Origin: Escherichia phage TrudiRoth | DNA: 64,000 bases | Sequence record: MZ501109 | Strand: one strand, 5' to 3' | Shown here: in pieces, positions 1-64,000 of the stretch | How positions within the stretch are numbered: position 1 is the first letter of the stretch | Layout of the letters: each line of letters starts with the position of its first letter | Made by a program: the position numbers and the translations under genes | The notes under the pieces: model-generated | What the model was told of the DNA's origin: nothing | Seen by the model: only the letters and a program-made list of their open reading frames with translations | The model's database searches: none

Positions 1-84
1 ATAAGCATATCCAAACCAGCAATACAGGTAGCTACTCCAGCATTATACCCAGCATTCCACTGCTCCATGAGCATATTTTCTAAA

Positions 85-288
85 TTACTTTTTAGATTCT
101 GATTCAAGAAGTCCATAAAGTTTTTCCTCCAATTCCATAATACGATTTTCGTAAGAAGCACGCAGCTTCTCGATGGACAAAGCACGAACTGTAACTTCAT
201 CTGAATTGATCGCTAGCTGAGCTAGATCTTCTGTTTCCATACGTCCGTTGTAAATTAAGCGATATTTAAGATGTTTTACGTTTTTCAT
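85..288 (-). CDS. hypothetical protein
   Basis: 67-aa ORF downstream of nrdD on the same strand; no recognisable motif. Confidence 0.35.
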   Translation of the reverse strand: MKNVKHLKYRLIYNGRMETEDLAQLAINSDEVTVRALSIEKLRASYENRIMELEEKLYGLLESESKK

Positions 289-297
289 TCTTGTTCC

Positions 298-579
298 TTA
301 GTTCTGTACTGTAAATTCATTCTTATCACAGTGAGCATAATAATACCCATACATACGATAAATTTTCACAGCCTTAGTAGACCCCTTCGATTCTTCATAA
401 TCAATCCAGAGCCACTTGTCTTTACCTACATAATGTACCCGAAACTTCTTAACTTTCTTATCATTCCATGTTGCAACAACACGACGATAATCAAATCCGC
501 CCAACCAATCTAGAGCCTTACGTTCTTCACTAGGCTCTCCAAGATGGGAAACATCTACTTTTGGAAGCAATTCGCTCAT
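298..579 (-). CDS. hypothetical protein
   Basis: 93-aa ORF co-oriented with nrdD; no radical-SAM CxxxCxxC motif, so not an NrdG activase. Confidence 0.4.
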   Translation of the reverse strand: MSELLPKVDVSHLGEPSEERKALDWLGGFDYRRVVATWNDKKVKKFRVHYVGKDKWLWIDYEESKGSTKAVKIYRMYGYYYAHCDKNEFTVQN

Positions 580-677
580 AGCTTTCTCCTCTCAAATTTA
601 TAAATCAATTATACATAAGTTTTAGTTCGAAAGCAAATAAAATAAAAGCCAGGTCGACTAGCAACCTGGCTGATTCA

Positions 678-2552
678 TTATTTAGCGCGAATGTCTTGAT
701 GTTTCACTCGACCCATAACCTCATGTTGTTTACCTGGGTTAAACGGACGAGCACCTGGATTTCCAAGATATCCACAAACTCGACGAGTTACCTCAAGAGT
801 CTCAGGATCATGGTTGCCACAAATAGGGCATTTGAAACCATCCTCAGAAGCTATAGTTTCACCCAAGAACCCACATTCCCCACAAGAGTCTACTGGAGTA
901 TTAATACCGAAGTAATGAACTTTACTTGCAGCATAGTTAATAACCCATTCCAGTGCATCAGGGAATCGTTTCATATCCGGTAATTCCACATAGGAAATGC
1001 ACCCACCAGAAGCAATAGGAGTAAAGTTAGACTCATAATCAAACTTCACATTTGGAGCAACCTTACGTTCTACATCAAGGTGATGGGAATTAGTGTAATA
1101 TCCTTTAGCCAGAATATCTTCATGCTCTGGGAAATACTCACGGTCTAGGCGACAGAAGCGATCACATAGAGATTCAGATGGTGTAGCATACAGACTATAC
1201 CCTAATTGAGTCTCTTCCTTCTTCTGATCAGCACGATCACGCATGTATTGTAGCACACGTTGAACGAACTTGATACAAGACTCAGACATTGTATCTACAT
1301 CTTTACCAAACATGAGTTGCAACATTTCGTGGCAGCCAATATATCCTAGGGATACAGAAGCACGCTTGTAGAAATGATCAAACACATATTCATCTGGCCC
1401 CAGACGTAATCCAAAGGCTCCTGACGTATAGAGGATGGGCGCAGCTTTAGCTTGAATGTATTTTAAGCGATCAACCCTCCACTCCAATGCTTTTAACGCG
1501 GTATCCACACGCAGCTCAAGCAGATCGAAGAATAGATCAATATTTCCTTCCGCTTCGATAGCGATTCGAGGAAGGTTTACGGAAACAACGCCTAAGTTGT
1601 TACGACCAGAAGTTTCACCATCTTCCGCAGCAGCCAGGAATGAACGACAGCCCATAGAGACTTTGTAGTCCCCCGTAACTTCTACAACCTTATCATAACT
1701 GATGTAGTCAGGATACATACGTTCAGCAGTACATTTCATAGCTAACTTCTTGATATCATAGTTAACATCACCAGGTTTCATGTTTACGCCCTCACGCAAA
1801 ACAAATACCAGTTTAGGGAAGATAGCTGTACGTTTATTGATACCCAAACCATCCATACGTACTTCTAGTATTGCTTTCTGTACAAGACGTGCTTCCCAAG
1901 AAGTTCCTAGACCAAAACCAAAGGTAATAAACGGACTTTGACCATTAGAGTTGAACATCGTATTGATTTCATACTCCAGGCCCTGACAGGCATCGTAAAC
2001 TTCTTTCTCAGTCATTTCCGTAGCCATTACAGATGCTTTAGCTTCATCCTTAGTCCAACGCTTTGCAAACGCATGATTCTTATCATAAGACTTACGAACA
2101 TAAGGAGCCAATACTTCATCTAATCGGTCTACAGAAGTACCCCCATATTGATGTGAACTAACCTGAGTGATAATCTGAGCTGTGATAGCAGCCGCAGTAG
2201 TAATAGAGTTTGGTGTACTGATTTCAGCATTACCAACCTTCATACCATTCTTCAACATATCTTCCAAAGCAACCAGGCAACAGTTAGTCATACCTAACGC
2301 AGCGTAATCAGCATCATGGAAGTGAATATCACCAATCATGTGAGCATTTCGAATCTGGATTGGCATTTCTTCCAGAATCAGATATTTACTCAATTCCCCT
2401 GCAAGCATATCCCTTTGTGTAGGGAAACGTTCTGAGGGCTTATTGGCATTATTAAACAGCAGCTCTTCATCTGCTGAACCTTCGATAATTTCTTTGCAGT
2501 TTCGAATCAAGGACTGCATTCCTTTATACTTTAGTTCTTCATTGCGATTCAT
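678..2552 (-). CDS. nrdD: anaerobic ribonucleoside-triphosphate reductase (class III, glycyl-radical enzyme)
   Basis: 624 aa; C-terminal glycyl-radical motif RVCGYLG and Cys-rich zinc ribbon (CGECG...CPICG). Confidence 0.9.
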   Translation of the reverse strand: MNRNEELKYKGMQSLIRNCKEIIEGSADEELLFNNANKPSERFPTQRDMLAGELSKYLILEEMPIQIRNAHMIGDIHFHDADYAALGMTNCCLVALEDMLKNGMKVGNAEISTPNSITTAAAITAQIITQVSSHQYGGTSVDRLDEVLAPYVRKSYDKNHAFAKRWTKDEAKASVMATEMTEKEVYDACQGLEYEINTMFNSNGQSPFITFGFGLGTSWEARLVQKAILEVRMDGLGINKRTAIFPKLVFVLREGVNMKPGDVNYDIKKLAMKCTAERMYPDYISYDKVVEVTGDYKVSMGCRSFLAAAEDGETSGRNNLGVVSVNLPRIAIEAEGNIDLFFDLLELRVDTALKALEWRVDRLKYIQAKAAPILYTSGAFGLRLGPDEYVFDHFYKRASVSLGYIGCHEMLQLMFGKDVDTMSESCIKFVQRVLQYMRDRADQKKEETQLGYSLYATPSESLCDRFCRLDREYFPEHEDILAKGYYTNSHHLDVERKVAPNVKFDYESNFTPIASGGCISYVELPDMKRFPDALEWVINYAASKVHYFGINTPVDSCGECGFLGETIASEDGFKCPICGNHDPETLEVTRRVCGYLGNPGARPFNPGKQHEVMGRVKHQDIRAK

Positions 2553-2802
2553 TATACCCTCCTTCTCTAACTAAGACTACTATTATAACTCATTCGAAGG
2601 CGGATGTCAACAATATTTTACTATAAAGTTCTGTAACATGATCTGAGTCAAAAAATTTTATTTGCCAACCTCTACTAAAAATAGTATAATCACGCATCCG
2701 TGTACGCGATATAAAATGATTATCTAGTACCATACATCTCCCAATAAAAGCAAGCAAATTTTTTATTTAAATGCAATATCATAGGCTTATTTAAAATTGT
2801 AG

Positions 2803-2831
2803 TTGCTTTCTCCCGTATATATTGGTATAAT
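2803..2831 (+). promoter_or_regulatory. sigma70-type early promoter
   Basis: -35 TTGCTT, 17-bp spacer, -10 TATAAT upstream of phoH. Confidence 0.6.
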
Positions 2832-2904
2832 ATATTTGTAAGTTGATAAACAAGATCTTTTTGTTGATCCTCTGTTAGCGAAGTACACTATAGGAGTGTT
2901 ATTT

Positions 2905-3657
2905 ATGGGAAAAGCACGTCAAAAAAGAGAGAACCGCAATGGTTCAAGAAAGCGTGGCAACAAGTATGAGAGTAACGTAATTCAAGCAGATTTCTCTGGT
3001 GATTACGCCAATCCAGTTGCTAAATCCCTAGTTGGTAAAAACCGTGAGCAAAAATCATATATCAATATGATCAAGAACAACACAGTGACTGTGGGTATTG
3101 GTGAACCAGGTACTGGTAAAACCTTTATTCCGTCCGTTCTTGCAGCTCAGGAACTCGTAGACATTCACTCAGATATTGAGCAAGTGATCCTCGTGCGTCC
3201 GAACGAACCTCTAGGTAAATCTCTTGGTATGCTCCCAGGTGATCTGGCAGAAAAGCTAGAGCCTTGGTTGGAACCAATAACCGATGGTATGAAATGGGCA
3301 ATCGGTGATCACGCCTACAAAGGATATGTCGAACGTCAGAAAATTAAATTCCTGGCTATCGAACATGCCCGTGGCCGAACTTTCAACAACTCCTATGTAA
3401 TTGTCGATGAAGCTCAGAATATCTCCGTTGAAGCAATGATCTGTCTCCTGACTCGTGTAGGACAAGATTGTCGTTTAATTATCTGTGGGGATATAGCTCA
3501 GAAAGACATCAAGGGTGATTCAGGTCTAGCACTTCTTATGGAAGTCTATGAGAAGTACGAAAACTCTCCTTTCTCTATGATCGAACTGATCGACAACGTT
3601 CGCTCACCAGAGTCTAAAGCATTCTACGATATCTTTAAGGATATGGGGAAGGTGTAA
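2905..3657 (+). CDS. phoH: PhoH-like ATPase
   Basis: Walker A GEPGTGKTF and Walker B VIVDEAQN; ORF opens at GTG 2896, ATG 2905 follows RBS TAGGAG. Confidence 0.85.
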   Translation: MGKARQKRENRNGSRKRGNKYESNVIQADFSGDYANPVAKSLVGKNREQKSYINMIKNNTVTVGIGEPGTGKTFIPSVLAAQELVDIHSDIEQVILVRPNEPLGKSLGMLPGDLAEKLEPWLEPITDGMKWAIGDHAYKGYVERQKIKFLAIEHARGRTFNNSYVIVDEAQNISVEAMICLLTRVGQDCRLIICGDIAQKDIKGDSGLALLMEVYEKYENSPFSMIELIDNVRSPESKAFYDIFKDMGKV

Positions 3658-3658
3658 T

Positions 3659-3901
3659 ATGGGAAACGTCGTACATCTGCACCGCAAAACTAAGATCCAC
3701 CGTACTTCACTGAGCGCTGCTAATATGATTACACGTAAGGAAGGGGAAGAAAGTCCTAAGACTACCCTAGCGTGGAAAATTGTAGCCTCTAATCCAAATC
3801 GGCCTTTCAACTATAATGAACTGAGTACTTCTATAGACATTCTTATGGCTAAGGAAATACAACAGAAACTAACTGATATGACCGATAAACTTAAATGGTA
3901 A
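3659..3901 (+). CDS. hypothetical protein
   Basis: 80-aa ORF start-coupled to phoH stop, followed by terminator hairpin. Confidence 0.4.
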   Translation: MGNVVHLHRKTKIHRTSLSAANMITRKEGEESPKTTLAWKIVASNPNRPFNYNELSTSIDILMAKEIQQKLTDMTDKLKW

Positions 3902-3908
3902 GACAGAC

Positions 3909-3941
3909 GAGCCTGGGTATGAAAATATCCGGGCTCTTTTT
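3909..3941 (+). terminator. rho-independent terminator
   Basis: Stem GAGCCUGG/CCGGGCUC followed by UUUUU. Confidence 0.65.
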
Positions 3942-4024
3942 ATCTGTAAAATTGTACTTGCAAAATGACCCAAAACAAAGTAGAATATTTCCTAAATCCT
4001 GATAACTACAAAAAGGAAAGCCAA

Positions 4025-6358
4025 ATGAGCCATCGTATCGAAAAAGTAATTAAACGTGACGGTACTGTTCAGGACTTTGCTCCTGAAAAACTCAATGATT
4101 GGGCTGCATGGGCATGTAAAGATACTGACGTAAGTTGGTCTGCCGTAGTTATGGCTGCCCTGAAAAATCTACCCAAAGGTGTTGTAGACTCCGATACACT
4201 CCAAGATGTGTTAATTAAAGCCGCTGAAGGTCTTATCAAAGACAACCCAGCATATGATACTGTAGCAAAGGAATTACGTCTTGCGCAGATGCGTAAACGC
4301 CTATATGATTCTTTTGAACCTCCTTCTCTGCGTTTCTTCCACGATCATATGGTTCGTGTCGGCGCTTGGGAAGACATGAGTGCATGGATTAGCGATGATC
4401 AGTTTGAAGCTCTGAACCAAGTTATTGATCATGATCGTGATCGTTTATTCACCAGTGGTGGACTGAAACAGTTCTTCGACAAGTATTCCCGTCGTAATAT
4501 TGCAACTGGTGAAATTTATGAAACCCCGCAGTTTGCCTACATGGGTATGGCAATGGCGATGTTATCTCAACCTAACTGGACAATTCTCGATGCAATCGAC
4601 CTCTACAACGCAATGTCACTCCATAAAATCAACGTGCCGACTCCACCTCTCGTGGGTCTTAGGAGCAGCGACCGCGGTTTTGCTTCTTGTTGTCTTGTTG
4701 ATAGTACTGATACCCTCGATTCAATCGACACAGCCGAGCACATCGTCTTCAAAATGGTCGCAGCCAGAGCGGGAATCGGGTATCATCTTGAAAGCCGATC
4801 AATTGCTGATCCGGTGCGAAATGGGGCATTCCCGCATTCCGGAAAACTGCCATATTATCGACACATTGACCGATCAGTAAAAGCTAACACTCAGCAAACC
4901 CGTGGTGGTTCTGCTACTGTGTCTTACCCATACTTCGATCCTGAAATCATTCAGTTGATGCAGGTTAAGCAGCAACGTGCTACAGACGAGAATAAAATCG
5001 ATAAGATGGATTACTCTCTGAGCTTTAACAACCTTCTGTTAAAACGTTACCTGAAAAATGAAGATATTACGCTAATGTCCTACTTCTACGCACCAGAAGT
5101 TCATGAAGCGTTTTATGGCGAAGATGAGGCTAAGTTTGAAGAAATCTACGTGGCAGCGGAGAAACGTGTGGCATCTCTTACAAAGATCGACCACGAAGGA
5201 AAAACAATTCCAGCAGCTCCTAGAATCTCTGCAAAAGAAATCCTAGATACTTGGTTACGTATCCGTATGGAAACAGGGCGTATGTATGCTCATCACATTG
5301 GTGAATCTAACCGTCATGGTAACTTCCTTGACCCGATTCGTATGACCAACCTTTGTGTTGAAATTACTCAGCCAACCCGTCCATTCCATCACATTACGGA
5401 GCTGTATAAGACCCAAGATCAGTTAGACGATATGCGTCCAGAGGACATTGGTGAAGTATCTCTGTGTAACTTAGGTGGTGTTGTACTAGGTCGCATGGAA
5501 TCTCTGGCTGAATGGGAGAAAACTTGCTACATCCTTCTGAAATTCGTTGATACAATCATCGAGATTCAGGATTATCCATTCCCAACCATGGAATACACGG
5601 CTAAGAAACGTCGTAACGTTGGTATTGGTCTGATGAACGCAGCAGGTGCAATGGCAGCAGAAGGTTTGGCTTACGAAGGTGTTGAAGCACGTAACTGGAT
5701 TCACCGTGAAGCTGAAAAGCTGTCCTACTTCCTGCACAAAGCCTCTGTACGTCTGGCCAAAGAACAGGGTGCATGTGACTGGTTTAATCGTACTAAGCCT
5801 TCACAAGGAACTCTGGTAATCGACACGTATAAGAAAACTGTTGATGAACTGGTAACTGTAGGTCTAGAAATGGATTGGGAATCTCTACGTGCAGATATCC
5901 TGAAATATGGTATGCGTAACTCCGTTCTGACTGCTCAGATGCCGGGTGAAAGTTCCTCTGTACTGCTAGGTGTTACTAACTCTATTGAACCGCCTCGTAA
6001 GATTGTATCTATCAAGGGTAGTGCAGTGAATAAAGTAATTGCAATTGCTCCAGGTGCAACTGATTGGGATACATTAATGAGCTATAAACTGGCTTATGAT
6101 GTAGATCGTATCGAGTGGATCAAATGGGTAGCAACCATGCAGAAATTCTTCAGTCAGTCTATAAGTACGAATATGTACTATGACTACACCAAGTTTGAGA
6201 ATGAAATTATTCCTGGCCCAGTAGTAGTTCGTGACTTCATGACTGCTGTTAAGTACGGTTGGAAAACTTTCTACTATGCAAACTTTAACACCGAGAATGG
6301 TGGTGGTGCAGGGGAAGAAACTGCTGCTGGATGCGCATCAGGTGGTTGTAACCTGTAA
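4025..6358 (+). CDS. nrdA: ribonucleotide reductase class Ia large subunit
   Basis: ATP-cone-like N-terminus (KRDGTVQDF), NLCVEI active-site loop, C-terminal Cys pair; ORF opens at 3965 but ATG 4025 has RBS AAGGAAA and matches the NrdA N-terminus. Confidence 0.9.
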   Translation: MSHRIEKVIKRDGTVQDFAPEKLNDWAAWACKDTDVSWSAVVMAALKNLPKGVVDSDTLQDVLIKAAEGLIKDNPAYDTVAKELRLAQMRKRLYDSFEPPSLRFFHDHMVRVGAWEDMSAWISDDQFEALNQVIDHDRDRLFTSGGLKQFFDKYSRRNIATGEIYETPQFAYMGMAMAMLSQPNWTILDAIDLYNAMSLHKINVPTPPLVGLRSSDRGFASCCLVDSTDTLDSIDTAEHIVFKMVAARAGIGYHLESRSIADPVRNGAFPHSGKLPYYRHIDRSVKANTQQTRGGSATVSYPYFDPEIIQLMQVKQQRATDENKIDKMDYSLSFNNLLLKRYLKNEDITLMSYFYAPEVHEAFYGEDEAKFEEIYVAAEKRVASLTKIDHEGKTIPAAPRISAKEILDTWLRIRMETGRMYAHHIGESNRHGNFLDPIRMTNLCVEITQPTRPFHHITELYKTQDQLDDMRPEDIGEVSLCNLGGVVLGRMESLAEWEKTCYILLKFVDTIIEIQDYPFPTMEYTAKKRRNVGIGLMNAAGAMAAEGLAYEGVEARNWIHREAEKLSYFLHKASVRLAKEQGACDWFNRTKPSQGTLVIDTYKKTVDELVTVGLEMDWESLRADILKYGMRNSVLTAQMPGESSSVLLGVTNSIEPPRKIVSIKGSAVNKVIAIAPGATDWDTLMSYKLAYDVDRIEWIKWVATMQKFFSQSISTNMYYDYTKFENEIIPGPVVVRDFMTAVKYGWKTFYYANFNTENGGGAGEETAAGCASGGCNL

Positions 6359-6366
6359 TAAAAACA

Positions 6367-6392
6367 AGGAGATCTTCGGGTCTCCTTTTTCT
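6367..6392 (+). terminator. rho-independent terminator after nrdA
   Basis: Stem AGGAGAUC/GGUCUCCU, loop UUCG, U-run. Confidence 0.7.
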
Positions 6393-6404
6393 TTGAAATT
6401 TTAC

Positions 6405-6433
6405 TTGCTAATCGCTACCAGATTTGCTATAAT
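6405..6433 (+). promoter_or_regulatory. sigma70-type early promoter
   Basis: -35 TTGCTA, 17 bp, -10 TATAAT upstream of the HNH gene at 6460. Confidence 0.55.
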
Positions 6434-6459
6434 ATCTCCATTAGTTAAGGAGATTAGTT

Positions 6460-6975
6460 TTGATAACACAAGATGAATTAAAAAGGATTCTGGAGTATAA
6501 TCCAGATGAAGGAACATTTACTTGGTTAAATAACCAAGAAGTACACAATAAAGTAAGAGGACTACCTGCTGGTTGTTTAAAACCCCACTCAGTAGATCCT
6601 AACCGAAAAGACTTAGTAATACAAATCAATGGTAAGAAATATCCTGCACAAAATATTGCTTTCCTGTACATGACAGGAAACTTACCTAAAGTTATGGTTG
6701 ATCATATAGATGGAGATTCACTAAACTATAAGTGGACTAATCTAAGAGAAGCAGACTGGCAGTTAAATAGTCAAAATAGAAAAACCAGTAAAAACAATAT
6801 ATTGGGTACTAAGAATATTCGGAAGAAAGGGTCTGGATTTCAAGTTAGAAAATCCATTAACGGAAAAGAATACGTGAAAACTCTTCCAACTCTCGAAGAG
6901 GCGATAGAGTATCGAGATTCTTTAATCCTCTCTATAACCAAAGACCCAACACTACTTAGAAACACAGATAAATAG
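6460..6975 (+). CDS. HNH homing endonuclease with AP2-like DNA-binding domain
   Basis: TTG start after AAGGAG; motifs AFLYMTG, DHIDGD, NLREA and GSGFQVRKSINGKEY; free-standing between nrdA and nrdB; paralog of 28736, 39902 and 42058. Confidence 0.7.
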   Translation: MITQDELKRILEYNPDEGTFTWLNNQEVHNKVRGLPAGCLKPHSVDPNRKDLVIQINGKKYPAQNIAFLYMTGNLPKVMVDHIDGDSLNYKWTNLREADWQLNSQNRKTSKNNILGTKNIRKKGSGFQVRKSINGKEYVKTLPTLEEAIEYRDSLILSITKDPTLLRNTDK

Positions 6976-6983
6976 GAGAACTA

Positions 6984-8129
6984 ATGACAACTTTACTTAA
7001 CTTAAACTGGGATCATACCAATAAAGATCTATTTCTCGGTGATTCTCTTGGTATTGCAGATTATGTACGAGTAGCTCATCCAGAGCTAGAAAGGCTGGCG
7101 TTATTAGCTCGCTCTCAATTCTGGACTGAAACTGAAATCAGTCTGGAAGCTGATAAGAAACAATGGCCAAACCTTCCGCGTGATATTCAGGAAATTACTC
7201 TCCTGAACTTAGCATGGCAGACCCAAACAGATTCTTTCATTAGCCGTGCTCCTGAAGCAGCTATTATGCCGCTTGTAAGCCGTCCTGAATTGGAGGGTAT
7301 GCTCAAGCAGTGGAGCTACTTCGAAGATCTGCATAGCCGTGCATATAGTAACATTATTCGTAACGTTCTGACTGATCCAGCAGAATTTATTGATTCTGTA
7401 ACTAAAAACCAAGAAGCATTTGCACGTATCGCAGATTCTGTTGAACTGTTTGATGAATTGTATCTGTTAGGTCAGTATTTCCTTGCAGTACGTGATCATC
7501 GTGGTGATAATACTTATCCAGAAACTGAGTTCCCTGAAGTTAAACGTGAAACTCAGGCTAAGCTGTTAGATGCTTACTTTGCAATCTACGGTCTGGAAGC
7601 AATGCAGTTCTACGCATCCTTTGCATGTACCTTTGCTCTAGCAGAGAACGATATTCTGCAAGGTATTGCCAAGAACCTGCAACTAATCGCTAAAGATGAA
7701 GCTCTACATACTCAAATGTCTAAAGCTATCATCCAGATTATGTTCCAGCAGTTTGATAAAGATCTGGTAGACGAAGCATTAGCTAAAGCACCAGCACAAC
7801 TCCTAAAAACTCTGAAAACTGAGATTGAATGGGGCCACTTTATCTTTAAAGGCCGCAGTCTGATTGGTTTGAACGCAGAATTGCTTGAAGAATACCTTTA
7901 CTTTGTAGGACGTAACGCATTTATGCACATTGGTGTAGAATGGCCAAGCCACTTACCTGTAATTACTAAGAACCCTATTCCGTGGATTATGAACTGGCTG
8001 GATACTACTTCCTTACAGCCTGCCCCACAAGAAATCCAGATTGGTGCAGCATATCGTGTGGGTCAGGTAACTGAAACTTCTGCTGATACCCTGAAAGATC
8101 TGGGTAACGAATTTGAGGGCATGTTCTAA
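6984..8129 (+). CDS. nrdB: ribonucleotide reductase class Ia small subunit
   Basis: 381 aa, helical di-iron fold signature, adjacent to nrdA, RBS AGGAGA. Confidence 0.85.
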   Translation: MTTLLNLNWDHTNKDLFLGDSLGIADYVRVAHPELERLALLARSQFWTETEISLEADKKQWPNLPRDIQEITLLNLAWQTQTDSFISRAPEAAIMPLVSRPELEGMLKQWSYFEDLHSRAYSNIIRNVLTDPAEFIDSVTKNQEAFARIADSVELFDELYLLGQYFLAVRDHRGDNTYPETEFPEVKRETQAKLLDAYFAIYGLEAMQFYASFACTFALAENDILQGIAKNLQLIAKDEALHTQMSKAIIQIMFQQFDKDLVDEALAKAPAQLLKTLKTEIEWGHFIFKGRSLIGLNAELLEEYLYFVGRNAFMHIGVEWPSHLPVITKNPIPWIMNWLDTTSLQPAPQEIQIGAAYRVGQVTETSADTLKDLGNEFEGMF

Positions 8130-8659
8130 TGATAGCAGCAATCTATGCAACTGGGCCGAATGGGGAGTTCGGCCTCAATGGTAAGCTCCCCTGGGGTTCT
8201 TTCAAAGAAGAACTAGATATCTTCTATACTACTTTGGATTCTCTAGCACCTGATAATATTATTGTAGGTGCAGGAACTTGGTTAGCCTTCCCTGAGACTC
8301 TGCAAAAAAGAATACTAGGAGATTCTGACCTATTTATTTATGCAAATAGATCACTACCTAACTCTGTAGGATCAGCTACACGCATAAGCAACATTGGATA
8401 CCGTCTGCCTGATTTTCTCAAGGAAGAGGTAACTGTAGTATTAGGGGGAGCAACTCTGCTTCTTGAAATGTATGTCAAAAATCATCTAGATATGGCGTAT
8501 ATCTCTACTATTACTTCAGCCACACCATTATCTGCTGATGTACATCTGCATCATCATATTACTTTAACTAATTCAATGGCAACTAGAATGGACTATGTGG
8601 CAGGACAGAATGCAGATAAAACGCTTTCATTCTTACAAGAATTGGTGATATTTAAATGA
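8129..8659 (+). CDS. frd: dihydrofolate reductase
   Basis: N-terminal [22 protein letters not shown] motif; start-coupled to nrdB and thyA. Confidence 0.8.
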
Positions 8660-9510
8660 AGCAATATATTGAAACTGGAAAACGTATTCTTGAAGAGGGT
8701 GTATGGGTAACGAATCCTAGAACAGGGGTTCGTTGCCTAACCATTATTGATGCAGACTTTACCTTTAACGTAGGAGCAGGAGAACTGCCGCTAGTAACTA
8801 CTCGTAAAGCATTTGCTAAACAAGCAATAATGGAAATGATCGGATATCTCCGTGGGTACGACTCAGCAGCACAATTCCGCGCTATTGGTGTTAATACATG
8901 GAATGCTAATGCAAATGAAAATATTGCCTGGCTAGGTAATCCATTCCGTAAAGGCGAGGATGATATGGGACGAGTCTATGGTGTTCAAGGACGTCATTGG
9001 ACTAATTCTGATGGTATGGTATTTGATCAGTTAGCCAAAGTCTATCATAATTTGAAAAGAGGGATTGACGATCGTGGAGAAATTTTAACTTTTTGGAACC
9101 CTGGGGAATTTCGTAAAGGATGCCTACGTCCGTGTATGCATACCCATCAATTCTCTATTTTAGGTGATACACTATACCTAAACTCTTTCCAGAGGTCTAA
9201 TGATTTCTTGCTGGGCCAAGTATTTAATATGGTGCAATGCTATGCACTTCTAGCTATTATGGCACAGATTACAGGTCTTAAGCCAGGTATTGCTCGTCAA
9301 AAGATTATTAATCTTCATATCTATGAAGATCAGTATAATGTTCTGATGGAGCACAAGCAATTCGATCGTGAACCTTTTGCACCTCCTACTTTAGAAATCA
9401 ATCCAAATATTAGAACTTTGGATGATGTATTAACGTGGGTAAGTAAGGATGATTTTACTGTTCGTGGCTATGAACACCATCCTGCTATTGCATATCCATT
9501 TACGGTGTAA
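8656..9510 (+). CDS. thyA: thymidylate synthase
   Basis: 284 aa, catalytic [10 protein letters not shown] (PCH) motif, no intron interruption visible. Confidence 0.85.
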
Positions 9511-9558
9511 CATATATTAATTATACTATTATTTGTCATATTCTTTCTAAAACATTTT

Positions 9559-9867
9559 ATGGCCGATTATCCACTCCAAACACCATATATGCTAAAAAAG
9601 ACGCATAAAATAGGGTGGAAACTTCCATTATTAACCCATTCGCTAGTACATGCTGGATTAACATTTGCAATTCTAATCCTATTCACATCACCAGGAATGT
9701 CTATAGCTTTAGCTATTATGGAATTAATTCTACACTTTATTATAGATTATTGGAAAGCACAACGCTGTAAATACGCTATAAGCGATGCTAAGTTTTGGAT
9801 AGCTTTAGGATTTGATCAGTTACTGCATTATCTGACATACGCCCTAATAATCTTGATTATAATCTAA
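9559..9867 (+). CDS. small membrane protein
   Basis: 102 aa with three hydrophobic segments; terminator follows. Confidence 0.5.
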   Translation: MADYPLQTPYMLKKTHKIGWKLPLLTHSLVHAGLTFAILILFTSPGMSIALAIMELILHFIIDYWKAQRCKYAISDAKFWIALGFDQLLHYLTYALIILIII

Positions 9868-9872
9868 TTCAA

Positions 9873-9895
9873 ATAGCCCTTCGGGGCTATTATAT
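9873..9895 (+). terminator. terminator-like hairpin
   Basis: AUAGCCC-UUCG-GGGCUAU followed by AU-rich tract. Confidence 0.5.
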
Positions 9896-9965
9896 TTAAA
9901 TTTCATTTGCTTACTGAGTGAAATTCAAATATAATATACTTCTAATTTGACAGAAGGATTTAATA

Positions 9966-10544
9966 ATGACAGCCATAGTAGCATTTAAATATAAAGATAA
10001 AGTATACTTAGCCGGTGATCGTATGGGTTCTAATGGCTATACGAAACTGCTGGTTAAAAATCCGAAAGTATTCAAAATCTCTGATGATTTGTGCTTCGGA
10101 TACACTAGTTCCTTCTACATGGGACAATTACTAGAGCATAGCTTTACTGTACCACCACGTTTAGCAGATATTTCTGATGATAAATATTTATATACGGAAA
10201 TAGTACCTAAATTACGTGATATGTTTAACCAGAAAGATTTTGGCGAAAAGAAAAATGAAAAATATGCTGAACCTAATCTGGGACAATTTATTATGCTCTA
10301 CAAAGGAAGAATCTTTATTTTCCAATCTAATGCTTCTATTCTAGAAGTTGAATATGCCGGTGTAGGCTGTGGAGGAGAAGATGTACTTTCCAGTATTCGT
10401 ACAGGTTTAGCTATTGCGGATTGTCGAGCCACAGATTTAGATGTAGATGATATATTTGAAATCATTGATCTGGCTTTTACGCATTGTGCAGATTATATGT
10501 GTGGTGTATCTTCTCAACATGATATTTTAGTAATTGGAGAATAA
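9966..10544 (+). CDS. HslV/proteasome-like Ntn-hydrolase family protein (putative)
   Basis: N-terminus MTAIVAFKYKDKVYLAGDRMGSNG resembles HslV TTIV..AGD; AGVGCGG resembles the GSGG loop; RBS present. Confidence 0.5.
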   Translation: MTAIVAFKYKDKVYLAGDRMGSNGYTKLLVKNPKVFKISDDLCFGYTSSFYMGQLLEHSFTVPPRLADISDDKYLYTEIVPKLRDMFNQKDFGEKKNEKYAEPNLGQFIMLYKGRIFIFQSNASILEVEYAGVGCGGEDVLSSIRTGLAIADCRATDLDVDDIFEIIDLAFTHCADYMCGVSSQHDILVIGE

Positions 10545-10546
10545 AT

Positions 10547-10816
10547 ATGTCTATTCTTTTATCTGCTTTAGAAGCAAAACAAAATACTATTGCTAGCATT
10601 AAAAAGGAAGTAATTGACCTAGAATCACTTATTGCCGTAGAGATTGACAAAGCTATTAAAGATAAAGAATTTAATTGTCACATCCAGGGATTAACTGAAT
10701 ACTCAGAAAACGCTAGAAATAGCGTCATGCAAAAACTTAGCAAACTAGGTTATGTTGTAGAAGCTAAGTATGAACAGCGTGAAGGTTTTTGGCTTGAAAT
10801 TGATTGGAGCAAATAA
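10547..10816 (+). CDS. hypothetical protein
   Basis: 89-aa ORF start-coupled between neighbours. Confidence 0.45.
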   Translation: MSILLSALEAKQNTIASIKKEVIDLESLIAVEIDKAIKDKEFNCHIQGLTEYSENARNSVMQKLSKLGYVVEAKYEQREGFWLEIDWSK

Positions 10817-11292
10817 TGTCGGTTTTCCACATATATACAGATGGTGCATGTAAAGGCAATCCTGGTTTAGGTGCGTGGGGATTCGTTGTCTATAATGATA
10901 ATGATGATCGTATTGGCTCTAAATCTGGCTTCAGCCCTAAAACTACTAATAACGAAATGGAACTTACTGCAATTGTAGAAGTTCTTCGTTGGTCTACTAA
11001 GAAAGATAATCGTCCAGTAATTATCTACACTGATTCTGCTTACTGCAAAAATGGTATGGAAAGCTGGATGTGGTCTTGGCAGAAGAAAGGCTGGAAGAAG
11101 GGAGATGGTGAAACCCCTCTTAATCTAGAACTCTGGCAAGAAGCATTTAAACTAACCCAACAGTACATTAACTTCCATGATACCAATCCAACCTTTGTTA
11201 AGGTTAAAGGTCACTCAGGTATTCGTGGTAATGAAGAAGTTGATGCTCTATGCAATACTGTAATTACTGAGCAAGAACTTGCTGAGATGTAA
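10816..11292 (+). CDS. rnhA: ribonuclease H
   Basis: RNase HI motifs HIYTDGACKGNPG, ELTAIVE, IYTDSAY, HSGIRGNEEVDAL; ORF opens at TTG 10804, ATG 10816 follows GGAG. Confidence 0.85.
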   Translation: MSVFHIYTDGACKGNPGLGAWGFVVYNDNDDRIGSKSGFSPKTTNNEMELTAIVEVLRWSTKKDNRPVIIYTDSAYCKNGMESWMWSWQKKGWKKGDGETPLNLELWQEAFKLTQQYINFHDTNPTFVKVKGHSGIRGNEEVDALCNTVITEQELAEM

Positions 11293-11312
11293 TAAATAAA
11301 TTAAAAATTCAC

Positions 11313-11341
11313 TTGCTTAAAGCCCTCGAATTTAGTATAAT
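11313..11341 (+). promoter_or_regulatory. sigma70-type early promoter
   Basis: -35 TTGCTT, 17 bp, -10 TATAAT inside the conserved AAAAATTCA-TTGCT cassette. Confidence 0.65.
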
Positions 11342-11368
11342 ATTCGTATTGAAAGTGAGGAGGGCTTT

Positions 11369-11647
11369 ATGCGAATTTACAACTCAAATTCATTAGGATT
11401 TAAACCTTTGAGAAAACGCGCACAATCTCCGCGTCAGATCAGAAAGGCAAATATTGGTGAGCCAGAAACTAGGCTTCCACCACCTCCGGAGCAACGTCTA
11501 GTTTACCTAGATGAAGAGTTAGCCGAAAGGGAACGCAAAGCTCAAGAAGAAATTGAGCGTAAGAAACTGTGTACTGCTCCTGCGTATAACAAGGGTGGTT
11601 ATCAATACGTTTCCAGTGAGGAACAAGCTAAGATGATCGGCAGATAA
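11369..11647 (+). CDS. hypothetical protein
   Basis: 92-aa ORF behind promoter 11313-11341 and RBS GAGGAGGG. Confidence 0.45.
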   Translation: MRIYNSNSLGFKPLRKRAQSPRQIRKANIGEPETRLPPPPEQRLVYLDEELAERERKAQEEIERKKLCTAPAYNKGGYQYVSSEEQAKMIGR

Positions 11648-11663
11648 TTTTTAAAAAATTCAT

Positions 11664-11692
11664 TTGCTAAACGCTTCAAAATTTAGTATAAT
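11664..11692 (+). promoter_or_regulatory. sigma70-type early promoter
   Basis: -35 TTGCTA, 17 bp, -10 TATAAT. Confidence 0.65.
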
Positions 11693-11730
11693 ATATCTCA
11701 TAAATTGATCAACAAAAAGGAAAACAAATA

Positions 11731-12246
11731 ATGGCTAAGCAGAAAAACGCAAAAACTCAGGCAGCTCCGGCAGTTAAAACTTTCGCTCAGACCGAAGCCA
11801 ATCGTAAGGCTCGTCTGGAACGTCATCTGCGTAAGCATCCTAGCGATGCTCAGGCTCAGACTGCTCTGAAGTCTCCGGTTCCGATTCGTCAGAAGCCGAA
11901 GGCTAAGAACTCCACTCGCGCAACTGCTAAGCAGGTTGTGTTCATCAAGGGTGAAGGTCATAAGTCTGTACCGGTAACTCTGAGCTTTAACGGAGGTGCT
12001 GAGATGTTCGCCCGCAACGGTATGGCTCTGAAAGATTACGAAAAAGCAGTCAATCAGAAGCGTAAGCCAATGGCTGACGTAATGCGTGAATCCCGTGGAC
12101 AGTTTGGCTCCGTTAAACCGAATATCTTCGGGGTAGAGTATAGCCGTGACAACGTTCGCGCTCTGTGCTATGGTATCGGTATTAAGTTTACTGGTGCTTC
12201 TGATCGTAAATCCACTAAACCTGCTCGTAAGCGTAAAGCGAAGTAA
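11731..12246 (+). CDS. hypothetical basic protein
   Basis: 171 aa, Lys/Arg-rich, own promoter and RBS, terminator follows; the overlapping - strand ORF is treated as a shadow. Confidence 0.5.
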   Translation: MAKQKNAKTQAAPAVKTFAQTEANRKARLERHLRKHPSDAQAQTALKSPVPIRQKPKAKNSTRATAKQVVFIKGEGHKSVPVTLSFNGGAEMFARNGMALKDYEKAVNQKRKPMADVMRESRGQFGSVKPNIFGVEYSRDNVRALCYGIGIKFTGASDRKSTKPARKRKAK

Positions 12247-12252
12247 TGATTG

Positions 12253-12270
12253 ATGGGGCGAAAGCCCCAT
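12253..12270 (+). terminator. GAAA-tetraloop hairpin (weak terminator or RNA-end element)
   Basis: AUGGGGC-GAAA-GCCCCAU with no clear U-tract. Confidence 0.4.
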
Positions 12271-12307
12271 ATACTAACTCTTTCTCTGACTAATTAAGGA
12301 TATTTTT

Positions 12308-12523
12308 ATGTTCTCTAAGAAACCACGTTCCGTTACTGAAATCGTTGCTTCCTTTACCACTATTACTGATGAACTTCAAGCTCGTATTGAAGCTGACCAG
12401 AAAACTGCTGCTGATATTCAGAAACAGCAGGAAGAACTCGCTCTGAAACTGGCTGAAACCAATAAGAGTGAAAAATCTGCTCAAACTATTAAGGAAAATA
12501 TCCTTAAACTGCTGGGCAAGTAA
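12308..12523 (+). CDS. hypothetical protein
   Basis: 71 aa, coiled-coil-like, flanked by two GGGGCGAAAGCCCC hairpins. Confidence 0.45.
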   Translation: MFSKKPRSVTEIVASFTTITDELQARIEADQKTAADIQKQQEELALKLAETNKSEKSAQTIKENILKLLGK

Positions 12524-12532
12524 TTTAAATCA

Positions 12533-12556
12533 GGGGGCGAAAGCCCCTCTTATTTG
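12533..12556 (+). terminator. rho-independent terminator
   Basis: GGGGGC-GAAA-GCCCCU followed by CUUAUUU. Confidence 0.55.
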
Positions 12557-12564
12557 GAGAAACT

Positions 12565-12777
12565 ATGCGTAACTTCGTTGCAAAGAATGATTTTAACCGT
12601 GCTAGCACTCACAAGTCTGCTAGAGACTACACTCGTCTTTCTAAACATGAGCTTCTAGAAGAAATCATGGAAGAAAACTGGGATGTTAGTGAAAATGGAA
12701 CAGACCTGTTTGAAGAAGGGGAACTTCCTCTGAAAGACCCCAAACAGTGGGAGTCTATTAAAGAGACAGCTCTTTAA
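12565..12777 (+). CDS. hypothetical acidic protein
   Basis: 70-aa ORF. Confidence 0.45.
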   Translation: MRNFVAKNDFNRASTHKSARDYTRLSKHELLEEIMEENWDVSENGTDLFEEGELPLKDPKQWESIKETAL

Positions 12778-12807
12778 TAGTTTTCTACAACAATAAAGGA
12801 CATAATT

Positions 12808-13509
12808 ATGAAATTCAAGCCCTTTGGTATGCTGGACATTGAATCTCTAGGTACTCCAGGAAATTGCGGTACTACTCATATTGCAATGCCTTCTTTCGCT
12901 TTTGTAGCGATGCACGGAATTGATAAAGATCCTGATCTGGTATTCGTTACTCTAGACGTTCAAGATCAGCTTAATGCGGGTGCTAAGGTAACTGCCTCTA
13001 CTATTGCATTCTGGATGGATCAAGCTAAAAACAGTCCATCTGCGCTCCATATTATGGAGGCTCTAAATGGTCGTAATCCTAAACTGATTGCCTTCCGTGA
13101 TGGTAAGCATCACTGCACTAATGACGTAGGCTCTAATTATGCTGCCTTCTCTATGGCTCAGAACATTATGGAATTGTCTCTAGGAGATAATGCTCTGTAT
13201 TACGGCAATGGCCCAGAGTTTGATATGACTATCTACTCTGCAAATACGTTCCATGCCGGAACCCATGAAGAAGTAGTTCCGTGGAAATTCTGGAACTTAG
13301 GTAATGTTCGATCTTTCCGTAATCAATGGATGCAAGCTGGTTATAGTTATAAAGATCTAGAAGCCGAAGGTGCTAGCTGGGCAAAAGCTAAAATGGAAAA
13401 GATGGATACCATTCGTTATGGAATCTATCCAGTTAAACATGATCCAGCATTCGATGCTTTAGTTGAAAGTTATTGTGTAGCCATCATGATCGAAAAAATC
13501 AAAATTTGA
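12808..13509 (+). CDS. DEDDh-type 3'-5' exonuclease-like protein (putative)
   Basis: Exo I-like LDIESLG, Exo II-like GNGPEFD, Exo III-like KHDPAFDAL. Confidence 0.5.
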   Translation: MKFKPFGMLDIESLGTPGNCGTTHIAMPSFAFVAMHGIDKDPDLVFVTLDVQDQLNAGAKVTASTIAFWMDQAKNSPSALHIMEALNGRNPKLIAFRDGKHHCTNDVGSNYAAFSMAQNIMELSLGDNALYYGNGPEFDMTIYSANTFHAGTHEEVVPWKFWNLGNVRSFRNQWMQAGYSYKDLEAEGASWAKAKMEKMDTIRYGIYPVKHDPAFDALVESYCVAIMIEKIKI

Positions 13510-13510
13510 T

Positions 13511-13539
13511 TTGCTTTCAGCTCCAAAATTCTGTATAAT
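13511..13539 (+). promoter_or_regulatory. sigma70-type early promoter
   Basis: -35 TTGCTT, 17 bp, -10 TATAAT. Confidence 0.65.
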
Positions 13540-13579
13540 ATATTCATAAATTTGAGAGAACAACAAAAGGAAAATAATT

Positions 13580-13762
13580 ATGCCAGTATCTAAAAACGTC
13601 CGTAAAAATGGTAAAGTAGCAAAACGTAACCTGGGTCTGCGTCGTATGGCTGAGCGTCAGTCCGGCATCCAGAAAATCTTTAATGTACTGAATCGCACCA
13701 ACCCGAATATTGATAACAGTTCTGATACTGTTCTGCGCACTCTGCTCGCAATCGGTCTGTAA
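13580..13762 (+). CDS. hypothetical protein
   Basis: 60-aa basic ORF behind promoter 13511-13539. Confidence 0.4.
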   Translation: MPVSKNVRKNGKVAKRNLGLRRMAERQSGIQKIFNVLNRTNPNIDNSSDTVLRTLLAIGL

Positions 13763-13816
13763 TAGACCGTTTTTAAAACAAGTTCAAATCTCAAACTTCA
13801 TATAAGGAAGCAAATA

Positions 13817-14455
13817 ATGACTACTCGTATCTCTAAAACTCGTGCTCTGGCAACTATCAAGTCTCTGGAAGCTAAAATCCGTAAAGCTACTGAACAACAG
13901 CTTTTGATTGCTGTTGGTGAAGGTAAAGACAAGAATCAAGTTGTCGTTGGTGCTGCAATCGAAGTAGATGCTCTGTCTACTCGTATTAAAACTGATTTCC
14001 AGTCTCTGCTGGATATGATGACCCAGCGTGATCATCTGAAAGCAGCGCTGATCAAGAGCAATGCTGAAACTGTTGTAGAGATCGGTTCCCGCTCTATGAC
14101 TGTTGCGGAAGCAATCGAAGCTAAGCGTTCTATGGAACTCAAAGCTCAGTTGCTGGCTAACATGCGTAAGCAGTTCCATGCTGCTACTGTTAAGTTTAAC
14201 ACTCAAAAGGCTCAGTTTGATGCCAAGTATGAGCGTTTGCAGGATACCATGGCTACCCGTGACAAGAAGACTTCCGAGGATGAAGTTAAGATGCAGCTTA
14301 ACCTGCTGGAACTCAAGAACACTCCGTTCCTGATCGATCCGCTGGAGCTGGAAAAGCTGATCAAGCAACACGACGAAGAGTACCAGGACTTTGCAACCAA
14401 CGTTGACTTTGTTCTGTCTGAGTCCAACGCCTCTACTTTTATCGAAGTAGAGTAA
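13817..14455 (+). CDS. hypothetical coiled-coil protein
   Basis: 212 aa with RBS; the overlapping - strand ORF is treated as a shadow. Confidence 0.5.
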   Translation: MTTRISKTRALATIKSLEAKIRKATEQQLLIAVGEGKDKNQVVVGAAIEVDALSTRIKTDFQSLLDMMTQRDHLKAALIKSNAETVVEIGSRSMTVAEAIEAKRSMELKAQLLANMRKQFHAATVKFNTQKAQFDAKYERLQDTMATRDKKTSEDEVKMQLNLLELKNTPFLIDPLELEKLIKQHDEEYQDFATNVDFVLSESNASTFIEVE

Positions 14456-14838
14456 TAATTTAAAAGACTAGTAAATCGGTAGACGAAAGCCCAAGCATCT
14501 TACCTCGCAGCAGCGGTTGAAATACGAGGTTAAATAAGACCGCTGACCATACTATAAAGTATAATCTATTGGAGATTATGTTTATTACATCAGACATTTA
14601 ATCTGACACGTAAAAACAAAAGGTCGTTGGTAGTACCAACACAACTTCAAAGATCAACGCTCAAGTATGAAAGCTGAAAAGTTAAAAGCACTCAAACTTC
14701 TAACCTTCTAAAGCTAAAAGATGCAAAGTATTCGTTGATGATTCAAACCCTAGATCAAAGGTACATGGCTCATAAGATATGGCCTGTGGCGCCTCTAGGC
14801 TGTTTATCGGTTTACTAGTCTCTCAATTTAAAAATGTA

Positions 14839-14867
14839 TTTGCTAATTAGTTTAGTTTTCTATATAA
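14839..14867 (+). promoter_or_regulatory. sigma70-type early promoter
   Basis: -35 TTGCTA, 17 bp, -10 TATAAT. Confidence 0.6.
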
Positions 14868-14898
14868 TATATTTTTAAATTGATGAGACGAGGCTATT

Positions 14899-15216
14899 AT
14901 GATTTTTCATATTCTGATTGATGATGTGCGTAACCTTCATGGAATGGACATTATCATTCGAACCCCCGAAGCCGCTGTTGAGTTTCTGAATAAAACCGAT
15001 ACCACAGGTCATTTCGTTTATATGGATAACGATCTGGCTGTAGATGGTATGGAAGGTTATCAAATTCTTCGTTTACTCCTAGAATTTGGTCAGAGACCCA
15101 AGAAAGTGGTACTAGTAACCTCGAACCCAGTAGCTAAAGAGACCATGCGTAATGATCTCTTAGACGAAGGGTATCAAGAAAGCCCTAATCGTATTGAGTA
15201 CGATTGGCCGGAGTAA
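14899..15216 (+). CDS. hypothetical protein
   Basis: 105-aa ORF behind promoter 14839-14867. Confidence 0.45.
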   Translation: MIFHILIDDVRNLHGMDIIIRTPEAAVEFLNKTDTTGHFVYMDNDLAVDGMEGYQILRLLLEFGQRPKKVVLVTSNPVAKETMRNDLLDEGYQESPNRIEYDWPE

Positions 15217-15221
15217 ATAAA

Positions 15222-15671
15222 ATGAAGGCAGCTTTGCTTTTAATAGCTGCCCTAACCTATAGCTTCAATAGTCATGCGACCTACGACTCAAAGCAGATTG
15301 ATTGCATTGCAAAAAATATCTACTTCGAAGCACGAGGTGAGGGCACTAAAGGAATGATCGCAGTTGCACAGGTTACTAAAAACCGTGTTAACTCTGGTAC
15401 TTTTCCTAATTCTTACTGTAAAGTAGTATATCAGTCTAACCAGTTCTCTTGGGTGGCCAAGAGACCAAAAGTTGATAAAACCGATGAGGCTTGGCAAGTT
15501 GCTAAGAATTTAGCTAGAGTGATATACTACGTTGATTTACCACAAGATCCAACACATGGAGCGTTATACTTCCATAGTGGTAAAGATAAACCGTACTGGA
15601 CAAAGAAGTTTAAGAAAACAACGAAGATTCAAGGCCATACGTTCTACAAGCCTGTGGTTAAGAAAACTTAA
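15222..15671 (+). CDS. SleB-like cell wall hydrolase with signal peptide
   Basis: Signal peptide MKAALLLIAALTYSFNSHA and hydrolase motif NIYFEARGEG...VAQVTKNRV; ATG 15222 preferred over TTG 15204. Confidence 0.65.
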   Translation: MKAALLLIAALTYSFNSHATYDSKQIDCIAKNIYFEARGEGTKGMIAVAQVTKNRVNSGTFPNSYCKVVYQSNQFSWVAKRPKVDKTDEAWQVAKNLARVIYYVDLPQDPTHGALYFHSGKDKPYWTKKFKKTTKIQGHTFYKPVVKKT

Positions 15672-15680
15672 AAATTCGAT

Positions 15681-15709
15681 TGCTTAAAGCCTTAAATTTC
15701 TGTATAATA
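15681..15709 (+). promoter_or_regulatory. sigma70-type early promoter
   Basis: -35 TTGCTT, 17 bp, -10 TATAAT. Confidence 0.65.
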
Positions 15710-15739
15710 CTTTCATAAATTAATGAGAGGAAGCGAAAT

Positions 15740-15910
15740 ATGAAATCAGTTGTAATTATTGGTGTTAATACTCGTGGTATCCGTACTACGAAAACAGTTA
15801 AAACTACTAACGTTGCTGAAATTACTACAAACCCTAAGAAGTTTGATTTCGCTAAAGTCTCGGCAGTTATGACAGAACAATCTTTTAACCAAGCACTGGG
15901 AATTAAATAA
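15740..15910 (+). CDS. small hypothetical protein
   Basis: 56-aa ORF (below the track cutoff) behind promoter 15681-15709. Confidence 0.3.
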   Translation: MKSVVIIGVNTRGIRTTKTVKTTNVAEITTNPKKFDFAKVSAVMTEQSFNQALGIK

Positions 15911-16353
15911 TGGAAGAGAATATTCTAGATGTTTTGCGTAGGGCTTTGCAGGAATCTAAGGTTGATGGTTCTGATAAAGAAGTAGCTAAAAGCTACCAGA
16001 CCATAATCGGAGATCTTCAGCGTGTTGATAAAGACTTCATTACTTCTGAACAGTTTGTATCTTATATAAAAGCTCAACTGAAAAGCATTAATCAGACGAA
16101 AGCTAAACTTCACGGTCAAGACCTTGATAATTATAGCTTGCAGTCTGCTCAGTATGAGTATATACTGAACAAATGGCTACAACAGTATCTGCCGCCTCAG
16201 TTATCTGATTCTGAGATTCGCAAATACTTTGCAGAATTAGTTAAGTTGAACCCTGGGATTACAAAAGGTATGCTGATGAAAGCGATTAAGGAAGAGTTTC
16301 CTGGTCGTTACGACGGTGGCATTGCTGCTCAGGTTGCTGGCGAATTTAATTAA
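15910..16353 (+). CDS. GatB/YqeY-domain-like protein (putative)
   Basis: C-terminal SDSEIRKYFAELVKLNPGITKGMLMKAIKEEFPGRYDG resembles the YqeY domain. Confidence 0.45.
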   Translation: MEENILDVLRRALQESKVDGSDKEVAKSYQTIIGDLQRVDKDFITSEQFVSYIKAQLKSINQTKAKLHGQDLDNYSLQSAQYEYILNKWLQQYLPPQLSDSEIRKYFAELVKLNPGITKGMLMKAIKEEFPGRYDGGIAAQVAGEFN

Positions 16354-16361
16354 AAATTGAT

Positions 16362-16390
16362 TTGCTAAACGCCTCAAAATTCTGTATAAT
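16362..16390 (+). promoter_or_regulatory. sigma70-type early promoter driving an ORF-free region
   Basis: -35 TTGCTA, 17 bp, -10 TATAAT; no ORF of 60 aa or more for about 880 nt downstream. Confidence 0.65.
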
Positions 16391-17276
16391 AGATTCATAA
16401 ATTAGAGAACAGCGAGCCGATTACGCTGAGTGAGTTTAGTGATTCCTACTAGGATAGCTATTCCACTGAATAGAGTCGGTGAGTTTAGAATGATCACCTG
16501 TTAGAGTTCCGAGTCCAGTCCGGTATATCCGGCCAAGTGACTAGAGTAACGAATATAGGTTCGAGACTTCTTGTAAAACTCGGGAGCTGTCCCGAAATCT
16601 CGTAAACTCTTCTCTAGTTTATGTTAGTGGGGTGTCGAACTGACTTATGTGATAACACTGCCGTCCTAGTATAAACGGTAATATCAAACCGTAACTGGTG
16701 GAAGATGCAGGTTCGAATCCTGCGGTCGGAAAGAATCAGATAACTCGGGCTTATACCGGATAAGCATTCGCTGCTGGAGTACATACTATGACGGTTCAGG
16801 AGGTACGCCACCTGATCAGTATTAGGTTAGAATCGAAACAGCTAAACCACGAGGAAACCTGACGGCCTCAACCAAACTCGGAACTCGGGATCACTGCCTA
16901 GTGTGTGCCCCGTTTAACCTGAGACTAGGCATCCAGCTTCGCATCGAAAATCGGAGGTGCGATTCTAACAGACCGCGTGAATATGAGAGTGGGAAACGCT
17001 GACATGAGAGATGTCACTAATGGTGCCCAATAGTACAGGTAATTCGCGATAATTCCTGTTGAGCGGCAGCAGTAGGCTGGGAGTCATGACCTAAGCCTAA
17101 CCGAGTTCTTCACATACGGAGAACATAACCACAAAGTCACCCTGACTTAAACTGGAAGATATTGTCTGACGGAAGGGCTGCAGAGCTTAATCTGAGGGGG
17201 CTGACCCTACCTACCATCGGGTATCTTTAAGAGCTTTTTCGAGAGTTCTTAAAAATACCTAACAAAAGGAATCAAT

Positions 17277-17786
17277 ATGAATCTAGGAACAACTTGTATC
17301 TTTGATCATCAAGAAATGTGTTGCCCTCGTATTCTGCATATAGCACATTTCTCTGAACGATTGACACTTGATCAAGCTCGCGAGAAAATGAGTGAGATTA
17401 CAGGATATAATTTTCGAGAAGGTGAATACTTTAGCGTAGCTTTGGATTACATCGACAATACTCGTCTTTATCACCTAGTTCAGCTTGGTGAAGAAACTGA
17501 TGAAGTAAAAATGGCGAAAGATACATTACGTCGTTATCGCCCGCAGATTCTAGAGAGTACACTTCGCGGAGAGCCTAGTGATTACTTCTATATGCGCTGT
17601 TATGACGCAGATGCACAAGAATACATGGCACATCAACGTTTCTACCACGATATTAAAGAGTTCGTTAATATCAAGTATGACAAGCTATTGATTGACTCTA
17701 AAGCACAACGTGCAGCTAAAAATGCTGAGAAATCTGCTAAAGAAGCTGTTGAAAGTCAAACTAAATTGAATAAAGTCATTAAATGA
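17277..17786 (+). CDS. hypothetical protein
   Basis: 169-aa ORF with RBS AAGGAA after the ORF-free region. Confidence 0.5.
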   Translation: MNLGTTCIFDHQEMCCPRILHIAHFSERLTLDQAREKMSEITGYNFREGEYFSVALDYIDNTRLYHLVQLGEETDEVKMAKDTLRRYRPQILESTLRGEPSDYFYMRCYDADAQEYMAHQRFYHDIKEFVNIKYDKLLIDSKAQRAAKNAEKSAKEAVESQTKLNKVIK

Positions 17787-17794
17787 TTAACTTT

Positions 17795-17869
17795 CGGGGT
17801 GTAGTCTAAGGGATAGGCAGGAGTCTTCTAAATTCCTTTATGCAGGTTCGAATCCTGTCACCTCGGCCA
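17795..17869 (+). tRNA. tRNA-Arg (anticodon UCU)
   Basis: Hand-folded: acceptor CGGGGUG/CACCUCG, anticodon loop CUUCUAA, T-arm GCAGG-UUCGAAU-CCUGU, encoded CCA. Confidence 0.7.
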
Positions 17870-17895
17870 ATTTTATTAACTGCTAGGAAAATAAA

Positions 17896-18096
17896 GTGAA
17901 AACACGATATATAGTAAAAGTAGTAGGTGAACATTCACAAGTAAATACCACCGATGTTACAGCGCTAGCATTTGAAGTAGTCTCCGGTATAGTCATATTT
18001 CATAACGGAGATATCAAAGCTCCTGAATTTGCTGTGGATGCTAGCCTGTTTATTTCTGCAACTAAAGTAACTGTAGTAGCTAACTCTTCTAAATAA
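17896..18096 (+). CDS. hypothetical protein
   Basis: 66-aa ORF with GTG start after tRNA-Arg. Confidence 0.3.
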   Translation: MKTRYIVKVVGEHSQVNTTDVTALAFEVVSGIVIFHNGDIKAPEFAVDASLFISATKVTVVANSSK

Positions 18097-18107
18097 TAAG
18101 GAAATAT

Positions 18108-19052
18108 ATGTTTACTAAAAACACTAAAGAACTGACTTCCGATCAAAAAGTAATTCGTACTATTAAACGTTGGGGCGTTGGTGCTGTAGTTGGTCTTGGC
18201 GCTCTTATTCTGGCTCTCAATTCCTATACAGTTGTTCAGGACGGTACGGTTAAAACTCAGACTTTCCTGGGTAAAGTTAGTCCTAATCCTGTATTGCCGG
18301 GGTTCCATATTGTCAACCCATTCGCCTCTTTTGATACTTTTAGTACGAAAGATATTTCTATGAAACTGGATAAACTTCAGGTTCCTAGCCAGGATAAGTT
18401 TAAGTCCACTGTTGACATTACCGTTATGTTGCAGTTTGATGGTGCTAAAGCTCCTATGAACCGTGTTAACGCAGGTACTCAGGATCAAGCTCTGAACAAG
18501 TACGTTGAAGAGAAGATGCTATCTACGATTCGTGAGTTTGGTAAGTCTGTACCAAAAGCACAAGATCTGTTCGACGCTAAGATTCAGGCTCAACTGCAAA
18601 CTGCTATTCAGCAAGAAGTAGAAGAGTACGCGCGTCCTTATGGTTACACGGTTAAGCAAGTATTCCTTCAGGATATTACTCTGCCACCTGTAATCATGGA
18701 ACAGGTACAAAACACAAAAGTTCGTGAAGAACAAGTTAACGCCGCTAAAGCTGAATTGGCTCGTGTTGAACAAGAAGCACAGCAGAAAGTTAAGCAAGCT
18801 GAAGCTGATCGTTCTGCTCGTGAAAACATGGCAGTAGCTAACGAACGTGACGCAGATGCTAAACTGTACGCAGCTAAGAAAGAAGCTGAAGCTAACGCCG
18901 CGCTGCAACGTACCATTACTCCTGAAATGATTCGTTGGAAGCAGCTGGAAGTTGAAATGCTTCGTGCTGAAAAATACCAAGGTGGTGTACCGCAGACTGT
19001 TGTTGGTACTGGCTACGATGGTCAAATGATCATGGATATGCGTAACAAGTAA
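18108..19052 (+). CDS. SPFH/band-7 (prohibitin/HflK-like) membrane protein
   Basis: N-terminal TM segment, SPFH core and long Ala/Glu/Gln-rich coiled coil; strong terminator follows. Confidence 0.75.
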   Translation: MFTKNTKELTSDQKVIRTIKRWGVGAVVGLGALILALNSYTVVQDGTVKTQTFLGKVSPNPVLPGFHIVNPFASFDTFSTKDISMKLDKLQVPSQDKFKSTVDITVMLQFDGAKAPMNRVNAGTQDQALNKYVEEKMLSTIREFGKSVPKAQDLFDAKIQAQLQTAIQQEVEEYARPYGYTVKQVFLQDITLPPVIMEQVQNTKVREEQVNAAKAELARVEQEAQQKVKQAEADRSARENMAVANERDADAKLYAAKKEAEANAALQRTITPEMIRWKQLEVEMLRAEKYQGGVPQTVVGTGYDGQMIMDMRNK

Positions 19053-19075
19053 TAGTTACACGTAATCTTCGAACC

Positions 19076-19110
19076 AAGCCCGCGTTTCCTCTGAGAGCGC
19101 GGGCTTTTCT
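19076..19110 (+). terminator. rho-independent terminator after the SPFH gene
   Basis: 9-bp stem AAGCCCGCG/CGCGGGCUU then UUUU. Confidence 0.75.
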
Positions 19111-19255
19111 GTATTTAAGGCAAAAGAAAAGCCCATAAGTTATTCAACTAAGGTCTTTAGTATTTAATTCTTTAGAATCATATACTATTATTTCAGCAAC
19201 AACGTGCTGCCCTTAAGTGCCCTGCGATTTTCCTCTAAAAAGTTAAAAAATTCGA

Positions 19256-19284
19256 TTGCTTGAATGCTAAATTCTCTGTATAAT
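19256..19284 (+). promoter_or_regulatory. sigma70-type early promoter
   Basis: -35 TTGCTT, 17 bp, -10 TATAAT upstream of nadR. Confidence 0.65.
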
Positions 19285-19314
19285 ATATTTATAAATTTGA
19301 GAGAGGAATCAAAT

Positions 19315-20370
19315 ATGATTAAGACTGGTCTAGTAATTGGTAAGTTCGCACCATTAACACGTGGTCATATTAACCTAATAAACACAGCAGCAACTATGTG
19401 TGAACGAGTTATAGTTGTAGTTAGTCATGATAATCGCTGGCTGGATAAACAAAACACACGTGATCAGGAAGTCTTACAGTTAAAGAACCGACTTCGTTGG
19501 TTAGAACAAACTTACGCGGATATTGAGCACATTTCGGTAGAGTACATTATTGAAGATGATATTCCTGAATATCCGAATGGTTGGCCGGAATATGCTAGAA
19601 TACTTAATGAAAATTATGGACATTTGCCTGAGATCACCATTTTCTCTAGCGAACTAGACTATGATGCAGAATATAAGAAATATCTGCCGAAGTTTGGTCA
19701 TTATATTGTAGATTCTGATCGGACTCGTGTTCCAATCTCAGCTACAATGATTCGTAATGATCTTATGAAGTATTGGGAGTTTCTTCCTAGCGTAGTTCGT
19801 AAAGATTACGTGCGTAAGGTTGTAATCATTGGGACTGAAAGCTCGGGAAAGACTACTTTAACAAAATACCTTGCGAAGCTATACAACACTTCGTGGGTAG
19901 AAGAATATGGTCGAACGTATTGTGAAGTTGATCTAGTTGGTAACGAAAATCTGCTTACCAGCGAAGATTATAGTAAAATTGCGTTCAGACACAAAGAGCT
20001 AGAGTTTGAAGCAGAACGTACTGCAAATAAGATCATGTTTGTGGATACAAATGCTTTTATTACTGAGTTCTACCACAGACTTTATGAACATAGTAAGAAT
20101 CCTGTGGTTACAGCAATTGCAAAAGAAGAACATTATGATTTAGTAATTGTTCTAGCGCCTACTGTCAAGTGGGTAGATGATGGTTTACGTATTAACTCCG
20201 ATCGTTCAATTACTTCTGAACTGTTCGAGCAGATGAAGAAAGAATTTCCAAATCAGTTCCCTGAAGGGCGTACTGTTTACATCGACTCTCCGGACTACAA
20301 AGTTCGTATGGACGAAGCAGTAAACGCAGTAGACTGGCTGATTCATCACTTTAACGTTGGAGAGTTTTAA
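19315..20370 (+). CDS. nadR: NadR-like bifunctional NMN adenylyltransferase / ribosylnicotinamide kinase
   Basis: Nucleotidyltransferase motif GKFAPLTRGHINLI and P-loop kinase domain GTESSGKTTL; ATG 19315 after promoter 19256-19284. Confidence 0.75.
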   Translation: MIKTGLVIGKFAPLTRGHINLINTAATMCERVIVVVSHDNRWLDKQNTRDQEVLQLKNRLRWLEQTYADIEHISVEYIIEDDIPEYPNGWPEYARILNENYGHLPEITIFSSELDYDAEYKKYLPKFGHYIVDSDRTRVPISATMIRNDLMKYWEFLPSVVRKDYVRKVVIIGTESSGKTTLTKYLAKLYNTSWVEEYGRTYCEVDLVGNENLLTSEDYSKIAFRHKELEFEAERTANKIMFVDTNAFITEFYHRLYEHSKNPVVTAIAKEEHYDLVIVLAPTVKWVDDGLRINSDRSITSELFEQMKKEFPNQFPEGRTVYIDSPDYKVRMDEAVNAVDWLIHHFNVGEF

Positions 20371-20371
20371 T

Positions 20372-21049
20372 ATGACTAACTATCTCGTAAATGACTTTAA
20401 AAACTGGAAACCTCTGGAATATCTGTGGCTGTTCATAGCGGTTGTCTTCATTAGTTTAGCAAACTATAATGGTACAGCTCTAGATTGGGCTACTGCAATA
20501 ACCAATGTGGTTTGTGTTATTCTGGTTGCAAAAGGACGTGTTTCCAACTATATTTGGGGCTTAGTGGGTGTTCTTACATATGGTATTACAGCTTTAAACG
20601 CAGATCTTTATGGTAACGCTGCACTAAACCTGCTATACTACGTTCCTATGCAGTTTTATGGAATGTACTTATGGCATAAAAATAAGCCAAGTAATCTGCC
20701 GGATGTTCCAACTAAGGTTCTGACTAAAGCCCAAGCTCTGCTGACTCTAGGGATTCTAGCAGTAGCCACGTTAGGGTATGGTAGTTTCTTAGCTACTACG
20801 GCTGATCCATTTCCAATGTTGGATGCATTTACTGCGGTAGGTAGTGTGATCGCTATGTGGCTTATGGTTAAGCAGTATGCCGAGCAGTGGCTGATCTGGA
20901 TTGCTATTAACATTGGTACTGTGTACATTTGGCTTGTAACTGCTCAATCTACAGGTGCATCTTATGCAATCCTAGCAATGTGGCTAGTATTCTTAGGTAA
21001 CTCTATTATGGGAGCCTATAAAGGATACTTTGTACGCGTTAACAAATAA
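20372..21049 (+). CDS. pnuC: nicotinamide riboside transporter PnuC
   Basis: About 7 TM segments, PnuC-like WxxxY-rich profile; overlaps nadR stop; ORF opens at TTG 20357. Confidence 0.75.
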   Translation: MTNYLVNDFKNWKPLEYLWLFIAVVFISLANYNGTALDWATAITNVVCVILVAKGRVSNYIWGLVGVLTYGITALNADLYGNAALNLLYYVPMQFYGMYLWHKNKPSNLPDVPTKVLTKAQALLTLGILAVATLGYGSFLATTADPFPMLDAFTAVGSVIAMWLMVKQYAEQWLIWIAINIGTVYIWLVTAQSTGASYAILAMWLVFLGNSIMGAYKGYFVRVNK

Positions 21050-21058
21050 AGTAGTTAT

Positions 21059-21082
21059 AGCCCTCGCTTAGAGGGCTATTAT
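21059..21082 (+). terminator. terminator-like hairpin after pnuC
   Basis: AGCCCUC-GCUUA-GAGGGCU followed by AUUAUA. Confidence 0.5.
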
Positions 21083-21096
21083 ACAGAAATTTTCAC

Positions 21097-21125
21097 TTGC
21101 TTAATATAGAAAATTTCTGTATAAT
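21097..21125 (+). promoter_or_regulatory. sigma70-type early promoter
   Basis: -35 TTGCTT, 17 bp, -10 TATAAT. Confidence 0.65.
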
Positions 21126-21155
21126 ATATTTATAAATTTGAGAGAGGAATCAAAT

Positions 21156-21452
21156 ATGAAACGCATTGTACTTGCATTGACTCTAGTATCTACTTCTGTA
21201 TTTGCTGCTCCACAACAGGAACTTTGTCAAGTTCAAGTTTGTAATAAGCTAGAACGATTTACTCTAGACATTTGGTCACATATTAAAGATAATATGGGTG
21301 AACAGTGTTTTGATATTGTTCTGCCAAAAGAACAAGCTGTTCCTGGTGCTGTTCTCAGTTCAGAATCACGTTGGTGGCAGGGTTCTTCTATCAATCCAAC
21401 TAAGAAGTCAGTGACACGTATCAAACAAGTATATCAGTGCAATGTTCAGTAA
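21156..21452 (+). CDS. secreted small protein
   Basis: Signal peptide MKRIVLALTLVSTSVFAAP and six Cys. Confidence 0.5.
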   Translation: MKRIVLALTLVSTSVFAAPQQELCQVQVCNKLERFTLDIWSHIKDNMGEQCFDIVLPKEQAVPGAVLSSESRWWQGSSINPTKKSVTRIKQVYQCNVQ

Positions 21453-21460
21453 AATTTCAC

Positions 21461-21489
21461 TTGCTTAATGCCGAAATTTTCTGTATAAT
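21461..21489 (+). promoter_or_regulatory. sigma70-type early promoter (tRNA-Ser/tRNA-Met unit)
   Basis: -35 TTGCTT, 17 bp, -10 TATAAT directly upstream of the tRNA at 21504. Confidence 0.65.
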
Positions 21490-21503
21490 ATATTCATAAT
21501 TTC

Positions 21504-21597
21504 GGAAGATTAACCCTAAAGGTAAGGGAGCTGTTTGCTAAACAGCTAGTAGCTGTGGAAACACGGTGTGCCAGTTCGAGTCTGGCATCTTCCTCCA
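21504..21597 (+). tRNA. tRNA-Ser (anticodon GCU)
   Basis: Acceptor GGAAGAU/AUCUUCC, anticodon stem GCUGU/ACAGC with loop UUGCUAA, long variable arm, T-arm GCCAG-UUCGAGU-CUGGC, CCA. Confidence 0.75.
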
Positions 21598-21602
21598 AAT
21601 TT

Positions 21603-21680
21603 GGTTCTCAAGCTCATTTGGTATGAGCCGTCGCCTCATAAGCGAAAGGTAGGTAGGTTCGAATCCTCCGGGAGCCACCA
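21603..21680 (+). tRNA. tRNA-Met/Ile2 (anticodon CAU)
   Basis: D-stem GCUC/GAGC, anticodon loop CUCAUAA, T-loop UUCGAAU, CCA. Confidence 0.65.
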
Positions 21681-21697
21681 ATTAACTAGGAGACGAT

Positions 21698-21883
21698 ATG
21701 TCTAAGTTTCAGGAATTGAAGCAGGAACTAGAAGAGTGTGCCTGCCCAAAATGCTTCGGAGCAGGTGAATGGAACGATGCTGAACCTGGTGATACATGGT
21801 ATAATACATACGTTTGTACACATTGTAATGGTTCTGGTATTAATCCTGAATGCGGTATTTCTCTAGGTATTGAGCGAGGCTAA
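21698..21883 (+). CDS. zinc-ribbon protein
   Basis: 61 aa with CACPKC...CTHCNGSG. Confidence 0.45.
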   Translation: MSKFQELKQELEECACPKCFGAGEWNDAEPGDTWYNTYVCTHCNGSGINPECGISLGIERG

Positions 21884-22217
21884 GATGGATATTTACACTA
21901 CACCAGCAGTAAACCTGATTGGCTCTTGCCTTGTGCATTTCCGCTTCTTCCAAACGGATGATAGCAAAGAGGAGTATACCTATCCTCTGATGGATTTTCA
22001 GATTGAGGACTTCTTCCGTGAAGTGCGTAATATCTCTGAGAACTTCTATTATGGCATGGATAAGGAAGACTTTGACATTGAGTTCCCTATAATCTCTCGT
22101 TATTTCCTAGAGCAGTCCGACGCTCGGTTTGAGAAGATTGAACACATGGAAGTAGCCTGGGCTATCCAGTTCGAAATTACTGGCTTTGCTCGATACATTC
22201 AAGGTTACGAACTATGA
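21870..22217 (+). CDS. hypothetical protein
   Basis: 115-aa ORF overlapping the previous stop. Confidence 0.45.
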   Translation: MSEAKMDIYTTPAVNLIGSCLVHFRFFQTDDSKEEYTYPLMDFQIEDFFREVRNISENFYYGMDKEDFDIEFPIISRYFLEQSDARFEKIEHMEVAWAIQFEITGFARYIQGYEL

Positions 22218-22309
22218 AATTAAAAGATTATTATATTGGTTGGTTTGTAGGACTAATAGTAGGATTTTCACTGGGCTACAACTTGTATCAACTGATAAAC
22301 TGATTACAT

Positions 22310-22386
22310 GGGGGTGTAATCGAATTGGCATAGGTACTGGACTTAAAATTCAGGTTTTGTGGGTTCGAATCCCACCACCCCTACCA
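22310..22386 (+). tRNA. tRNA with anticodon UAA (Leu?), class I geometry
   Basis: Acceptor GGGGGUG/CACCCCU, anticodon stem CUGGA/UUCAG with loop CUUAAAA, T-arm GUGGG-UUCGAAU-CCCAC, A73, CCA; D-arm poorly paired. Confidence 0.45.
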
Positions 22387-22537
22387 AATTAAGGAAATAA
22401 AATGAAAGCTATTAAGAAAGCACTGCGTAAATTTATGTATTGTCGTTTTCATAGCATCAAGGCTTCAACTAATGGTACTACTTACGATCGCTATGATCCT
22501 AAGTTTGGCTTACATTCTAAATAACTGGAGAAAACAA

Positions 22538-22744
22538 ATGGCTAATCCTGAAATTACGGCACAACGCTTTATGCTGAAAGGAATTATTGCTGAAGCAGGC
22601 ATGACAGAAGAAGTTGCAGATTTTCAAAAGCAATTCCTCAATATTCTCACTCAAGCCAAAGAGCTAGGAGAGAAAGAACATGGCGCGGCTATTATGGCAA
22701 TCACATTGGTTGGGCTTGATCTGGCTGAAGAATCAGGAGTTTAA
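22538..22744 (+). CDS. hypothetical protein
   Basis: ORF opens at 22472; ATG 22538 has RBS GGAG. Confidence 0.4.
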   Translation: MANPEITAQRFMLKGIIAEAGMTEEVADFQKQFLNILTQAKELGEKEHGAAIMAITLVGLDLAEESGV

Positions 22745-22774
22745 CTCCTCCAAGCAGAAATTTTAAAAATGTAC

Positions 22775-22804
22775 TTGCTTTTTACTTAAGATTTCTGCTA
22801 TAAT
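22775..22804 (+). promoter_or_regulatory. sigma70-type early promoter
   Basis: -35 TTGCTT, 18 bp, -10 TATAAT. Confidence 0.6.
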
Positions 22805-22833
22805 AGTTATATAAGTTGATGAGAGGAATCAGA

Positions 22834-23100
22834 ATGTTAAAACGTTTTGCAGCAACTGGTATTGAAAGCTCAGTATGTAAATCCTGGGGTGGTTGGGAAG
22901 GTGAGATCGAGTGGCTTTATTTCTACAATGTAGAACTTCTTCCAGAGATCAAAGCTCAATGTATTGAGGCTGGTATGGCTCCTGATGCTACGGCTGATGT
23001 TGAAATCAGCATGAATAAGCTAGAGGGTCGAGTAGTCACTGTTACTGATGAAGGTGAAGAGGTATTCGAACTTCCATTCACTTTGAAAGTCACTCCTTAA
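22834..23100 (+). CDS. hypothetical protein
   Basis: 88 aa behind promoter 22775-22804 and the conserved leader GATGAGAGGAATCA. Confidence 0.5.
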   Translation: MLKRFAATGIESSVCKSWGGWEGEIEWLYFYNVELLPEIKAQCIEAGMAPDATADVEISMNKLEGRVVTVTDEGEEVFELPFTLKVTP

Positions 23101-23145
23101 TTTGATTAACTGATACAGCACTGAGCAAGTTCTTTAAAATTTGAC

Positions 23146-23174
23146 TTGCTCAGTCCTTCAAAACTTGATATAAT
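23146..23174 (+). promoter_or_regulatory. sigma70-type early promoter (tRNA cluster)
   Basis: -35 TTGCTC, 17 bp, -10 TATAAT; -35 lies inside a 10-bp inverted repeat. Confidence 0.55.
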
Positions 23175-23238
23175 AGTTATCTAATTTGGAAAACATATTT
23201 AAAAGTGTTTAAACTAGTATTTGAATATTTCTAAATAT

Positions 23239-23329
23239 GTTGGATTAGTATCGTAGAGGTAGCGAAGCAGACTGTAAATCTGCCGACTCGGAAGGGTCTC
23301 GGGTGGTTCGACTCCATCATCCAACACCA
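23239..23329 (+). tRNA. tRNA-Tyr (anticodon GUA)
   Basis: Acceptor GUUGGAU/AUCCAAC, anticodon stem GCAGA/UCUGC with loop CUGUAAA, long variable arm, CCA. Confidence 0.75.
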
Positions 23330-23336
23330 AATTTAA

Positions 23337-23413
23337 GTCCTGTTAGACAAACTGGTAAAGTCACTACCCTTTCAAGGTAGGATTTGCGGGTTCGATCCCC
23401 GCACAGGACGCCA
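23337..23413 (+). tRNA. tRNA-Glu (anticodon UUC)
   Basis: Acceptor GUCCUGU/ACAGGAC, anticodon stem CUACC/GGUAG with loop CUUUCAA, T-arm GCGGG-UUCGAUC-CCCGC, CCA. Confidence 0.75.
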
Positions 23414-23421
23414 ATTTCTGC

Positions 23422-23498
23422 ATTCCTAGAGTGTTACTGGACAGCATGTCGGTCTCCAAAACCGTACGGTCTAGGTTCGAGTCCTAGTAGGTTTGCCA
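23422..23498 (+). tRNA. tRNA-like, anticodon CCA (Trp?), poorly paired
   Basis: T-arm CUAGG-UUCGAGU-CCUAG and CCA end are good; anticodon loop CUCCAAA; acceptor and D stems have mismatches. Confidence 0.3.
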
Positions 23499-23504
23499 AT
23501 ATTT

Positions 23505-23579
23505 GCACCTTTAGCTGAGATGGATTAGCGCTTGCCTGAAGAGCTTGAGAGGTTCGTTCGATACGAACAGGGTGCACCA
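23505..23579 (+). tRNA. tRNA-like, anticodon GAA (Phe?)
   Basis: Acceptor GCACCUU/AGGGUGC, T-arm GUUCG-UUCGAUA-CGAAC, CCA; anticodon loop CUGAAGA with two U-U mismatches in the stem. Confidence 0.4.
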
Positions 23580-23596
23580 ATTTGAAGGAGATGCTG

Positions 23597-23869
23597 ATGC
23601 ATCCTGAAAACTTCTTTATTTACTGTGCGGATAAGTCACTGAAACGCAGAATTAACAAAGTCTATCATTATCGTGCTAGTCAACAGCCTTATGTTTATGC
23701 TTTTGATGGAGATTACATCCCACTAGAACAGTTGGCCTGTGATTACATGGTTTTGAAGAACTTTGACGAGACAAAGATCTCAAGCGTTCATAATCGACAG
23801 AACCCGTTAACGTGGAAATATAAGAAGAAAAAGAAAGGCATCAAATTCTTAAAAAATGTAGTTGCTTAA
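23597..23869 (+). CDS. hypothetical protein
   Basis: RBS GAAGGAG then ATG 23597; ORF opens at 23582. Confidence 0.45.
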   Translation: MHPENFFIYCADKSLKRRINKVYHYRASQQPYVYAFDGDYIPLEQLACDYMVLKNFDETKISSVHNRQNPLTWKYKKKKKGIKFLKNVVA

Positions 23870-23890
23870 CCGCTTAAAGTTCTGTATAAT
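23862..23890 (+). promoter_or_regulatory. sigma70-type early promoter
   Basis: -35 TTGCTT, 17 bp, -10 TATAAT. Confidence 0.65.
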
Positions 23891-23919
23891 TATTACATAA
23901 ATTGAACTGGAGAAGCAAC

Positions 23920-24144
23920 ATGACAGAACAAGAATTGAAAGAACGTAAGCTGGTAATGCTTCGCTTACTAAACATTTTCTCTGGTATGGATGGTGGTATT
24001 GACTTCATTCAACTACGCACTTTTGTAGAAGAAGCAGAAGGCGAGGCTATCACTAGGATTCTTAAACATATGGGTTTGTTACTAGATGCTGCTAATGTGG
24101 CTACTCAATATAAACTCGAAGATTTACCGGAGCGTGTTAAATGA
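23920..24144 (+). CDS. hypothetical protein
   Basis: ATG 23920 behind promoter 23862-23890. Confidence 0.45.
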   Translation: MTEQELKERKLVMLRLLNIFSGMDGGIDFIQLRTFVEEAEGEAITRILKHMGLLLDAANVATQYKLEDLPERVK

Positions 24145-24332
24145 AAATGTTAGTTAAATTTAAGTGTTGTGGTTCTGAACATATTTTCACTCGTTATAGA
24201 GAGTTTAAGATGTGTGAGTGCGGTAAATCAGGCTACGATGCTGGAGATGGCTATTATGCTAGATCTATAGGACATTCTAAAGATCTAGAGTTTACTAATC
24301 TCGAAAAGCAAGATAAATCGACCGTTGGCTGA
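24141..24332 (+). CDS. zinc-ribbon protein
   Basis: 63 aa with CCGSEH...CECG; its stop overlaps the 5' end of a tRNA. Confidence 0.4.
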   Translation: MKMLVKFKCCGSEHIFTRYREFKMCECGKSGYDAGDGYYARSIGHSKDLEFTNLEKQDKSTVG

Positions 24333-24394
24333 ATGGCTTAGGCGGAGGCCTGCAAAACCTCCTTATGTGAGTTCGAATCTCATGCGGTCGTCCA
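24319..24394 (+). tRNA. tRNA-Cys (anticodon GCA)
   Basis: Acceptor CGACCGU/GCGGUCG, anticodon loop CUGCAAA, T-arm GUGAG-UUCGAAU-CUCAU, CCA; 5' end overlaps the stop of ORF 24141..24332. Confidence 0.5.
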
Positions 24395-24401
24395 AATTTT
24401 A

Positions 24402-24484
24402 GGGTCGTTAGCCAAGCGGTTTGGCGGTGGACTGTTAATCCATGTCGAAAGACAACGTAGGTTCGAATCCTACACGGCCCGCCA
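24402..24484 (+). tRNA. tRNA-Asn (anticodon GUU) with 13-nt variable region
   Basis: Acceptor GGGUCGU/ACGGCCC, D-stem GCCA/UGGC, anticodon loop CUGUUAA, variable GUCGAAAGACAAC, T-arm GUAGG-UUCGAAU-CCUAC, CCA. Confidence 0.5.
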
Positions 24485-24587
24485 TATTCTGTGTAGAGTT
24501 AAGTAAACCGGTAGCCAACCAGCTATCATTGCTGATATCGAATTCAGTCACAGATACCATTTTTCATTAACAACTGAGGAAATAGAT

Positions 24588-24773
24588 ATGACAACTCGTG
24601 CAATTGCTCGACTAGAAGCTGATCGTGATAATCTGATTAATAATATTAAGGTTCGTGGTAATATTATTAAGGCTCTGAAAGCTGAACTTCTTGAAGAACT
24701 TCAAGGTCAAGTAGAGCGTCGTGAAGCTCTAAAAGAGGTTGAGGAAGCTATCGAAAAACTCAAAACTGAGTAA
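24588..24773 (+). CDS. hypothetical coiled-coil protein
   Basis: 61-aa ORF. Confidence 0.4.
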   Translation: MTTRAIARLEADRDNLINNIKVRGNIIKALKAELLEELQGQVERREALKEVEEAIEKLKTE

Positions 24774-24776
24774 ATT

Positions 24777-25358
24777 ATGCACGGAATATCCTTACCCATT
24801 CCAGGGTTTGAGGAGTACTTAGTAAGTTTGGATGGGTTAGTATTTAGTATCAAATCAAACAAAATACTAACCCAAATAACCAGTAATTACGGATACTTAT
24901 CTATACGTCTCCATAAAAATGGTCAACAGAGAAATACCGGTGTACATAGGATTTTAGCATGTGCATTTAAGAAATTACCAAGTCTAGACTCTGAACTAGA
25001 AGTTGACCATATTAACACAGACATTACTTATTGGGGTCTTAATAACTTACAAGTGCTCACAAAAGAGCAGCATCTAGAAAAGACTTTAAAAGATAAAGGA
25101 TTTAGTAAACTAAACCATGATAATTGTTGTAAGGATTGTGGTAAAGCTATTTCTTTAAAAGCTGAAAAATGTCAGGAGTGCTCTTCACATAAACCAAAAG
25201 ATATCTCTATAACTAAAGAAATAATCGAGGTTACAGTAAGAGAGCTAGGCTGGTCAGGTGCAGGGAGAAAGTTAAGTTATTCAGATAATGGGTTGCGTAA
25301 AAGATACACTTCTTTAGGAGGCAATCCTAAAGAACTTAAAAAGTTAAAGGTACTATAG
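24777..25358 (+). CDS. HNH homing endonuclease (second family)
   Basis: N-terminal GFEEYLVSLDGLVFS, HNH core HRILACAF...VDHINTD...NL and C-terminal Cys cluster; sits inside the tRNA array. Confidence 0.65.
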   Translation: MHGISLPIPGFEEYLVSLDGLVFSIKSNKILTQITSNYGYLSIRLHKNGQQRNTGVHRILACAFKKLPSLDSELEVDHINTDITYWGLNNLQVLTKEQHLEKTLKDKGFSKLNHDNCCKDCGKAISLKAEKCQECSSHKPKDISITKEIIEVTVRELGWSGAGRKLSYSDNGLRKRYTSLGGNPKELKKLKVL

Positions 25359-25423
25359 TCTAACGGTTAGGATACTCCCCTGTCACGGGAGAGGTAGGGT
25401 TTCGATTACCCTTAGTACCGCCA
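25349..25423 (+). tRNA. tRNA-Asp (anticodon GUC)
   Basis: Acceptor GGUACUA/UAGUACC, anticodon stem CUCCC/GGGAG with loop CUGUCAC, T-arm AGGGU-UUCGAUU-ACCCU, CCA; 5' end overlaps the HNH gene stop. Confidence 0.75.
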
Positions 25424-25429
25424 AATTAT

Positions 25430-25506
25430 ACATCCATAGCTCAATTGGTTAGAGCTACCGCCTCTTAAGCGGTAGGTTCTAGGTTCAAGTCCTAGTGGGT
25501 GTACCA
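25430..25506 (+). tRNA. tRNA-Lys (anticodon CUU)
   Basis: Acceptor ACAUCCA/UGGGUGU, D-stem GCUC/GAGC, anticodon stem ACCGC/GCGGU with loop CUCUUAA, T-arm CUAGG-UUCAAGU-CCUAG, CCA. Confidence 0.75.
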
Positions 25507-25719
25507 AACATCAGAGCAGCGTGATGTACTGCAAAGACCCAAAGTCCGGGGTGGACTTCTTGATTCAAAGGAGCAGGCACTAATTATCATTCTAGCGTGG
25601 TGGAGAGGGGACACCAGCTTGCCGAGGGTAGAAGCTCGTTCGATTCGAGTGAAAGAATGGTTCTCGTAAATCCGCACAAGTGATAGCAGGTTCAAGTCCT
25701 GCCTAGATTGACTTATTAT

Positions 25720-25793
25720 GCGTTCGTAGTTAAAAGGTATAATTTTTGGTTGCCAACCAGAAGTTGAGGGTTCGATTCCCTCCGACCGCACCA
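25720..25793 (+). tRNA. tRNA-Gly (anticodon GCC)
   Basis: Acceptor GCGUUCG/CGACCGC (one mismatch), D-stem GUUA/UAAU, anticodon loop UUGCCAA, T-arm GAGGG-UUCGAUU-CCCUC, CCA. Confidence 0.7.
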
Positions 25794-26102
25794 AATCTAT
25801 CAAACCAAGCCTGCGCATTCGTGTAACAACTTGTGCGTCTGTAAGGTGATAGTAAACAAGCCACGGAGTTCCGGCCGTTCAACGTGGTAAAATCTTCTGA
25901 ATAACAGGTCGTGGATACCTCTTTGGAGGCTCAACGGAAACGCAGGAGTGTAAGTAAACGAAAGTTTACTTATTATGTAGGTTCCGATAGATCGGCGGGT
26001 CTATTCTGGCATTTAAGAGAAGTCTCGCAAACTTCTTTGTCAGCCGTGGGGTTGGTAGCCTCCAGGTGGCCTACACAATAAGTAAATTTATTAAAAATTA
26101 AT

Positions 26103-26131
26103 TTGCTATTCTGCTTAATTATCTGTATAAT
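26103..26131 (+). promoter_or_regulatory. sigma70-type early promoter
   Basis: -35 TTGCTA, 17 bp, -10 TATAAT. Confidence 0.6.
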
Positions 26132-26165
26132 ATATTTTATAAAGTGAATAGAAGGAAGTTAACAA

Positions 26166-26405
26166 ATGAAAAAATATTCAGAAGAATTTCTAGAAGATAT
26201 GGATTTACATTACCTGTTAACTTTGGTTTTAGAAGAAAAAATCTATGACCAATTTGATCTAGAAGGTCTTACAAAAGTAGATTGTATTCGTGCCCTTCTC
26301 ACTGTTGAAACTCGCTATTTCGAATGTCAACAGTGTGGTGAAGTTAATGAGTGCTCTTGGGAATGTCCAGAGTGTGGATATGACGATCTGCTTGAAACAG
26401 AATAA
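26166..26405 (+). CDS. zinc-ribbon protein
   Basis: 79 aa with CQQCG...CPECG; flanked by two near-identical tRNA-Lys(CUU) cores. Confidence 0.5.
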   Translation: MKKYSEEFLEDMDLHYLLTLVLEEKIYDQFDLEGLTKVDCIRALLTVETRYFECQQCGEVNECSWECPECGYDDLLETE

Positions 26406-26408
26406 TAT

Positions 26409-26485
26409 CTCCGATTAGCTCAATTGGTTAGAGCTACCGCCTCTTAAGCGGTAGGTTCTAGGTTCAAGTCCTTCATTGGAGACCA
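26409..26485 (+). tRNA. tRNA-Lys (anticodon CUU)-like second copy with degenerate T-stem
   Basis: 58-nt core identical to the tRNA at 25430-25506, but T-stem 3' strand is CCUUC (3 bp only) and the acceptor differs; CCA present. Confidence 0.45.
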
Positions 26486-26491
26486 AACAAT

Positions 26492-26569
26492 TGCGGGTTA
26501 GATCTTTGGTAGAGATCGCTAGTCTCATAAGCTAGAAAGAGGTAGGTTCGATTCCTGCACCCGCTTCCA
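26492..26569 (+). tRNA. tRNA-Met/Ile2 (anticodon CAU), unpaired 1-72
   Basis: D-stem GAUC/GAUC, anticodon stem CUAGU/GCUAG with loop CUCAUAA, T-arm GUAGG-UUCGAUU-CCUGC, U1-U72 mismatch, CCA. Confidence 0.65.
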
Positions 26570-26590
26570 ATTTAATAGAAGGATTTCGAA

Positions 26591-26755
26591 ATGAAATTAT
26601 TTCGTTTAAAAGTAAGTGATTTACGTTCTAGCAAAGATCGTAAGAAGTATCCACTAGCCCATTACGGTAAAGATGAAAACGAAGTGATGGCGGAATTTGG
26701 TATTAATCACCCTTACTTAAAAGTTTATTCTATTAAGGAAGTCTATGCTAATTAA
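26591..26755 (+). CDS. small hypothetical protein
   Basis: 54-aa ORF (below the track cutoff) translated by hand; RBS AAGGA. Confidence 0.3.
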   Translation: MKLFRLKVSDLRSSKDRKKYPLAHYGKDENEVMAEFGINHPYLKVYSIKEVYAN

Positions 26756-27218
26756 TAAAGTTTTAGCTGCCTTAAACCTTCCTGATAACTTCATTATAGA
26801 TGATAAGCTCATAAGAGCTTATATGAGCAAATATAACGAAATTTCAGGTAAAGAAGGTAAGTTAAAAACTTCAGAGTTTAGATTCTGTTATCGAATGGCA
26901 GCCTTAAATCTCTTAAAATATAAAAGGGAGCATAAAATACCTATAACGGAAGGTTTTGTATATGTAATTGGTAATCCAGCATGGCCAGGCATGTATAAAA
27001 TAGGTATGACTATAGATGTGAATGAGAGGTTAACAAGTTATCAAACTTATTCACCTAATAGAGACTACAAGCTATACCATTTCAGATTTTCGTCGGATAA
27101 AAGACGTACAGAGAAAGAATTACATAATCTTCTTAAAGATTATAGAGTATCTGGAGAATGGTTTGAAGTACCTGTACTAGATGCTTTTAAATTATTAGTA
27201 GAAAAATTGGATTGCTAG
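26745..27218 (+). CDS. T5orf172-domain (GIY-YIG superfamily) protein
   Basis: GFVYVIGNPAWPGMYKIGMTIDVNERL matches the GIY..YIG..R pattern. Confidence 0.65.
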   Translation: MLINKVLAALNLPDNFIIDDKLIRAYMSKYNEISGKEGKLKTSEFRFCYRMAALNLLKYKREHKIPITEGFVYVIGNPAWPGMYKIGMTIDVNERLTSYQTYSPNRDYKLYHFRFSSDKRRTEKELHNLLKDYRVSGEWFEVPVLDAFKLLVEKLDC

Positions 27219-27286
27219 CTCAACTGGATAAGAGTAGCGGACCTTTAATCCGTCAGTTCTGGGTTCGAATCCCAGGCAATCCACCA
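27209..27286 (+). tRNA. tRNA-Lys (anticodon UUU) with C at position 33
   Basis: Acceptor GGAUUGC/GCAAUCC, anticodon stem GCGGA/UCCGU with loop CCUUUAA, T-arm CUGGG-UUCGAAU-CCCAG, CCA; 5' end overlaps the T5orf172 gene stop. Confidence 0.7.
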
Positions 27287-27290
27287 AATT

Positions 27291-27364
27291 GCTCGGTTAG
27301 TTTAATGGGAGAACCCCGTCTTTACACGGCGGTTGCGATAGTTCGATTCTATCACCGAGTACCA
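27291..27364 (+). tRNA. tRNA-Val (anticodon UAC)
   Basis: Acceptor GCUCGGU/ACCGAGU, D-stem GUUU/GAAC, anticodon stem CCGUC/GGCGG with loop UUUACAC, T-arm GAUAG-UUCGAUU-CUAUC, CCA. Confidence 0.75.
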
Positions 27365-27382
27365 CTCAACTAAAATAAGGAA

Positions 27383-27625
27383 TTGCAAATGCAATTATCA
27401 TCTAAAGTTCAAGGTTTCTTCGCACATGCAACAGCAGAATTTGCTATTAGCAAGGGTTGGGATTTTGAGCAAGAACTTTCTGAGTTCTATAAAGATATAG
27501 ATATGAATACGCCATACATGGGACTCTCCACTGGTCAAGAGATCACAGAAGGCGATGTGTTCAAGGCAAGTCAAGGTGAGGTAACACCTAGTTTTGCCGC
27601 TTTTTTGGAGTGGCTTCACAATTAA
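27383..27625 (+). CDS. hypothetical protein
   Basis: 80-aa ORF with RBS AAGGAA. Confidence 0.45.
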   Translation: MQMQLSSKVQGFFAHATAEFAISKGWDFEQELSEFYKDIDMNTPYMGLSTGQEITEGDVFKASQGEVTPSFAAFLEWLHN

Positions 27626-27734
27626 AGAAGAAGCTCCAGATGATGATGTATTTATGCAAAGCATGCACTCTGGGAGTTCTGATATGTTATTTGTTAAAGA
27701 TGTACGACATATCCAAGAAGTGGTAAAAACGCAG

Positions 27735-27763
27735 TTGCTTAATGCTTAATTTCTTGTTATAAT
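27735..27763 (+). promoter_or_regulatory. sigma70-type early promoter driving an ORF-free leader
   Basis: -35 TTGCTT, 17 bp, -10 TATAAT; about 320 nt without an ORF before the next tRNA. Confidence 0.6.
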
Positions 27764-28097
27764 ATTTATATAAATTGATGCGAAAATAGCTGCCTAGATA
27801 CCAGGTGTATGACGTCTACACTAGCAGAGCTACCGAAAAAGAGATCCTCAGGATAAACGTCGTAGCAAAATTAGTCTGGTATCCATTAATTTAGTTCACT
27901 AAGGTATTAGCTCGACCTAGGACTGGCTGCCAAAAAGCACGATCCCTACGATTTGGGAGAAGTTCTAGATTAGTCCACTAGATTCAGCGGCAACTGAATA
28001 GTGTATCGGGTTTGTGAAGAGCAGCTATTCTCTACTGGCTAATGTCTGAGGTTAGTACGCACACCGAGCTAATAGCCTTAGTAAACTTAAAGAATTT

Positions 28098-28173
28098 GGG
28101 CGAATAGTGTCAGCGGGAGCACACCAGACTTGCAAGTCTGGTAGGGAGGGTTCGAGTCTCTCTTTGTCCACCA
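28098..28173 (+). tRNA. tRNA, isotype unresolved (Ala-UGC or Cys-GCA)
   Basis: Acceptor GGGCGAA/UUUGUCC, D-stem GUGU/ACAC, T-arm GAGGG-UUCGAGU-CUCUC, CCA; perfect anticodon stem CAGAC/GUCUG encloses only 6 nt (UUGCAA). Confidence 0.45.
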
Positions 28174-28188
28174 AATTAAAAAGAATGC

Positions 28189-28265
28189 GCGCGATTGACG
28201 GAATAGGTATACGTGTCAGCCTTAGAAGTTGAATTTTGAGGGTTCGAATCCCTTGTCGCGCACCA
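28189..28265 (+). tRNA. tRNA with anticodon UAG (Leu?), class I geometry
   Basis: Acceptor GCGCGAU/GUCGCGC, anticodon stem UCAGC/GUUGA with loop CUUAGAA, 5-nt variable loop, T-arm GAGGG-UUCGAAU-CCCUU, A73, CCA. Confidence 0.5.
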
Positions 28266-28390
28266 AATTTGATGGTCAGAGTAAATTAAACCTACTATCT
28301 CGGTTGAGCTGTTTTAATGGATTCGAATCCCAGCGAGGCGTAACTGCCTGGCGTGATAGAGGCATCATTCCACTAACATTGGAAAAACTA

Positions 28391-28621
28391 ATGAAACGAA
28401 AATTAAAAAAGTCTTATATAATTAAGATAAATAAGCTACGAAGTAGGGCAAAAGGATGGCCACTTCGAATATTAATTGCGGATAACCATATTAGATACCA
28501 TGCGGAACAACATCATTACAAACAGTGGGAGTCATACTGTCGCTCAAAAGCAGGTCGTTTAGATGGATCTTATGAGCTTCTATTTGGTAAGAAGCCTACT
28601 AGATTAGCTTTAGGTAAGTAA
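28391..28621 (+). CDS. small basic protein
   Basis: First in-frame ATG of track ORF 28229..28621; the upstream part overlaps a tRNA. Confidence 0.35.
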   Translation: MKRKLKKSYIIKINKLRSRAKGWPLRILIADNHIRYHAEQHHYKQWESYCRSKAGRLDGSYELLFGKKPTRLALGK

Positions 28622-28626
28622 TACTT

Positions 28627-28720
28627 GGAAAAGCAAATAGACTGGCGACTAAACCCGATTGGAAATCGGTTGAGTAATAGCAATATTGCCTTATGGGTTC
28701 AACTCCCATCTTTTCCGCCA
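28627..28720 (+). tRNA. tRNA-Ser (anticodon GGA)
   Basis: Acceptor GGAAAAG/CUUUUCC, anticodon loop UUGGAAA, long variable arm with GCAAUAUUGC hairpin, T-arm AUGGG-UUCAACU-CCCAU, G73, CCA. Confidence 0.7.
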
Positions 28721-28735
28721 AATATTGGAGTATAG

Positions 28736-29251
28736 ATGCTAACACAACAAGAATTAAAATCCGTGTTGTTATATAAACCAGATACTGGAGAGTTTTTCTG
28801 GAAATATAGATCTGATTTAGATAGTCAATGGAATAGTAAATATGCTGGAACTAGGGCAGGATTTATTAATGAACTAGGCTATTGGAAGATAACTCTAGGA
28901 AATACTAGCTGGTTAGCACATCGTCTAGCATTCTTATACATGACTGGGGAAATACCAGATCTAATTGACCACAAGGATCAAGATAAGTCCAATACTAAAT
29001 GGGATAACTTACGAATAGCCACTGTATCACAGAATCAGGCTAATGCTAAATTAAGGGTAGATAATACCTCTGGGTACAAAAATGTAACTTGGCATAAGCA
29101 AAGAAATAAGTGGAAAGTAGAAGTACGTAAAGATGGCAAACTCCATTATGGTGGACTTTTTACAGAACTAGATAAAGCTGTAAATAAAGCTAATAATCTT
29201 AGACGTGAGTTATTCGGGGAATTTGCAGTATATGAAGAGTTTATGGGGTAG
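28736..29251 (+). CDS. HNH homing endonuclease with AP2-like domain
   Basis: Shares AHRLAFLYMTGE, DHKDQDK, NLR and GYKNV motifs with 6460, 39902 and 42058. Confidence 0.7.
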   Translation: MLTQQELKSVLLYKPDTGEFFWKYRSDLDSQWNSKYAGTRAGFINELGYWKITLGNTSWLAHRLAFLYMTGEIPDLIDHKDQDKSNTKWDNLRIATVSQNQANAKLRVDNTSGYKNVTWHKQRNKWKVEVRKDGKLHYGGLFTELDKAVNKANNLRRELFGEFAVYEEFMG

Positions 29252-29341
29252 GTCAATCCAACGGCTGGCGCTGGACTCCGACTTGAAATCGGTTGATCGT
29301 AGTGATACGGTGTAAGGGTTCGATCCCCTTACCTACCTCCA
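29247..29341 (+). tRNA. tRNA-Ser (anticodon UGA)
   Basis: Acceptor GGUAGGU/ACCUACC, anticodon loop CUUGAAA, long variable arm, T-arm AAGGG-UUCGAUC-CCCUU, CCA; 5' end overlaps the HNH gene stop. Confidence 0.7.
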
Positions 29342-29361
29342 ATTAACTATAAGGAATCCTT

Positions 29362-29535
29362 ATGAGCAAAACAGCTACTGTAACAATGAAGGATGGTACA
29401 AAATTTAAAGCATGTCTTCATGAAACAGATAATGGATGGAAGGCTTATTTGCCACACCTAGATTCCACTGGGTATGGAATGACCCAACGTGAAGCTATTG
29501 TTGATGCTTTAAATGAGGCTTCCGCTGGTTTATAA
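29362..29535 (+). CDS. small hypothetical protein
   Basis: 57-aa ORF translated by hand; RBS AAGGAA. Confidence 0.35.
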   Translation: MSKTATVTMKDGTKFKACLHETDNGWKAYLPHLDSTGYGMTQREAIVDALNEASAGL

Positions 29536-29794
29536 AAATTCTTGGAATATGCCGGAATTGGTAGACGGGACTGCCGAATAGGTTTACTAGGAACATCCAC
29601 TCCTAGAAATATACCTTAAAAGCGGTTGAGTTAAATGGTATAACTCATGAAGGTTCAAGTCCTTCTATTCCTTGATACATCAATGGCTCAAAGTGTAACG
29701 GTGCTATTTGATGCTCTTGGCAAGACTTCCCCGACATGCGTTCGGGAGTAAGCTGCTAAGACTAGAGTAGAAGAGTTTCAACAAGACAACGATA

Positions 29795-29869
29795 GCTCTT
29801 AAAGCATTGCTGGCGATGCAGTTGCCTTGTAAGCATCTGAACCGGGTTCGATTCCTAGTGGGAGCACCA
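29795..29869 (+). tRNA. tRNA-Thr (anticodon UGU)
   Basis: Acceptor GCUCUUA/UGGGAGC (two G-U pairs), D-stem GCAU/AUGC, anticodon loop CUUGUAA, T-loop UUCGAUU, CCA. Confidence 0.65.
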
Positions 29870-29885
29870 AAATTAAAAAATTCAT

Positions 29886-29914
29886 TTGCCTTCTCTCTTA
29901 TTTCTTGTTATTAT
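29886..29914 (+). promoter_or_regulatory. sigma70-type early promoter
   Basis: -35 TTGCCT, 17 bp, -10 TATTAT. Confidence 0.5.
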
Positions 29915-29944
29915 ATTTATATAAATTAATGAGAGGGAAACCAA

Positions 29945-30238
29945 ATGAAACGTTATCTTTCTGTTATGTTCCAAACTGGTGGTCAACGCTATACTTATGA
30001 ATTTCCATCTTCTTGGAAGATCAAAGAAGGTGATCAAGTAGTAGTGTTAACACCGCGTGATGGTTTCAAGGTAGTAACGGTTAAGCAAGTATTTCCAAAA
30101 GATCACGAACCATCTAAGGCTATTCAGTACAAGATGATTCATGGTCTGGTACGAAAAGTACCTAGAACAGAAGTCGAAGTAGATAAAACTGGGGAAGCTA
30201 AATACCAGTATACCTCTTACTTAGACGAGTTGTTATAA
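29945..30238 (+). CDS. hypothetical protein
   Basis: 97 aa behind promoter 29886-29914. Confidence 0.5.
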   Translation: MKRYLSVMFQTGGQRYTYEFPSSWKIKEGDQVVVLTPRDGFKVVTVKQVFPKDHEPSKAIQYKMIHGLVRKVPRTEVEVDKTGEAKYQYTSYLDELL

Positions 30239-30444
30239 TGGGAATTACTTTCACAGAAAAGATTATGGGCAATGGTGTTATGATCATTACCGCATGGGAT
30301 GGTAATCAGTGGTGTAGTGTTTCAGGTATTAAGCCTGAAGAACAAACACTAGAAAATATCTCAAAGATTAAGCGAAGAATGGCAGAACGTGCACGACTTC
30401 CAGGTGCGCCTAGAAATGGTAAACGTTCTGCAATTAAATGTTAA
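30238..30444 (+). CDS. hypothetical protein
   Basis: 68 aa, start-coupled. Confidence 0.45.
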   Translation: MGITFTEKIMGNGVMIITAWDGNQWCSVSGIKPEEQTLENISKIKRRMAERARLPGAPRNGKRSAIKC

Positions 30445-30445
30445 T

Positions 30446-30522
30446 GCTTCGGTAGCTTAGCGATCTAAAGCACTCGGCTGATAACCGAGAGATCGGGGGT
30501 TTAAATCCCTCCCGGAGTACCA
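30446..30522 (+). tRNA. tRNA-Ile (anticodon GAU) with UUUAAAU T-loop
   Basis: Acceptor GCUUCGG/CCGGAGU, D-stem GCUU/AAGC, anticodon stem CUCGG/CCGAG with loop CUGAUAA, T-arm GGGGG-UUUAAAU-CCCUC, CCA. Confidence 0.7.
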
Positions 30523-30558
30523 AATTTAGGAAGTAAGACTATGCGTCCAGGAAAGTTT

Positions 30559-30572
30559 AAAAAAAAAAAAAA
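30559..30572 (+). repeat. A14 homopolymer tract
   Basis: 14 consecutive A between tRNA-Ile and the third CAU tRNA, inside a 15-codon ORF (MRPGKFKKKKKLIGL). Confidence 0.9.
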
Positions 30573-30626
30573 GCTAATTGGTCTAAAGAGTATAAAGAAT
30601 ATTTACTTAGTCTAGTAAAACATAAT

Positions 30627-30702
30627 AGTTAGTTGGCAGAGTGGTTATGCACCTCCTTCATACGGAGCGACTACAGTGGTTCAAATCCACTACTAACTAC
30701 CA
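30627..30702 (+). tRNA. tRNA-Met/Ile2 (anticodon CAU)
   Basis: Acceptor AGUUAGU/ACUAACU, anticodon loop UUCAUAC, T-arm AGUGG-UUCAAAU-CCACU, CCA. Confidence 0.7.
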
Positions 30703-30740
30703 TAAAAAAGAGCTAGAGATAGCTAAATATAGGAGCAAGT

Positions 30741-30935
30741 GTGTTAACTGTTAAAATAATGTCTGCAAATGGTGGTGAAGAAATTCATGATGGTAATAGC
30801 GTAGGATTTAATCCTAAAAATAAGAGTATTCATGTCTCGGGATTAGATCAAGCCATATTCCTAAAAGAGGATGAAGTCGCCTACGTTATGAATCAGAACG
30901 GTAAAACAGTTTCTGTTTACTACGGTAAGCTGTAA
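30741..30935 (+). CDS. hypothetical protein
   Basis: 64 aa, GTG start after AGGAG. Confidence 0.4.
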   Translation: MLTVKIMSANGGEEIHDGNSVGFNPKNKSIHVSGLDQAIFLKEDEVAYVMNQNGKTVSVYYGKL

Positions 30936-31302
30936 AGAACAGAGGATCAGGTCATTGTACCAGATCCTGCTGAGAAGAGAGTCCACATTCTATAAATGGC
31001 CGGGCGTGACAGCAGGAAGTAGACTGCAACTCCATGCTATCCAGGAGTATAAATGTAGAAGCTAAGACTTTAGATAGCCATTGTCTTAGCGTGAGCAATC
31101 ACGTAGTTGCAACAGACCTGGAAGATCGCAACGTTAAAATCAAAGCTCCTGTGCTTATTAAACTGAATGGGACTATCAATCCACAAGCCGGACTACGAGC
31201 GATTATCGGGTATTCACTTAATAAGCAAGCCTGCCTTCCAGTTTTTATCTTGCTTCTGGGTTAACAAAAAGCTGAGCCAAATTCTAACATCAGGGAGATC
31301 TA

Positions 31303-31671
31303 ATGAAAGCATATCAAAGTCTTAAGTCTGGCGTAATTAACATTGTTCATAACAATCAGATCATTCAACTATATTCTAAAGATGGTGAACTTAAACAGAA
31401 AGTTCTAGTCGAAGATCTAGAAGGTATCACACCTCACTTTGACCCTGAGGCCTTTCGCATTGTAGATGTGGAAGTGGTTCCTCAAGTCGAGGGTGGTCAG
31501 CACCTAAATGTCAATGTGTTAAGCCGTGATCAGCTTTTGGATGCACAGAAACATCCTGAAAAATATCCTCAGTTGACCATCCGTGTCTCTGGCTATGCTG
31601 TTCGATTTAACGCATTGACGCGTGAACAACAGAACGACGTTATTAGTCGTACATTTACTCAGGCGATATAA
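31303..31671 (+). CDS. grcA: autonomous glycyl-radical cofactor GrcA/YfiD-like
   Basis: [12 protein letters not shown]...[37 protein letters not shown] closely matches the C-terminal glycyl-radical domain of GrcA/PFL; RVSGY radical site. Confidence 0.8.
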
Positions 31672-31752
31672 TGGGGTTTGGATACGATTTCTCCCAGCTA
31701 CGCAAGGTAGTCGAGCAAACTCCATTTATCTCCCAAGTTTTAGGAGAAATGT

Positions 31753-32052
31753 GTGGATCGAGCATTAAGACGCCATCACCGGCAACGTGTGAAAAACAAT
31801 CGCAAAAAGTATTGGACAGTCTTCCCACATGAAGAAAGTCCTAAGCGGTTAGGCATTATCACTACCACTCCTTGCATCTGTTCTTGTTGGATGTGTGGGA
31901 ATCCTCGCAAATACTATAAGAATAGTAAAGCAGGCATGAAAATCTCGGAGATTAAAAAGATGGATGCAATGATTATGGGCATCACCTTTACAGGTGGTAT
32001 CTCTGATGAATTCGACGGTTTTGTAACTCAGGATATTGTCGAAATTATCTAA
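31753..32052 (+). CDS. hypothetical protein
   Basis: 99 aa, GTG start; terminator follows. Confidence 0.35.
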   Translation: MDRALRRHHRQRVKNNRKKYWTVFPHEESPKRLGIITTTPCICSCWMCGNPRKYYKNSKAGMKISEIKKMDAMIMGITFTGGISDEFDGFVTQDIVEII

Positions 32053-32062
32053 TTAATAATAA

Positions 32063-32098
32063 ACCCCAGCTATTGAATAGGTAGTCTGGGGTTTTCTT
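32063..32098 (+). terminator. rho-independent terminator
   Basis: Stem ACCCCAG/CUGGGGU followed by UUUUCUU. Confidence 0.65.
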
Positions 32099-32116
32099 GT
32101 ATGTAGGATTTTCGAA

Positions 32117-32302
32117 ATGAAAATTTTTAAAGTGAACTATAGCGGCCTGTGGTTAGGTGGTACAGCTATTGTCGTTGCAGAAACTGCAGAAGAAGCAATC
32201 GAACTGACTAGAAACCATAGAAGTTCTATAGAATTCGAGGATGTGACAGTAGAAGAACTCCCGAGCAGTGGGGTAGTATACAACAACAACGGAGATTACT
32301 GA
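32117..32302 (+). CDS. hypothetical protein
   Basis: 61-aa ORF. Confidence 0.4.
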   Translation: MKIFKVNYSGLWLGGTAIVVAETAEEAIELTRNHRSSIEFEDVTVEELPSSGVVYNNNGDY

Positions 32303-32360
32303 TGTTATATTTTGAAGTTCGCCCACATTAAGTTAATTTAAAAGACTTAATGGAGGTAAT

Positions 32361-32756
32361 ATGAGCCGTACATATCGTAAACAATCTGGTGATCGTCACT
32401 GGCGTGATGCACATCGTTCTACTTATAATTTTCATAGCACTAATATCCGTATTCCGTATACCTACACGGATAGGGATGGTAAGCAGTGGAAGTATTATCA
32501 AGTTCGATCCAATGAAGCATGGGCTAAAACTTGGGATGAAATTGAGAAGGAGATTCAGGAAAATATCATCCGTAACGAGAAGAAAGATGGGCACTGGTGG
32601 GATTCTGTTAGTAGGAATGTTAAGTGGCATTCTAACAAAATGGTTCGTCAGGGAAACCGTCGCGAACTTCATCGTGTGATGAAAGATCCAGAAAATTACG
32701 ACTATAATCGCGATCATGATCTGCGTAAGCGTGGGTTATGGTGGTGCTACGACTAA
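32361..32756 (+). CDS. hypothetical protein
   Basis: 131 aa, Trp/His/Arg-rich, RBS GGAGG. Confidence 0.5.
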   Translation: MSRTYRKQSGDRHWRDAHRSTYNFHSTNIRIPYTYTDRDGKQWKYYQVRSNEAWAKTWDEIEKEIQENIIRNEKKDGHWWDSVSRNVKWHSNKMVRQGNRRELHRVMKDPENYDYNRDHDLRKRGLWWCYD

Positions 32757-32773
32757 TTTCGTAAATAATTCAT

Positions 32774-32802
32774 TTGCTAAAACCCTCTCCTTTTGATATA
32801 AT
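32774..32802 (+). promoter_or_regulatory. sigma70-type early promoter
   Basis: -35 TTGCTA, 17 bp, -10 TATAAT. Confidence 0.65.
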
Positions 32803-32832
32803 ATTTATATAAATTGATGAGAGGGCTTTGAA

Positions 32833-33105
32833 ATGAAAGAAGCAGAAATTAATGAAATGGCTAGAATATTCATCGTTTCCTATATGCAAGGCAGTTGCAA
32901 TAGTTTATTCGAGTCTGCTATAGTATTTCAGGAAATGTTAGCCGAGAAAGGCGTACATATGGAAGATACTGAAATTGAAGATCTTCTAATGGAAACTTGT
33001 AGTAGTGCTGAAGTCTTCCAGTGTGGTAACTGTAATTGGTGGTGTCCAGAGCATGATCGTTCTGAAGAAGGTTCCTACTGTTCCGATTGTGAAGGAGAAG
33101 AATAA
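32833..33105 (+). CDS. Cys-rich small protein
   Basis: 90 aa with CGNCNWWC...CSDC behind promoter 32774-32802. Confidence 0.5.
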   Translation: MKEAEINEMARIFIVSYMQGSCNSLFESAIVFQEMLAEKGVHMEDTEIEDLLMETCSSAEVFQCGNCNWWCPEHDRSEEGSYCSDCEGEE

Positions 33106-33404
33106 TGAATAAGTTTATTATTGCTCTAGTAATTTCAGCAGTTAGTTTCGGTTCTCTGGCATCTACCAAAGTTTCTATGAAAAATGGTAATGTTAAAGTT
33201 CAGCAGAATGGCATTACCACCGAATATGGTAAAGTACGTGATGTAAAAGAACGTAATGGCAAAGTAGAAATATATACTAATAAAAACTTCTCTACTCCGG
33301 CTGTTACTGTTAGTAAACGTGGTGAAATCACTACTCAACGTACTAATAGTTCTGATTCTTTTACTTGCCGTTATGACTGCGGCTTTGAAGGTGAAGATGA
33401 GTAA
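33105..33404 (+). CDS. secreted protein
   Basis: 99 aa with signal peptide MNKFIIALVISAVSFGSLAS. Confidence 0.5.
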   Translation: MNKFIIALVISAVSFGSLASTKVSMKNGNVKVQQNGITTEYGKVRDVKERNGKVEIYTNKNFSTPAVTVSKRGEITTQRTNSSDSFTCRYDCGFEGEDE

Positions 33405-33816
33405 TTTAGACCCTAGAATTAAACATGCAGTCGAAGAAATCCAAGATCAGATAGATGAGGACTTCACTGTTTGGTCAAGATTTGGCAATGGTGAAGGCTG
33501 TCAGCTTTATAGCATGAAAATGGGCATCTCGATTGAACTTAGTATCAATCCAGAGGGCAACGTAGAAGCCCAACCCATGTTCAGTGTTCCAGGCTTCTCT
33601 GGATTTGTTATGGGCATGAAACTATGTCTACCAAATAAACATCTTTACCGTGTTATCTGTCAGCTAGAAACAATTAAACATTTCTTGCCAGAAGATAACA
33701 TTAATGACTACTATCATGAAGTTGTAGCAGCTTACATGATGAAAGAACGCAAACGTCGGAGAGAAGAACGTGAAAGAGCTAAATCTCAACAGTCTAGTAC
33801 AGATTCCAGCAACTGA
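33397..33816 (+). CDS. hypothetical protein
   Basis: ATG 33397 overlaps the previous stop; track ORF opens at 33319. Confidence 0.45.
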   Translation: MSNLDPRIKHAVEEIQDQIDEDFTVWSRFGNGEGCQLYSMKMGISIELSINPEGNVEAQPMFSVPGFSGFVMGMKLCLPNKHLYRVICQLETIKHFLPEDNINDYYHEVVAAYMMKERKRRREERERAKSQQSSTDSSN

Positions 33817-34063
33817 TGCTGTACTAGAATATCTTAGAAAGGATCATGTTAAATTCTGGACTGATTATAGCTACGAGCATAACTCAGATTTAGCTACTGA
33901 TTTTGCAAATAAACGAATAGCTGAGTATACAGATCCTAGAGTTAAGAATGGTGTGATTACTTTACCACTTTGGGATGTGATGGAAAAGTTTGGTAAAGAT
34001 TTGTGCCCAGGTTGTGTACCATTGTTTGTTACTATTCTAATTGATGAAAAGGATCTTAAATGA
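33770..34063 (+). CDS. hypothetical protein
   Basis: 97 aa, GTG start overlapping the upstream ORF. Confidence 0.35.
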   Translation: MKELNLNSLVQIPATDAVLEYLRKDHVKFWTDYSYEHNSDLATDFANKRIAEYTDPRVKNGVITLPLWDVMEKFGKDLCPGCVPLFVTILIDEKDLK

Positions 34064-34344
34064 TTATCTCTCCATTTGCTTTGTGGTTTGTTATTGGTGC
34101 AGTTGTCGCGATTTACAGCCTGATTGATGATCTGTATATCTCTAAAAATAAAGATGTTATTCTTTATGTTATAAACAAATATCGTCCACCAGAATTAGCA
34201 GAATTTGACAATGAAAAGATGTTCAAATTCATTATGTCAGGTATGCTTATCATGGACACCTTGTTCGGGCCAGTAGCTACTTACTTCTTCTTCCGTAAAA
34301 CTCGTAAGATGAAAAAGTTTCGCGCTGAAATGCAGAGCAAGTAA
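34060..34344 (+). CDS. membrane protein
   Basis: 94 aa with two hydrophobic segments. Confidence 0.45.
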   Translation: MIISPFALWFVIGAVVAIYSLIDDLYISKNKDVILYVINKYRPPELAEFDNEKMFKFIMSGMLIMDTLFGPVATYFFFRKTRKMKKFRAEMQSK

Positions 34345-34461
34345 AGAACTCGCGTAGGACCGAGTTGCGTCACCTGCAACTGTTACGGATAAGGGAGTCG
34401 TGCCCCTTTAGTGCGGTAAGTGGTGAGTTGGTCGCTGACCTCAACTTTAACTGGAGATATC

Positions 34462-34809
34462 ATGAGCTTTATTTTATTCAGTGTAGCAGCATGGTTTATT
34501 ATTGGTTTAGGCTATGCTATTGCAGTTATTCGTCATCTGGATGAATATTCTGCTGAATGGTTTATTAAGTACCTACGTTTAGACGATCGAGAACACGAGT
34601 TCGACAGTGCTGAGGAAAGACAGGCTGTCCAGTCAATGACTCCCAAAGAATGCTTGCTTTACATGCGTGTAATTGGTTTCTTTGGACTGTTGGTAGTGGG
34701 GCCGCTAGGTCTTACTATTGCTCCCTACAAAGAAGTTGTTGACGACATTAAACTATGGAGAACCGCTGGATCGCTACGTCGTGCTAGAGAATTAAGTAAA
34801 CAAGAGTGA
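34462..34809 (+). CDS. membrane protein
   Basis: ATG 34462 after GGAGAT; track ORF opens at 34420. Confidence 0.45.
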   Translation: MSFILFSVAAWFIIGLGYAIAVIRHLDEYSAEWFIKYLRLDDREHEFDSAEERQAVQSMTPKECLLYMRVIGFFGLLVVGPLGLTIAPYKEVVDDIKLWRTAGSLRRARELSKQE

Positions 34810-34844
34810 TGATAATCACCTCCTAGCAAGAATAATAATGACAA

Positions 34845-34880
34845 AGCCCAGCCTGCAATTTTGCGACTGGGCTATTTTTG
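34845..34880 (+). terminator. rho-independent terminator
   Basis: Stem AGCCCAG/CUGGGCU followed by AUUUUUG. Confidence 0.6.
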
Positions 34881-34894
34881 TAATAAAATTTCAG

Positions 34895-34923
34895 TTGCTC
34901 AGATGCCACAAGTATTGTATAAT
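34895..34923 (+). promoter_or_regulatory. sigma70-type early promoter
   Basis: -35 TTGCTC, 17 bp, -10 TATAAT. Confidence 0.6.
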
Positions 34924-34954
34924 ATGTTTATAGATTGAGGCAAAAGGATAATTT

Positions 34955-35653
34955 ATGAGAATCATTTCAAAGTTCAATGATGTATACGATTTGCAGAATA
35001 GTTTATTTGATCCAGATCGTGTCTGGGAGCGTAAAACTGAAGAGCTGCGAGTAAAAGTAACTGACGATGTAGAAAAGAATATCGTTCATAATCGTCAGGT
35101 GTTTCGTGAGGGTTCCTTATCCTTCCGTGGTGACTTCGAATACTCAGTAAATCCACTGTTTATTGCAGGCGAAGTTTACTGGTTACATGAACTGTCCTGC
35201 TGGCATCCAGCATTCAGTTTCAAAACGTTCAACATCGATGCTGTGTTCGATAAAATGGAAGAAATGGGATTACATGCCCGTTCTTACTTACTAGATAAGA
35301 ATCGTGGTGATGTTCGTGAAACCATGCGAGATATGTTGGTTGAAGCAAAACCTAAAGCAGAACGTATCTTATCTGAACTGCGCGTACCAATTGCATATGT
35401 GAAAGGTATTAAGAAGAACGATAACGATGATGTTCGTAACTTCGTAATTCAGACAAACATTCGTTTCCATCAGTCAGGTATTCCGTGGCAGGAAATTGAA
35501 AGTAACTTATACCGTTTACACCAAGTTCTCGAACAGTATATCTTCGGTGTACTAGGAACTGGTGAGCCTGATATGATTACCGTATCAGATAAAGACAGGT
35601 TAGCAGCACATGGATTTGATACAAAAACTTCTTTCAGGAATATGGCAAGGTAA
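34955..35653 (+). CDS. hypothetical protein
   Basis: 232 aa behind promoter 34895-34923. Confidence 0.5.
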   Translation: MRIISKFNDVYDLQNSLFDPDRVWERKTEELRVKVTDDVEKNIVHNRQVFREGSLSFRGDFEYSVNPLFIAGEVYWLHELSCWHPAFSFKTFNIDAVFDKMEEMGLHARSYLLDKNRGDVRETMRDMLVEAKPKAERILSELRVPIAYVKGIKKNDNDDVRNFVIQTNIRFHQSGIPWQEIESNLYRLHQVLEQYIFGVLGTGEPDMITVSDKDRLAAHGFDTKTSFRNMAR

Positions 35654-36059
35654 GTGGTATATCCTGGGAGCTGGTCTTGCGATAGGTATCGGATTCGGTG
35701 CTTATCACTTAGTTAATAAGGTTGAGACTCTAGCAGGTGATCTTGCAGTTGCGACTAAAAAGATCTCCACTCTAGAGACTTCTCTTAATAAAGTGAAAAC
35801 TGAGAGTGAACTTCGTGAGACTCGAATGAACCAGTATTTCACAATGAATAATATTTCGCAAGCAGATCTAGACAAAAAGATTAAGCAGTTAGATAAAGCT
35901 CTTAGTCGTCAAGATGTTATCGCTGCAAAGCCTGGATTGGTAACATTAATTGCTAAAAAGCAGAATAAAGAGTTCGAGGAAAGATTAGCGTGTTTAACTG
36001 GAAACTTGGAGTACTGCTCGCAGCCGCAATCACAATCACAGGCTGTGCAGAAGAAATAA
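35610..36059 (+). CDS. i-spanin-like protein (putative)
   Basis: N-terminal TM segment (WYILGAGLAIGIGFGAY) followed by coiled coil. Confidence 0.45.
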   Translation: MDLIQKLLSGIWQGKWYILGAGLAIGIGFGAYHLVNKVETLAGDLAVATKKISTLETSLNKVKTESELRETRMNQYFTMNNISQADLDKKIKQLDKALSRQDVIAAKPGLVTLIAKKQNKEFEERLACLTGNLEYCSQPQSQSQAVQKK

Positions 36060-36343
36060 AACCGGAGCCATCCCATGAGTTAAAGCAAGCTCATATAGAT
36101 TGGCCTAAAGGACTTCAGCCGTGTAGCTTTGATTTCAAATTCGAAAAGAAATTAGCTACAAATGGTGAAGATGGCGTAGTAGTTGTTGTACCTTACAAAG
36201 ATTGGAATGCAAAAGCAAAATGCGAGGAAGCAGTTTACTCTTACATTTCACGACTGACCGGTATGGTTTGCTTCTATCGTCAAGATTTACAAGAAAAACG
36301 TTGCTTAGTTTATTATCCACCCATTACAAATAGGAAAGATTAA
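35990..36343 (+). CDS. o-spanin-like lipoprotein (putative)
   Basis: Signal peptide with lipobox ITGC; start lies in the +1 frame inside the end of the i-spanin-like ORF. Confidence 0.5.
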   Translation: MFNWKLGVLLAAAITITGCAEEIKPEPSHELKQAHIDWPKGLQPCSFDFKFEKKLATNGEDGVVVVVPYKDWNAKAKCEEAVYSYISRLTGMVCFYRQDLQEKRCLVYYPPITNRKD

Positions 36344-37095
36344 TGTCAGTATTAGTCGGTTTACACGGTGAGGCTGGTGCGGGAAAAGATACCGTTGCAG
36401 AATTAATGATTGACTGGTGTAATGACACGTTCCCAACGTGTTTATCCCGTCGTTACAGTTTTGCTAAACCCGTTTACGAACTTGCATCCGTAATCCTCGG
36501 GGTAACTCCAGAGTTTCTGGGAGAGCGCAGGGGGAAAGAGATTGACCAATGGTTTACAGTCACACAATCTCAATTGGAGCGAGCTAGAGACATATGGTTT
36601 AAGTATGGTATCGATAAGTTTGAGGACTTCTCGTACGTTTGGCCTATTTTTGAAGGAAAATACCTTGATCCTCAGCAGTTAATTGGGCAAGCTGATGATG
36701 CGCTGTATAGCGTGTTTATCTCCCCAAGAAAAATGCTACAGCTTGTAGGTACTGAGTTAGGAAGGCAGCTGGTGCATGAACGCATTTGGCTCATAATTCT
36801 GGAGCAATCCATCGATAAAGACGACCCAGACGTCGCAATCGTTACCGATGTGCGTTTTCCCAATGAGGGAGAGCTAATCATGGAAACCAATACTCTAGAT
36901 ATGGATTCCATACTTATTAAGGTTGAATCTGGTATTACTAATAAGTATCGCATCGAGACAGATCATCCGTCTGAAAGCGGTATTCCTGAAAAATACATTT
37001 CTCATAAATTTGAGAATACCTTCAACGGACTTGATGCACTTCGTACCGATGTGTACCACTTCTGTGACTTAGAGCTAGAACCACTAGTTGGATAA
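36343..37095 (+). CDS. dnk: deoxynucleoside monophosphate kinase
   Basis: P-loop GLHGEAGAGKDT; 250 aa as for T5 Dnk. Confidence 0.7.
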   Translation: MSVLVGLHGEAGAGKDTVAELMIDWCNDTFPTCLSRRYSFAKPVYELASVILGVTPEFLGERRGKEIDQWFTVTQSQLERARDIWFKYGIDKFEDFSYVWPIFEGKYLDPQQLIGQADDALYSVFISPRKMLQLVGTELGRQLVHERIWLIILEQSIDKDDPDVAIVTDVRFPNEGELIMETNTLDMDSILIKVESGITNKYRIETDHPSESGIPEKYISHKFENTFNGLDALRTDVYHFCDLELEPLVG

Positions 37096-37107
37096 TTAAG
37101 GATCACT

Positions 37108-37707
37108 ATGACTAACAAGAAAGAAGAAAAGACTAACCTGTTTCACACTGTTCGCCAATCTAATGAGTATACCTTTTTCTTTGACGAAGAGTTAGGCTCA
37201 CCGGATGAGTATCGTGATCTATCAATGATACTGATGCAGGCTGGTGAAGATGATGAAATTAATCTGATGATTAATGGGCCTGGTGGTTACGTTGATACTG
37301 CTGCACAGCTATCTAACCTAATAGCTAACTGTCGTGGAACGGTTATTGGGCACCTGCTCGGTCCTAGTGCTTCTGCTTACTGCACAATCTTCCTATCTTG
37401 CCACGGTTGGGTTGTACATCCACATGCTACGCTTATGGGACATACGTTCTCTGGCGGATTCTGCGAGAAAGGTCAAGAAATCAAGAAAGCCTATGAATCC
37501 TACAACCAGTTTGTAGAAGATATGATGCTAGATATTTACTTTCCGTTCTTCTCTGTCGACGAAATCGAGGACATGGTAAAAGAGAATAAGAATATCTATC
37601 TCAACAGCAAAGAAATCAATAAGCGTATTGAAATTTTGGCGAATTATCGTAAAGAGCAGTGTAGTAAAGCTCAAGCCCCACATCCAGAAGAACATGGAGA
37701 AGTGTAA
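37108..37707 (+). CDS. ClpP-family serine peptidase-like protein
   Basis: INLMINGPGGYVDTAAQL resembles ClpP IYLYINSPGG; candidate catalytic Ser in GPSASAY and His in HPHATLMGH. Confidence 0.6.
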   Translation: MTNKKEEKTNLFHTVRQSNEYTFFFDEELGSPDEYRDLSMILMQAGEDDEINLMINGPGGYVDTAAQLSNLIANCRGTVIGHLLGPSASAYCTIFLSCHGWVVHPHATLMGHTFSGGFCEKGQEIKKAYESYNQFVEDMMLDIYFPFFSVDEIEDMVKENKNIYLNSKEINKRIEILANYRKEQCSKAQAPHPEEHGEV

Positions 37708-37715
37708 GTAGTTTT

Positions 37716-37750
37716 AAGCCAGAGTTTAACGACTCTGGCTTTTCTTTTGC
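37716..37750 (+). terminator. rho-independent terminator after the ClpP-like gene
   Basis: 10-bp stem AAGCCAGAGU/ACUCUGGCUU followed by UUUCUUUUG. Confidence 0.75.
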
Positions 37751-37863
37751 CTAAAATTCTTCTTGACAACGACAAAAAATTGTGCTCCAGAAGTGATCTT
37801 AAAAAACACATTGTAATTTTACTCTAGAATTAGTATAATGGTAGTGGTTAGAGGAGGTTACAA

Positions 37864-38520
37864 GTGGAAAAGTTTATACAACTATTAACGATACTGCTAC
37901 AAGAAGCGAAAGATCCAGCTTCACTACTAAAACGTCTGCTAACTATCTTAGTTGCTGTCATTATTTTCTTGTTTGTAAGTAACACTAGCGAGGTGATGTC
38001 ATTTTTAAAGACTTTCTCCACGTCTTCGGTTTTACAGGATGTTCAAACCCAAAGGATAGATAACTTTCCTAATGTAGCACGAGAAAAGAGTATGGTTCTT
38101 TTCTCCCAGACTGGTGCGGATGCCGTTTTTGTAGTAAAGTATAAACCAGATGCTATAAATGATTATTCAAACATTATTGCATGGGAAAGCAATGCGCAAT
38201 TGGATAGGGCTGACTTGGCCGATAAAGCAGTAAATAAGACGTCTGAACTTTATAGACGTCACCTGGAAGGCTTTAACTACGCTGCGGATTTAAGTGTAAA
38301 AGTAAATAAATATACGGGGTCAAATATACCAGCGTTTAAGAACATTACTTTTAATTACGTCTACACTTGTCCATATTTCAACCTAAATAATATCTATGCT
38401 GGATACATAGGTATTGCATGGAAGGATAAACCCGTAGATACAGCTGATTCGGAACAATTTAATGAGTACTTAGCAAAGCTCTGTTCCCCACAACGGAGAT
38501 CATTAGGTAGATCTATATGA
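37864..38520 (+). CDS. holin-like membrane protein (putative)
   Basis: 218 aa with one strong TM segment, immediately upstream of and overlapping the endolysin gene; GTG start after GGAGG. Confidence 0.5.
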   Translation: MEKFIQLLTILLQEAKDPASLLKRLLTILVAVIIFLFVSNTSEVMSFLKTFSTSSVLQDVQTQRIDNFPNVAREKSMVLFSQTGADAVFVVKYKPDAINDYSNIIAWESNAQLDRADLADKAVNKTSELYRRHLEGFNYAADLSVKVNKYTGSNIPAFKNITFNYVYTCPYFNLNNIYAGYIGIAWKDKPVDTADSEQFNEYLAKLCSPQRRSLGRSI

Positions 38521-38930
38521 GTTTTAAATTTGGTAAAAATAGCGAAAAACAATTAGCAACTGTTAAGCCCGAGCTACAGAAGGTAGCTCGTAGGGCTTTA
38601 GAATTATCTCCATATGATTTCATAATCGTACAGGGTATTCGTACAGTAGCACAAAGTGCCCAAAACATTGCTAATGGTACTTCATTTTTGAAAGACCCTA
38701 GCAAGAGTAAGCATGTAACTGGAGACGCTATCGATTTTGCACCATATATTAATGGAAAGATTGATTGGAAAGATCTGGAAGCATTTTGGGCTGTTAAGAA
38801 GGCTTTTGAACAAGCCGGTAAGGAACTTGGTGTCAAACTTCGTTTTGGTGCCGACTGGAATAGTTCTGGTGATTATCATGATGAGATCGATCGTGGTACT
38901 TACGACGGTGGTCACGTAGAATTAGTCTGA
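38517..38930 (+). CDS. lys: endolysin, L-alanyl-D-glutamate peptidase (T5-type)
   Basis: 137 aa with zinc-site motifs HVTGDAIDF and DGGHVEL; matches the T5 endolysin as I recall it. Confidence 0.85.
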   Translation: MSFKFGKNSEKQLATVKPELQKVARRALELSPYDFIIVQGIRTVAQSAQNIANGTSFLKDPSKSKHVTGDAIDFAPYINGKIDWKDLEAFWAVKKAFEQAGKELGVKLRFGADWNSSGDYHDEIDRGTYDGGHVELV

Positions 38931-38940
38931 TAATAAATCA

Positions 38941-38964
38941 AGGCGGGGTAATTCCCGCCTTTTA
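38941..38964 (+). terminator. rho-independent terminator after the endolysin gene
   Basis: AGGCGGG-GUAAUU-CCCGCCU then UUU. Confidence 0.7.
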
Positions 38965-39005
38965 AAGCAAAGGGGGCTTTAAAAACTTAATGATAGGAGA
39001 AAGCC

Positions 39006-39422
39006 ATGTTTGCAGAACTATTCACCATGATATTACTAGGAATATGGAAAATAAGCCTAGTAATTTTCATCTTAATGATAATTCTCACTGTTGTCGCACT
39101 AGTTACCCAAAATGATACATTAAAGAAAGTCGTTCATGGGCTAGAGTATATAATTATGGGCACATTCGGCGTTTGCAAATGCAACTGTCAGAGGAATACG
39201 AAATATTGTTGGCTTTGGATGGAGTTAGAGAACTGCATCACAGTAGCCCTGGCTGTCTCATTCGGTATGATTCTTATGGCCCTAACTCTAGCATTGATAC
39301 CACTAATGTTAGCTGGGGGAGTCACGGCTTATTTCACCCTTTTCTCCCCTATACTTATGTATTCAATATATCCAATAACTATGTACTTAGTTAGGAAGAG
39401 ATTCCCACATCAAGCACACTAA
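39006..39422 (+). CDS. polytopic membrane protein
   Basis: 138 aa with about four hydrophobic segments. Confidence 0.5.
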   Translation: MFAELFTMILLGIWKISLVIFILMIILTVVALVTQNDTLKKVVHGLEYIIMGTFGVCKCNCQRNTKYCWLWMELENCITVALAVSFGMILMALTLALIPLMLAGGVTAYFTLFSPILMYSIYPITMYLVRKRFPHQAH

Positions 39423-39435
39423 TATAAAAAAGTAG

Positions 39436-39464
39436 TTGACTTTCCGCTGAAATTTTTATATAAT
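39436..39464 (+). promoter_or_regulatory. sigma70-type early promoter
   Basis: -35 TTGACT, 17 bp, -10 TATAAT. Confidence 0.65.
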
Positions 39465-39497
39465 ATTTGTATAAATTGAATCAGAGGAGTTTCACAA

Positions 39498-39905
39498 ATG
39501 TCAGATCGTTACTATACTCAGATGGCTAACCATTACAATATGGCTCCGTATGAATTGAACATCGCATTACGTGACCTCGATTCACCAGAGCGTGCAAAAC
39601 TTGAGAAAAAGGCGGGAATTCGTATGTCTAGCAAGGGCAAGAAACTTACTCGTATTGACTTAAATACCATGTTAATGGAAGAGCTTGGCGTGAATATTGA
39701 AGGTCAGAAGTTGCCTCTCAATGTTCTTGAAACGATGCTGGATAAAGTCAAAAAGAAAACCTATAAGAAAGTACAAGTACCGGAAGGCAGGCTAAAAGCC
39801 CCTTATCAGGCTGCTGTATCTGAGTGCTTAGGTGCTACCTTAGATCTTAGCACTGCAACTGTTAAAGTGATGCGTGCGTTTTTAGAGGCAGTTAATAAAT
39901 TGTGA
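39498..39905 (+). CDS. hypothetical protein
   Basis: 135 aa behind promoter 39436-39464. Confidence 0.5.
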   Translation: MSDRYYTQMANHYNMAPYELNIALRDLDSPERAKLEKKAGIRMSSKGKKLTRIDLNTMLMEELGVNIEGQKLPLNVLETMLDKVKKKTYKKVQVPEGRLKAPYQAAVSECLGATLDLSTATVKVMRAFLEAVNKL

Positions 39906-40429
39906 TTACCCAAGAAAGATTGAAGGAGCTTCTAGAGTACAATCCAGATACAGGGATATTTATATGGAAGAGCCGAAAGATAGATAGAAGTGGTTTTAAC
40001 AAGCAATTCGCAGGAAAAGTTGCTGGCAATCCTCAAAATAACGGTTATATCAATATTACTGTTGATTCCGAAGTTCATGGGGCACATAGATTAGCTTTTC
40101 TTTACATGGAAGGCTATATGCCTGCAAGGGTAGACCACGAAAACATGGTTAGGTCTGATAACAAATGGCTTAACCTACGAGAAGCTACAGTCTCTCAAAA
40201 TGGTGCTAATGCGTTAAAGTATTCTAACAATAGTTCTGGATATAAGAACGTATACTGGACAAAGAAAACGTGTAAATGGCAAGTACAGGTTATGAAAGAT
40301 GGTAAATCCTACTCGGGAGGATACTTCACAAACCTCAAAGATGCTGTAGAAACTGCCAATGAGTTAAGATTTGAATTATTTGGGGAATTTGCCCTATATG
40401 AACCATTTAAAGGAGATAAACATGAGTAA
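39902..40429 (+). CDS. HNH homing endonuclease with AP2-like domain
   Basis: AHRLAFLYMEGYMP, DHENMVRSDNKWLNLREAT and GYKNVYW; paralog of 6460, 28736 and 42058. Confidence 0.7.
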   Translation: MITQERLKELLEYNPDTGIFIWKSRKIDRSGFNKQFAGKVAGNPQNNGYINITVDSEVHGAHRLAFLYMEGYMPARVDHENMVRSDNKWLNLREATVSQNGANALKYSNNSSGYKNVYWTKKTCKWQVQVMKDGKSYSGGYFTNLKDAVETANELRFELFGEFALYEPFKGDKHE

Positions 40430-40712
40430 ATTAGTATATCTATTAAAGGGATCTACCTGCAATCCGTGCAAAATGTTCGAGCCTGTATTCGATAAAGTAG
40501 TACAGGACTACAGTCTAGAAGTTCATAAAGAGACTGATAACACAGAACTTATGCAGAAATTTGGCGTTCGTCAGGTTCCTGTAGTAGTTCTAGCAGATCG
40601 TCTCCCTAATGGTCGTGTGGAAGCCAACCACATTCTGATTGGTCGTCAGCTTCGTAAAGAAACTATGCACGATGCAATCAAAAACTTCCTGGAAGATAAT
40701 CCAGAAGATTAA
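40422..40712 (+). CDS. thioredoxin-like protein
   Basis: CNPCKMFEPV redox motif; ATG 40422 after AGGAG; track ORF opens at 40371. Confidence 0.6.
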   Translation: MSKLVYLLKGSTCNPCKMFEPVFDKVVQDYSLEVHKETDNTELMQKFGVRQVPVVVLADRLPNGRVEANHILIGRQLRKETMHDAIKNFLEDNPED

Positions 40713-40720
40713 TAAATCCA

Positions 40721-40750
40721 ACCCAGATCTTAGCTGATCTGGGTTTTTTA
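40721..40750 (+). terminator. rho-independent terminator
   Basis: 9-bp stem ACCCAGAUC/GAUCUGGGU then UUUUUUAUU. Confidence 0.75.
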
Positions 40751-40754
40751 TTAC

Positions 40755-40783
40755 TTGCTTTCTGCTAAAAATTTTGATATAAT
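40755..40783 (+). promoter_or_regulatory. sigma70-type early promoter
   Basis: -35 TTGCTT, 17 bp, -10 TATAAT. Confidence 0.65.
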
Positions 40784-40814
40784 ATATTTATAAATTGATG
40801 AGAGGAGTATCACA

Positions 40815-41195
40815 TTGAATTACGCATATCTTATAATACATAACAACGTGGTCTGTGGTACTCGTGCTGTAGAAATGGGAATCACAGAAGAAAAATATAA
40901 GTCACTACCTGAAAAAGAGCAAGAATATTACGTTGAGCAAGCTGCTTGGGAATATGCTGAAGTTTATCCCGAAGAACGTGAAGGTCGTGTTACTATTGTT
41001 GTTGCTCTGGGGCTGGTGGGCTGTGATACCGAAGTTGATACAGATCTAGAAACACTTGAAGAATGGGAAGAGCTGGATATTGCAGAGCAAAATGCTATTA
41101 TCCGTGAATCTTTCTGGGAAGCAGTAGACTGTCACGTTGTCTTTGAGCCAAACGATACAGAAGCTGAAAAACATACTAATTGGATGACTCGATAA
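40815..41195 (+). CDS. hypothetical acidic protein
   Basis: 126 aa, TTG start behind promoter 40755-40783. Confidence 0.4.
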   Translation: MNYAYLIIHNNVVCGTRAVEMGITEEKYKSLPEKEQEYYVEQAAWEYAEVYPEEREGRVTIVVALGLVGCDTEVDTDLETLEEWEELDIAEQNAIIRESFWEAVDCHVVFEPNDTEAEKHTNWMTR

Positions 41196-42058
41196 TGAAA
41201 AAAGAATTTAACCTGCATGAAATGTTAGTAGTACCAGACGATGTTAACCTGTTCTTCGTAGGAGATATTCACGGCTGTAATGATATGCTGGAAGATGCTC
41301 TTAAACTAGCAGGATATAAAGAAAAGCGTGACTATGTTGTCTGTGTTGGCGACTTAATTGACCGTGGCCCGCAGAACTTACAGGTTCTAGCCAAATTCTT
41401 ATATAACCCACGTTTCCGTAGCGTTCGTGGCAACCATGATCAGTTTATGATTGCCGGGGATTATGCCAACTGGATGTATAATGGTGGAATGTGGGCAATG
41501 AATGATCTGGATACCGATACAATTAAAGGTATCGCAGAAGATATGGCAGTTAAAATGCCAGTATTCATGACTGTACTCCATCGTGGCAAGAAATACGGTA
41601 TTGTTCATGGTGGAATACCATTCCAGTATAAAGATGCGGGATTCGATGTACATACACCTAATTGGGACGATATTATTGATCATATCGCTGCAAGTGAAAA
41701 TGATCCTAATGATCATCCTAGTTATTACATTGAGCCATATCTATGGGATCGTGATGTAATTCAGGAAATTGGGTTCATCCTAGCACGTGGAGGAGCTACT
41801 CATGAGTACTTCAATCGTTATGCTAGCTTTAAGAATCAGTTAGTAGTTGAAGTACCTCCAGTTAAAGGTGTGGACTATGTATTCCATGGGCACACAGGTG
41901 TACCATACCCAATCCTGTACCAGAACCGCGTATACCTAGATACTGGCGGTGTGTTCAACGGGAAGTTGACGGTTGCGCAAGTTAATGATGAAGCCGGTAA
42001 GATTATGACATTTACCACAGATAAAAATGATAGCTGTGGTGTACAGAGGATTCTGTAA
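41195..42058 (+). CDS. Ser/Thr protein phosphatase (PPP family)
   Basis: Motifs GDIHG, GDLIDRG and RGNHD; ATG 41195 overlaps the previous stop. Confidence 0.75.
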   Translation: MKKEFNLHEMLVVPDDVNLFFVGDIHGCNDMLEDALKLAGYKEKRDYVVCVGDLIDRGPQNLQVLAKFLYNPRFRSVRGNHDQFMIAGDYANWMYNGGMWAMNDLDTDTIKGIAEDMAVKMPVFMTVLHRGKKYGIVHGGIPFQYKDAGFDVHTPNWDDIIDHIAASENDPNDHPSYYIEPYLWDRDVIQEIGFILARGGATHEYFNRYASFKNQLVVEVPPVKGVDYVFHGHTGVPYPILYQNRVYLDTGGVFNGKLTVAQVNDEAGKIMTFTTDKNDSCGVQRIL

Positions 42059-42570
42059 TGGCCGGTATTTCTCAGGAATACCTGAAGAGTAGACTAACCT
42101 ATAATCCTGAAACATGGGAGTTTCGGTGGAAGCCTAACCCAAATGCTAGTAAAACATGGAATACTAGGTTTGCTGGTAAAGAAGCAGGTACTCTAAATAA
42201 AACTACCGGATATATCAATTTAACAATTGATGGGGTTAAGCATGGTGCACATAGAATGGCTTTCTTATACATGGAGGGCTATTTACCTACTAAAGTGGAT
42301 CACAAAGATACAATAAGAACAAATAATGCTTGGAGTAACCTTAGGGCTGCTGATAATGCTCAGAATACTTGGAATGCTGGTATGAAAAGCTCCAATACTT
42401 CAGGATTTAAAGGTGTTTACTTAGATAAGCGTATAAATAAATATGTAGGTAGAGTTCGCTTTAGAGACAAAAGGTTCTCTACTAAATATTATGAAAATGC
42501 TGAGGATGCAGCTAAAGAGTTGGAAATCCTTAGAGAACAGTTACATAAAGAATTTGCGAGGAATGAATAA
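42058..42570 (+). CDS. HNH homing endonuclease with AP2-like domain
   Basis: AHRMAFLYMEGYLP, DHKDTIRTNNAWSNLR and GFKGVY. Confidence 0.7.
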   Translation: MAGISQEYLKSRLTYNPETWEFRWKPNPNASKTWNTRFAGKEAGTLNKTTGYINLTIDGVKHGAHRMAFLYMEGYLPTKVDHKDTIRTNNAWSNLRAADNAQNTWNAGMKSSNTSGFKGVYLDKRINKYVGRVRFRDKRFSTKYYENAEDAAKELEILREQLHKEFARNE

Positions 42571-43168
42571 TGCGTGTTAAATTCTGGTCGGATTTGCACT
42601 TAGACCACCCTGGAACTCTTCGCTTCCGTCCGTGGTTTAAGAATATGAAAGAACATGATGAATATATCCTAGATACTTTGTCCAAGCACATTGGCAAGCG
42701 TACTAAGCTCGTCTTGCTAGGGGATATTGCCGTGGGGCGTGAAGGGTTGGCTAAATTAAAGTCGGTTATCCACAATGTGCCTAACCAGTTAATCATGGGC
42801 AACCACGATGCTGAACGTCAGGGTCTGCATATTAAAGATCTTGTAGACGTTTATGATGATATTCAGGCTCTAGGTAAGCAAACAGGTGGTGGCAAGAAGT
42901 TTTGGCTGTCACACTGTCACACTGTCCATTGCACGAAGCAGAACTTCGTGGTAAGCTAAACATTCACGGACATGTGCACACCAATTCTGTGCGCGACCCA
43001 CGTTATATCAACATCTCTTTTGAGATGAGTAAGACTCCTATTCCTCTAGAAGATATTGTATCTGGCAAGTTCACAAGCTATGATAGAGTAGTTAACTGCA
43101 CTACTGGTGAAGTACTCCAAATCGATGAAGATGTGGCAGCAGTATTGAGGGGAGATATCAATGTTTGA
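42570..43168 (+). pseudogene. calcineurin-like metallophosphoesterase interrupted by an 8-bp tandem duplication
   Basis: Frame 1 (42570..42959) carries DLHLD, GDIAVG and GNHD; frame 2 (42902..43168) carries HGHVH; removing one GTCACACT copy at 42908-42923 fuses them into ...FWLSHCPLHEAELRGKLNIHGHVHT... Confidence 0.6.
42908..42923 (+). repeat. 8-bp tandem duplication GTCACACT x2 inside the metallophosphoesterase reading frame
   Basis: GTCACACTGTCACACTGTCC read directly; accounts for the +2 frame change. Confidence 0.85.
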
Positions 43169-43270
43169 TTTTGATGGTATGGCTCGTGAGATATTTATAG
43201 CAATAGGGGTAGTAGTTCTTATCTCTTTCTTTACGGGCCTAGGCTTAGGCCTTTTATTTTAAAACTTCAT

Positions 43271-43299
43271 TTGCTAAAATGCTTAGTTTTCTGTATAAT
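43271..43299 (+). promoter_or_regulatory. sigma70-type early promoter
   Basis: -35 TTGCTA, 17 bp, -10 TATAAT. Confidence 0.65.
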
Positions 43300-43329
43300 T
43301 ACTTTATAAATTGATGAGAAGGAATCAAA

Positions 43330-43761
43330 ATGCAAAAGATTGATAAAGCACTTTTAATCGCAACAGCAGATAAGTTTGAGCAAGTTAAAGCTACTTTTAA
43401 GGCAGTCTTTCAGTCCTATGTTCAAGACAAATCGAACCCGATTTCTGAGCGTTTGATGATGTGGGAATGTTTTGCTTGCAATGCTCTGCTAATTTCCGAT
43501 TATAAGGGAGAAGTATCTGAGGAATTGCATGAGATCTTTATTAATGAGGATACTCCACGCTATCAGTTAGTGAACTTCCAAGATCTAGCTGAGCAAGTTA
43601 TTCCTGATGATCTTTGGGACAAGTATTACGGTGATCCTGAAGAAGATGGTATGGAACCTGAGAAGTGCATTGAACTGATCTGTAAAGATCATCCTGAAAT
43701 TGCTGAGAAATTTGAGTTGGTATTTGCTTCGGAGTTCTCAGGTTTCGTTAACGATTGGTAA
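43330..43761 (+). CDS. hypothetical acidic protein
   Basis: 143 aa behind promoter 43271-43299. Confidence 0.5.
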   Translation: MQKIDKALLIATADKFEQVKATFKAVFQSYVQDKSNPISERLMMWECFACNALLISDYKGEVSEELHEIFINEDTPRYQLVNFQDLAEQVIPDDLWDKYYGDPEEDGMEPEKCIELICKDHPEIAEKFELVFASEFSGFVNDW

Positions 43762-43774
43762 ATAAATAATTTAC

Positions 43775-43803
43775 TTGCTAAATGTCCAGAAATCTTATAT
43801 AAT
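43775..43803 (+). promoter_or_regulatory. sigma70-type early promoter
   Basis: -35 TTGCTA, 17 bp, -10 TATAAT. Confidence 0.65.
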
Positions 43804-43835
43804 ATATTTATAAATTAATGAGAGAGGAAGTTCAA

Positions 43836-44087
43836 ATGGAAAACATGACTAAAACTGAAATGGCAAACGTATTGGCTATCCTGCTGGACATGCAAGGGTT
43901 TGAAGGTCAGCTCATGAAGATGTCTATTCCGGCAATGAAAAAGATGTACGATTCTCTGAACAAGAATGCTATGGCATTCAACCTCGCAAAACAGGAAGCA
44001 CGTTTTGCGAAAGAGCATCAAGCAACTGCCGAACGTCGTGCAGCATCTTTTGAGCGTGAAGTTAAGCAACTAAAAGGTAAGAAATAA
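43836..44087 (+). CDS. hypothetical protein
   Basis: ATG 43836 behind promoter 43775-43803. Confidence 0.45.
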   Translation: MENMTKTEMANVLAILLDMQGFEGQLMKMSIPAMKKMYDSLNKNAMAFNLAKQEARFAKEHQATAERRAASFEREVKQLKGKK

Positions 44088-44461
44088 TGACTAACGGAAA
44101 ATTCTTACTTGTACTAGGGCTGAATGCCCTAGTTTCCCTGGCTATCACGCTTGGTGTTACCGATTTCACGCTCAACCAGCGTGAGAAGATGGAGGACTTA
44201 CCTTTATCCTTCTCAGCGGTTGAATATACTAACCAAGAAGCAGATGTTATACGTTACCAAGCTAACCTAGACGAGGGTCTTTCGAAGTATTCTGGTGTGG
44301 AAGTTTTTGATGCGTATAAACTGAATGATATCGCTGAAGCTAAGCTTCAGATTGAAGAAGGTAAACTCTTCTGTAAAGCAAGTAACTCATCCCTAGTAAA
44401 AATTAAGTTTTATGAAACTATAAGCCCCTACATTAAATGTAGTAATGGAGTAACGGATTAA
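44087..44461 (+). CDS. hypothetical protein with N-terminal TM segment
   Basis: 124-aa ORF. Confidence 0.45.
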   Translation: MTNGKFLLVLGLNALVSLAITLGVTDFTLNQREKMEDLPLSFSAVEYTNQEADVIRYQANLDEGLSKYSGVEVFDAYKLNDIAEAKLQIEEGKLFCKASNSSLVKIKFYETISPYIKCSNGVTD

Positions 44462-44742
44462 TGATTACAGAAATTTTAATTGGATTGCTGGTTCTCACGA
44501 CTTTAGCAGCAATTGGCGGAATCATTGGCATTATTAATGCTAATAAAAATATGGATAGGATGCGCCTCACTAATGATGGGCTAGTTAAACGTCTCGTTGA
44601 ACAGGAAGAAGATATCGAATTAGCACAAAGACGCTCAGATCTTCTTAAAGAAAAGCTAACGAATATTGAAACTCTTGTTGGTAACACTAAACTTCCTATT
44701 AAAGTCCTGCGCGCTCAGGTAATCACGGAGATTAAGAAATGA
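44461..44742 (+). CDS. membrane-anchored coiled-coil protein
   Basis: 93-aa ORF. Confidence 0.45.
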   Translation: MITEILIGLLVLTTLAAIGGIIGIINANKNMDRMRLTNDGLVKRLVEQEEDIELAQRRSDLLKEKLTNIETLVGNTKLPIKVLRAQVITEIKK

Positions 44743-44984
44743 TGTTAATTATCTTAGCTTTTTATCTGGTTATTGTTGGTGTTCTGGTTACTAAGTATCA
44801 TACCTGGATCCCGAAGAACGTTGCTAAAGTAGCACTGTTTGTTCTGCCAGTTCCTATCATCATCGTTGCAATGCTGTTCACGATGTTGGCTGGTAAAGTG
44901 ACAAAAACCGACGTTAAACGCATTGTAGATGAACTACAGCAATCTTCTGACCTGATCGAGGATATTCTGAAAGATGAAGCTTAA
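44739..44984 (+). CDS. membrane protein
   Basis: 81 aa with two TM segments. Confidence 0.45.
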   Translation: MMLIILAFYLVIVGVLVTKYHTWIPKNVAKVALFVLPVPIIIVAMLFTMLAGKVTKTDVKRIVDELQQSSDLIEDILKDEA

Positions 44985-45306
44985 TTTTAGTGAATTAACC
45001 CTGCTGGACGAGTTTCTAGGTTTTGTTACTGAACGTGGGTTTATTAATGTAGATCCTCAGACACTAGAAGTTCTGCAATCTATCCAGAATAAAACTAGAA
45101 CAGATCTAGAAGACTTATGGCGACCGCTTTCTGAGCTAACTCCTCTTAACATGAAAGTGATTGTTAAAAATATTGAAACTGGTGAAGAACGCGAAATGGT
45201 TCGTAAAGAACTGGCTAATAGTTATTCTCCAGAGTCCTTAGTAATGCATCATGACGATGAACCAGAAACACTTTGGACAGCCCATTACGTTTGGCGTCTG
45301 CCTTGA
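44974..45306 (+). CDS. hypothetical protein
   Basis: 110-aa ORF. Confidence 0.45.
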   Translation: MKLNFSELTLLDEFLGFVTERGFINVDPQTLEVLQSIQNKTRTDLEDLWRPLSELTPLNMKVIVKNIETGEEREMVRKELANSYSPESLVMHHDDEPETLWTAHYVWRLP

Positions 45307-45406
45307 TTGATTTAACAACTGTTACGGCAATCCTAGTCTTCGGTTTAGTGGTTGCCGTTTTCATAATAGTTGAGCAGGCCAAAGTAATACGGAGACTTAA
45401 AAATAG

Positions 45407-45607
45407 ATGATTAATTTTTATAACCCTAAATTGCAGAAAGCAACGTGGGATTACTTTATAATTCTACCAGCTTTTATGTTAAGTTGTGCAATCATTAACA
45501 TTATGTATCAAGAAGCTGGTTGGACAGTCCAAGATTTCCACATTTCACAAGTTCTTCCTTTCATGTATGAAGGCGTTATCGCAGCAATAAATGGAGTTTG
45601 TAAATGA
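45407..45607 (+). CDS. small membrane protein
   Basis: 66-aa ORF. Confidence 0.35.
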   Translation: MINFYNPKLQKATWDYFIILPAFMLSCAIINIMYQEAGWTVQDFHISQVLPFMYEGVIAAINGVCK

Positions 45608-46071
45608 CAGCACTGCAAAGATTACAGAATTACTGGTTTGATGGCCAATTTAATGATTTATTCATCCAGTTGTTTGTCGAAACGAACGGACGTTTTAATT
45701 ACCGCTTCTTTAATACTTTCCATGAAACGAAGTTCTCGCATACAGAGATTAACGCAGCGATTCAAGATCTCACTGGTTCTAAGGTAATTCCTTATCGTGA
45801 TGTAGATTTTGCACCTGACTGTTTTGGTTTTGAACTGTTTAAGAAAGCATATAAGTTCGGTAAGTTCGAAGATGCACGACATTGGGTTCATGACTTCTGG
45901 TATAATACCGATATCGTCCCTAGCCGTGTACTGATCCTCAACTGGATTGCTAAACAACATCCGCCGAAGGCACAATCGGCATTCCTTCCAACTGATACAG
46001 GAAATCTTTACCATGACACAAAAGAAAAATCCAGTGCTAGAGCAGATGAAGCAGTTGGAGAAGCAGATTGA
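45604..46071 (+). CDS. hypothetical protein
   Basis: 155-aa ORF. Confidence 0.45.
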   Translation: MTALQRLQNYWFDGQFNDLFIQLFVETNGRFNYRFFNTFHETKFSHTEINAAIQDLTGSKVIPYRDVDFAPDCFGFELFKKAYKFGKFEDARHWVHDFWYNTDIVPSRVLILNWIAKQHPPKAQSAFLPTDTGNLYHDTKEKSSARADEAVGEAD

Positions 46072-46396
46072 GGAAGGAAGCGTTGATGGACAGTCAATTG
46101 TCAATCATGCTTTTGATCTTACAGTAGGATGTGCTAATCCGCTGGTGGCAGGTGAAACAGCAGATATTCTTGGGCTTTTAATGGCAGTTGGCCAGTTAAT
46201 CGAGATTACCCAAGAAGAGCTAGACAATGATGAAGAAGTAATTGTTCATGATGTTCTTGGTGCTCTAGATCTGATTGTTAATGCTTATGCCTATAAACGC
46301 CGCCACTCAATTGATGAATATCGAGTTTCTCGTGAGATTACCGAATCTATTCTGGAAACTGCTGATATGGCCTTAAACGGCAAGCAACTTCACTAA
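46013..46396 (+). CDS. hypothetical protein
   Basis: First ATG of track ORF 45947..46396; terminator follows. Confidence 0.4.
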   Translation: MTQKKNPVLEQMKQLEKQIEEGSVDGQSIVNHAFDLTVGCANPLVAGETADILGLLMAVGQLIEITQEELDNDEEVIVHDVLGALDLIVNAYAYKRRHSIDEYRVSREITESILETADMALNGKQLH

Positions 46397-46402
46397 TCCT
46401 AG

Positions 46403-46431
46403 AGGCCAGGACTTAATTGTTCTGGCCTTTC
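46403..46431 (+). terminator. terminator-like hairpin
   Basis: AGGCCAG/CUGGCCU stem followed by UUUCG. Confidence 0.55.
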
Positions 46432-46450
46432 GTGTATCAAGGAATATAAT

Positions 46451-46648
46451 ATGAAATCACTAGATAATTACTTAAAAGCTAAATACAGTCCTATAGAAGA
46501 TCAATCCGCTGTAACTTGTGAAATAAGTCAAAATAATACATTACGATTAGCTCAAAAAGGTGGAGGAGCATCCGCCAGCATTATTTGGCTATCCGAAGAA
46601 CAAGCAAAAGACTTGTACCATAAGCTAGACAAGTTATTTAATAAGTAA
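46451..46648 (+). CDS. hypothetical protein
   Basis: 65-aa ORF. Confidence 0.4.
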   Translation: MKSLDNYLKAKYSPIEDQSAVTCEISQNNTLRLAQKGGGASASIIWLSEEQAKDLYHKLDKLFNK

Positions 46649-46649
46649 T

Positions 46650-47168
46650 ATGAGAGATAAAATAAACGAATTACTTTATGAGGAAGCATTACAATTCCCC
46701 ATAAATAGATTCACTAAATCAGATGGATCTATTAATAGAACTAAGCTCAAACAACTTCATCCAGATTTCCAGCAAGATGCACTTAATCTAATCTTTATTA
46801 GAAGAGCTGTAGAAGCACATGGTAAGTTCTTTGGGTATGAAAGAGTTAAGTATAGAACTATGCAACAGCAAGTTGAGATCTATTGTCCAGATCATGATGG
46901 TTACTTCTTGCAAACTGCACGGTCTCACTTAGAAGGACATGGTTGCCGATTATGTGCACATAAAGTTGTGACACGCTTAACAGAATATGGAGTGTACACC
47001 GTACCAGCACCTTTCCACAAATTTATAGTTGACGGTGAGCACATAATTTGGTATAATAAAGATCAAAAGTTAAAACAGGAGTTAAAGAAAGATGGAGTAC
47101 GTAGTCTGGTCAAACCCCTTAGCTCTACTCTCCCACAAACTGTTCAAGACGACGTGGGGAAAGAATGA
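46650..47168 (+). CDS. zinc-finger protein, paralog of 49190 (possibly truncated)
   Basis: Shares LHPDFQQ.ALNLIFI, YGYERV and ARSHLEGHGC..CA with ORF 49190. Confidence 0.45.
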   Translation: MRDKINELLYEEALQFPINRFTKSDGSINRTKLKQLHPDFQQDALNLIFIRRAVEAHGKFFGYERVKYRTMQQQVEIYCPDHDGYFLQTARSHLEGHGCRLCAHKVVTRLTEYGVYTVPAPFHKFIVDGEHIIWYNKDQKLKQELKKDGVRSLVKPLSSTLPQTVQDDVGKE

Positions 47169-47376
47169 GATAATTGTTAACGAGAGTCCTCTTAATCATC
47201 AACATCCTTTAGTCCCAGCTCTCTACAAGATTATTATAAATGGTACAGAATACCTAGTAGATGATTTCGGTAAAGAGTTTGTACAAGAAGCCATAGACAA
47301 CAATAACATTTCTATGGGCGAATTAATTAATAGAGCATCTAATTTTGATAAGAGTTGGATGCTAATCTGGGGTTGA
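47092..47376 (+). CDS. hypothetical protein
   Basis: Overlaps the 3' end of 46650 in another frame; may be the frameshifted remainder of a 49190-like gene. Confidence 0.3.
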   Translation: MEYVVWSNPLALLSHKLFKTTWGKNEIIVNESPLNHQHPLVPALYKIIINGTEYLVDDFGKEFVQEAIDNNNISMGELINRASNFDKSWMLIWG

Positions 47377-47561
47377 TATGGAAACATTACTTCTTGTACT
47401 ACTAGGCGGTTCACTCTTAACCATTCTAGGCTTGATAATTATATGTAGTCGCCTCAATGTTAAGAATCTAGAATTAGATAGTGAGAATCAGATTCTTAAC
47501 CGAGAAATTAAACAACATAATACACAGCTCGTAAGCTGTTAGATAAACTGGAGAATAGATA

Positions 47562-48167
47562 ATGTTTACACAACAAACCATTAAAGTAGTTGCAGATCAT
47601 GAACTCGACACATGGGATTACAGCTTTAAAGATCTGACTGCTACAGTACAGTTTAAATCTATGCAACTGTCGTTTTTGCACATTGATCTTCAGGCTTGCA
47701 AAGAGTTTCAGGCTAAGCTCATGAATGCTCGTAAGATCTTTGGCACAGCTCGCATCCCGGCTGATAATCTGATTAATGCACTGATCGATGCAGGATACAA
47801 ACTCGTGAAGACTGAAGTGAACCGCCCGAGTACTACAACTATTCCTCGTAATGACCCTTGGCATATTACTGCACTAACTAATTCTGATAAAAGATTAATG
47901 TCGGATATGCACAATGTTCCGTGTGGTGGCGTGGTAAGCAATACGCAATCATATAAATTTGGGGAAACATCTAGCGTAGACGAGTGGAATAAAGCTGGCG
48001 TTGCAATGATGGGCTTTGCAAAAGATCGCGGAGCACAAGAAGACTCCGGAGTTTCTAGGAACTCATATACTATCCGTTTGAGCAATCCTAGAAAAGAGGG
48101 AGAGCTTGAAGAAATGTTAACGAAAGTATTCGAAGCTATTGATGCAGATAAAGCTAGAGGTCGTTAA
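47562..48167 (+). CDS. hypothetical protein
   Basis: 201 aa with RBS. Confidence 0.5.
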   Translation: MFTQQTIKVVADHELDTWDYSFKDLTATVQFKSMQLSFLHIDLQACKEFQAKLMNARKIFGTARIPADNLINALIDAGYKLVKTEVNRPSTTTIPRNDPWHITALTNSDKRLMSDMHNVPCGGVVSNTQSYKFGETSSVDEWNKAGVAMMGFAKDRGAQEDSGVSRNSYTIRLSNPRKEGELEEMLTKVFEAIDADKARGR

Positions 48168-48475
48168 TGGATATAATTACTCAGTTTACTGTAGGCCGCT
48201 GTAAGGTGGCCACACTCAATAAACATACAGTCGGAGTTAGTACATTATCTGAAAACGAATATGAACAAAAAGAAGATATGCAGTATATTCTCTTCATTGG
48301 TTCAGATGATATGAAGTTACTTAAAGACCTAGTATTTAAGTTACCTCCAAATATAAAAATAACACCTAGAAATATATCTCACTTATCTAAGCAGCTAGGG
48401 TTTACGTGGATTAAGTTAGATCCTTCAGTGAAATCAGTAACAAAAACTAAACCAAAACCGGATGATTATATATGA
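48167..48475 (+). CDS. hypothetical protein
   Basis: 102-aa ORF. Confidence 0.45.
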   Translation: MDIITQFTVGRCKVATLNKHTVGVSTLSENEYEQKEDMQYILFIGSDDMKLLKDLVFKLPPNIKITPRNISHLSKQLGFTWIKLDPSVKSVTKTKPKPDDYI

Positions 48476-49197
48476 GTATAAAAAAGAATTTAGCAGAGAT
48501 TATTAAGTTAGCTAGAGCTTGTAATGGAAAGAATGTTTCCGAACTTAATGAGTTAGAAGCTCATGCAGTAGCATTTTGTGCAGAGTTTTATCCAGCATAT
48601 ATTAATGCTAGTGGGCAACCTAAATATAATAAAGATGCAGAAGAAGTCACATTAGCCCCTTCATACATTAGCTTACGTCGTCTAATTCAAACTATTGATC
48701 CGACTATTAAAGGATTCTCAGCGGATTCATTCCATGTGTTTGCAGATGTAGAACTTCCACATTTTAAGGAAGCAAATGCAAAGTCAGCATTAGAATGTTA
48801 TCCAAATATTTTAATGGTTCCACAAAAGCAATGTAAATACGATCATCTTCCTAGACTTATTAAAAAGGTAGAACCTCCTTATTCTTCCTTATCTGAATTA
48901 AAGCTAGGGATTGTATCTACTCTTACGCAAGTTCATCTAAGTTTAGTTGATGACAATGTTACTTCTAATCCTATTCTAGATGCCGCACATTATGAAATTC
49001 TACGTGACCCTGAGCAAGCTAGAAAAGTTGCAAAGTCAGTTAAGTTTGATATCTCAACAATTCTTGACATTGAACAAGAAACGAGACCTAGAGGAAGTGT
49101 GGATTATTCTGCGCTTAATTCTGAAGCATCTTATTTAGCGACATTCCTTTTTATGGCATCGAAAGGAGTTATTCTAAAGGTTAACAAAGATGGATGA
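48472..49197 (+). CDS. hypothetical protein
   Basis: 241-aa ORF. Confidence 0.5.
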   Translation: MSIKKNLAEIIKLARACNGKNVSELNELEAHAVAFCAEFYPAYINASGQPKYNKDAEEVTLAPSYISLRRLIQTIDPTIKGFSADSFHVFADVELPHFKEANAKSALECYPNILMVPQKQCKYDHLPRLIKKVEPPYSSLSELKLGIVSTLTQVHLSLVDDNVTSNPILDAAHYEILRDPEQARKVAKSVKFDISTILDIEQETRPRGSVDYSALNSEASYLATFLFMASKGVILKVNKDG

Positions 49198-49918
49198 TTT
49201 ACGTAGTGAAATTAATAAAAACCTAAGAGAGGAAGCCAGGAGGTTTCCTCTCAAAAACTTTTTAAAGTCAAACGGTTCTACTAATATTACAAAGATTAGG
49301 CAGCTTCATCCAGACTTCCAACAAGAGGCATTAAATCTTATCTTTATTAAGAAAGCATTGAAAGTCCAAAAGGAAGAGTATGGGTATGAAAGAGTTAACT
49401 ATAAAACAGCTACTCAATTAGTAGAGATTTGGTGTTACAAACATCAAGGCTATTTTATGCAAACAGCTAGATCCCATCTAGAAGGGCACGGTTGTTTACA
49501 ATGTGCTAGAGAAAGCAATCTCAATACACCTATCGAGAAACCGGAAATAGATGAGGATGTTCAGTTTCCCACCTATCTCTATATCTTCTCTAATAAGGAT
49601 CAGTCTAGGAAGAAATTAAAGACGAAGATTGGAGTTTCTAGAGAGCCACATCAAAGGTTTAAGAATCTAGAATATGATAAACTGCGTGTGCCGGGTTTCG
49701 AAGATATGGAAGTATTTGGTATATATCAGTATAAGAAAGGATCTAAAGAACTTGCTTATAAAATGGAACATCAAGCACATAAATTTTTCGAGAGCAGATT
49801 TGCTAATCATTATAAATTCGATGGAGCAAAAGAGATATTCAACGTTAAGGCTGTGGAGGCAGAAGAATATTTATTAAGTCAAGGATGCATAAAAATTTAC
49901 CCAACTCCAAACTCATGA
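49190..49918 (+). CDS. zinc-finger plus GIY-YIG/T5orf172-like protein
   Basis: N-terminal Cys/His cluster (HQGYF...HLEGHGCLQCA) and C-terminal TYLYIFSN...KIGVSREPHQR. Confidence 0.5.
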   Translation: MDDLRSEINKNLREEARRFPLKNFLKSNGSTNITKIRQLHPDFQQEALNLIFIKKALKVQKEEYGYERVNYKTATQLVEIWCYKHQGYFMQTARSHLEGHGCLQCARESNLNTPIEKPEIDEDVQFPTYLYIFSNKDQSRKKLKTKIGVSREPHQRFKNLEYDKLRVPGFEDMEVFGIYQYKKGSKELAYKMEHQAHKFFESRFANHYKFDGAKEIFNVKAVEAEEYLLSQGCIKIYPTPNS

Positions 49919-49945
49919 TAAAAATTTAAAAGTAACGAAATCTGC

Positions 49946-49975
49946 TTGACATTCGTGAGAATAATGTGTTATAAT
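49946..49975 (+). promoter_or_regulatory. near-consensus sigma70 promoter with no downstream ORF
   Basis: -35 TTGACA, 18-bp spacer, -10 TATAAT; opens into the repeat region. Confidence 0.55.
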
Positions 49976-50378
49976 AATCTCATAGATTAAAAACATCAAC
50001 TTGTTTTTACCTCTAGGCCGTAGATTTACATCATTCCTCGTAGGAAAACACTTGATGACGGTTCTGCTTGCAGGTTCTCGTCAATTGTTCTTCCTCCCCG
50101 AGACTCAGGAGGATGTATCAAATCGCGCGCGCCTAGAGGGGCTAACTCTCATGAAATGGGGGTATATTAACTTTTAAATAACTAAAAATATTTAAAGGCA
50201 ATATTTATGTTCAAGATGATACACCTGTTGCCGCTCATCTGCTAGGATGGCACAACACTTTCTTCTAGGCTCCTAAGTTTCTAGGAATAGTTAAGCACTA
50301 ACTCTAGAGTTTACACTAAACTTTAAATCTGTTTCTCACACATTCTAGGGCAGTTTCTCTCCAACGTTACATATCCTA

Positions 50379-50418
50379 GGGCGGTTTCCTATACAGGGCG
50401 GTTATAGGGAGGGCGGTT
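50379..50418. repeat. three close copies of GGGCGGTT
   Basis: Copies at 50379, 50396 and 50411, each preceded by TAGG/CAGG. Confidence 0.7.
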
Positions 50419-50462
50419 ATTTCTAGGAGACATTTTTTGAAAACACATTTCTGGAAATTACT

Positions 50463-51062
50463 GTCGGATTTGCACATTACATTTCTAGAAATTTATGGTC
50501 GGATTTGCACATTGATAGGAGTCTCCAAAGTTTTTAGGAACACTGAAAATAGCAGCATTATTTCGGGCCGAAGGCCCATATTTGCCTGAGTTTTTAGAGC
50601 CACAGGAATTTTCACTTGTCAAGCGATTTTGCCCCATTTTGCTAATAAAATTTCGCTTTATCTCCCCTAATCTCAATTCTAGCCAAAACATCCCGCATTA
50701 TCCTCAAAAATGCAGCAAACCGGTGCTAAAGCACCATCACCGCTGCTCCTTCCGTAGTTCCTCCCAAAATCTCATCGGATTCGCACTTCTCCCCAAACTC
50801 ACACAATCACACACCCTCTCATCGAAGTCACAAAAATCTTGTCGGATTTGCACACCTTAACACTTGTCGGATTTGCACATACTCTAGTAAACCCAGCTGG
50901 ATTGCATCGCAGTTGCGGATTGCTGGAGTTTTTAGGAAAATTCATTGTCGGATTTGCACACTATAAAAATTTTTCGGGTAGGATTTGCACATTACCAAAA
51001 ATTGTCGGATTCGCACATACACGCCAGCACGTAACCCATGGAGCAAATGTCGGATTTGCACA
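50463..51062. repeat. about nine dispersed direct copies of a GTCGGATTTGCACA-like 14-mer
   Basis: Exact copies at 50463, 50498, 50841, 50866, 50947 and 51049; variants at 50774 (ATCGGATTCGCAC), 50978 (GTAGGATTTGCACA) and 51004 (GTCGGATTCGCACA). Confidence 0.85.
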
Positions 51063-51090
51063 AAAGCGCAGGGCAATTTGCCCTGCCTGC

Positions 51091-51250
51091 CGAAATGCGA
51101 ATGATAATGAGAATGATTCGCATTTGAGAAGTTGAATGCGAATGAGAACAGTTATCATTTGACTACCGGAATACGAATGAGAATGATTTGCATTTAGGAA
51201 GGGAAACGCTAATAATAATGAGAATGACTCGCATTTACAAAGCGAAGTGA
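51091..51250. repeat. four degenerate tandem units of about 36-42 bp
   Basis: AATGAGAATGA cores at 51106, about 51141 (variant), 51175 and 51217, each followed by (T)CGCATTT. Confidence 0.75.
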
Positions 51251-51268
51251 GAAACACTGTTATTTAAG

Positions 51269-51351
51269 TTATCCACAGGTTTATTAACAGCACGATCTGA
51301 CTTGACAAAATCCTAGTGATTTTGAGGCGTTATCCACAGACTTATCAACAG
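51269..51351 (+). promoter_or_regulatory. two iteron-like 22-bp repeats each containing a consensus DnaA box
   Basis: TTATCCACAGGTTTATTAACAG at 51269 and TTATCCACAGACTTATCAACAG at 51330. Confidence 0.6.
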
Positions 51352-51360
51352 GTTATTCTA

Positions 51361-51378
51361 CTGTATATTTATACAGTA
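51361..51378. repeat. 18-bp near-palindrome CTGTATATTTATACAGTA, copy 1
   Basis: Identical 18-mer recurs at 55075-55092 on the other side of the - strand block. Confidence 0.8.
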
Positions 51379-51494
51379 TTCCTGCGTAGTGAATAACTCT
51401 AATATAGCTCTAAAACGCTCTCAAACGCGTTCTAACGCGTTTATTTTTGGGGGAGGTATTTTAATAAGGGGAAATTTGAGGAAGGCCAGAAAAG

Positions 51495-51518
51495 ACGGGG
51501 CCGATAGTTGCGCCCCGT
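51495..51518 (-). terminator. terminator closing the - strand block
   Basis: Stem ACGGGGC/GCCCCGU; on the - strand it is followed by CUUUUCU, directly downstream of ORF 51524..51718. Confidence 0.6.
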
Positions 51519-51523
51519 TATTA

Positions 51524-51718
51524 TTAGTCTGGTAGTCGATGTGTGATCTTTTCGCTTTCGCCGTAGGAGTCTACCAAATGTTGATAGTAACCATCGTTAT
51601 CATAAATCACTTTATCATAATCGCCACGCTCCACCGCTTGCCGATTTTCCAGCGTATCAGGCACAAAGAAAGTATCAACGGTAACAGTAGTTTTAGTTAC
51701 AACAATTTTATCACTCAT
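51524..51718 (-). CDS. hypothetical protein
   Basis: 64-aa ORF, last gene of the - strand block; terminator hairpin 51495-51518 follows. Confidence 0.4.
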   Translation of the reverse strand: MSDKIVVTKTTVTVDTFFVPDTLENRQAVERGDYDKVIYDNDGYYQHLVDSYGESEKITHRLPD

Positions 51719-51848
51719 AACGCCATTGCTCCTAGAATGAGAATGATTATCAATATCATTGTGAAGCCATTACCAAATCGTAAACGCTGGGAATGTTTCC
51801 CAGCGGTATTATTAGATTTATGGCTTTGTGTTTTTCGCCACCAGCTAT

Positions 51849-52061
51849 TCACGGTTTTAAATTCTCTATAGTTAATTTTGCGCGAATAGTGATTCCATAT
51901 AATTCGCCTCCCTTGTTTCTTACATCAGGTAGCCAGTCCCACAATTCATGGTATCCGCTTAAAATTCCTAGCGATGCAAGATTAGCAATAAAACCGGCTA
52001 TAGTAACCGCTTCCAGTGAAATAGTTACACGATTATTAATAACTAAAGTAAACTTTTTCAT
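51849..52061 (-). CDS. hypothetical protein
   Basis: 70-aa ORF. Confidence 0.4.
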   Translation of the reverse strand: MKKFTLVINNRVTISLEAVTIAGFIANLASLGILSGYHELWDWLPDVRNKGGELYGITIRAKLTIENLKP

Positions 52062-52402
52062 TGCGCCACCTTTCGAAACGCTGTTTCGATACTTTCAGCG
52101 GTTGATTGAATATACGCGCCTTTCATAATTAGACGCTCCGTACATACTTTGCGGAAAATGAAAATGAATTCATTTTCATTTTCCGCTATTAACGCTTCCC
52201 CCATAACCTGAACGTCACAAGACCCAAAAGTTAAAAATTGAAACGCTAGTTCACGGGCGACAACGGCAGAAATTTTATAATGTGCTTTGCCCTCATAGAT
52301 ATTAACCACGCCTTTATAAACAGGGGAAAGCTGATTTAAATAGTTTGCTAATAATGCCGGACGGCAATTAGTTACAAAGCGATTGCCCTCATAAATAACC
52401 AT
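52058..52402 (-). CDS. hypothetical protein
   Basis: 114-aa ORF. Confidence 0.45.
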   Translation of the reverse strand: MVIYEGNRFVTNCRPALLANYLNQLSPVYKGVVNIYEGKAHYKISAVVARELAFQFLTFGSCDVQVMGEALIAENENEFIFIFRKVCTERLIMKGAYIQSTAESIETAFRKVAQ

Positions 52403-52508
52403 TAAATGATCCTCGCATCACGGATAACCATAATCACTAGCGTGATCAACATTGCAGCACTAGACACGCCACAAACAAAAGTTAGCATTTTAACAATTGC
52501 CCCTTCCA

Positions 52509-52721
52509 TTATAACACCCCACGAAAAGCAGCGTAAAAAGTAGCAAAGTGTTTAACCGTTTCGGCTATCAAATTGCCGCGCTTGTCAAATTTCTTTTCTG
52601 TAACACGGAAAGCGTTTTTGTTGCGTGCTACATATTCTATTTTACAATCTGGACGCTCGAAGGTGTTAACATCCACCAGCTTAAAACCTTTAGAACGGGC
52701 AAGGGAAACATTTTTTAACAT
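52509..52721 (-). CDS. hypothetical protein
   Basis: 70-aa ORF. Confidence 0.4.
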   Translation of the reverse strand: MLKNVSLARSKGFKLVDVNTFERPDCKIEYVARNKNAFRVTEKKFDKRGNLIAETVKHFATFYAAFRGVL

Positions 52722-52919
52722 TTTTATTCCCCTTTACCAGTCATACAGCCCAACAAGTAAGAAAACCCCGCGATACCTGCTCCAATAATAACCACGTGAA
52801 CGCCGAAAGCTATTACAAACAGCGATAAAATAGCGCCCAAGATACTAGCCAGAATAGATCGAAAAATAACCATTTTATTAGCTCCTAGAAATTAGGGGAT
52901 AATATATCCCCTTTAATAA

Positions 52920-53147
52920 TTACATTAAAACAATTTTTACCGCTTGCTTTTTGGTGCAGTGGTTAGTTTTCAATTCATCCAACAAAAAGCCCGCCGTTTG
53001 CTGGTCAATCTTGTCATTGTCATAAAGTTCCTGAATGGTAACATAAGTTTTACCTATGCCGAACTCAGAAACCATAACGCTGACAATAGCGGGAACGGAT
53101 ACCCATTCCATACCGTTAAAAATTGCAGAAGATGATGAATGTACCAT
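52920..53147 (-). CDS. hypothetical protein
   Basis: 75-aa ORF. Confidence 0.4.
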   Translation of the reverse strand: MVHSSSSAIFNGMEWVSVPAIVSVMVSEFGIGKTYVTIQELYDNDKIDQQTAGFLLDELKTNHCTKKQAVKIVLM

Positions 53148-53254
53148 TTTAACGCCTCCTAGAAATCAGGGAAAATTTTCAATCCACCGTTTCGGTGTAA
53201 AGGCATTATAACAAAAAAGGCCACCATAATAGGCGACCTTTACAAAACTTTACA

Positions 53255-53776
53255 TTAGACTATTTCTAATGCTTCCACACCGAAACAGCGTTTTAGTTCT
53301 TTCTGTAAAACTGCATATTCATCCCAACGGGAATTATCAGGAATATAAACAAGCTGTTTTAATCGATTTGCATATAATAACGCCTTGTTACCAATTATTT
53401 CCGCGCCACCGTGTTTAATAATTAGTTTCATAACGGTATTAATAGGATCGCCGCCATTTACATAAGTACCGGACTTACTCAATTGATAATGATAAATACT
53501 CGCATATACATTATCATTTTCAATCCATTCCCCTGTTTCTTCATCTTCTTCCCCATCGCTACCGAAACGAGAAGCATTATCATATGCGTGTTCGTTTGCG
53601 AAAGCGTCCAGATCACAGCCAGCGGGAACAAAATGTTCCTCCGTCCAGCCCTCCCCGCAATAGCCAGTATGACAATCAACTAAAACGATCATATCGTGCT
53701 TAGCTTCATTCACACTTTCTAGTGAAAATCCATACTTGCAAACACTATCACGCTCAATAATTAATTTACTAAACAT
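53255..53776 (-). CDS. hypothetical protein
   Basis: 173 aa with central acidic stretch GSDGEEDEETGEW. Confidence 0.5.
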   Translation of the reverse strand: MFSKLIIERDSVCKYGFSLESVNEAKHDMIVLVDCHTGYCGEGWTEEHFVPAGCDLDAFANEHAYDNASRFGSDGEEDEETGEWIENDNVYASIYHYQLSKSGTYVNGGDPINTVMKLIIKHGGAEIIGNKALLYANRLKQLVYIPDNSRWDEYAVLQKELKRCFGVEALEIV

Positions 53777-53804
53777 AATTAGTCTCCTAACTAAAAGGGA
53801 AAGC

Positions 53805-53818
53805 GGGGATTATTCCCC
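53805..53818 (-). terminator. GGGGA-UUAU-UCCCC hairpin, member of a recurring motif
   Basis: Same motif as 57277-57294, in the sense orientation of the local genes, between - strand ORFs. Confidence 0.4.
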
Positions 53819-53829
53819 ACTAGTAATTA

Positions 53830-54825
53830 TTATTCACTTTCGGTGTTAGTGGTAAAGGTAGAAATGTCAATACCTTTTACCATTTCGTCGATCATTTCAG
53901 CAATATTGAAACTCTGTACCATTTCCAACATTGCCGCTTCCATTGCCGCGCCTGCTACCGCTTTCGCTTTCTGATTAGTCGGGGCGTACTGGTCAACTGC
54001 TACGCTTAACAGGTTAGCGATCACTATACGACCAATCGGCGTATCGATATAACCTTTAATCATAAACGGCGCTTTTTTCGCCGCTACTTTCGTGATTTGA
54101 GTTAATGCAATTTTACCCGCTTCCAGTTTTGCAGCATTTACAACAGCGGATTTATTAGCAGCAACGATAGAAGATACTTTAGTCATGATATTTCCTTTAT
54201 TTTCAGTAGTTTGCGCATTTGCGCTTGAAGTTTGAGAGTTTACAGCCTGTTTTGCTACGTTGTCAACTGGTTTTAGTGTAAATCCAGCGTTTGCAACGTT
54301 TGATTCATTCCCATACTCTAAATAATCGTTAGGGATCAACATGTTACCGCTAGCGCGTTCAAAACACAATACGCCAGTTGTTTCGATTGCGTCACTATCC
54401 GCACGTTTAATGGCGCTTGTCAATTCGCCCCAAATGCTAGACAGTAAATCTTCTACATCTCTGGAATTAATACCATTTACGCGAGTAGCGAAAACCATTT
54501 CTTTTTCTTGTACATTGTAACCACGGGCAATATAGCTTTTTTCGTCGTGACCTACAATGATAAAATCAATATCGCTTCCCCGCTGATTTCGTATGATGTG
54601 ATAGTCACGGTTGTAAAGCACTAGAACGCGGCTAGGGTCTAGTAATAGCGTGAAATCATCGACTGAATAATGAGTATCATTATTATCTAAAATATCATCG
54701 TGAATCTTTTCAACCATTGCCACCGTATGTTGTAGGCTTGCTGGACTTGATCCGTCTAGCAGGTTGCGCAAAATACCCTTAATAATAGTGGCGTTTGCTG
54801 GTACTGCAATTCTTACAGTAGACAT
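53830..54825 (-). CDS. hypothetical protein
   Basis: 331 aa, first and largest gene of the - strand block; Ala/Val/Asn-rich central region. Confidence 0.55.
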   Translation of the reverse strand: MSTVRIAVPANATIIKGILRNLLDGSSPASLQHTVAMVEKIHDDILDNNDTHYSVDDFTLLLDPSRVLVLYNRDYHIIRNQRGSDIDFIIVGHDEKSYIARGYNVQEKEMVFATRVNGINSRDVEDLLSSIWGELTSAIKRADSDAIETTGVLCFERASGNMLIPNDYLEYGNESNVANAGFTLKPVDNVAKQAVNSQTSSANAQTTENKGNIMTKVSSIVAANKSAVVNAAKLEAGKIALTQITKVAAKKAPFMIKGYIDTPIGRIVIANLLSVAVDQYAPTNQKAKAVAGAAMEAAMLEMVQSFNIAEMIDEMVKGIDISTFTTNTESE

Positions 54826-55074
54826 TTCTTTGTCTCCCTCGTTAATCGGTGAGTGAATGATATAGATAATTGTTCGCTATGGGCAAGAAAAAAGAAAAGG
54901 TTTTTTATTCCTTGCCTAACGCTTGTTTTTATGATACCCGCGTGTTTTCTATTTCTAGCTCTCTGTAAGCGTACACAAGGCTTTATTATAATAAGGGTAG
55001 CAGTGAGAAAACGCCGTGTAGCGTGTTCTAGACCTCTTAAATTTGATTGCGGTTGTTACTGCTACCATTCTACC

Positions 55075-55092
55075 CTGTATATTTATACAGTA
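55075..55092. repeat. 18-bp near-palindrome CTGTATATTTATACAGTA, copy 2
   Basis: Identical to 51361-51378. Confidence 0.8.
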
Positions 55093-55112
55093 GGATAACC
55101 TGTATATAAGTC

Positions 55113-55170
55113 TGTGGATAAGTCGCCAAATCGTCGCCTATTACGTCAAGTTATTTTGTGCTGTGGATAA
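55113..55170 (-). promoter_or_regulatory. two consensus DnaA boxes in inverted orientation
   Basis: TGTGGATAA at 55113-55121 and 55162-55170; an 8/9 box AGTGGATAA at 55447-55455. Confidence 0.6.
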
Positions 55171-55831
55171 CTTTGGGGATAAGTTAAATGATAGTGGTTC
55201 TCACTTAGCCCGATAGTTTCTCATAGTTATTATTTCTCTTTAATTTATAAGTATATTATATAATATGAAATAGTTAGTTGGCTAATAGGTTTTTAGAGTA
55301 TTAATAGTCTGCTAATAATAACGCATGTTACAATCCACCAGCGTGATTATCATCCTAGCGACTATTAGCGTGCTAATGACCTGATACACGTCCAGACTTA
55401 TTTGTCAATGAAAAATAATAGCAGAAAATACTTTTTTGAAAAATCAAGTGGATAACTCATTAAATTTCATTTTTGCTTTTTGTATAAGTTATTAACAGGG
55501 TCTAAAACGCTCTGTAACGCATTCTAAGCGCCTCAAAGGAAAAGATAGGCAATCATAAGGAGTACACCGAGAAAACCTCACCACTAGCGAAATAAGTTTT
55601 GTCAAGTACCCCAAAGCAGATATAAATGAAAAAATTACTTGCTAAAATGGTTGTTTTGATGTTATTCGCGCGCCCGTTTCATTTAATTTTAGGCAGTCGC
55701 TGGACGTGGTGCGGTGGCGTTTGTCCTTACGTTTCTTTACAAAAATAAGGTTGCGCCCTTCTCGGTATTCTCCTATTATTTATCACGTAGGGCGGCAATG
55801 ACGAACTACACGGCGGAGAAGTTTACCACCG

Positions 55832-55870
55832 CGCTCTTTAAAAACTAGGGAACATCTTAAAGCCTATCGG
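55832..55870. repeat. left arm of a ~40-bp inverted repeat
   Basis: CGCTCTTTAAAAACTAGGGAACATCTTAAAGCCTATCGG; its reverse complement occurs at 56277-56315 with one mismatch. Confidence 0.85.
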
Positions 55871-55903
55871 CGGTAAACTTATATAATATAAGGAATCGAC
55901 GAT

Positions 55904-56062
55904 ATGACAACAATATTTAACGATCATCCAGCTACCCACGACACGATCGAAAAAATCGAACAATGGGTAAAGACTGCAAATGAATACTATGCTAATCATT
56001 CGGAAGCGGTAATAATCTGCAATGATGGGAATGGTTTATATGCTTTGGAGGATCTCAAATGA
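55904..56062 (+). CDS. small hypothetical protein
   Basis: 52-aa ORF translated by hand; RBS AAGGAA; stop overlaps the next start (ATGA). Confidence 0.35.
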   Translation: MTTIFNDHPATHDTIEKIEQWVKTANEYYANHSEAVIICNDGNGLYALEDLK

Positions 56063-56268
56063 AACAAACGCTTTTGATCACTGGCAAGCCTATCAAGTCA
56101 CTTGATAGCAGAACAAAAAATTTGTTGATAGTAGCGCAAAAATCGGTAAAATACCGATTCAAGCAGTACAAGAAAGGAAGGCAGCAAGGTCTGGAAATGG
56201 TGTGGCGTAATATAATGATTGATTTATATAACTCCCATCAAATCGAAAAAAGTTTAAAAAACGCTTGA
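56059..56268 (+). CDS. small basic protein
   Basis: 69-aa ORF coupled to the previous one; the pair is flanked by a ~40-bp inverted repeat. Confidence 0.4.
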   Translation: MKQTLLITGKPIKSLDSRTKNLLIVAQKSVKYRFKQYKKGRQQGLEMVWRNIMIDLYNSHQIEKSLKNA

Positions 56269-56276
56269 TACGCTAG

Positions 56277-56315
56277 CCGATAGGTTTTAAGATGTTCCCT
56301 AGTTTTTAAAGAGCG
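56277..56315. repeat. right arm of a ~40-bp inverted repeat
   Basis: CCGATAGGTTTTAAGATGTTCCCTAGTTTTTAAAGAGCG. Confidence 0.85.
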
Positions 56316-56499
56316 ATAACTTGATAAAATTTGACGGTCGGCACTTACCATAATGTGCCCCGCCCCCTAACTGGGATATAGCGGCCCGCGTGGAGTTCTT
56401 TAAATTTATTATACTGGCGAGCGGATTATAATCTAATAGCGTTTCAACGTATCGAGGCGCTATTGTGGAATAATCCCCCAATAAACCGGAGTATTAAAA

Positions 56500-56751
56500 A
56501 TGCAAAACGTTATTACCGCGCCGAAAGTAGGTCAATCTGTTTTCATTCCTTTTGTAACTAAAACGGATGAATTAACCGGAAAAGCCGAACGTATTAAAGG
56601 TGTGGCGCTTGATCCTTTCGATAAAATCGAAGCGGTATACGCGGAAACGGAACGGAGTAACAACGGCAAGCCAATTTATAACGTTCGCGTTAAATCCGGC
56701 GACGTTGTAAAGATCATTCAGAAAGATGATAAATGGCAAGCTATTAGCTAA
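56500..56751 (+). CDS. hypothetical protein
   Basis: 83-aa ORF with RBS; hairpin follows. Confidence 0.45.
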   Translation: MQNVITAPKVGQSVFIPFVTKTDELTGKAERIKGVALDPFDKIEAVYAETERSNNGKPIYNVRVKSGDVVKIIQKDDKWQAIS

Positions 56752-56850
56752 TTAGTGCTAACTTTATATTCCCCTGAAATATGGGGAATATATGGATTAA
56801 CATTAGTTAATCATAATCCCTTAATTAATAATTGAATGGAGTATTAAATT

Positions 56851-57267
56851 ATGTCTAACGTTAAAACCGAAAAAGCCGCAAAATTCGCATGGAATGAAGA
56901 AAACACTGAAAAAGCCGTTTCTATGTATTCTGAAATGGTCGCTAAAAGCGGAATTGAATTTGCTAACACTGACGGCTTAAAAGAAATCGCCGCCGCCGTT
57001 GGCGCGGCTTCTCCCGTGTCTGTTCGCTCAAAATTGACCAGCGCAAAAGCCTACCAGAAAAGCGATAAACCTCGCAAAGTTGGCGGTGGTAGCTCAATCC
57101 GTAAAGCTCACTATGTGCGCGTCATTGCTAAACATGCCATTGATAGCGGCATTGTAAAAGACGCCGACGATCTGGCAAGTCTGGAAAGCGCAAAATTGGA
57201 AACGCTGGACGCCGTAGCGCAATTGTTAGGCGTAGCGGAGGAAGTAAAACAGGCCGCAGGCGAATAA
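56851..57267 (+). CDS. pre-early protein, possible A2-like
   Basis: 138 aa immediately upstream of the A1-like gene; assignment is positional only. Confidence 0.4.
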   Translation: MSNVKTEKAAKFAWNEENTEKAVSMYSEMVAKSGIEFANTDGLKEIAAAVGAASPVSVRSKLTSAKAYQKSDKPRKVGGGSSIRKAHYVRVIAKHAIDSGIVKDADDLASLESAKLETLDAVAQLLGVAEEVKQAAGE

Positions 57268-57276
57268 ATTTAATCA

Positions 57277-57294
57277 GTGGGGAATAATCCCCAC
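57277..57294 (+). terminator. GUGGGGA-AUAA-UCCCCAC hairpin, member of a recurring motif
   Basis: 7-bp perfect stem 10 nt after the stop of ORF 56851..57267; related hairpin at 56768-56786. Confidence 0.45.
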
Positions 57295-57316
57295 TATCCC
57301 TTAAAGGAGAATAATT

Positions 57317-57541
57317 TTGATCTTTTATCCTAGCGAAGCGTTTATTTTGGGCTTATTTATAGTTGCCGCCGCTTTTATTCTGAATTATACGCGGTCAATT
57401 CTGGCAATAATCGGAATTAATAACGTTTACGCCGCAAATAATTTCCGCAAAAACGCGAATATTCAAAAATATATGTCAATCATCTTTCTTACAATTGGCA
57501 TTGTATTTGGCTTTTGTTCTAGTTTAACGCCGATTAATTAA
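57317..57541 (+). CDS. small membrane protein
   Basis: 74 aa with two hydrophobic segments. Confidence 0.35.
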   Translation: MIFYPSEAFILGLFIVAAAFILNYTRSILAIIGINNVYAANNFRKNANIQKYMSIIFLTIGIVFGFCSSLTPIN

Positions 57542-57653
57542 ATGTTGCAAATTATAACGCCTTTAAAAGTCCTCACTTCAGGCAAGGCGTTATATTTGGC
57601 AATATTGCCAGCTTTAAAATGTTTTAAATCCCTTTAATGGAGTTACTTAACTT

Positions 57654-59318
57654 ATGAATATTTCCGCAGAAAAACAGTCTCAGATCAATAAACTTGCCGC
57701 CGACTTTAATTTCTACGGTAAGCGTTTACGCGCTACCAAACTTGAAGTTTGCGACGATATTTCAAAAGCTGTATATGATACGCCGAAACATTCAACGGCA
57801 ATTTGTGACTGGTTGGAAGCAAATAAGCCAGCGAAACCGAAGGCAGCGAAAGCTGTAAAAGCCATTAAAAACGATGATCGCCCCGAAGCGGCGGGGATCG
57901 TTTCTAGCACGGTTGAGCAATGGGAAGTTAAATCCGGTCGCCGTTTTATTCTAACGTCGATTCAAAATAATACTTTCCCGCACAAAAACTTTTTGAAAGC
58001 GCTTGAGCAATACGCTAGTTATTATGGCGCTGAATTGCTTGTTAGCAAATTCATTTACAACAAAAACGGATTTCAGAATGGGGAAGGCGGCGAAAAAATC
58101 AAATATGATCCCGCATTTGATAAATATATTTGTGAGAAAAACGTATTTTTAAATAATCGCCGCTTTGCTTTCATGGCTGAAATTAACGTATTACCAACGG
58201 CAGATTATCCGCTTTCAGGATTCGCAGAAACTGCCACCGCTTTAAATATTGAAGGTCTGGCAATTGGTCACGCAAAAATTACCGCTGAAAGTGTGCCAGC
58301 GTTAAAAGGTGAAGTAGTGCGCCGTATGTACTCCACCGGAACGGCTACGCTTAAAAACTACATTCAGCAGAAAGCAGGTCAAAAAGCTGAGGCGCTGCAT
58401 AATTACGGCGCTTTGCTGGTAGAATTTGACGACGACGGCGAATTTTTTGTTCGCCAGCTTGAGACAATGGATGAAAGCGGGATGTTTTATGATTTGAATA
58501 TTTGCGCTATACCAACCGGATGTTTCAAAACATCTGATCATGTTTTAGGTTTGCAATATGGCGATATTCACGCCGAAAAATTAGATGATGATTGCGCTGT
58601 TGCATCATGGGTGGGCGAAAATAGCTTGCTTGATATTCTTAAACCAAAATATCAGTTTATCCATGATGTGCATGATTTTACATCGCGTAACCATCATAAT
58701 CGCGCCTCTGGTGTATTCCTAGCTAAACAGTACGCCGCCGGACGTGATAAAGTTATTGATGATCTTATCGATACTGGACGTGTATTAGAATCAATGGAGC
58801 GCGATTTTTCTCAAACAATCATCGTGGAATCCAATCATGATTTGGCGTTATCCCGTTGGCTTGACGATCGCAACGCTAATATTAAAGACGATCCCGCAAA
58901 CGCCGAACTGTATCACAGCCTAAACGCCGCTATTTATGCAGCTATTGCAAAACAAGATGATACCTTTAACGTATTGGATTACGCGCTTAGAAACGTTGCA
59001 GGTTGCGAATTTAACGCTATTTTTCTGACTACTGACCAATCTTTCAAGATTGCAGGAATTGAATGCGGCGTACACGGTCACAATGGCATTAACGGCAGTC
59101 GGGGCAATCCTAAGCAGTTTAAGAAACTTGGACGCCTCAACACTGGCCATACTCACACGGCGAGCATTTACGGTGGCGTGTATACCGCTGGCGTTGCTGG
59201 TAGTCTCGATATGGGTTACAACGTGGGCGCGTCAAGCTGGACGCAAACGCATTTAATTACCTATGCAAACGGGCAACGTACTTTGATTGATTTCAAAAAC
59301 GGTAAATTCTTTGCATAG
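57654..59318 (+). CDS. A1: A1-like pre-early protein (metallophosphoesterase fold)
   Basis: 554 aa with GDIH, SNHD and GHTH phosphoesterase motifs; size and position next to dmp match T5 A1 as I recall it. Confidence 0.7.
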   Translation: MNISAEKQSQINKLAADFNFYGKRLRATKLEVCDDISKAVYDTPKHSTAICDWLEANKPAKPKAAKAVKAIKNDDRPEAAGIVSSTVEQWEVKSGRRFILTSIQNNTFPHKNFLKALEQYASYYGAELLVSKFIYNKNGFQNGEGGEKIKYDPAFDKYICEKNVFLNNRRFAFMAEINVLPTADYPLSGFAETATALNIEGLAIGHAKITAESVPALKGEVVRRMYSTGTATLKNYIQQKAGQKAEALHNYGALLVEFDDDGEFFVRQLETMDESGMFYDLNICAIPTGCFKTSDHVLGLQYGDIHAEKLDDDCAVASWVGENSLLDILKPKYQFIHDVHDFTSRNHHNRASGVFLAKQYAAGRDKVIDDLIDTGRVLESMERDFSQTIIVESNHDLALSRWLDDRNANIKDDPANAELYHSLNAAIYAAIAKQDDTFNVLDYALRNVAGCEFNAIFLTTDQSFKIAGIECGVHGHNGINGSRGNPKQFKKLGRLNTGHTHTASIYGGVYTAGVAGSLDMGYNVGASSWTQTHLITYANGQRTLIDFKNGKFFA

Positions 59319-59370
59319 TTAAATTTAATCGGCGGTTGAAATATACCGCCATTAATAAAAGGTTTATTAA

Positions 59371-59628
59371 ATGAATATTGTATTACCTAAAACGCTGGAT
59401 AAAAAGCAGTATATAACGCCGGATGATATGGAGTGCGGCAAGGTATACCAATTCGATTATATGTTGGCTAGTCCGACAAATACAGGTTGTATTATTGCAG
59501 TTGATACCCGCGATAATGACGTATTAACGTTTAATGATTATTCTGACTTTATGGAATGGTTAGATGATCAAAGTATCACTAATAATGGCGAATTAACGCC
59601 CTATCAATTAACGCTCACAATTAAATAG
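59371..59628 (+). CDS. hypothetical protein
   Basis: 85-aa ORF. Confidence 0.4.
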   Translation: MNIVLPKTLDKKQYITPDDMECGKVYQFDYMLASPTNTGCIIAVDTRDNDVLTFNDYSDFMEWLDDQSITNNGELTPYQLTLTIK

Positions 59629-59666
59629 TTTAATCCCGTAAATATAAATAATCAGGAGTTATAAAC

Positions 59667-60059
59667 ATGAAACAACAAAATATTCCTTTTGACGCTGCAA
59701 AATCTTCCATCGTTCTAGTTTATTCTAATGGTGAACGTTATCACGTCGAGGCGGGGCAAGTTAATTTTGATTTGCTGAATTATAACGACGCTTTGCAGGT
59801 TACTACCTTTGCTTATGATACCGGCAAAGTGGCAAGCCATACGAAAGCAAAAGGCGTTTACGCTGATACTTTGACAGTGCAAACAATTATTATTGATGCG
59901 CTTAAATCCGGTCTAGCGTTTGCAGTTGTTAAGCCGTGTCCGGTCTGCAATCCAGAAGCTAGCGCGATGGTTTACATTTGCGCGGGAATCCGTTCTAGTG
60001 TATCCGGTGAAGATCTTAGCTTTATTGGTGACGCGCTAGCGTACGGCCTCACTAATTAA
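59667..60059 (+). CDS. hypothetical protein
   Basis: 130-aa ORF. Confidence 0.45.
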   Translation: MKQQNIPFDAAKSSIVLVYSNGERYHVEAGQVNFDLLNYNDALQVTTFAYDTGKVASHTKAKGVYADTLTVQTIIIDALKSGLAFAVVKPCPVCNPEASAMVYICAGIRSSVSGEDLSFIGDALAYGLTN

Positions 60060-60147
60060 TAGTTAATTGAACATTGCCAGCTAATCTAATATAATTAGCT
60101 GGCAAGATTGAATTAACCCTAAACCCCTTAAATGGAGAATGTAGCAA

Positions 60148-60882
60148 ATGAATCAAGTTAATATGAATATTACCCGCGCTTTCCCGCATATTTCCCGCGT
60201 TATGATTTGGGATTTAGACGGGACAATCATTAATTCAATGCACCGTGTAGCGCCTTGTTTTGATGATAACGGAAATTTAAATTTAAATAAGTATTCCCGC
60301 GAAGCCTGCAAACATGATTTAATTATGCAGGATTCTTTATTGCCGTTGGTTGAATATATGCGCCAATGTATGAATGATGCAAATACTTTAAATATTATTT
60401 GTACCGCGCGCCTTATGTCTAAAAGCGATTACTTTTATTTGCGTAAACAAGGCTTGCGAGGGCGCGGAAATAGCAATATCCGCGTATTCTCCCGCGATAC
60501 ATTACACAAATACTTTGAAGCGGATAAGGTTAGCGAAATATACCACAGCAAAGACGCTGTATACAAAAGCTATTACTTTGAACTATTTAAACAGCTATAT
60601 CCGAACGCTGATTTTACGATGATTGATGATCATAAAGGCGTATTATCGGCGGCGGCAAGTGCTGGATTTAAAACGTTGGATGCTCAAGCCGTTAACGATA
60701 TCCTATCAATCGGCGTAACATTGATCGGTGAAACCTTTATTGATGAATCGCTTGATGATGATAACGATTATCAATTCCTAGCCGAACGTTTAAAAATGTG
60801 TTGGGAAGGTATGACCGAGGAAGAACGCGCGGAATATAGTACCACTCCGCAACAATTCATTGATAAATTAAAAGTTGCCTAA
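60148..60882 (+). CDS. dmp: 5'-deoxynucleotidase (HAD family)
   Basis: HAD motif I WDLDGTI; 244 aa; terminator follows. Confidence 0.7.
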   Translation: MNQVNMNITRAFPHISRVMIWDLDGTIINSMHRVAPCFDDNGNLNLNKYSREACKHDLIMQDSLLPLVEYMRQCMNDANTLNIICTARLMSKSDYFYLRKQGLRGRGNSNIRVFSRDTLHKYFEADKVSEIYHSKDAVYKSYYFELFKQLYPNADFTMIDDHKGVLSAAASAGFKTLDAQAVNDILSIGVTLIGETFIDESLDDDNDYQFLAERLKMCWEGMTEEERAEYSTTPQQFIDKLKVA

Positions 60883-60897
60883 CAATTAAAAATAAAA

Positions 60898-60935
60898 TAG
60901 TCACACTGTGTAATGATAACATGGTGTGACTATTA
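60898..60935 (+). terminator. terminator-like hairpin after dmp
   Basis: 9-bp stem UAGUCACAC/GUGUGACUA followed by UUAGCUU. Confidence 0.55.
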
Positions 60936-61045
60936 GCTTGCTAAGTACCGGGGCGGTAATGAGACTCATTCTCATCTAGGGAACCTCTGGGCACACCTTC
61001 ATGTGTAATCTTATGAGATTTCGAGAATTGGTAATTAGCGCTAAC

Positions 61046-61291
61046 TTAGGAGGAACACCGGTCTACCGGCTTGTATCCTGATTCTGACATACGAAATCTC
61101 CTCCGCGATGCCCGAGATCCATCCGACCACTCTCGCTCAAACTCCTCCCGTTTCTCCGCAAACTTCCGCTCCCTTTCCGAAAGCTCCCGCGATACTCCCG
61201 CAATATATTCACGATGCTTATTAATCGCCCCGAGTGTTCCGAAGATTCCCGCAAGCACCCCGATAATGAAGATAGCCACAAAACTAAACAT
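61046..61291 (-). CDS. small membrane protein
   Basis: 81 aa with N-terminal TM segment then Arg/Glu-rich tail. Confidence 0.3.
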   Translation of the reverse strand: MFSFVAIFIIGVLAGIFGTLGAINKHREYIAGVSRELSERERKFAEKREEFEREWSDGSRASRRRFRMSESGYKPVDRCSS

Positions 61292-61394
61292 TACTTGTCT
61301 CCCCGCAGCTTACGTTCGATACGAGCTAAGTGGTTATCTAAGATGCACTGTCCGATAATTACCACAACTAGTAAAGCAATAATTACTACTTCCA

Positions 61395-61580
61395 TTATAA
61401 CCACCCCGCCATAGCTGCTAACCAAAAGAGTACAAAGATAAAGAATAACACAGTCCCGAATCCGAAACTATTTATCCAACTTTCGTACACTTCCCCGCGT
61501 CTGTTCTTTCTTCTGTTGTCGTCTGACATCTCTTTGCTTCTCCTGTAGTCTTGGTATTTGGAATACCCTAGCAATTGCAC
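61395..61580 (-). CDS. small membrane protein
   Basis: 61 aa with C-terminal TM segment. Confidence 0.3.
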   Translation of the reverse strand: MQLLGYSKYQDYRRSKEMSDDNRRKNRRGEVYESWINSFGFGTVLFFIFVLFWLAAMAGWL

Positions 61581-61858
61581 GAACCATTATGACTGTCCCG
61601 ATAAGATCCATTACTTCATCAAAGCCGGATTCTTCTAGTAAGAAGGATGTTCCCATCACGTCTTCTATTGTATCTTCTATGACGTCTTGAATGATTTCAT
61701 CAATTGCATCATGTATTGCTTTTTATTCCTGGGATTTATTTCAAAGTTAACAGGTTCCTGAAAGGACTTTTCTTCATCTTGCATTGTGTTTGCTACCTGT
61801 ACCTCATCCCAGAAATAAAAATTTTTGTTTACTTCGAGATCTTTTTACTTTATACTAA

Positions 61859-62125
61859 TTACAAGTGACCAGATTGTTCTAGTTTAAATTTGCAATCACC
61901 ATATTTGAGATCAAACTGTGACAAATCCCACCACCCAAACTTAGTGCGTAACTGAGTTTTAGGGAATCGGTAGCCCACAGTACGTGCTTCTCGAATATCT
62001 AAAGCGTAGTGTTCTTCACCAACATGACCATAAGACTTCACATATGCCTTACAAAATGGCTCGGGAGCTGGCACACAACCCGTCAACACTACTGCTGCAA
62101 CTACGATGGCTAGTAACTTTTTCAT
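61859..62125 (-). CDS. llp: Llp-like lipoprotein (receptor-blocking, superinfection exclusion)
   Basis: Signal peptide with lipobox LTGC; divergent from and adjacent to the receptor-binding-protein gene. Confidence 0.6.
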   Translation of the reverse strand: MKKLLAIVVAAVVLTGCVPAPEPFCKAYVKSYGHVGEEHYALDIREARTVGYRFPKTQLRTKFGWWDLSQFDLKYGDCKFKLEQSGHL

Positions 62126-62208
62126 AATCGTTCCTCTGTTTAATTTATAAATATATTATAGCAAAATAGAGGGATCTAAGCAAATACATTTTTAAAGAAG
62201 GAGATTGT

Positions 62209-63990
62209 ATGAGTTTTTTCGCAGGAAAATTTAGTGATGGTAAAACTGTATTATCTCTAAACGCTGCTAATGGTGGTGATATAAATCAGCACTACTCTCC
62301 AAATACTAATAGTATCTTCCACTCAGATATGCCATTTGTCCTAGTTGATGGGACTTATGAAGCAGCCCTAGGTAACGCAGGTAATGGATACTTTGTTACT
62401 CAGATGCCTTGGGATATTATAAATATTAAATCCAATGATCCGGGTAGAGTTATATTAACTGCTATTGAGATAAACGGTACTCATCGTGGATTTCTGAATG
62501 GTACTCAATCTCAGGTTGGCCAGTTCTTATCATTCTTTGAAGACCCACCACGTGCTGGTGCTGAATTATCTGTAACATCTGCTTTTGCGATCGGTGATAG
62601 TTTAGCTCATGGTACTTATATCTATAATGGTGGTCTTGGTCATGAGGAATCTATTGCTAGGCAAGGTTCTGGAGGCAGTTTACTACAGTCCTCTGGTTTC
62701 CAGATCTTTAGACCTGGTGGTGTTTCTGCTGGTGAAGCCATTGCCAGAGCCTGGAGTCTTATGGGTTTTCCAACTGGTGTCTCTACTGTTCCTTTAGATG
62801 GTGGTAACGCAGATTATTGGGAACCTAACTGGCAGGCGCCTATTGGTTCTGCTGGTAGAGGCCATGATTGGTTTTATGTTTGTAGTTCTAATATTCGTGG
62901 CTTCGCAGGTAAAAAAGGCGTACTACCAGATAACGTAAACGTTCTTTACCAATCTCCTGCATACCCAGAAAAAATATATGTTTGTAGAGGTTCTACTTCT
63001 AATATGGCTGCTCAGTCTGCTAGAAAGGTATATGTACAGGACTGGTATAACGTTACGCCAACTAAGGTTATTTGGTATGTGCTAAATCTGCGCTATTCTA
63101 ATGGTAGTATGGGAGTTTCTGGTAATCCATTTACCGGTTCAGATATCCTAATATCTCCGTCTAATTTTACTATTAAAGGTGTTAGCCTACCAAATACAGG
63201 CTATAAATTTATTAACCAGAATGCTTTCGGAAACTTAGGCTATCGCCCTGATATGGAGTATGTTGGTAATAACGCTGCGTATACCGGAGTTTTTGGTGAT
63301 AATACTGCACGATGTGAATTTATCGGCTCTAGTAATGGCGGGTTGTGGTCTCCTGTTAACTATGGGGGTGCAGCTTCTCAAATTAGCTTATATAAATTTG
63401 GTATAGGTAAACAATGGTATGTAGATACTAATACCAACTCCATTGGTAATGAACATGGACCTGTGTGGAGTCCTAGTACTGTACCCCTCAGGTTATTCCC
63501 AGGCAACGTTGCAAGTACTTATGTAGGGGACGATATAACTCCATCCTACCCTGGTGCTGGTGACTTCTACACACCTTTGGCCACAGTTTGGTTGGGATTA
63601 CCAAATGCTCACTCTACTGTTATATTAACTACTGAAGTTATTATGGGTAATCTTAATACTGCTGGAATGCCTGTGCGTACTTACGGCGGTAGCGCTTGGC
63701 AGGTACAAGGTAGACGTCAACAAAGTTATACAGCTGGTGATGGTGTATTCCACCAGATTCTTACTCTGCCACCTGGATATCTAGTACCTTATCACAGTAC
63801 AACTTCCTATAGTTATATACAGACTTGGGCTAGTAGGCCTGATGAGTTTGCTTTCCGTAGGAACGGATATATTTATACTATTAAAAACCTTGGTAATGGC
63901 AACGTTGAGTTGGGTGTTATCATTCACGCTGCAGAAGCGGCAGCTGTTTTCTTGCCAAGACTACGTGTAACAGTTCAACGCCTAACCTAA
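62209..63990 (+). CDS. oad: receptor-binding tail protein (pb5-like)
   Basis: 593 aa, Gly/Asn/Ser/Thr-rich, paired with the llp-like lipoprotein as in T5 oad-llp. Confidence 0.6.
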   Translation: MSFFAGKFSDGKTVLSLNAANGGDINQHYSPNTNSIFHSDMPFVLVDGTYEAALGNAGNGYFVTQMPWDIINIKSNDPGRVILTAIEINGTHRGFLNGTQSQVGQFLSFFEDPPRAGAELSVTSAFAIGDSLAHGTYIYNGGLGHEESIARQGSGGSLLQSSGFQIFRPGGVSAGEAIARAWSLMGFPTGVSTVPLDGGNADYWEPNWQAPIGSAGRGHDWFYVCSSNIRGFAGKKGVLPDNVNVLYQSPAYPEKIYVCRGSTSNMAAQSARKVYVQDWYNVTPTKVIWYVLNLRYSNGSMGVSGNPFTGSDILISPSNFTIKGVSLPNTGYKFINQNAFGNLGYRPDMEYVGNNAAYTGVFGDNTARCEFIGSSNGGLWSPVNYGGAASQISLYKFGIGKQWYVDTNTNSIGNEHGPVWSPSTVPLRLFPGNVASTYVGDDITPSYPGAGDFYTPLATVWLGLPNAHSTVILTTEVIMGNLNTAGMPVRTYGGSAWQVQGRRQQSYTAGDGVFHQILTLPPGYLVPYHSTTSYSYIQTWASRPDEFAFRRNGYIYTIKNLGNGNVELGVIIHAAEAAAVFLPRLRVTVQRLT

Positions 63991-64000
63991 AGGAGGATAT

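What the first reader, a model, noticed from the sequence alone, without database searches (positions are those of the whole stretch)
50379..51250. Non-coding repeat landscape between the early and pre-early regions
About 1.5 kb after the last early gene has no credible ORF but is densely patterned: three GGGCGGTT copies, about nine copies of a GTCGGATTTGCACA-like 14-mer, and four tandem ~40-bp AATGAGAATGA...CGCATTT units, followed by DnaA-box iterons. In T5 a repeat- and DnaA-box-rich stretch at the inner end of the terminal repeat is associated with the pause between first- and second-step DNA transfer. The 14-mer spacing suggests an array of protein-binding sites.
Basis: partly seen in the sequence, partly recalled or inferred. 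Interest (0 to 1): 0.55.

Follow-up and report, generated by a model that had tools for sequence, protein, structure and literature searches.

The report
T5-type injection-stop repeat region
This non-coding stretch is this phage's copy of the repeat-rich "injection stop signal" region already described in phage T5; it is a known feature whose mechanism is unsolved, and it also carries near-perfect binding-site look-alikes for the host proteins LexA and Fur that I could not find reported.

Summary
The window is a T5-like phage (96% identical to vB_Eco_mar003J3), read in reverse of the usual T5 orientation. Region 50379-51250, with its flanks to about 51400, matches element for element the T5 region annotated "injection stop signal (iss)", which Davison calls Repeat Region 3. 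The 14-mer copies even have the same spacing as in T5.

By homology I also placed:
- the inner end of the terminal repeat (about 50597), so the GGGCGGTT copies and two 14-mers lie outside the repeat;
- the major 7.9% nick (51065^51066);
- the inverted partner of the DnaA-box module (55073-55182).

Two readings were not found in the literature I could search. The palindrome beside the DnaA boxes is a 19/20 match to the LexA SOS box, and this persists in Proteus and Vibrio relatives. The four tandem units score like footprinted E. coli Fur operators, each as paired sites 6 bp apart. How the region works remains inferred.

The parts
50348..50418 (+). GGGCRGTT repeats: GGGCAGTT at 50348 and GGGCGGTT at 50379, 50396 and 50411, set among CTAG-containing short repeats. 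By homology they lie outside the terminal repeat.
   Evidence: Relatives including Sugarland carry 2-3 copies. Mean identity to 10 relatives is 0.88, against 0.74-0.75 for spacers. CTAG is about 5 times enriched in 50200-50560.
50445..50513 (+). Two tandem 35-bp units, each ending in a perfect 14-mer GTCGGATTTGCACA (copies 1 and 2 of T5's 'DRD' repeat).
   Evidence: The same pair with the same 35-bp spacing is present in T5 and all relatives.
50566..50611 (.). GGGCC-GAA-GGCCC hairpin (50566-50578) and the predicted inner end of the terminal repeat at 50596|50597, which is also the sequence of the right physical end of the packaged genome.
   Evidence: The T5 LTR end at 10219 lies 99 nt after the start of DRD copy 2. 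EscoHU1 and Shivani have the same offset, and Stitch is at 94 nt. The 30 bp around the boundary are 97% identical across 10 relatives. Other records place the end 20-570 bp away.
50774..51062 (+). Array of seven more 14-mer copies at 50774 (degenerate), 50841, 50866, 50947, 50978, 51004 and 51049, all in one orientation.
   Evidence: The spacings 25, 81, 31, 26 and 45 match T5 (25, 81, 31, 26, 46). Across 97 copies from 11 phages the conserved block is exactly 14 bp. Mean identity is 0.93 against 0.75 for the spacers between copies. A Vibrio relative keeps TCGnATTyGCAC copies.
51063..51086 (+). Predicted major (7.9%) single-strand nick, A^GCGCAGGGC between 51065 and 51066, followed by an 8-bp-stem hairpin at 51068-51086.
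   Evidence: The T5 nick at 9748/9749 has the same sequence. The T5 nicks at 18.5% and 32.6% share A^GCGCAGGG. The motif is 98% conserved. Hairpin. The nick itself cannot be observed from sequence.
51092..51253 (.). Four tandem 35-41 bp palindromic units built of GCGAAT/GATAAT/GAGAAT hexamers and their complements (T5's DRE/DRB/DRC repeats). Each holds two Fur-operator-like 19-mers offset by 6 bp.
   Evidence: Fur matrix scores are 8.7-16.6 bits at 51103/09, 51138/44, 51173/79 and 51214/20, against 7.9-19.8 bits for genuine operators left out of the matrix. None of 1000 local shuffles reaches the observed count. Relatives score up to 20.9 bits.
51245..51268 (+). GAAGTGAGAAACACTGTTATTTAAG, a near-invariant block directly before the first DnaA box.
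   Evidence: 98% identity across 10 relatives. It is recognisable in Sugarland and in Proteus phage 1.
51269..51350 (+). Two DnaA-box pairs (consensus box, 3 bp, variant box), 61 bp start to start. This is T5's IRD'-spacer-IRC'.
   Evidence: T5 has the same 61-bp start-to-start distance. Described by Davison 2020.
51359..51378 (.). TACTGTATATTTATACAGTA, a 19/20 match to the LexA SOS-box consensus TACTGTATATATATACAGTA.
   Evidence: CTGT-N8-ACAG occurs only twice in the 64-kb window, here and in the inverted partner. The match is 19/20 in all 10 relatives. Proteus and Vibrio relatives keep CTGT/ACAG with a variable AT-rich centre, next to DnaA boxes.
51423..51442 (+). Terminator-like hairpin AAACGCGTTCTAACGCGTTT followed by a T run, between the repeat region and the last pre-early gene.
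   Evidence: T5 annotates a terminator at the homologous place, 9275-9296.
55073..55182 (-). Inverted partner of the DnaA/SOS-box module (T5's Repeat Region 2, IRC-spacer-IRD): an SOS-like box at 55073-55092 and DnaA-type boxes at 55100, 55113, 55162 and 55174.
   Evidence: arms 51321-51376 and 55075-55130, 56 nt, 84% complementary.. Davison 2020 describes this partner.
60955..60993 (+). Outer (left) end of the terminal repeat at 60993|60994, with the palindrome GGTAATGAGACTCATTCTC about 35 bp inside it.
   Evidence: The junction was mapped by comparing T5's left end with its right unique/RTR junction. The palindrome scores 17.8 bits on the Fur matrix. Vibrio phage BBMuffin has a 17/19-identical element just beyond dmp.

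Best explanation
This is the window's copy of the conserved non-coding region that straddles the inner end of the long terminal repeat in T5-like phages. [quoted passage not shown]

It most likely acts as DNA, as a dense set of protein-binding sites. Phage DNA enters the cell from the far end of the repeat (window about 60993 downward). The sites therefore reach the cell in this order:
- SOS-like box
- two DnaA-box pairs
- four palindromic units
- nick site
- 14-mer array
- end of the repeat

The calculated end of the first-step DNA falls in the palindromic units, next to the nick. The stop needs no phage protein synthesis. My preferred mechanism is therefore that host proteins already in the cell load onto the first-entering part of the region and hold the DNA at the envelope until the pre-early proteins A1 and A2 release it. 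DnaA is the published candidate. Sequence here also points to LexA and Fur.

The same region also carries two other cis functions: the major 7.9% nick and the site where the right genome end (the repeat boundary) is made.

What is shown: the homology, the anatomy and the conservation. What is inferred: all protein binding, the stop function in this particular phage, and which element does what.
For: - Megablast finds 519 T5-like records. The best is 96.1% identical, and several annotate the match as left terminal repeat.
- T5 annotates iss at 9140-10149, the LTR as 1-10219, and the nick at 9748/9749.
- The motif order and the 14-mer spacings are the same as in T5.
- Davison 2020 describes the same elements in 25 phages and notes that the stop is independent of the FhuA receptor.
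- Named elements are 0.88-0.98 identical across 10 relatives, against 0.74-0.75 for spacers.
- The inverted partner lies 3.7 kb inside the repeat.
- The SOS-like box plus DnaA boxes persist in Proteus and Vibrio relatives whose A1 protein is only 33-43% identical.
- Fur-like paired sites occur in every unit and are conserved in T5, DT57C and Sugarland.
- Papers from 2026 still describe the stop mechanism as poorly understood.
Against: - As far as the papers I read show, the iss was placed from the size of the sheared first-step DNA and from the annotation, not by mutation.
- Davison notes that ejection into FhuA proteoliposomes is complete, so the DNA alone does not stop transfer.
- It is physically unclear how soluble proteins bound to DNA that is already inside could block further entry.
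- No binding, injection or nick data exist for this phage.
- The repeat boundary is annotated at different places in different relatives.
Confidence: 0.85

Rival explanations
1. The 14-mer array and the sequence around 50597 serve mainly in making genome ends. On this view they are recognition sites for the phage terminase (or an end-forming nickase), which cuts the concatemer at the repeat boundary, rather than injection-stop elements.
For: - By homology the right physical end of the genome falls between 14-mer copies 2 and 3, and the 30 bp around it are 97% conserved.
- In Vibrio phage BBMuffin the record starts 30 bp before its 14-mer-like array.
- Long direct terminal repeats are thought to arise from staggered nicks at fixed sites (PhageTerm paper).
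- From my own knowledge, repeated small-terminase sites flanking a cut site are known from lambda cosB and SPP1 pac.
Against: - No 14-mer copy lies near the other repeat end at 60993.
- The T5 scan finds the copies confined to this region, apart from one inside a gene.
- No terminase-site data for T5 turned up.
- This role is compatible with the best explanation, so it may be an added function rather than a replacement.
Confidence: 0.3
2. The region is an iteron-type replication origin or a DnaA-titrating locus. The direct 14-mer repeats would act as initiator-binding iterons beside the DnaA boxes.
For: There are direct repeats in one orientation next to four DnaA-type boxes. Davison notes the resemblance to oriC.
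Against: - Davison cites electron-microscopy mapping of T5 origins near the centre of the genome, and the replication genes arrive only with the second step.
- T5's annotated origin-binding protein gene lies at 59.5-62.3 kb.
- No Rep-like gene is adjacent.
- The Vibrio variants of the 14-mer lose their resemblance to a DnaA box.
Confidence: 0.06
3. The region works as RNA. The consensus promoter at 49946-49975 drives a long non-coding transcript through the repeats, and the repeats are RNA elements.
For: There is a 12/12 sigma-70 promoter with an extended -10 facing into the region. The first 190 nt downstream fold unusually well, with z = -5.6.
Against: - The well-folding segment ends at about 50175, before the repeats.
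- Rfam gives nothing above chance across 49800-51700.
- The conserved elements are palindromes and oriented short motifs typical of DNA sites.
- The inverted partner at 55 kb lies in another transcription unit.
Confidence: 0.05
4. The patterns are low-complexity or chance features of AT-rich intergenic DNA with no function.
For: Consensus DnaA boxes alone are not enriched in the window.
Against: - No shuffle reaches the observed motif counts.
- GC content of the repeat equals the rest of the window (39.7% against 39.4%).
- The architecture is conserved across genera and, in part, across subfamilies.
Confidence: 0.01

Closest known systems
Bacteriophage T5 injection stop signal region (iss; Repeat Region 3 of Davison; Heusterspreute et al. 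1987)
   Same: It has the same position between the pre-early and early genes at the inner end of the left terminal repeat. It has the same elements in the same order: GGGCGGTT copies, nine 14-mers with identical spacing, the nick motif, palindromic tandem units, two DnaA-box pairs, a palindrome and an inverted partner in the repeat.
   Different: This phage has four tandem units, where T5 has about six and DT57C about ten. It has three GGGCGGTT copies where T5 has two. The segment just after the flanking promoter (49983-50175) is not homologous to T5.
E. coli Fur operator clusters (for example fhuA, ryhB, iucA; Chen et al. 2007)
   Same: The 19-bp sites score within the range of footprinted operators and come in overlapping pairs exactly 6 bp apart, the hallmark described for genuine Fur clusters. 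Units of relatives match the fhuA operator core ATAATCATTCTCGTTT at 15 of 16 positions.
   Different: They do not overlap a recognisable strong promoter. They are arranged as tandem 35-41 bp repeats. Binding has not been tested. The Vibrio relative BBMuffin lacks them in this region.
LexA SOS boxes of Gammaproteobacteria (CTGT-N8-ACAG)
   Same: The match to the 20-bp consensus is 19/20. Across distant relatives CTGT and ACAG stay invariant while the AT-rich centre varies, which is the pattern expected for LexA recognition.
   Different: It is not placed over a promoter and no gene lies downstream in either direction. It is always paired with DnaA boxes and duplicated as an inverted repeat.
Phage T7 genome entry (first part enters, the rest needs transcription)
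   Same: A virulent phage delivers a leading part of its genome, pauses, and completes entry only after events inside the cell. This comparison rests on my own knowledge.
   Different: T7's pause is relieved by RNA polymerase pulling the DNA in, and no repeat-rich stop region is involved. [quoted passage not shown]
Terminase recognition regions (lambda cosB, SPP1 pac)
   Same: Repeated short motifs flank the place where the genome end is made. This comparison rests on my own knowledge, together.
   Different: No terminase binding data exist for T5-like phages. The other genome end has no 14-mers.

Membership tests
T5-type injection stop signal region (Repeat Region 3) | Non-coding stretch of about 1.2 kb between the pre-early genes and the early genes, straddling the inner end of the left terminal repeat | tested here: met
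   The gene-free stretch is 49919-51523. Early-type genes lie on one side and pre-early genes (A1, A2-side, dmp) on the other. By homology the boundary is at about 50597.
T5-type injection stop signal region (Repeat Region 3) | About nine direct DRD repeats | tested here: met
   There are eight copies with at most 1 mismatch plus one degenerate copy. The spacing is identical to T5.
T5-type injection stop signal region (Repeat Region 3) | IRD'-spacer-IRC' with two DnaA-box pairs, each pair separated by 3 bp | tested here: met
   The pairs are at 51269/51281 and 51330/51342, with the same 61-bp start-to-start distance as T5.
T5-type injection stop signal region (Repeat Region 3) | Inverted copy of that module a few kb further inside the repeat (Repeat Region 2) | tested here: met
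   Arms 51321-51376 and 55075-55130 are 56 nt long and 84% complementary. The boxes are visible.
T5-type injection stop signal region (Repeat Region 3) | Major single-strand nick at about 7.9% of the genome | not testable with these tools
   The sequence A^GCGCAGGGC is identical to the annotated T5 site. The nick itself needs packaged DNA.
T5-type injection stop signal region (Repeat Region 3) | DNA transfer actually pauses here | not testable with these tools
   This needs infection experiments. Even for T5 the position rests on the size of the sheared first-step DNA.
Fur operator cluster | Overlapping 19-bp sites 6 bp apart that score like footprinted operators | tested here: met
   The matrix was built from 14 E. 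coli operators. Units score 8.7-16.6 bits, and genuine sites left out of the matrix score 7.9-19.8 bits.
Fur operator cluster | Overlap with a promoter that Fur represses | tested here: not met
   Only weak 9/12 promoter-like matches occur in the unit array.
Fur operator cluster | Fur protein binds | not testable with these tools
   This needs a gel shift or footprint.
LexA SOS box | CTGT-N8-ACAG palindrome with an AT-rich centre close to the 20-bp consensus | tested here: met
   The match is 19/20 at 51359-51378 and 17/20 at 55073-55092. These are the only two CTGT-N8-ACAG in the window.
LexA SOS box | Operator position at the promoter of a regulated gene | tested here: not met
   No promoter-like site overlaps the box and no gene follows it.
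Iteron-type replication origin | Iterons with an adjacent initiator gene and origin activity | tested here: not met
   No Rep-like gene is adjacent. The T5 origins cited lie near the genome centre. Origin activity itself is not testable here.
Terminase recognition site | Lies at the position where a genome end is made | tested here: inconclusive
   The T5-type boundary maps inside the region and is 97% conserved. Relatives are annotated inconsistently, and no end data exist for this phage.

The most novel reading that the evidence does not exclude
The T5-family injection stop region may be a landing pad for three resident host regulators rather than DnaA alone. It carries a canonical LexA SOS box, duplicated as an inverted repeat and always beside the DnaA boxes, kept from E. 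coli phages to Proteus and Vibrio phages. In the enterobacterial phages it also carries tandem Fur double sites, exactly where the first-step DNA ends. If these proteins bind and help hold or release the DNA, two-step injection would be coupled to the host's SOS and iron status. It would also suggest why A1-driven host DNA breakdown accompanies release: SOS induction removes LexA.
Probability: 0.25. Interest if true: 0.8.

Novelty: already known. Interest (0 to 1): 0.45.

Why it matters
How T5 stops DNA entry after 8% of its genome has been an open question since the 1960s, and 2026 papers still call the mechanism poorly understood. This window adds no new kind of element.

The comparison does narrow the problem. 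It separates the region into modules with different depths of conservation:
- The SOS-like box with DnaA boxes, and the last 14-mer with the nick motif, are kept in all or some of the distant Proteus and Vibrio relatives examined.
- The Fur-like units are strong only in the phages of enterobacteria, weaker in the Proteus phage, and absent from this region in the Vibrio phage BBMuffin.

It also names two further host proteins that can be tested with existing E. coli mutants.

There is a practical point too. In two deposited genomes the software-predicted terminal-repeat end coincides with the nick rather than with the T5-type end.

Tried and rejected
- **14-mer as a weak DnaA box.** ATTTGCACA matches TTWTNCACA at 8 of 9 positions. 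I rejected this because the conserved block is 14 bp with equally conserved TCGGA, and the Vibrio version ATCGGATTCGCACC loses the resemblance.
- **14-mer as the nick determinant.** The last copy always precedes GCGCAGG, even in Vibrio and Proteus phages. However, the T5 nicks at 18.5% and 32.6% have no 14-mer.
- **Known RNA families.** Only sub-threshold chance hits appeared, for example PrrF at 24.8 bits against a cut-off of 90.
- **Helical phasing of the 14-mers.** Spacings of 35, 25, 81, 31, 26 and 45 are not multiples of a helical turn.
- **Other host-factor consensus sequences.** By eye, CRP, IHF, Fis, PhoB and marbox consensus sequences did not fit the 14-mer.
- **Composition bias as the cause of the Fur-like hits.** The repeat has the same GC content as the rest of the window.
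- **Extra 14-mer copies at 42587 and 47900.** Both lie inside genes. The copy at 42587 reads W-S-D-L-H-L in a phosphoesterase-type motif.
- **Literature.** Davison's 2015 review could not be read. Searches for T5 with LexA, SOS box or Fur box found nothing relevant.

Full report
**Observation.** The sequence between the last + strand gene (stop at 49918) and the first - strand gene (51524-51718) has no ORF longer than 98 aa, and the longest start with TTG or GTG.
- GGGCGGTT is at 50379, 50396 and 50411. The window holds 4 copies against 0.72 expected, and 0 of 100 shuffles reach that.
- GTCGGATTTGCACA has eight copies with at most one mismatch, plus a degenerate ninth at 50774. All are on the + strand. 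With two mismatches allowed there are 12 hits in the window against 0.40 expected.
- Four tandem units lie at 51092-51253, spaced 35, 35 and 41 bp.
- Two DnaA-box pairs lie at 51269/51281 and 51330/51342.

Consensus DnaA boxes are not enriched in the window as a whole (9 against 7.4 expected). Their paired arrangement and conservation carry the signal.

**Identity.** Megablast of 49900-51500 finds 519 phage records, all T5-like. The best is 96.1% identical (Escherichia phage vB_Eco_mar003J3), and several records annotate the match as left terminal repeat. The window + strand is the reverse complement of the usual T5 orientation.

The T5 reference record annotates the homologous 9140-10149 as 'injection stop signal (iss)'. 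It gives the left terminal repeat as 1-10219 and a 'major DNA single-chain interruption' at 9748/9749. Read in the window's orientation, T5 shows the same motifs in the same order. The 14-mer spacings are 35, 344, 25, 81, 31, 26 and 46 in T5, against 35, 343, 25, 81, 31, 26 and 45 here.

Davison's 2020 preprint names this stretch Repeat Region 3. He describes nine DRD repeats, DRE repeats and the IRD'-spacer-IRC' module with paired DnaA boxes, with an inverted copy in Repeat Region 2, conserved in 25 T5-like phages. He proposes that membrane-bound DnaA holds the DNA there. The window has that inverted copy: 51321-51376 pairs with 55075-55130 over 56 nt at 84% complementarity.

**Landmarks placed by homology.**
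- *Inner repeat end.* In T5 this lies 99 nt after the start of 14-mer copy 2. EscoHU1 and Shivani have the same offset, and Stitch is at 94 nt. That puts the boundary at window 50596|50597, and the 30 bp around it are 97% identical across ten relatives. The three GGGCGGTT copies and the first two 14-mers therefore lie in unique DNA, as Davison notes for T5.
- *Outer repeat end.* Comparing T5's left end with its right unique/RTR junction maps this to 60993|60994. The window therefore comes from an assembly with a single repeat copy of about 10.4 kb.
- *Nick.* The T5 nick context is A^GCGCAGGGC, shared by the two other annotated major nicks. The window has the identical sequence with the nick predicted between 51065 and 51066, followed by an 8-bp-stem hairpin.
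- *A software artefact in relatives.* The PhageTerm-predicted repeat ends of Seafire and Sugarland fall within 1 nt of this nick position, not at the T5-type end.

**Conservation.** Across ten relatives, including Klebsiella phage Sugarland (about 69% identical here), mean identity to the window varies by element:

| Element | Mean identity |
|---|---|
| Nick motif | 0.98 |
| Block GAAGTGAGAAACACTGTTATTTAAG | 0.98 |
| Palindrome next to the DnaA boxes | 0.97 |
| 14-mers | 0.93 |
| DnaA pairs | 0.91 |
| GGGCGGTT copies | 0.88 |
| Spacers | 0.74-0.75 |
| Tandem units | 0.72 |

Across 97 copies from 11 phages, the information in the 14-mer has sharp edges at exactly 14 bp.

**Distant relatives.** I searched with the A1 protein.
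- Proteus phage 1 (43% A1 identity) has, at the equivalent non-coding place, tandem 46-bp repeats, then DnaA boxes 63 bp apart, then TACTGTATATAATTACAGGG. A second such box lies 3.5 kb further in.
- Vibrio phage BBMuffin (33% A1 identity) has five ATCGnATTyGCACC copies plus an exact GTCGGATTTGCAC followed by GCGCAGG. It then has two DnaA boxes and two CTGT-N8-ACAG palindromes.
- Vibrio phage D308 likewise pairs DnaA boxes with such palindromes.

The modules seen again in at least some of these distant phages are the palindrome with DnaA boxes (all three) and the last 14-mer with the nick motif (BBMuffin, and a degenerate form in Proteus phage 1).

**Two readings not found in the accessible literature.**

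*SOS box.* The palindrome TACTGTATATTTATACAGTA (51359-51378) matches the LexA SOS-box consensus at 19 of 20 positions. CTGT-N8-ACAG occurs only twice in the 64-kb window, here and in the inverted partner. In distant relatives CTGT and ACAG are invariant while the AT-rich centre varies, which is the pattern LexA recognition predicts.

*Fur-like units.* The tandem units are built of GCGAAT/GATAAT/GAGAAT hexamers and their complements.
- I built a 19-bp matrix from 14 footprinted or gel-shifted E. coli Fur operators. Coordinates came from Chen et al. 2007, and sequences were fetched from MG1655.
- Genuine sites left out of the matrix score 7.9-19.8 bits, median 14.2.
- Each of the four units holds two sites 6 bp apart scoring 8.7-16.6 bits. 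Chen et al. describe that spacing as typical of real Fur clusters.
- Of 13 sites at or above 12 bits in the window, 12 lie in the terminal repeat. Shuffles of the repeat give 0.45 on average, with a maximum of 3 in 300. The repeat is no more AT-rich than the rest of the window.
- T5 (up to 19.3 bits), DT57C (20.9) and Sugarland (18.8) show the same. In 63.5 kb of T5, 6 of 8 such sites are in the repeat.
- Units of relatives match the fhuA operator core at 15 of 16 positions.

Davison 2020 does not mention LexA, SOS or Fur, and library searches found nothing. The 1987 and 2005 primary papers could not be read. Neither kind of site overlaps a credible promoter, so neither meets the full definition of an operator.

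**Mechanism.** DNA enters from the 60993 end. The SOS-like box, DnaA pairs and units therefore enter last within the first-step DNA. The calculated first-step end (Davison's coordinate 9618, 521 bp inside the repeat end) maps to about 51118, in the first unit beside the nick.

The stop needs no phage protein synthesis and does not depend on the receptor. I therefore favour resident host proteins loading onto this part of the DNA and holding it until A1 and A2 act. This is inference.

Three points count against it. The iss was not located by mutation in the sources I read. Ejection in vitro is complete. And it is unclear how proteins bound to DNA already inside the cell would block further entry.

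The 14-mers flank the predicted genome end, so a role in end formation is a serious alternative or additional function. They are not DnaA boxes in disguise and not nick determinants. An origin function is unlikely.

**Verdict.** The feature is already known from T5 and its relatives. The SOS-box and Fur-operator resemblances are new leads that can be tested with existing host mutants. They justify a moderate rather than a low interest score.

Noticed in passing
window 49946-50175 (+): A 12/12 consensus sigma-70 promoter with an extended -10 sits at 49946-49975. The 190-nt segment after it folds far better than shuffles (-66.8 against -44.5 kcal/mol, z = -5.6). EscoHU1 keeps the outer helices but has a different inner domain. 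There is no Rfam match. This is a candidate small RNA.
   Followed up: partly
L003 (Seafire) 4057; L005 (Sugarland) 1857; window equivalent 51065/51066: The PhageTerm-predicted terminal-repeat ends in these two deposited genomes fall within 1 nt of the conserved A^GCGCAGG nick site. They do not fall at the T5-type repeat end about 470 bp away. The nick probably misleads end-calling software.
   Followed up: partly
window 36524/36525 and about 19096/19097 (+ strand): These are homologs of the T5 major nicks at 18.5% (GGAGA^GCGCAGGGGG) and 32.6% (here GAGA^GCGCGGGC). GCGCAGG occurs on the + strand only at 36525 and 51066.
   Followed up: partly
window 51733-51757: The strongest Fur-matrix site in the window (GAGAATGATTATCAATATC, 21.1 bits, with neighbours 6 bp either side) lies among the small pre-early ORFs, about 350 bp beyond the SOS-like box. 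It is conserved at 19-21 bits in EscoHU1, Seafire, Shivani, Stitch and chee130_1.
   Followed up: partly
window 60955-60973; L024 (Vibrio phage BBMuffin) 8476-8494: The palindrome GGTAATGAGACTCATTCTC lies about 35 bp inside the left genome end. It is 17/19 identical to an element at the same place (just beyond dmp) in a Vibrio relative whose A1 protein is only 33% identical. T5 has only a degenerate version.
   Followed up: partly
window 42587-42600 and 47900-47913: One-mismatch copies of the 14-mer lie inside genes, on the same strand as the array. The first encodes W-S-D-L-H-L. The second lies in the T5.019 homolog and is an exact copy in T5 and EscoHU1. They may be coding coincidence or extra sites.
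   Followed up: partly
window 50597-60993: The window contains one complete terminal-repeat copy of about 10.4 kb, with early genes on one side and the right-end unique genes on the other. The source assembly therefore has a single, collapsed or permuted repeat.
   Followed up: yes
window 55832-55871 and 56276-56315: A 40-nt inverted repeat, 98% complementary, has arms 404 nt apart inside the pre-early region. This may correspond to T5's Repeat Region 1.
   Followed up: no
L007 (Shivani) 1362-1901: An HNH homing endonuclease gene is inserted into the middle of the 14-mer array of Salmonella phage Shivani, so the array tolerates being split.
   Followed up: no

What the first reader, a model, noticed from the sequence alone, without database searches (positions are those of the whole stretch)
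51524..54825. Seven-gene - strand block of unknown function bracketed by DnaA-box clusters in the pre-early-like region
Seven co-oriented ORFs (64 to 331 aa, plus a 49-aa hydrophobic ORF at 52724-52873) lie between the repeat region and the A2/A1/dmp genes. None carries a motif I can name. Their composition is visibly richer in G+C than the early region. The block is bracketed by matching signals: two DnaA-box iterons at 51269-51351 and two inverted DnaA boxes at 55113-55170, an identical 18-mer at 51361 and 55075, and a CTAAAACGCTCT..AACGC.TTCTAA motif at 51410 and 55501. In T5-like phages the first DNA to enter carries host-takeover and anti-restriction functions, so uncharacterised genes here are plausible anti-defence or host-shutoff factors.
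Basis: partly seen in the sequence, partly recalled or inferred. Interest (0 to 1): 0.75.

Follow-up and report, generated by a model that had tools for sequence, protein, structure and literature searches.

The report
Known T5-type pre-early accessory operon
This block is the well-known second operon of the first DNA that T5-like phages inject; related phages carry the same genes, and in phage T5 some are toxic to the host and all can be deleted, so the finding is real but ordinary.

Summary
The window is almost certainly Escherichia phage TrudiRoth (Bas30, an Epseptimavirus): the proteins looked up by exact sequence are its bas30_0182, 0183 and 0187-0189. The block at 51524-54825 matches T5 genes T5.011-T5.017 of the first-step-transfer (FST) terminal repeat. 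Six ORFs have T5 counterparts in the same order: 011 57%, 012 69%, 013 62%, 014 94%, 015 89%, 017 80% identity. The operon promoter and its terminators are also conserved. Two genes are accessory: the 173-aa gene (phrog_6741, 337 phage records) and a 70-aa gene (65 records).

In T5, published work shows that 011, 013 and 015 are toxic. T5.015 is an Ung-dependent nickase of abasic sites, and hegG-017 can be deleted.

The DnaA-box bracket is real. It consists of four box pairs 3 bp apart with 52-bp spacers. It is exactly Davison's published IRC-spacer-IRD and IRD'-spacer-IRC' repeats of the injection-stop region.

The higher-G+C claim fails: 0.394 in the block and 0.394 in the whole window. No evidence supports an anti-restriction role. 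Structure prediction of the 331-aa and 173-aa proteins found no known fold.

Side result: RefSeq and PHROGs attach the nickase name to the 70-aa T5.014 family. The literature and UniProt point to the 114-aa T5.015 family, here 52058-52402.

The parts
54857..54886 (-). Sigma-70 promoter of the operon (TTGCCC, 18 nt, TATCAT)
   Evidence: Promoter scan. It aligns with the promoter annotated in T5 at 6411-6489 upstream of T5.011, with an identical leader and ribosome-binding site. That T5 promoter was characterised experimentally according to the Fig. 1 legend of Annor et al..
53830..54825 (-). 331-aa DUF7566 protein, orthologue of T5.011 (bas30_0189)
   Evidence: Pfam PF24450, 447 bits. 57% identical to T5.011 overall: 38% over residues 1-190 and 94% over 207-331. 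100% identical to TrudiRoth bas30_0189. T5.011 is toxic and disturbs the nucleoid.
53802..53821 (-). Intrinsic terminator-like hairpin after the 331-aa gene
   Evidence: Terminator scan. Folding energy -13 kcal/mol, z = -3.75. T5 has an annotated terminator at the same place, 7534-7559.
53255..53776 (-). 173-aa acidic accessory protein (phrog_6741, bas30_0188); no T5 counterpart
53216..53241 (-). Intrinsic terminator-like hairpin after the 173-aa gene
   Evidence: Terminator scan. Folding energy -15.1 kcal/mol, z = -4.87.
52920..53147 (-). 75-aa orthologue of T5.012 (bas30_0187)
   Evidence: 69% identical to T5.012. phrog_5145. Exact match to bas30_0187.
52724..52873 (-). 49-aa hydrophobic orthologue of T5.013
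   Evidence: 62% identical to T5.013; it lacks the 11-residue loop between the two hydrophobic segments. GRAVY 1.69. T5.013 is toxic and causes lysis in one study.
52509..52721 (-). 70-aa basic orthologue of T5.014; RefSeq and PHROGs name this family the Ung-dependent endonuclease, probably in error
   Evidence: 94% identical to T5.014. pI 10.1. phrog_4227. The same T5 protein is called 'ORF015' in another T5 record. T5.014 was not toxic in either screen.
52402..52509 (-). 35-aa hydrophobic small ORF; possible gene
   Evidence: ORF list. GRAVY 1.59 and a weak ribosome-binding site. SmurfNell annotates a CDS at the corresponding position. No family hit.
52058..52402 (-). 114-aa orthologue of T5.015, the Ung-dependent nickase of abasic sites (bas30_0183)
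   Evidence: 89% identical over the full length, with all six lysines conserved. UniRef names it 'DNA-(apurinic or apyrimidinic site) endonuclease'. Function shown for T5.015 in PMC8201957. Present in 435 phage records.
51849..52061 (-). 70-aa rare accessory ORF (bas30_0182), at the position of T5.016
   Evidence: No T5 or EPS7 match; 99% identical in SmurfNell. Only 65 phage records. No family hit.
51715..51852 (-). 45-aa ORF; doubtful gene
   Evidence: GTG start and no ribosome-binding site. The sequence is conserved in EPS7 and SmurfNell and annotated as a CDS in SmurfNell.
51524..51718 (-). 64-aa acidic orthologue of T5.017
   Evidence: 80% identical to T5.017. phrog_6973.
51488..51518 (-). 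Intrinsic terminator at the end of the operon
   Evidence: Stem ACGGGGC/GCCCCGU followed by CUUUUCU; -16 kcal/mol, z = -2.44. It sits where T5 has an annotated terminator, 9275-9296, after T5.017.
51250..51378 (.). Repeat arm on the injection-stop side (Davison's IRD'-spacer-IRC'): two DnaA-box pairs 3 bp apart, 52-bp spacer
   Evidence: 89% identical to the T5 arm over 98 nt. Described in bioRxiv 10.1101/866236.
55073..55201 (.). Repeat arm on the promoter side (Davison's IRC-spacer-IRD), inverted: two DnaA-box pairs, 52-bp spacer
   Evidence: Conserved in EPS7 and SmurfNell and aligned with T5 6022-6152.
51410..51435 (+). CTAAAACGCTCT..AACGC.TTCTAA motif, copy 1; overlaps a hairpin followed by a T-run
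   Evidence: Pattern search. Terminator scan at 51423-51442. Fold -13.3 kcal/mol, z = -2.25.
55502..55527 (+). Same motif, copy 2 (direct repeat), in the conserved non-coding region upstream of the plus-strand pre-early genes
   Evidence: Near-identical in EPS7 and SmurfNell.

Best explanation
The block is the second, oppositely transcribed pre-early operon of the first-step-transfer (FST) DNA of a T5-like phage, probably Bas30/TrudiRoth. It corresponds to T5 genes T5.011-T5.017.

Inferred from T5: the FST DNA enters the cell first. Host sigma-70 RNA polymerase then transcribes the operon from the conserved promoter at 54857-54886. Transcription passes two internal hairpins that look like terminators and stops at the terminator at 51488-51518.

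The products are non-essential host-takeover accessory proteins:
- A DUF7566 protein with a variable N-terminal domain and a nearly invariant helical C-terminus. Its T5 orthologue 011 is toxic and disorganises the nucleoid.
- A small double-hydrophobic-segment protein. Its T5 orthologue 013 damages the membrane.
- The 114-aa orthologue of T5.015, which binds host uracil-DNA glycosylase (Ung) and nicks the abasic sites Ung makes in dUMP-containing host DNA, arresting replication and division.
- Small proteins of unknown role (orthologues of 012, 014 and 017).
- Two accessory genes absent from T5, of 173 aa and 70 aa.

The flanking DnaA-box clusters are the two arms of the conserved IRC-spacer-IRD / IRD'-spacer-IRC' inverted repeat of the injection-stop region. 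They are a feature of the FST DNA as a whole, not a marker of this gene block. How they act is unproven; DnaA binding at the membrane is Davison's hypothesis.

Shown here: orthology, synteny, transcription signals and repeat anatomy. Taken from the T5 literature: timing of expression, toxicity, nickase activity and dispensability.
For: Identity of the phage:
- 526 phage records match the region, with best hits among Epseptimavirus genomes.
- The protein sequences are exact matches to TrudiRoth bas30_0182, 0183, 0187, 0188 and 0189.

Synteny and orthology with T5:
- The T5 map shows T5.011-T5.017 between two repeat regions and next to the injection stop signal.
- The EPS7 and SmurfNell maps show the same order.
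- Identities to T5 are 57, 69, 62, 94, 89 and 80% for 011-015 and 017.
- The flanking genes 009, hdi, 007, A2, 005, A1, 002 and dmp lie on the other side in T5 order.

Families: DUF7566 and six PHROG families.

Transcription signals:
- The promoter and leader align with the T5 promoter upstream of 011.
- Hairpins follow the 331-aa gene, the 173-aa gene and the 64-aa gene.

Repeat anatomy:
- Four DnaA/DnaA*-box pairs 3 bp apart, with the same 61-bp pair-to-pair distance on both sides.
- The same layout occurs in EPS7, and in T5 on the injection-stop side.
- This matches Davison's description.

Function in T5:
- 008, 011 and 015 are toxic, and T5.015 is an Ung-dependent nickase (PMC8201957).
- 011, 013 and 015 are toxic, and deletion of hegG-017 is viable with smaller plaques.
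- Pre-early genes are transcribed, and ten pre-early products were detected, in Bas33 (PMC13250531).
Against: - No experiment has been done on this phage's own proteins. The 331-aa protein is only 38% identical to T5.011 in its N-terminal domain, so its target may differ.
- The 114-aa protein carries a private substitution (D/N81 to F) inside a 36-bp palindrome. Its effect on activity is unknown.
- Five to seven products (173 aa, 75 aa, both 70-aa proteins, 64 aa, and the 35- and 45-aa ORFs) have no assigned function. 'Host takeover' for them rests on position only.
- The window holds one copy of the region, so its terminal-repeat status could not be checked.
- Whether the two internal hairpins terminate transcription is not known.
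Confidence: 0.88

Rival explanations
1. At least part of the block, chiefly the variable 173-aa and 70-aa genes and perhaps the orthologues of 012, 014 and 017, is anti-defence cargo. These products would inhibit host nucleases or other immune systems (RecBCD, restriction, abortive-infection systems) during the pause between the two transfer steps.
For: - The T5 FST region is credited with RecBCD protection and restriction insensitivity whose genes are still unidentified.
- Gene content between the repeats varies. The 173-aa gene is in 337 records and the 70-aa gene in 65, against about 440 records with a close A1.
- The 173-aa protein is strongly acidic, net charge -15.
- It gives a confident model with no known fold, and it is followed by a terminator-like hairpin, like an inserted cassette.
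- Annor et al. note that the dispensable genes may matter in hosts carrying defence systems.
Against: - No similarity to any named anti-restriction or other characterised family in Pfam, PHROGs, NCBIfam or the PDB. PADLOC, which covers defence systems rather than anti-defence proteins, also gave nothing.
- Epseptimaviruses, including the BASEL isolates, are sensitive to restriction-modification.
- The conserved genes are shared by the restriction-resistant and the restriction-sensitive genus, so they cannot explain the difference.
- Known anti-defence genes of the T5 family lie in the tRNA-rich early region.
- The phenotypes actually observed for the orthologues are host toxicity, not counter-defence.
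Confidence: 0.2
2. The inverted DnaA-box repeats make the 3.7-kb segment a discrete element: a replication origin, an invertible segment, or a mobile cassette exchanged as a unit.
For: - Roughly 130-nt inverted arms flank the block.
- The perfect DnaA-box 9-mer is enriched: 5 found against 0.75 expected.
- The distance between the arms varies from 1851 to 4258 bp among T5-like phages.
- The arms are better conserved (89% to T5) than several of the proteins they enclose.
Against: - Orientation and gene order are the same in T5, EPS7, SmurfNell and the window.
- No recombinase or transposase is present.
- The arms are only 70% identical to each other.
- Some T5-like phages have only one arm.
Confidence: 0.04
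3. The small ORFs are chance reading frames and only the 331-aa and 173-aa genes are real.
For: Several are under 80 aa and have no Pfam hit. The 45-aa ORF has a GTG start and no ribosome-binding site.
Against: - The 75-, 49-, 70-, 114- and 64-aa ORFs each match a PHROG family at E values from 1e-31 to 1e-63.
- They keep 62-94% protein identity to T5, while the N-terminal half of the 331-aa gene has drifted to 38%.
- They have ribosome-binding sites.
- The T5 versions of 013 and 015 give phenotypes.
Confidence: 0.03

Closest known systems
Phage T5 pre-early genes T5.011-T5.017 (NC_005859, 6495-9157), in the first-step-transfer terminal repeat
   Same: Same position between the two repeat regions, same orientation relative to A1/A2/dmp, and same gene order. 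Orthologues of 011, 012, 013, 014, 015 and 017 at 57-94% identity. Conserved promoter, leader and terminators.
   Different: The window has a 173-aa gene between the 011 and 012 orthologues, and a different 70-aa gene where T5 has T5.016. hegG and T5.003 are absent from this FST region. The N-terminal domain of the 011 orthologue is only 38% identical. The 013 orthologue lacks an 11-residue loop.
Epseptimavirus EPS7 genes AGC_0007-AGC_0015 and the equivalent SmurfNell genes
   Same: 85-100% protein identity for most genes, including the 173-aa family. Near-identical non-coding control regions.
   Different: EPS7 and SmurfNell have an extra ~102-aa gene between the 011 orthologue and the 173-aa family gene that the window lacks. 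EPS7 lacks the window's 70-aa ORF at 51849-52061. Their 173-aa homologues are annotated as 164 aa with a later start.
T5.015, the Ung-dependent nickase of abasic sites (Mahata et al. 2021, PMC8201957)
   Same: The 114-aa ORF at 52058-52402 has the same length, is 89% identical and keeps all six lysines.
   Different: Activity has not been tested for this protein. It has a private F81 (N in T5, D in EPS7) created by a 36-bp perfect palindrome.
IRC-spacer-IRD / IRD'-spacer-IRC' repeats with eight DnaA or DnaA* boxes in the T5 injection-stop region (Davison 2020, bioRxiv 10.1101/866236)
   Same: Four box pairs separated by 3 bp, 52-bp spacers and inverted orientation of the two arms. One arm lies next to the repeat-rich injection-stop region, the other between the divergent pre-early promoters.
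   Different: None in architecture. The window has all eight boxes, whereas T5 has seven.

Membership tests
T5-type second pre-early operon (T5.011-T5.017) of the FST DNA | Lies between Repeat Region 2 (IRC-spacer-IRD) and Repeat Region 3 (IRD'-spacer-IRC', injection stop signal), and is transcribed away from the A2/A1/dmp operon | tested here: met
   Repeat arms at 55073-55201 and 51250-51378 flank the minus-strand ORFs. The 009, hdi, 007, A2, A1 and dmp orthologues lie on the plus strand beyond.
T5-type second pre-early operon (T5.011-T5.017) of the FST DNA | Orthologues of the T5 genes in the same order | tested here: met
   011, 012, 013, 014, 015 and 017 at 57, 69, 62, 94, 89 and 80% identity, colinear. 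T5.016 is absent, as in most relatives (Annor et al.).
T5-type second pre-early operon (T5.011-T5.017) of the FST DNA | Conserved promoter upstream of 011 and terminators after 011 and 017 | tested here: met
   T5 annotation.
T5-type second pre-early operon (T5.011-T5.017) of the FST DNA | Located in the terminal direct repeat and expressed before second-step transfer | not testable with these tools
   Only one copy of the region is in the window, and no expression data exist for this phage. Pre-early transcription has been shown for the relative Bas33.
Ung-dependent AP-site nickase (T5.015 family) | Full-length sequence orthology to T5.015 (114 aa) | tested here: met
   89% identity over 114 of 114 residues, lysines at 30, 39, 43, 85, 94 and 111 conserved. 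UniRef uses the same name for bas30_0183.
Ung-dependent AP-site nickase (T5.015 family) | Binds Ung, cleaves abasic sites, and is toxic only when ung is present | not testable with these tools
   These are biochemical and genetic properties shown only for T5.015.
Pfam DUF7566 (PF24450) | Score above the curated cut-off over the full model | tested here: met
   446.9 bits against a cut-off of 27, model positions 1-336 of 336.
DNA N-6-adenine methyltransferase (the UniRef label on homologues of the 331-aa protein) | A recognisable methyltransferase domain | tested here: not met
   Pfam gives only DUF7566. NCBIfam gives nothing. No PDB match by profile or by fold. The label seems to spread from a single record, STG2.
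DnaA-box repeat architecture of the T5 injection-stop region | Eight DnaA or DnaA* boxes in four pairs 3 bp apart, 52-bp spacers, two inverted ~131-bp units | tested here: met
   Pairs start at 51269 and 51330 on the plus strand and at 55182 and 55121 on the minus strand. The spacers 51278-51329 and 55122-55173 are each 52 bp.
DnaA-box repeat architecture of the T5 injection-stop region | Binding of host DnaA and a role in halting DNA transfer | not testable with these tools
   This is a hypothesis in Davison 2020, and later papers say experimental tests are lacking.
Named anti-restriction or anti-defence protein families | Sequence or fold similarity to a characterised inhibitor | tested here: not met

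The most novel reading that the evidence does not exclude
The 173-aa acidic protein (53255-53776, phrog_6741) may be a new kind of early inhibitor of a host protein, for example a mimic or decoy acting on a nuclease or a defence sensor.

What is known about it:
- It belongs to a small, phage-only family. Only 31 cluster representatives at 50% identity were found among 1.8 billion proteins.
- Its predicted fold has no counterpart among solved structures.
- About half of the family has a CxxC...CxxC zinc-ribbon insert where this protein has an acidic loop.
- It is absent from T5 and therefore missing from both published T5 screens.
- It is followed by a terminator-like hairpin, like a separately acquired cassette.

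The evidence does not exclude this reading, and it does not support it beyond position and charge.
Probability: 0.12. Interest if true: 0.5.

Novelty: already known. Interest (0 to 1): 0.15.

Why it matters
As a discovery it matters little. The operon, its transcription signals and the DnaA-box repeats around it are documented for T5 and its relatives. The T5 orthologues have been screened for toxicity, and the T5 block has been deleted as a whole.

Two practical points remain:
- Automatic annotation (RefSeq names, and PHROGs as used by phage annotation pipelines) puts the Ung-dependent endonuclease label on the 70-aa T5.014 family. The experiments and UniProt point to the neighbouring 114-aa T5.015 family. 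Anyone cloning 'the nickase' from these annotations would take the wrong gene.
- The 173-aa family is common in Epseptimavirus genomes but absent from T5. It has never been tested and has no recognisable fold, so it is the one gene in the block where an expression or defence-panel experiment could yield something new.

Tried and rejected
- Pfam, PHROGs, NCBIfam and PADLOC scans of all ORFs. They gave only DUF7566 and unnamed PHROG families, plus the disputed phrog_4227 label.
- PDB sequence searches: profile searches for the 331-aa and 173-aa families and single-sequence searches for four small proteins. Nothing reached significance.
- The afdb50 fold library was not available.
- Exhaustive profile search with the 173-aa family. 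It found only 31 phage-type representatives, whose only domain hits were zinc ribbons in the insert.
- Rfam scan of 50000-56500: no RNA family.
- The NARP3 paper on Bas30 concerns genes 0086 and 0087, not this block. The Rad anti-retron gene maps to the tRNA-rich region, not here.
- I could not get the supplement of Mahata et al. to read the T5.015 protein sequence directly. Davison's 2015 review is not in the library.
- Exact search for the 36-bp palindrome in IMG/VR: no match.
- Ideas considered and rejected: replication origin, invertible or mobile cassette, methyltransferase, and chance ORFs (see the rival explanations and membership test).

Full report
**1. What the window is**

Megablast of 51200-55700 finds 526 phage records, all T5-like. 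The best are Epseptimavirus genomes at 92-94% identity. Exact protein look-ups match Escherichia phage TrudiRoth (Bas30 of the BASEL collection): the 331-aa protein is 100% identical to bas30_0189, and the 173-, 75-, 114- and 70-aa proteins are bas30_0188, 0187, 0183 and 0182. The source genome itself seems to be missing from the DNA collection searched, which explains the 94% ceiling.

**2. The ORFs are real and the block has a name**

The annotated T5 reference (NC_005859) shows the same layout in its left terminal repeat. T5.011-T5.017 are transcribed away from the dmp/A1/A2 operon and end at the injection stop signal.

Protein comparison with T5:

| Window ORF | T5 gene | Identity |
|---|---|---|
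| 331 aa | T5.011 | 57% |
| 75 aa | T5.012 | 69% |
| 49 aa | T5.013 | 62% |
| 70 aa (52509-52721) | T5.014 | 94% |
| 114 aa | T5.015 | 89% |
| 64 aa | T5.017 | 80% |

These are all colinear. The 173-aa ORF and the 70-aa ORF at 51849-52061 have no T5 counterpart.

On the other side of the block, the orthologues of T5.009, hdi, 007, A2, 005, A1, 002 and dmp follow in T5 order. EPS7 and SmurfNell show the same map, with an extra ~102-aa gene that the window lacks.

**3. Transcription signals**

A TTGCCC-18-TATCAT promoter at 54886-54857 aligns with the promoter annotated upstream of T5.011, and the leader and ribosome-binding site are identical. Annor et al. list that T5 promoter as experimentally characterised.

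Stable hairpins followed by T-runs lie:
- after the 331-aa gene, at 53821-53802, where T5 also has an annotated terminator;
- after the 173-aa gene, at 53241-53216;
- after the last gene, at 51518-51488, matching the T5 terminator after T5.017.

**4. The bracket**

The perfect DnaA box TTATCCACA occurs five times in the window against 0.75 expected, and four of the five flank the block. The looser consensus is not enriched.

Each flanking box is half of a pair separated by 3 bp. The pair-to-pair distance is 61 bp on both sides, which leaves 52-bp spacers. The two ~130-nt units are inverted relative to each other.

This is exactly what Davison described for 25 T5-like phages: IRC-spacer-IRD in Repeat Region 2 and IRD'-spacer-IRC' in Repeat Region 3, with eight DnaA or DnaA* boxes in pairs 3 bp apart, an invariant 52-bp spacer, and a variable, poorly conserved coding region of 1.9-4.3 kb in between.

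The window's arm on the injection-stop side is 89% identical to the T5 arm. That is more conserved than several of the enclosed proteins. EPS7 shows the same pairs at the same places.

The second motif (51410 and 55502) is a direct repeat in conserved non-coding DNA. The first copy overlaps a hairpin.

Whether DnaA binds these sites is untested.

**5. The G+C claim**

The block has 0.394 G+C, the same as the whole window. Only a local stretch at about 48-50 kb and the adjacent intergenic DNA are lower.

**6. What the genes do, from the T5 literature**

- Mahata et al. cloned 13 T5 pre-early genes, including 011-017. They found 008, 011 and 015 toxic. They showed that T5.015 binds Ung and nicks the abasic sites it creates, arresting replication and division.
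- Annor et al. used NC_005859 numbering. They found 011 (nucleoid disorganisation), 013 (lysis; two transmembrane segments) and 015 toxic. A T5 mutant lacking hegG-017, in a background that also lacks dmp, 002, 003, 005 and 007, is viable and makes smaller plaques. Genes 011-015 and 017 are present in more than 75% of Markadamsvirinae genomes, and 016 in fewer than 15% of the Demerecviridae genomes analysed.
- Pre-early transcripts and proteins have been detected in the relative Bas33.

My own counts agree. The 114-aa gene is in 435 records, against about 440 with A1 at 80% identity or more. The 173-aa gene is in 337 and the variable 70-aa gene in only 65.

**7. The two larger proteins**

**8. 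The anti-defence idea**

No ORF resembles a named inhibitor. Epseptimaviruses are sensitive to restriction-modification, unlike Tequintavirus. The conserved genes are shared by both genera. The anti-defence genes identified so far in the T5 family lie in the tRNA-rich region. The idea survives only as a possibility for the untested accessory genes.

**9. Annotation conflict**

RefSeq and phrog_4227 call the 70-aa T5.014 family 'endonuclease nicking abasic sites generated by host uracil glycosylase Ung'. UniRef calls the 114-aa T5.015 family 'DNA-(apurinic or apyrimidinic site) endonuclease'.

The 70-aa T5 protein is named 'ORF015' in another T5 record, which is a likely source of the mix-up.

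Both experimental papers use T5.0xx locus tags. Annor et al. state that they use NC_005859 numbering, and they find 015 toxic and 014 not. So the nickase orthologue here is 52058-52402, not 52509-52721. I could not read the sequence in the supplement of Mahata et al., so this is a strong inference rather than proof.

**10. Verdict**

This is a known operon in a published phage.

Noticed in passing
window 52509-52721 versus 52058-52402: Public annotation disagrees on which gene is the Ung-dependent AP-site nickase. RefSeq and PHROG phrog_4227 name the 70-aa T5.014 family, while UniProt/UniRef and the experimental papers (T5.0xx locus tags; 015 toxic, 014 not) point to the 114-aa T5.015 family. 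The 70-aa T5 protein is called 'ORF015' in another T5 record, which probably caused an off-by-one transfer.
   Followed up: yes
window 52151-52186: A perfect 36-bp palindrome with an EcoRI site at its centre lies inside the T5.015-orthologue coding sequence (AENENEFIFIFR). It is by far the longest perfect palindrome in the window; the next is 20 bp. EPS7 and SmurfNell are 30/36 self-complementary (each base compared with its reverse-complement partner) and T5 is 20/36. The three substitutions relative to EPS7 all perfect the palindrome, which looks like a template-switch (quasi-palindrome correction) mutation, and they change residue 81 from D/N to F. The exact protein is seen only in TrudiRoth, and the 36-mer has no match in IMG/VR.
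   Followed up: partly
window 53830-54825 and its homologues: Many UniRef entries call DUF7566 homologues 'DNA N-6-adenine methyltransferase'. One 48-aa T5.013 homologue carries the same label. No methyltransferase domain is detectable. The name seems to have spread from single phage records such as STG2.
   Followed up: partly
window 53255-53776 (family phrog_6741): Roughly half of the distant family members have a CxxC...CxxC zinc-ribbon insert exactly where the window protein has an acidic loop (DGEEDEETGE). Most close relatives are annotated as 164 aa with a later start, and the window's first 12 residues model with pLDDT below 50.
   Followed up: partly
window 42766-42774: A fifth perfect DnaA box (TTATCCACA, plus strand) lies about 8.5 kb outside the FST region, in the early-gene part of the window.
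   Followed up: no
window 55441-55449: A further DnaA-like box (TTATCCACT on the minus strand) lies in the conserved non-coding region between the repeat arm and the plus-strand pre-early genes. It is identical in EPS7 and SmurfNell and pairs as an inverted repeat with 51267-51285.
   Followed up: no
window 53189-53211 and 53264-53286: A 23-nt inverted repeat (83% complementary) flanks the terminator hairpin between the 173-aa gene and the T5.012 orthologue. One arm lies inside the 3' end of the 173-aa gene.
   Followed up: no
window 60880-64000: The window continues about 3.1 kb beyond dmp, which in T5 lies about 120 bp from the genome end. There is also a strand and skew switch near 60.8-61.8 kb. 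The record therefore probably carries a single, collapsed copy of the terminal repeat joined to the other end of the unique region.
   Followed up: no
window 24882-25076, 28832-29050, 40010-40258, 42121-42375: Four weak matches (27-35% identity) to the T5 HNH endonuclease HegG lie in the early region, suggesting several homing-endonuclease genes there. No hegG copy lies in this phage's FST region.
   Followed up: no
One is a 35-aa hydrophobic ORF with a weak ribosome-binding site between the T5.014 and T5.015 orthologues. The other is a 45-aa very basic ORF with a GTG start and no ribosome-binding site. SmurfNell annotates CDSs at both positions, and neither has a family hit.
   Followed up: partly

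What the first reader, a model, noticed from the sequence alone, without database searches (positions are those of the whole stretch)
55832..56315. Two overlapping small genes flanked by a ~40-bp inverted repeat
Arms at 55832-55870 and 56277-56315 are reverse complements with one mismatch. They tightly enclose a -10-like TATAAT (55882-55887) and two translationally coupled small ORFs (52 aa at 55904-56062 and 69 aa basic at 56059-56268, overlap ATGA). The layout fits a MITE-like insertion carrying cargo, a pair of operator or recombination sites, or a small toxin-antitoxin-like module.
Basis: seen in the sequence. Interest (0 to 1): 0.6.

Follow-up and report, generated by a model that had tools for sequence, protein, structure and literature searches.

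The report
Inverted repeat bracketing a division-inhibitor gene cassette
In a T5-like phage, a 40-base inverted repeat tightly encloses the gene for a known host cell-division inhibitor (Hdi) plus a small accessory gene, and comparison with relatives suggests, without proving, that the two arms pair in the early messenger RNA rather than marking a mobile element or a toxin-antitoxin pair.

Summary
The arms (55832-55871 and 56276-56315) are 40 nt with one mismatch, and they enclose two ATGA-coupled ORFs.

The window is a T5-like Salmonella phage (Epseptimavirus). The locus lies in the terminal-repeat pre-early region.

- **ORF2:** it is the orthologue (70% aa identity, Pfam DUF7416) of T5.008/Hdi, an experimentally shown FtsZ inhibitor that is toxic when expressed.
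- **ORF1:** it is a real but sporadic accessory gene, found in 46 phage records against 512 for Hdi.
- **The repeat:** it probably corresponds to the "IRA/IRA'" repeat already noted in T5. It sits at this syntenic site in every relative examined.

The cargo between the arms varies: hdi alone, ORF1+hdi, another small ORF with or without hdi. The arms stay 22-34 nt before the first ATG and 6-12 nt after the last stop. Across genera the arm sequence changes, in one case completely, yet the arms remain complementary.

Within the T5 clade, mismatches are mostly G·U on the transcribed strand. This favours a long-range mRNA stem, most plausibly an RNase III or stability bracket. The strand asymmetry does not hold across deeper lineages.

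A MITE, an invertible switch and a toxin-antitoxin module are not supported. Interest is moderate.

The parts
55832..55871 (+). Left arm of the inverted repeat. The outer part is CGCTCTTTAAAAACTA. The inner core GGGAACATCTTAAAGCCTATCGGC is conserved in T5-like phages.
56276..56315 (+). Right arm of the inverted repeat. It begins 7 nt after the ORF2 stop codon. Its single mismatch with the left arm is a G·U pair on the + strand (G55862 with T56285).
55904..56062 (+). ORF1: 52 aa, acidic, PHROG 21018, function unknown. It is an accessory gene absent from T5, where the 155-nt difference is bounded by ATGA microhomology. Its SD is AAGGA at 55890-55894.
56059..56268 (+). ORF2: 69 aa, basic. It is the orthologue of T5.008/Hdi (FtsZ inhibitor, host division inhibitor), Pfam DUF7416. 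Its SD is GGAGGA at 56047-56052.
56113..56177 (+). Homologue of the T5 pre-early promoter P-H22, lying inside ORF2: -35 TTGATA at 56125-56130 and -10 TAAAAT at 56147-56152. It drives the downstream pre-early genes. Its transcripts carry only the right arm.
55751..55779 (+). Inferred sigma-70 promoter for the cassette: TTGCGC, 17 nt, TATTAT. The hexamers and upstream A/T block are invariant among relatives while the spacer varies. The predicted start (~55786) lies about 45 nt upstream of the left arm.
   Evidence: inference from the conservation pattern; not an experimental start site
55811..55833 (+). Conserved G+C-rich leader hairpin: GGCGG, 8-9 nt, CCGCC in relatives, weaker in the window. 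It abuts the left arm and is followed by CGCUCUUUAAAAA.

Best explanation
The repeat is a conserved bracket around a small-gene slot in the pre-early (first-step-transfer) operon of a T5-like phage.

**What the slot holds.** It holds hdi, whose T5 orthologue stops host cell division by destabilising FtsZ rings. In this lineage it also holds an accessory 52-aa gene, translationally coupled in front of hdi.

**Proposed mechanism (inferred, not shown).** A transcript starting about 45 nt upstream of the left arm contains both arms. The arms pair into a 25-43-bp long-range RNA helix. The helix closes the coding cassette into a loop, with its base about 30 nt before the first start codon and 7 nt after the last stop codon. 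A helix of this length is a natural substrate for host RNase III. Cleavage would cut the hdi message out of the polycistronic pre-early RNA and leave base-paired ends that protect it. Without cleavage, the helix would still shield the cassette from exonucleases and 5'-end-dependent decay. The perfect 40-bp version in this window is probably an older imperfect repeat (T5 type: core helix, internal loop, 6-7 bp outer helix) extended by quasipalindrome correction.

**Shown.** The anatomy, the orthology to Hdi, the conservation and covariation of the arms, the variable cargo and the strand bias of the mismatches.

**Inferred.** Co-transcription of both arms, RNA pairing in vivo, and RNase III cleavage or stabilisation.
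For: - **Identity of the locus.** The window matches T5-like Epseptimavirus genomes, and the locus lies in the terminal repeat upstream of the T5.007, A2, A1 and dmp homologues.
- **ORF2 = Hdi.** It is 70% identical to T5.008, matches DUF7416 at E = 8.9e-39, and shows synonymous changes and an in-frame indel against T5. The function of T5 Hdi is experimental.
- **Arms conserved at the same site.** They are present in all ~60 loci examined.
- **Complementarity kept despite sequence change.** This holds in Klebsiella-type phages, Slocum and My1. In L107 the arms share no sequence with T5.
- **Constant geometry whatever the cargo.** The left arm ends 22-34 nt before the first ATG and the right arm starts 6-12 nt after the last stop.
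- **Variable spacing.** Arm spacing of 217-410 nt is irrelevant for RNA pairing but awkward for DNA looping.
- **Pair counts on 18 distinct arm haplotypes.** 98.9% of cells are paired and 4 pairs change on both sides. The path C-G to U·G to U-A is seen at one pair, and none of 500 shuffles reach the covariation score. L016 has a compensating 1-nt insertion in both arms.
- **Strand bias of mismatches.** 28 G·U cells at 10 positions on the + strand, against 4 A·C cells, all singletons.
- **Polymorphism direction.** Wobble-making changes outnumber others 11:4 in the arms against 86:98 in the flanks (Fisher one-sided p = 0.042).
- **Duplex energy.** The sense duplex is more stable than the antisense duplex in 19 of 22 haplotypes.
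- **Folding.** The whole element folds with the closing stem (z = -8.9).
- **Candidate upstream promoter.** Its hexamers are invariant and its spacer variable.
- **Similar hairpins nearby.** Other ~20-bp hairpins sit between pre-early cistrons, as in T7 early RNA.
Against: - No transcript ends, RNase III data or start site upstream of the left arm are available. Co-transcription rests on a predicted promoter.
- The strand asymmetry is carried mainly by polymorphisms within the T5/Epseptimavirus clade, whose haplotypes are not independent.
- At the level of deep lineages the picture is mixed: T5 clade, Klebsiella type and L107 favour the sense strand, DT57C and My1 favour the antisense strand, and Slocum is neutral. 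Counting transition mismatches by site, including the second brackets of My1 and L107, gives about 16 sense-type against 8 antisense-type. This is my own tally.
- The inner core (CTTAAAGCC...ATCGGC) is conserved in sequence across several genera. A sequence-specific protein site would also predict this.
- A G+C hairpin followed by CUCUUUAAAAA immediately precedes the left arm and could terminate some upstream transcripts.
- The experimentally validated pre-early promoter P-H22 lies inside hdi, so many pre-early transcripts carry only the right arm.
- No Rfam family matches.
Confidence: 0.5

Rival explanations
1. The arms are two DNA binding sites for a phage or host protein, for example a pre-early shut-off factor such as A1/A2. 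The sites flank the internal promoter P-H22 and repress or organise pre-early transcription, possibly by looping.
For: A validated pre-early promoter lies between the arms. The inner core of the arms is conserved in sequence across several genera. Pre-early genes are known to be shut off in an A1-dependent way. Identical sites in inverted orientation would also give apparent covariation.
Against: Each arm is not itself palindromic. Arm spacing varies from 217 to 410 nt with no helical phasing. In L107 the arms share no sequence with T5 yet keep their position and complementarity. Mismatches in the T5 clade are biased to G·U on one strand, which a duplex-DNA site does not predict. The arms track start and stop codons, not the promoter.
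Confidence: 0.17
2. The repeat has no function of its own. It is a quasipalindrome kept similar by template switching or gene conversion, or it is simply conserved boundary sequence that lets co-infecting phages swap small-gene cassettes by homologous recombination.
For: Cargo between the arms is highly variable while the flanks are conserved. The window lineage shows an arm extended to perfect complementarity. Two nearby hairpins have flipped loops in some relatives, which shows that palindrome-mediated DNA rearrangements occur here. A direct-repeat motif GCTCTTTAAMAAYT also flanks the cassette in several lineages.
Against: Boundary homology does not require inverted orientation. Complementarity is retained after complete sequence turnover between genera. 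Crossing-over between inverted arms should invert the cassette, yet none of ~60 loci is inverted. Conversion does not predict a one-strand wobble bias.
Confidence: 0.18
3. It is a MITE-like or other mobile insertion carrying two genes as cargo.
For: Terminal inverted repeats of 40 nt enclose a compact two-gene unit. ORF1 shows presence/absence polymorphism.
Against: There is no target-site duplication. The arm sequence matches only the two arms themselves in the window. The arms are at the same syntenic site in all relatives, with no empty site seen. The polymorphic unit is ORF1 alone, inside the arms, with ATGA microhomology at its borders. No transposase is present.
Confidence: 0.02
4. ORF1 and ORF2 form a toxin-antitoxin-like pair: an acidic neutraliser followed by a basic toxin, with the repeat as autoregulatory operators.
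For: The layout is acidic 52 aa followed by basic 69 aa with an ATGA overlap. The ORF2 orthologue is toxic when expressed alone. Other lineages also place a small acidic ORF directly before hdi.
Against: Hdi occurs without ORF1 in most phages, including T5, where it acts on the host as a takeover factor. DT57C-type phages keep the first-position gene without hdi. Neither protein matches a TA family. The setting is a virulent phage's injected early operon, not an addiction context.
Confidence: 0.05

Closest known systems
T5 gene T5.008 (hdi) and the 'IRA/IRA'' repeats of 'Repeat Region 1' in the T5 left terminal repeat
   Same: The locus is the same. ORF2 is 70% identical to T5 Hdi. The arm cores align base for base with the T5 sequence flanking T5.008, and the internal promoter P-H22 is conserved. 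[quoted passage not shown]
   Different: T5 has hdi alone between the arms, and its arms are a 24-25-bp core, an internal loop and a 6-7-bp outer helix. The window has an extra gene (ORF1) and a near-perfect 40-bp repeat. Davison treated the region as untranslated. I could not read the original definition of IRA (Wang 2005; Davison 2015 not held), so equating this repeat with IRA/IRA' is inferred from coordinates.
RNase III processing sites of phage T7 early mRNA
   Same: Both involve host-polymerase-transcribed, injected-first operons of host-takeover genes, including an FtsZ inhibitor (T7 gp0.4). In both, ~20-bp helices sit at cistron boundaries. Comparable local hairpins exist here at 56423-56477, 57541-57606 and 60062-60117. 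The knowledge of T7 is my own, not a tool result.
   Different: T7 sites are local hairpins, whereas here the helix is long-range (404 nt of coding sequence in the loop). No cleavage has been shown for T5-like phages, and I found no literature linking T5 and RNase III.
Processing stalks flanking 16S and 23S rRNA in bacterial rRNA precursors
   Same: Complementary sequences on either side of the cargo pair into a long helix that RNase III cuts, releasing the enclosed RNA. This is established knowledge.
   Different: The cargo here is a translated mRNA of 250-400 nt, not a structural RNA. Cleavage is untested.
Promoter-early stem-loop (PeSL) cassettes of T4-type phages
   Same: Short conserved regulatory motifs flank small, rapidly shuffled early ORFs in a hyperplastic region. 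Here the motif GCTCTTTAAMAAYT flanks the cassette as a direct repeat in several lineages, and the cargo is shuffled. The knowledge of PeSLs is my own.
   Different: PeSLs are direct repeats of promoter plus terminator. The feature here is an inverted repeat whose complementarity is what is conserved.

Membership tests
Hdi / T5.008 family (Pfam DUF7416, PHROG 4718) | Sequence homology to T5.008 over its full length | tested here: met
   70% identity to T5.008. DUF7416 E = 8.9e-39 over residues 1-69. PHROG 4718 E = 9.9e-37.
Hdi / T5.008 family (Pfam DUF7416, PHROG 4718) | Position in the pre-early terminal-repeat operon directly upstream of the T5.007 homologue | tested here: met
   Synteny with T5, Seafire and chee130_1.
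Hdi / T5.008 family (Pfam DUF7416, PHROG 4718) | Inhibits FtsZ ring formation; toxic on expression | not testable with these tools
   Shown only for T5 Hdi.
MITE / IR-bounded mobile element | Target-site duplication flanking the terminal repeats | tested here: not met
   Flanks are TACCACCG and ATAACTTG.
MITE / IR-bounded mobile element | Multiple copies, or occupied versus empty sites among relatives | tested here: not met
   Only the two arms match in the window. The arms are present at the same site in all relatives examined.
Type II toxin-antitoxin module | Obligate co-occurrence of the two genes | tested here: not met
   Hdi is in 512 phage records and ORF1 in 46. DT57C has a first-position gene without hdi.
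Type II toxin-antitoxin module | Membership of known toxin or antitoxin protein families | tested here: not met
   No Pfam or PHROG TA family matches. PADLOC was not searched.
Invertible DNA switch (IR-flanked promoter) | Both orientations of the enclosed segment occur | tested here: not met
   hdi is in the same orientation as the T5.007 homologue in every locus where it was found.
RNase III long-range processing helix | At least ~20 bp of RNA duplex formed by the two arms | tested here: met
   The predicted closing stem is 43 bp in the window. RNAduplex energies are -36 to -69 kcal/mol across lineages. This is in silico only.
RNase III long-range processing helix | Pairing maintained by compensatory change, on the transcribed strand | tested here: inconclusive
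   Covariation and wobble bias are clear within the T5 clade. Complementarity is kept after sequence turnover. The strand bias is not consistent across deep lineages.
RNase III long-range processing helix | Both arms on one transcript and cleavage in the helix | not testable with these tools
   Only an inferred upstream promoter is available. No transcript data.
Intrinsic (bidirectional) terminator | Short hairpin followed by a U tract | tested here: not met
   The arms are 404 nt apart and the scan reports no terminator at either arm.

The most novel reading that the evidence does not exclude
T5-like phages use long-range RNA brackets to define plug-in expression slots for small host-takeover genes. 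The helix closes each cassette into a loop flush with its ribosome-binding site and stop codon. It is cut by RNase III, or recycles ribosomes, so that whatever gene lands in the slot is expressed correctly. My1 and L107 have a second such bracket just upstream. The acidic first-position proteins (ORF1 and the 'ORFz' family) might additionally modulate Hdi.
Probability: 0.25. Interest if true: 0.6.

Novelty: new member of a known kind. Interest (0 to 1): 0.4.

Why it matters
Hdi is one of the few T5 pre-early proteins with a known function. The conserved repeats of the T5 terminal repeat have been catalogued for two decades without a role being assigned to IRA/IRA'. Two things give that repeat a concrete, testable job in pre-early mRNA processing or stability. 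First, it precisely brackets hdi and its variable companions. Second, it stays complementary even after its sequence is completely replaced. This would also explain how small host-takeover genes can be swapped in and out of the injected-first operon without disturbing its expression. If the RNA reading is wrong, the locus is simply an orthologue of a described T5 locus with one extra orphan gene.

Tried and rejected
- **The TATAAT at 55882-55887 as the cassette promoter.** Rejected: it is not conserved, it has no usable -35, and a start there would remove the SD.
- **Rfam.** No match at E <= 1 on either strand of 54800-57300.
- **ORF1 function.** No Pfam hit and a PHROG of unknown function. 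Only 6 close clusters were found among 5.8 billion proteins. The AlphaFold model had mean pLDDT 56.8, so no fold search was run.
- **ORF1 versus the DT57C 56-aa ORF.** The similarity is weak (E = 0.044-0.07), so I do not claim homology.
- **Literature.** Davison 2015 is not held. No paper links T5 with RNase III. No transcription start-site map of the T5 pre-early region was found.
- **Nick-site idea for the GCGC next to the left arm.** Dropped: T5 itself has CACGCTC there.
- **A first fuzzy-regex arm search.** It timed out and was replaced by blastn-short.
- **Promoter readings of the motif GCTCTTTAAAAATTGGG.** No -10 lies at a workable distance.

Full report
**Observation.** The inverted repeat is real. 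The arms are 55832-55871 and 56276-56315: 40 nt, one mismatch, 404 nt apart. No other copy exists in the window, and no match appeared in 100 shuffles. The arms enclose ORF1 (55904-56062, 52 aa) and ORF2 (56059-56268, 69 aa), which overlap by ATGA. ORF1 is acidic (pI 4.6) and ORF2 basic (pI 10.4). There is no target-site duplication.

**Where this is.** The region matches more than 500 T5-like phage genomes. The best matches are Salmonella Epseptimaviruses such as Tennessee and Seafire. In annotated relatives and in T5 it lies 4-5 kb inside the terminal repeat. That is the pre-early, first-step-transfer DNA, upstream of the homologues of T5.007, A2, A1 and dmp. The window's + strand is the sense strand of that operon. 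The injection-stop repeat region, with its DnaA boxes and the long IRC/IRD-type repeats, lies at 50.4-51.4 kb and 55.07-55.13 kb.

**The genes.**
- **ORF2.** It is the orthologue of T5.008: 70% identity, synonymous substitutions and an in-frame 6-nt indel against T5, Pfam DUF7416 at E = 8.9e-39 and PHROG 4718. T5.008 is Hdi. Expressed alone it stops growth of E. coli, Salmonella, Shigella and Enterobacter. Resistance maps to ftsZ (G191, F268). It dissolves FtsZ rings within about 10 min of infection and gives T5 a competitive advantage. Homologues occur in 512 phage records.
- **ORF1.** It is also a real gene. Its length is fixed at 52 aa. Synonymous codon differences exceed non-synonymous ones (16 against 10 versus chee24), and Serratia phage Slocum has a 45% identical homologue. 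It is sporadic, occurring in 46 records and always immediately before hdi. In T5 it is exactly absent, with ATGA microhomology at the junction. Its function is unknown. It belongs to PHROG 21018, has no Pfam hit, and has only six close clusters in the large protein database. The structure model was of low confidence.

**The repeat in relatives.** Davison's comparison of T5-like phages lists an untranslated "Repeat Region 1" (T5 4682-5310). [quoted passage not shown] The coordinates fit the arms that flank T5.008, so the repeat itself has probably been noted before.

In all ~60 loci I collected from viral and metagenomic contigs and GenBank, the arms sit at the same place. Several forms occur:
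- **T5 type:** a 24-25-bp core, an internal loop and a 6-7-bp outer helix.
- **Window/Seafire type:** extended to a nearly perfect 40 bp. The extended right arm is seen in about 77 records.
- **chee130 type:** the outer right arm is replaced by a direct copy of GCTCTTTAAMAATTTGG.
- **More distant phages:** Klebsiella-type phages, Slocum and My1 have arms of 27-29 nt that differ from T5 but remain complementary.
- **L107:** this contig's T5.007 homologue is only 49% identical, and its arms share no sequence with T5. They are 29 nt, 86% complementary and in the same position.

**Variable cargo, constant geometry.** Between the arms I found:
- hdi alone (T5);
- ORF1+hdi (window);
- an unrelated 56-57-aa ORF alone (DT57C, Gostya9 and others; 12 records; unannotated in DT57C);
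- that ORF plus hdi (UTK0009);
- a related 55-aa ORF plus hdi (Klebsiella type, L107);
- hdi plus a 53-aa ORF (My1).

In every case checked in detail, the left arm ends 22-34 nt before the first start codon and the right arm starts 6-12 nt after the last stop codon. So the arms belong to the frame, not to the cargo. That rules out a mobile element carrying these genes. It also argues against an obligate two-gene (toxin-antitoxin) unit.

**RNA or DNA?** Several observations favour pairing of the arms within one strand, namely the transcribed one.
- **Pair counts.** On 18 distinct arm haplotypes, 98.9% of cells form standard pairs and four pairs change on both sides. One pair shows the series C-G, U·G, U-A. 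None of 500 shuffles reach the observed covariation score. L016 carries a matching 1-nt insertion in both arms.
- **Type of mismatch.** Non-Watson-Crick cells are 28 G·U at 10 positions on the + strand. Only 4 are A·C, all singletons.
- **Direction of polymorphism.** Taking the majority base at each column as the original, changes that create + strand wobbles (C>T, A>G) outnumber the opposite class 11:4 in the arms. In the flanking ~1 kb the ratio is 86:98, so there is no general mutational strand bias (Fisher one-sided p = 0.042).
- **Duplex energy.** The sense duplex is more stable than the antisense duplex in 19 of 22 haplotypes.
- **Spacing.** Arm spacing varies from 217 to 410 nt with no helical phasing. 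That is irrelevant for an RNA helix but unfavourable for DNA looping.
- **Orientation.** No locus has the cassette inverted. This argues against an invertible switch and against frequent recombination between the arms.
- **Folding.** The 546-nt RNA folds with a 43-bp closing stem (z = -8.9).

**Caveats.** The haplotypes are related, so the cell counts overstate the number of independent events. Among deep lineages the strand preference is mixed. The T5 clade, the Klebsiella type and L107 favour the sense strand. DT57C and My1 favour the antisense strand, and Slocum is neutral. By site, including the second brackets of My1 and L107, my tally is about 16 sense-type against 8 antisense-type transition mismatches. 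The inner core sequence is conserved across several genera, which a protein site would also explain.

**Transcription.** The only experimentally supported promoter here, P-H22, lies inside hdi. In T5 it is at 4799-4873, which maps to window 56113-56177 (TTGATA, 16 nt, TAAAAT). Primer extension showed it is active as a pre-early promoter. Its transcripts carry only the right arm. hdi therefore needs an upstream promoter.

A better candidate is TTGCGC (55751-55756), 17 nt, TATTAT (55774-55779). Its hexamers and the A/T-rich block upstream are invariant across relatives, while the spacer varies in sequence and by one base in length. It would start transcription about 45 nt before the left arm. 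This is inference.

Between this promoter and the arm lies a conserved G+C hairpin followed by CGCUCUUUAAAAA. That could be a leaky terminator or part of an alternative-pairing leader, because GGCGG occurs three times and CCGCC once. I could not resolve its role.

**Mechanism I commit to.** I propose a long-range mRNA helix that brackets the hdi slot (confidence about 0.5). Its most likely role is as an RNase III processing and/or stabilising element. This would resemble the stalks that flank rRNAs and the RNase III sites that punctuate T7 early RNA. Other ~20-bp hairpins sit just upstream of the T5.007, A1 and dmp homologues. That fits a processed polycistronic operon. The 40-bp perfection in this lineage is best explained by quasipalindrome correction. 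Flipped hairpin loops in some relatives show that such palindrome-mediated events occur here.

**Rivals.** The alternatives are paired protein-binding sites around P-H22 (0.17), functionless or recombination-boundary repeats (0.18), a toxin-antitoxin pair (0.05) and a MITE (0.02).

**Novelty and interest.** The genes and the repeat are orthologues of features already described in T5. The window adds an orphan accessory gene and an extended repeat. As far as I could check, three points have not been reported:
- the repeat exactly brackets hdi;
- the bracket is a conserved slot with variable cargo across the subfamily and beyond;
- complementarity survives complete sequence replacement.

This makes a long-catalogued but unexplained T5 repeat directly testable. 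I rate the interest as moderate (0.4).

Noticed in passing
window 50455-51065, 51268-51351, and 51321-51376 with 55075-55130: There are eight copies of a 25-nt unit with the core GTCGGATTTGCACA and TTATCCACA (DnaA-box) repeats. A 56-nt, 84% inverted repeat lies 3.7 kb apart. This is the injection-stop (iss) region and the IRC/IRD-type long-range repeats described for T5.
   Followed up: partly
window 56423-56477, 57541-57606, 60062-60117: Stem-loops of about 20 bp with internal loops lie just upstream of the ribosome sites of the T5.007, A1 and dmp homologues (z = -2.6, -2.2, -5.4). The first shows compensatory changes among relatives (ACCTGC/GCAGGT, ATCTGC/GCAGAT, AGCGCC/GGCGCT). They resemble T7 RNase III sites.
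   Followed up: partly
L009 and L028 about 1975-1995; L020 5'UTR of the T5.007 homologue: Two conserved hairpins have their loops exactly reverse-complemented in some phages: GAAGTTTA to TAAACTTC, and CTACTTTCTAG to CTAGAAAGTAG. These are small palindrome-mediated inversions.
   Followed up: no
window 55833-55846(+) and 56301-56314(-); L043 1240-1253 and 1727-1740; L041 1813-1826 and 2292-2305; L002 4933-4946 and 5410-5423: The motif GCTCTTTAAMAAYT precedes the left arm everywhere. In Klebsiella-type, My1 and chee130-type phages a second direct copy follows the right arm. In the window the second copy is inverted and forms the outer arm. Its role is unexplained; a processing or termination signal is possible.
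   Followed up: partly
L041 (My1) 1514-1551 with 1784-1821; L107 797-823 with 964-990: A second inverted-repeat bracket lies immediately upstream of the hdi bracket in distant relatives. In My1 it encloses a 65-aa ORF. In L107 it encloses about 140 nt that may encode a small membrane peptide.
   Followed up: partly
window 53795-53843 with 57254-57302: This is a 49-nt, 78% inverted repeat whose centre is the hairpin GGGGATTATTCCCC / GGGGAATAATCCCC. One copy sits just past the stop of the 331-aa minus-strand ORF (T5.011 homologue) and the other just past the A2 homologue. The same hairpin is used at the 3' ends of genes on opposite strands.
   Followed up: no
window 55626-55670: AAATGAAAAAATTACTTGCTAAAATGG is nearly invariant in relatives and resembles the A-tract plus TTGCTT -35 of classical T5 promoters. 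Some records annotate an ORF (MKKLLAK...) starting here, but downstream indels break the frame between phages, so it is probably not coding.
   Followed up: partly
window 55910-55883, minus strand: A promoter-like site (TTGTCA, 16 nt, TATTAT; 10 of 12 matches) points leftward out of the start of ORF1 across the left arm. A similar arrangement (TTGTTT, 16 nt, TATAAT) exists in T5. A possible antisense transcript was not examined.
   Followed up: no
L063 (DT57C) 4424-4594 minus strand; L044 (Slocum) 1261-1665: These look like annotation problems in public records. The 56-aa ORF between the DT57C arms is unannotated. Slocum CDS_010 (134 aa) appears over-extended upstream, swallowing the left arm; the conserved part starts at the ATG at 1498.
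   Followed up: partly
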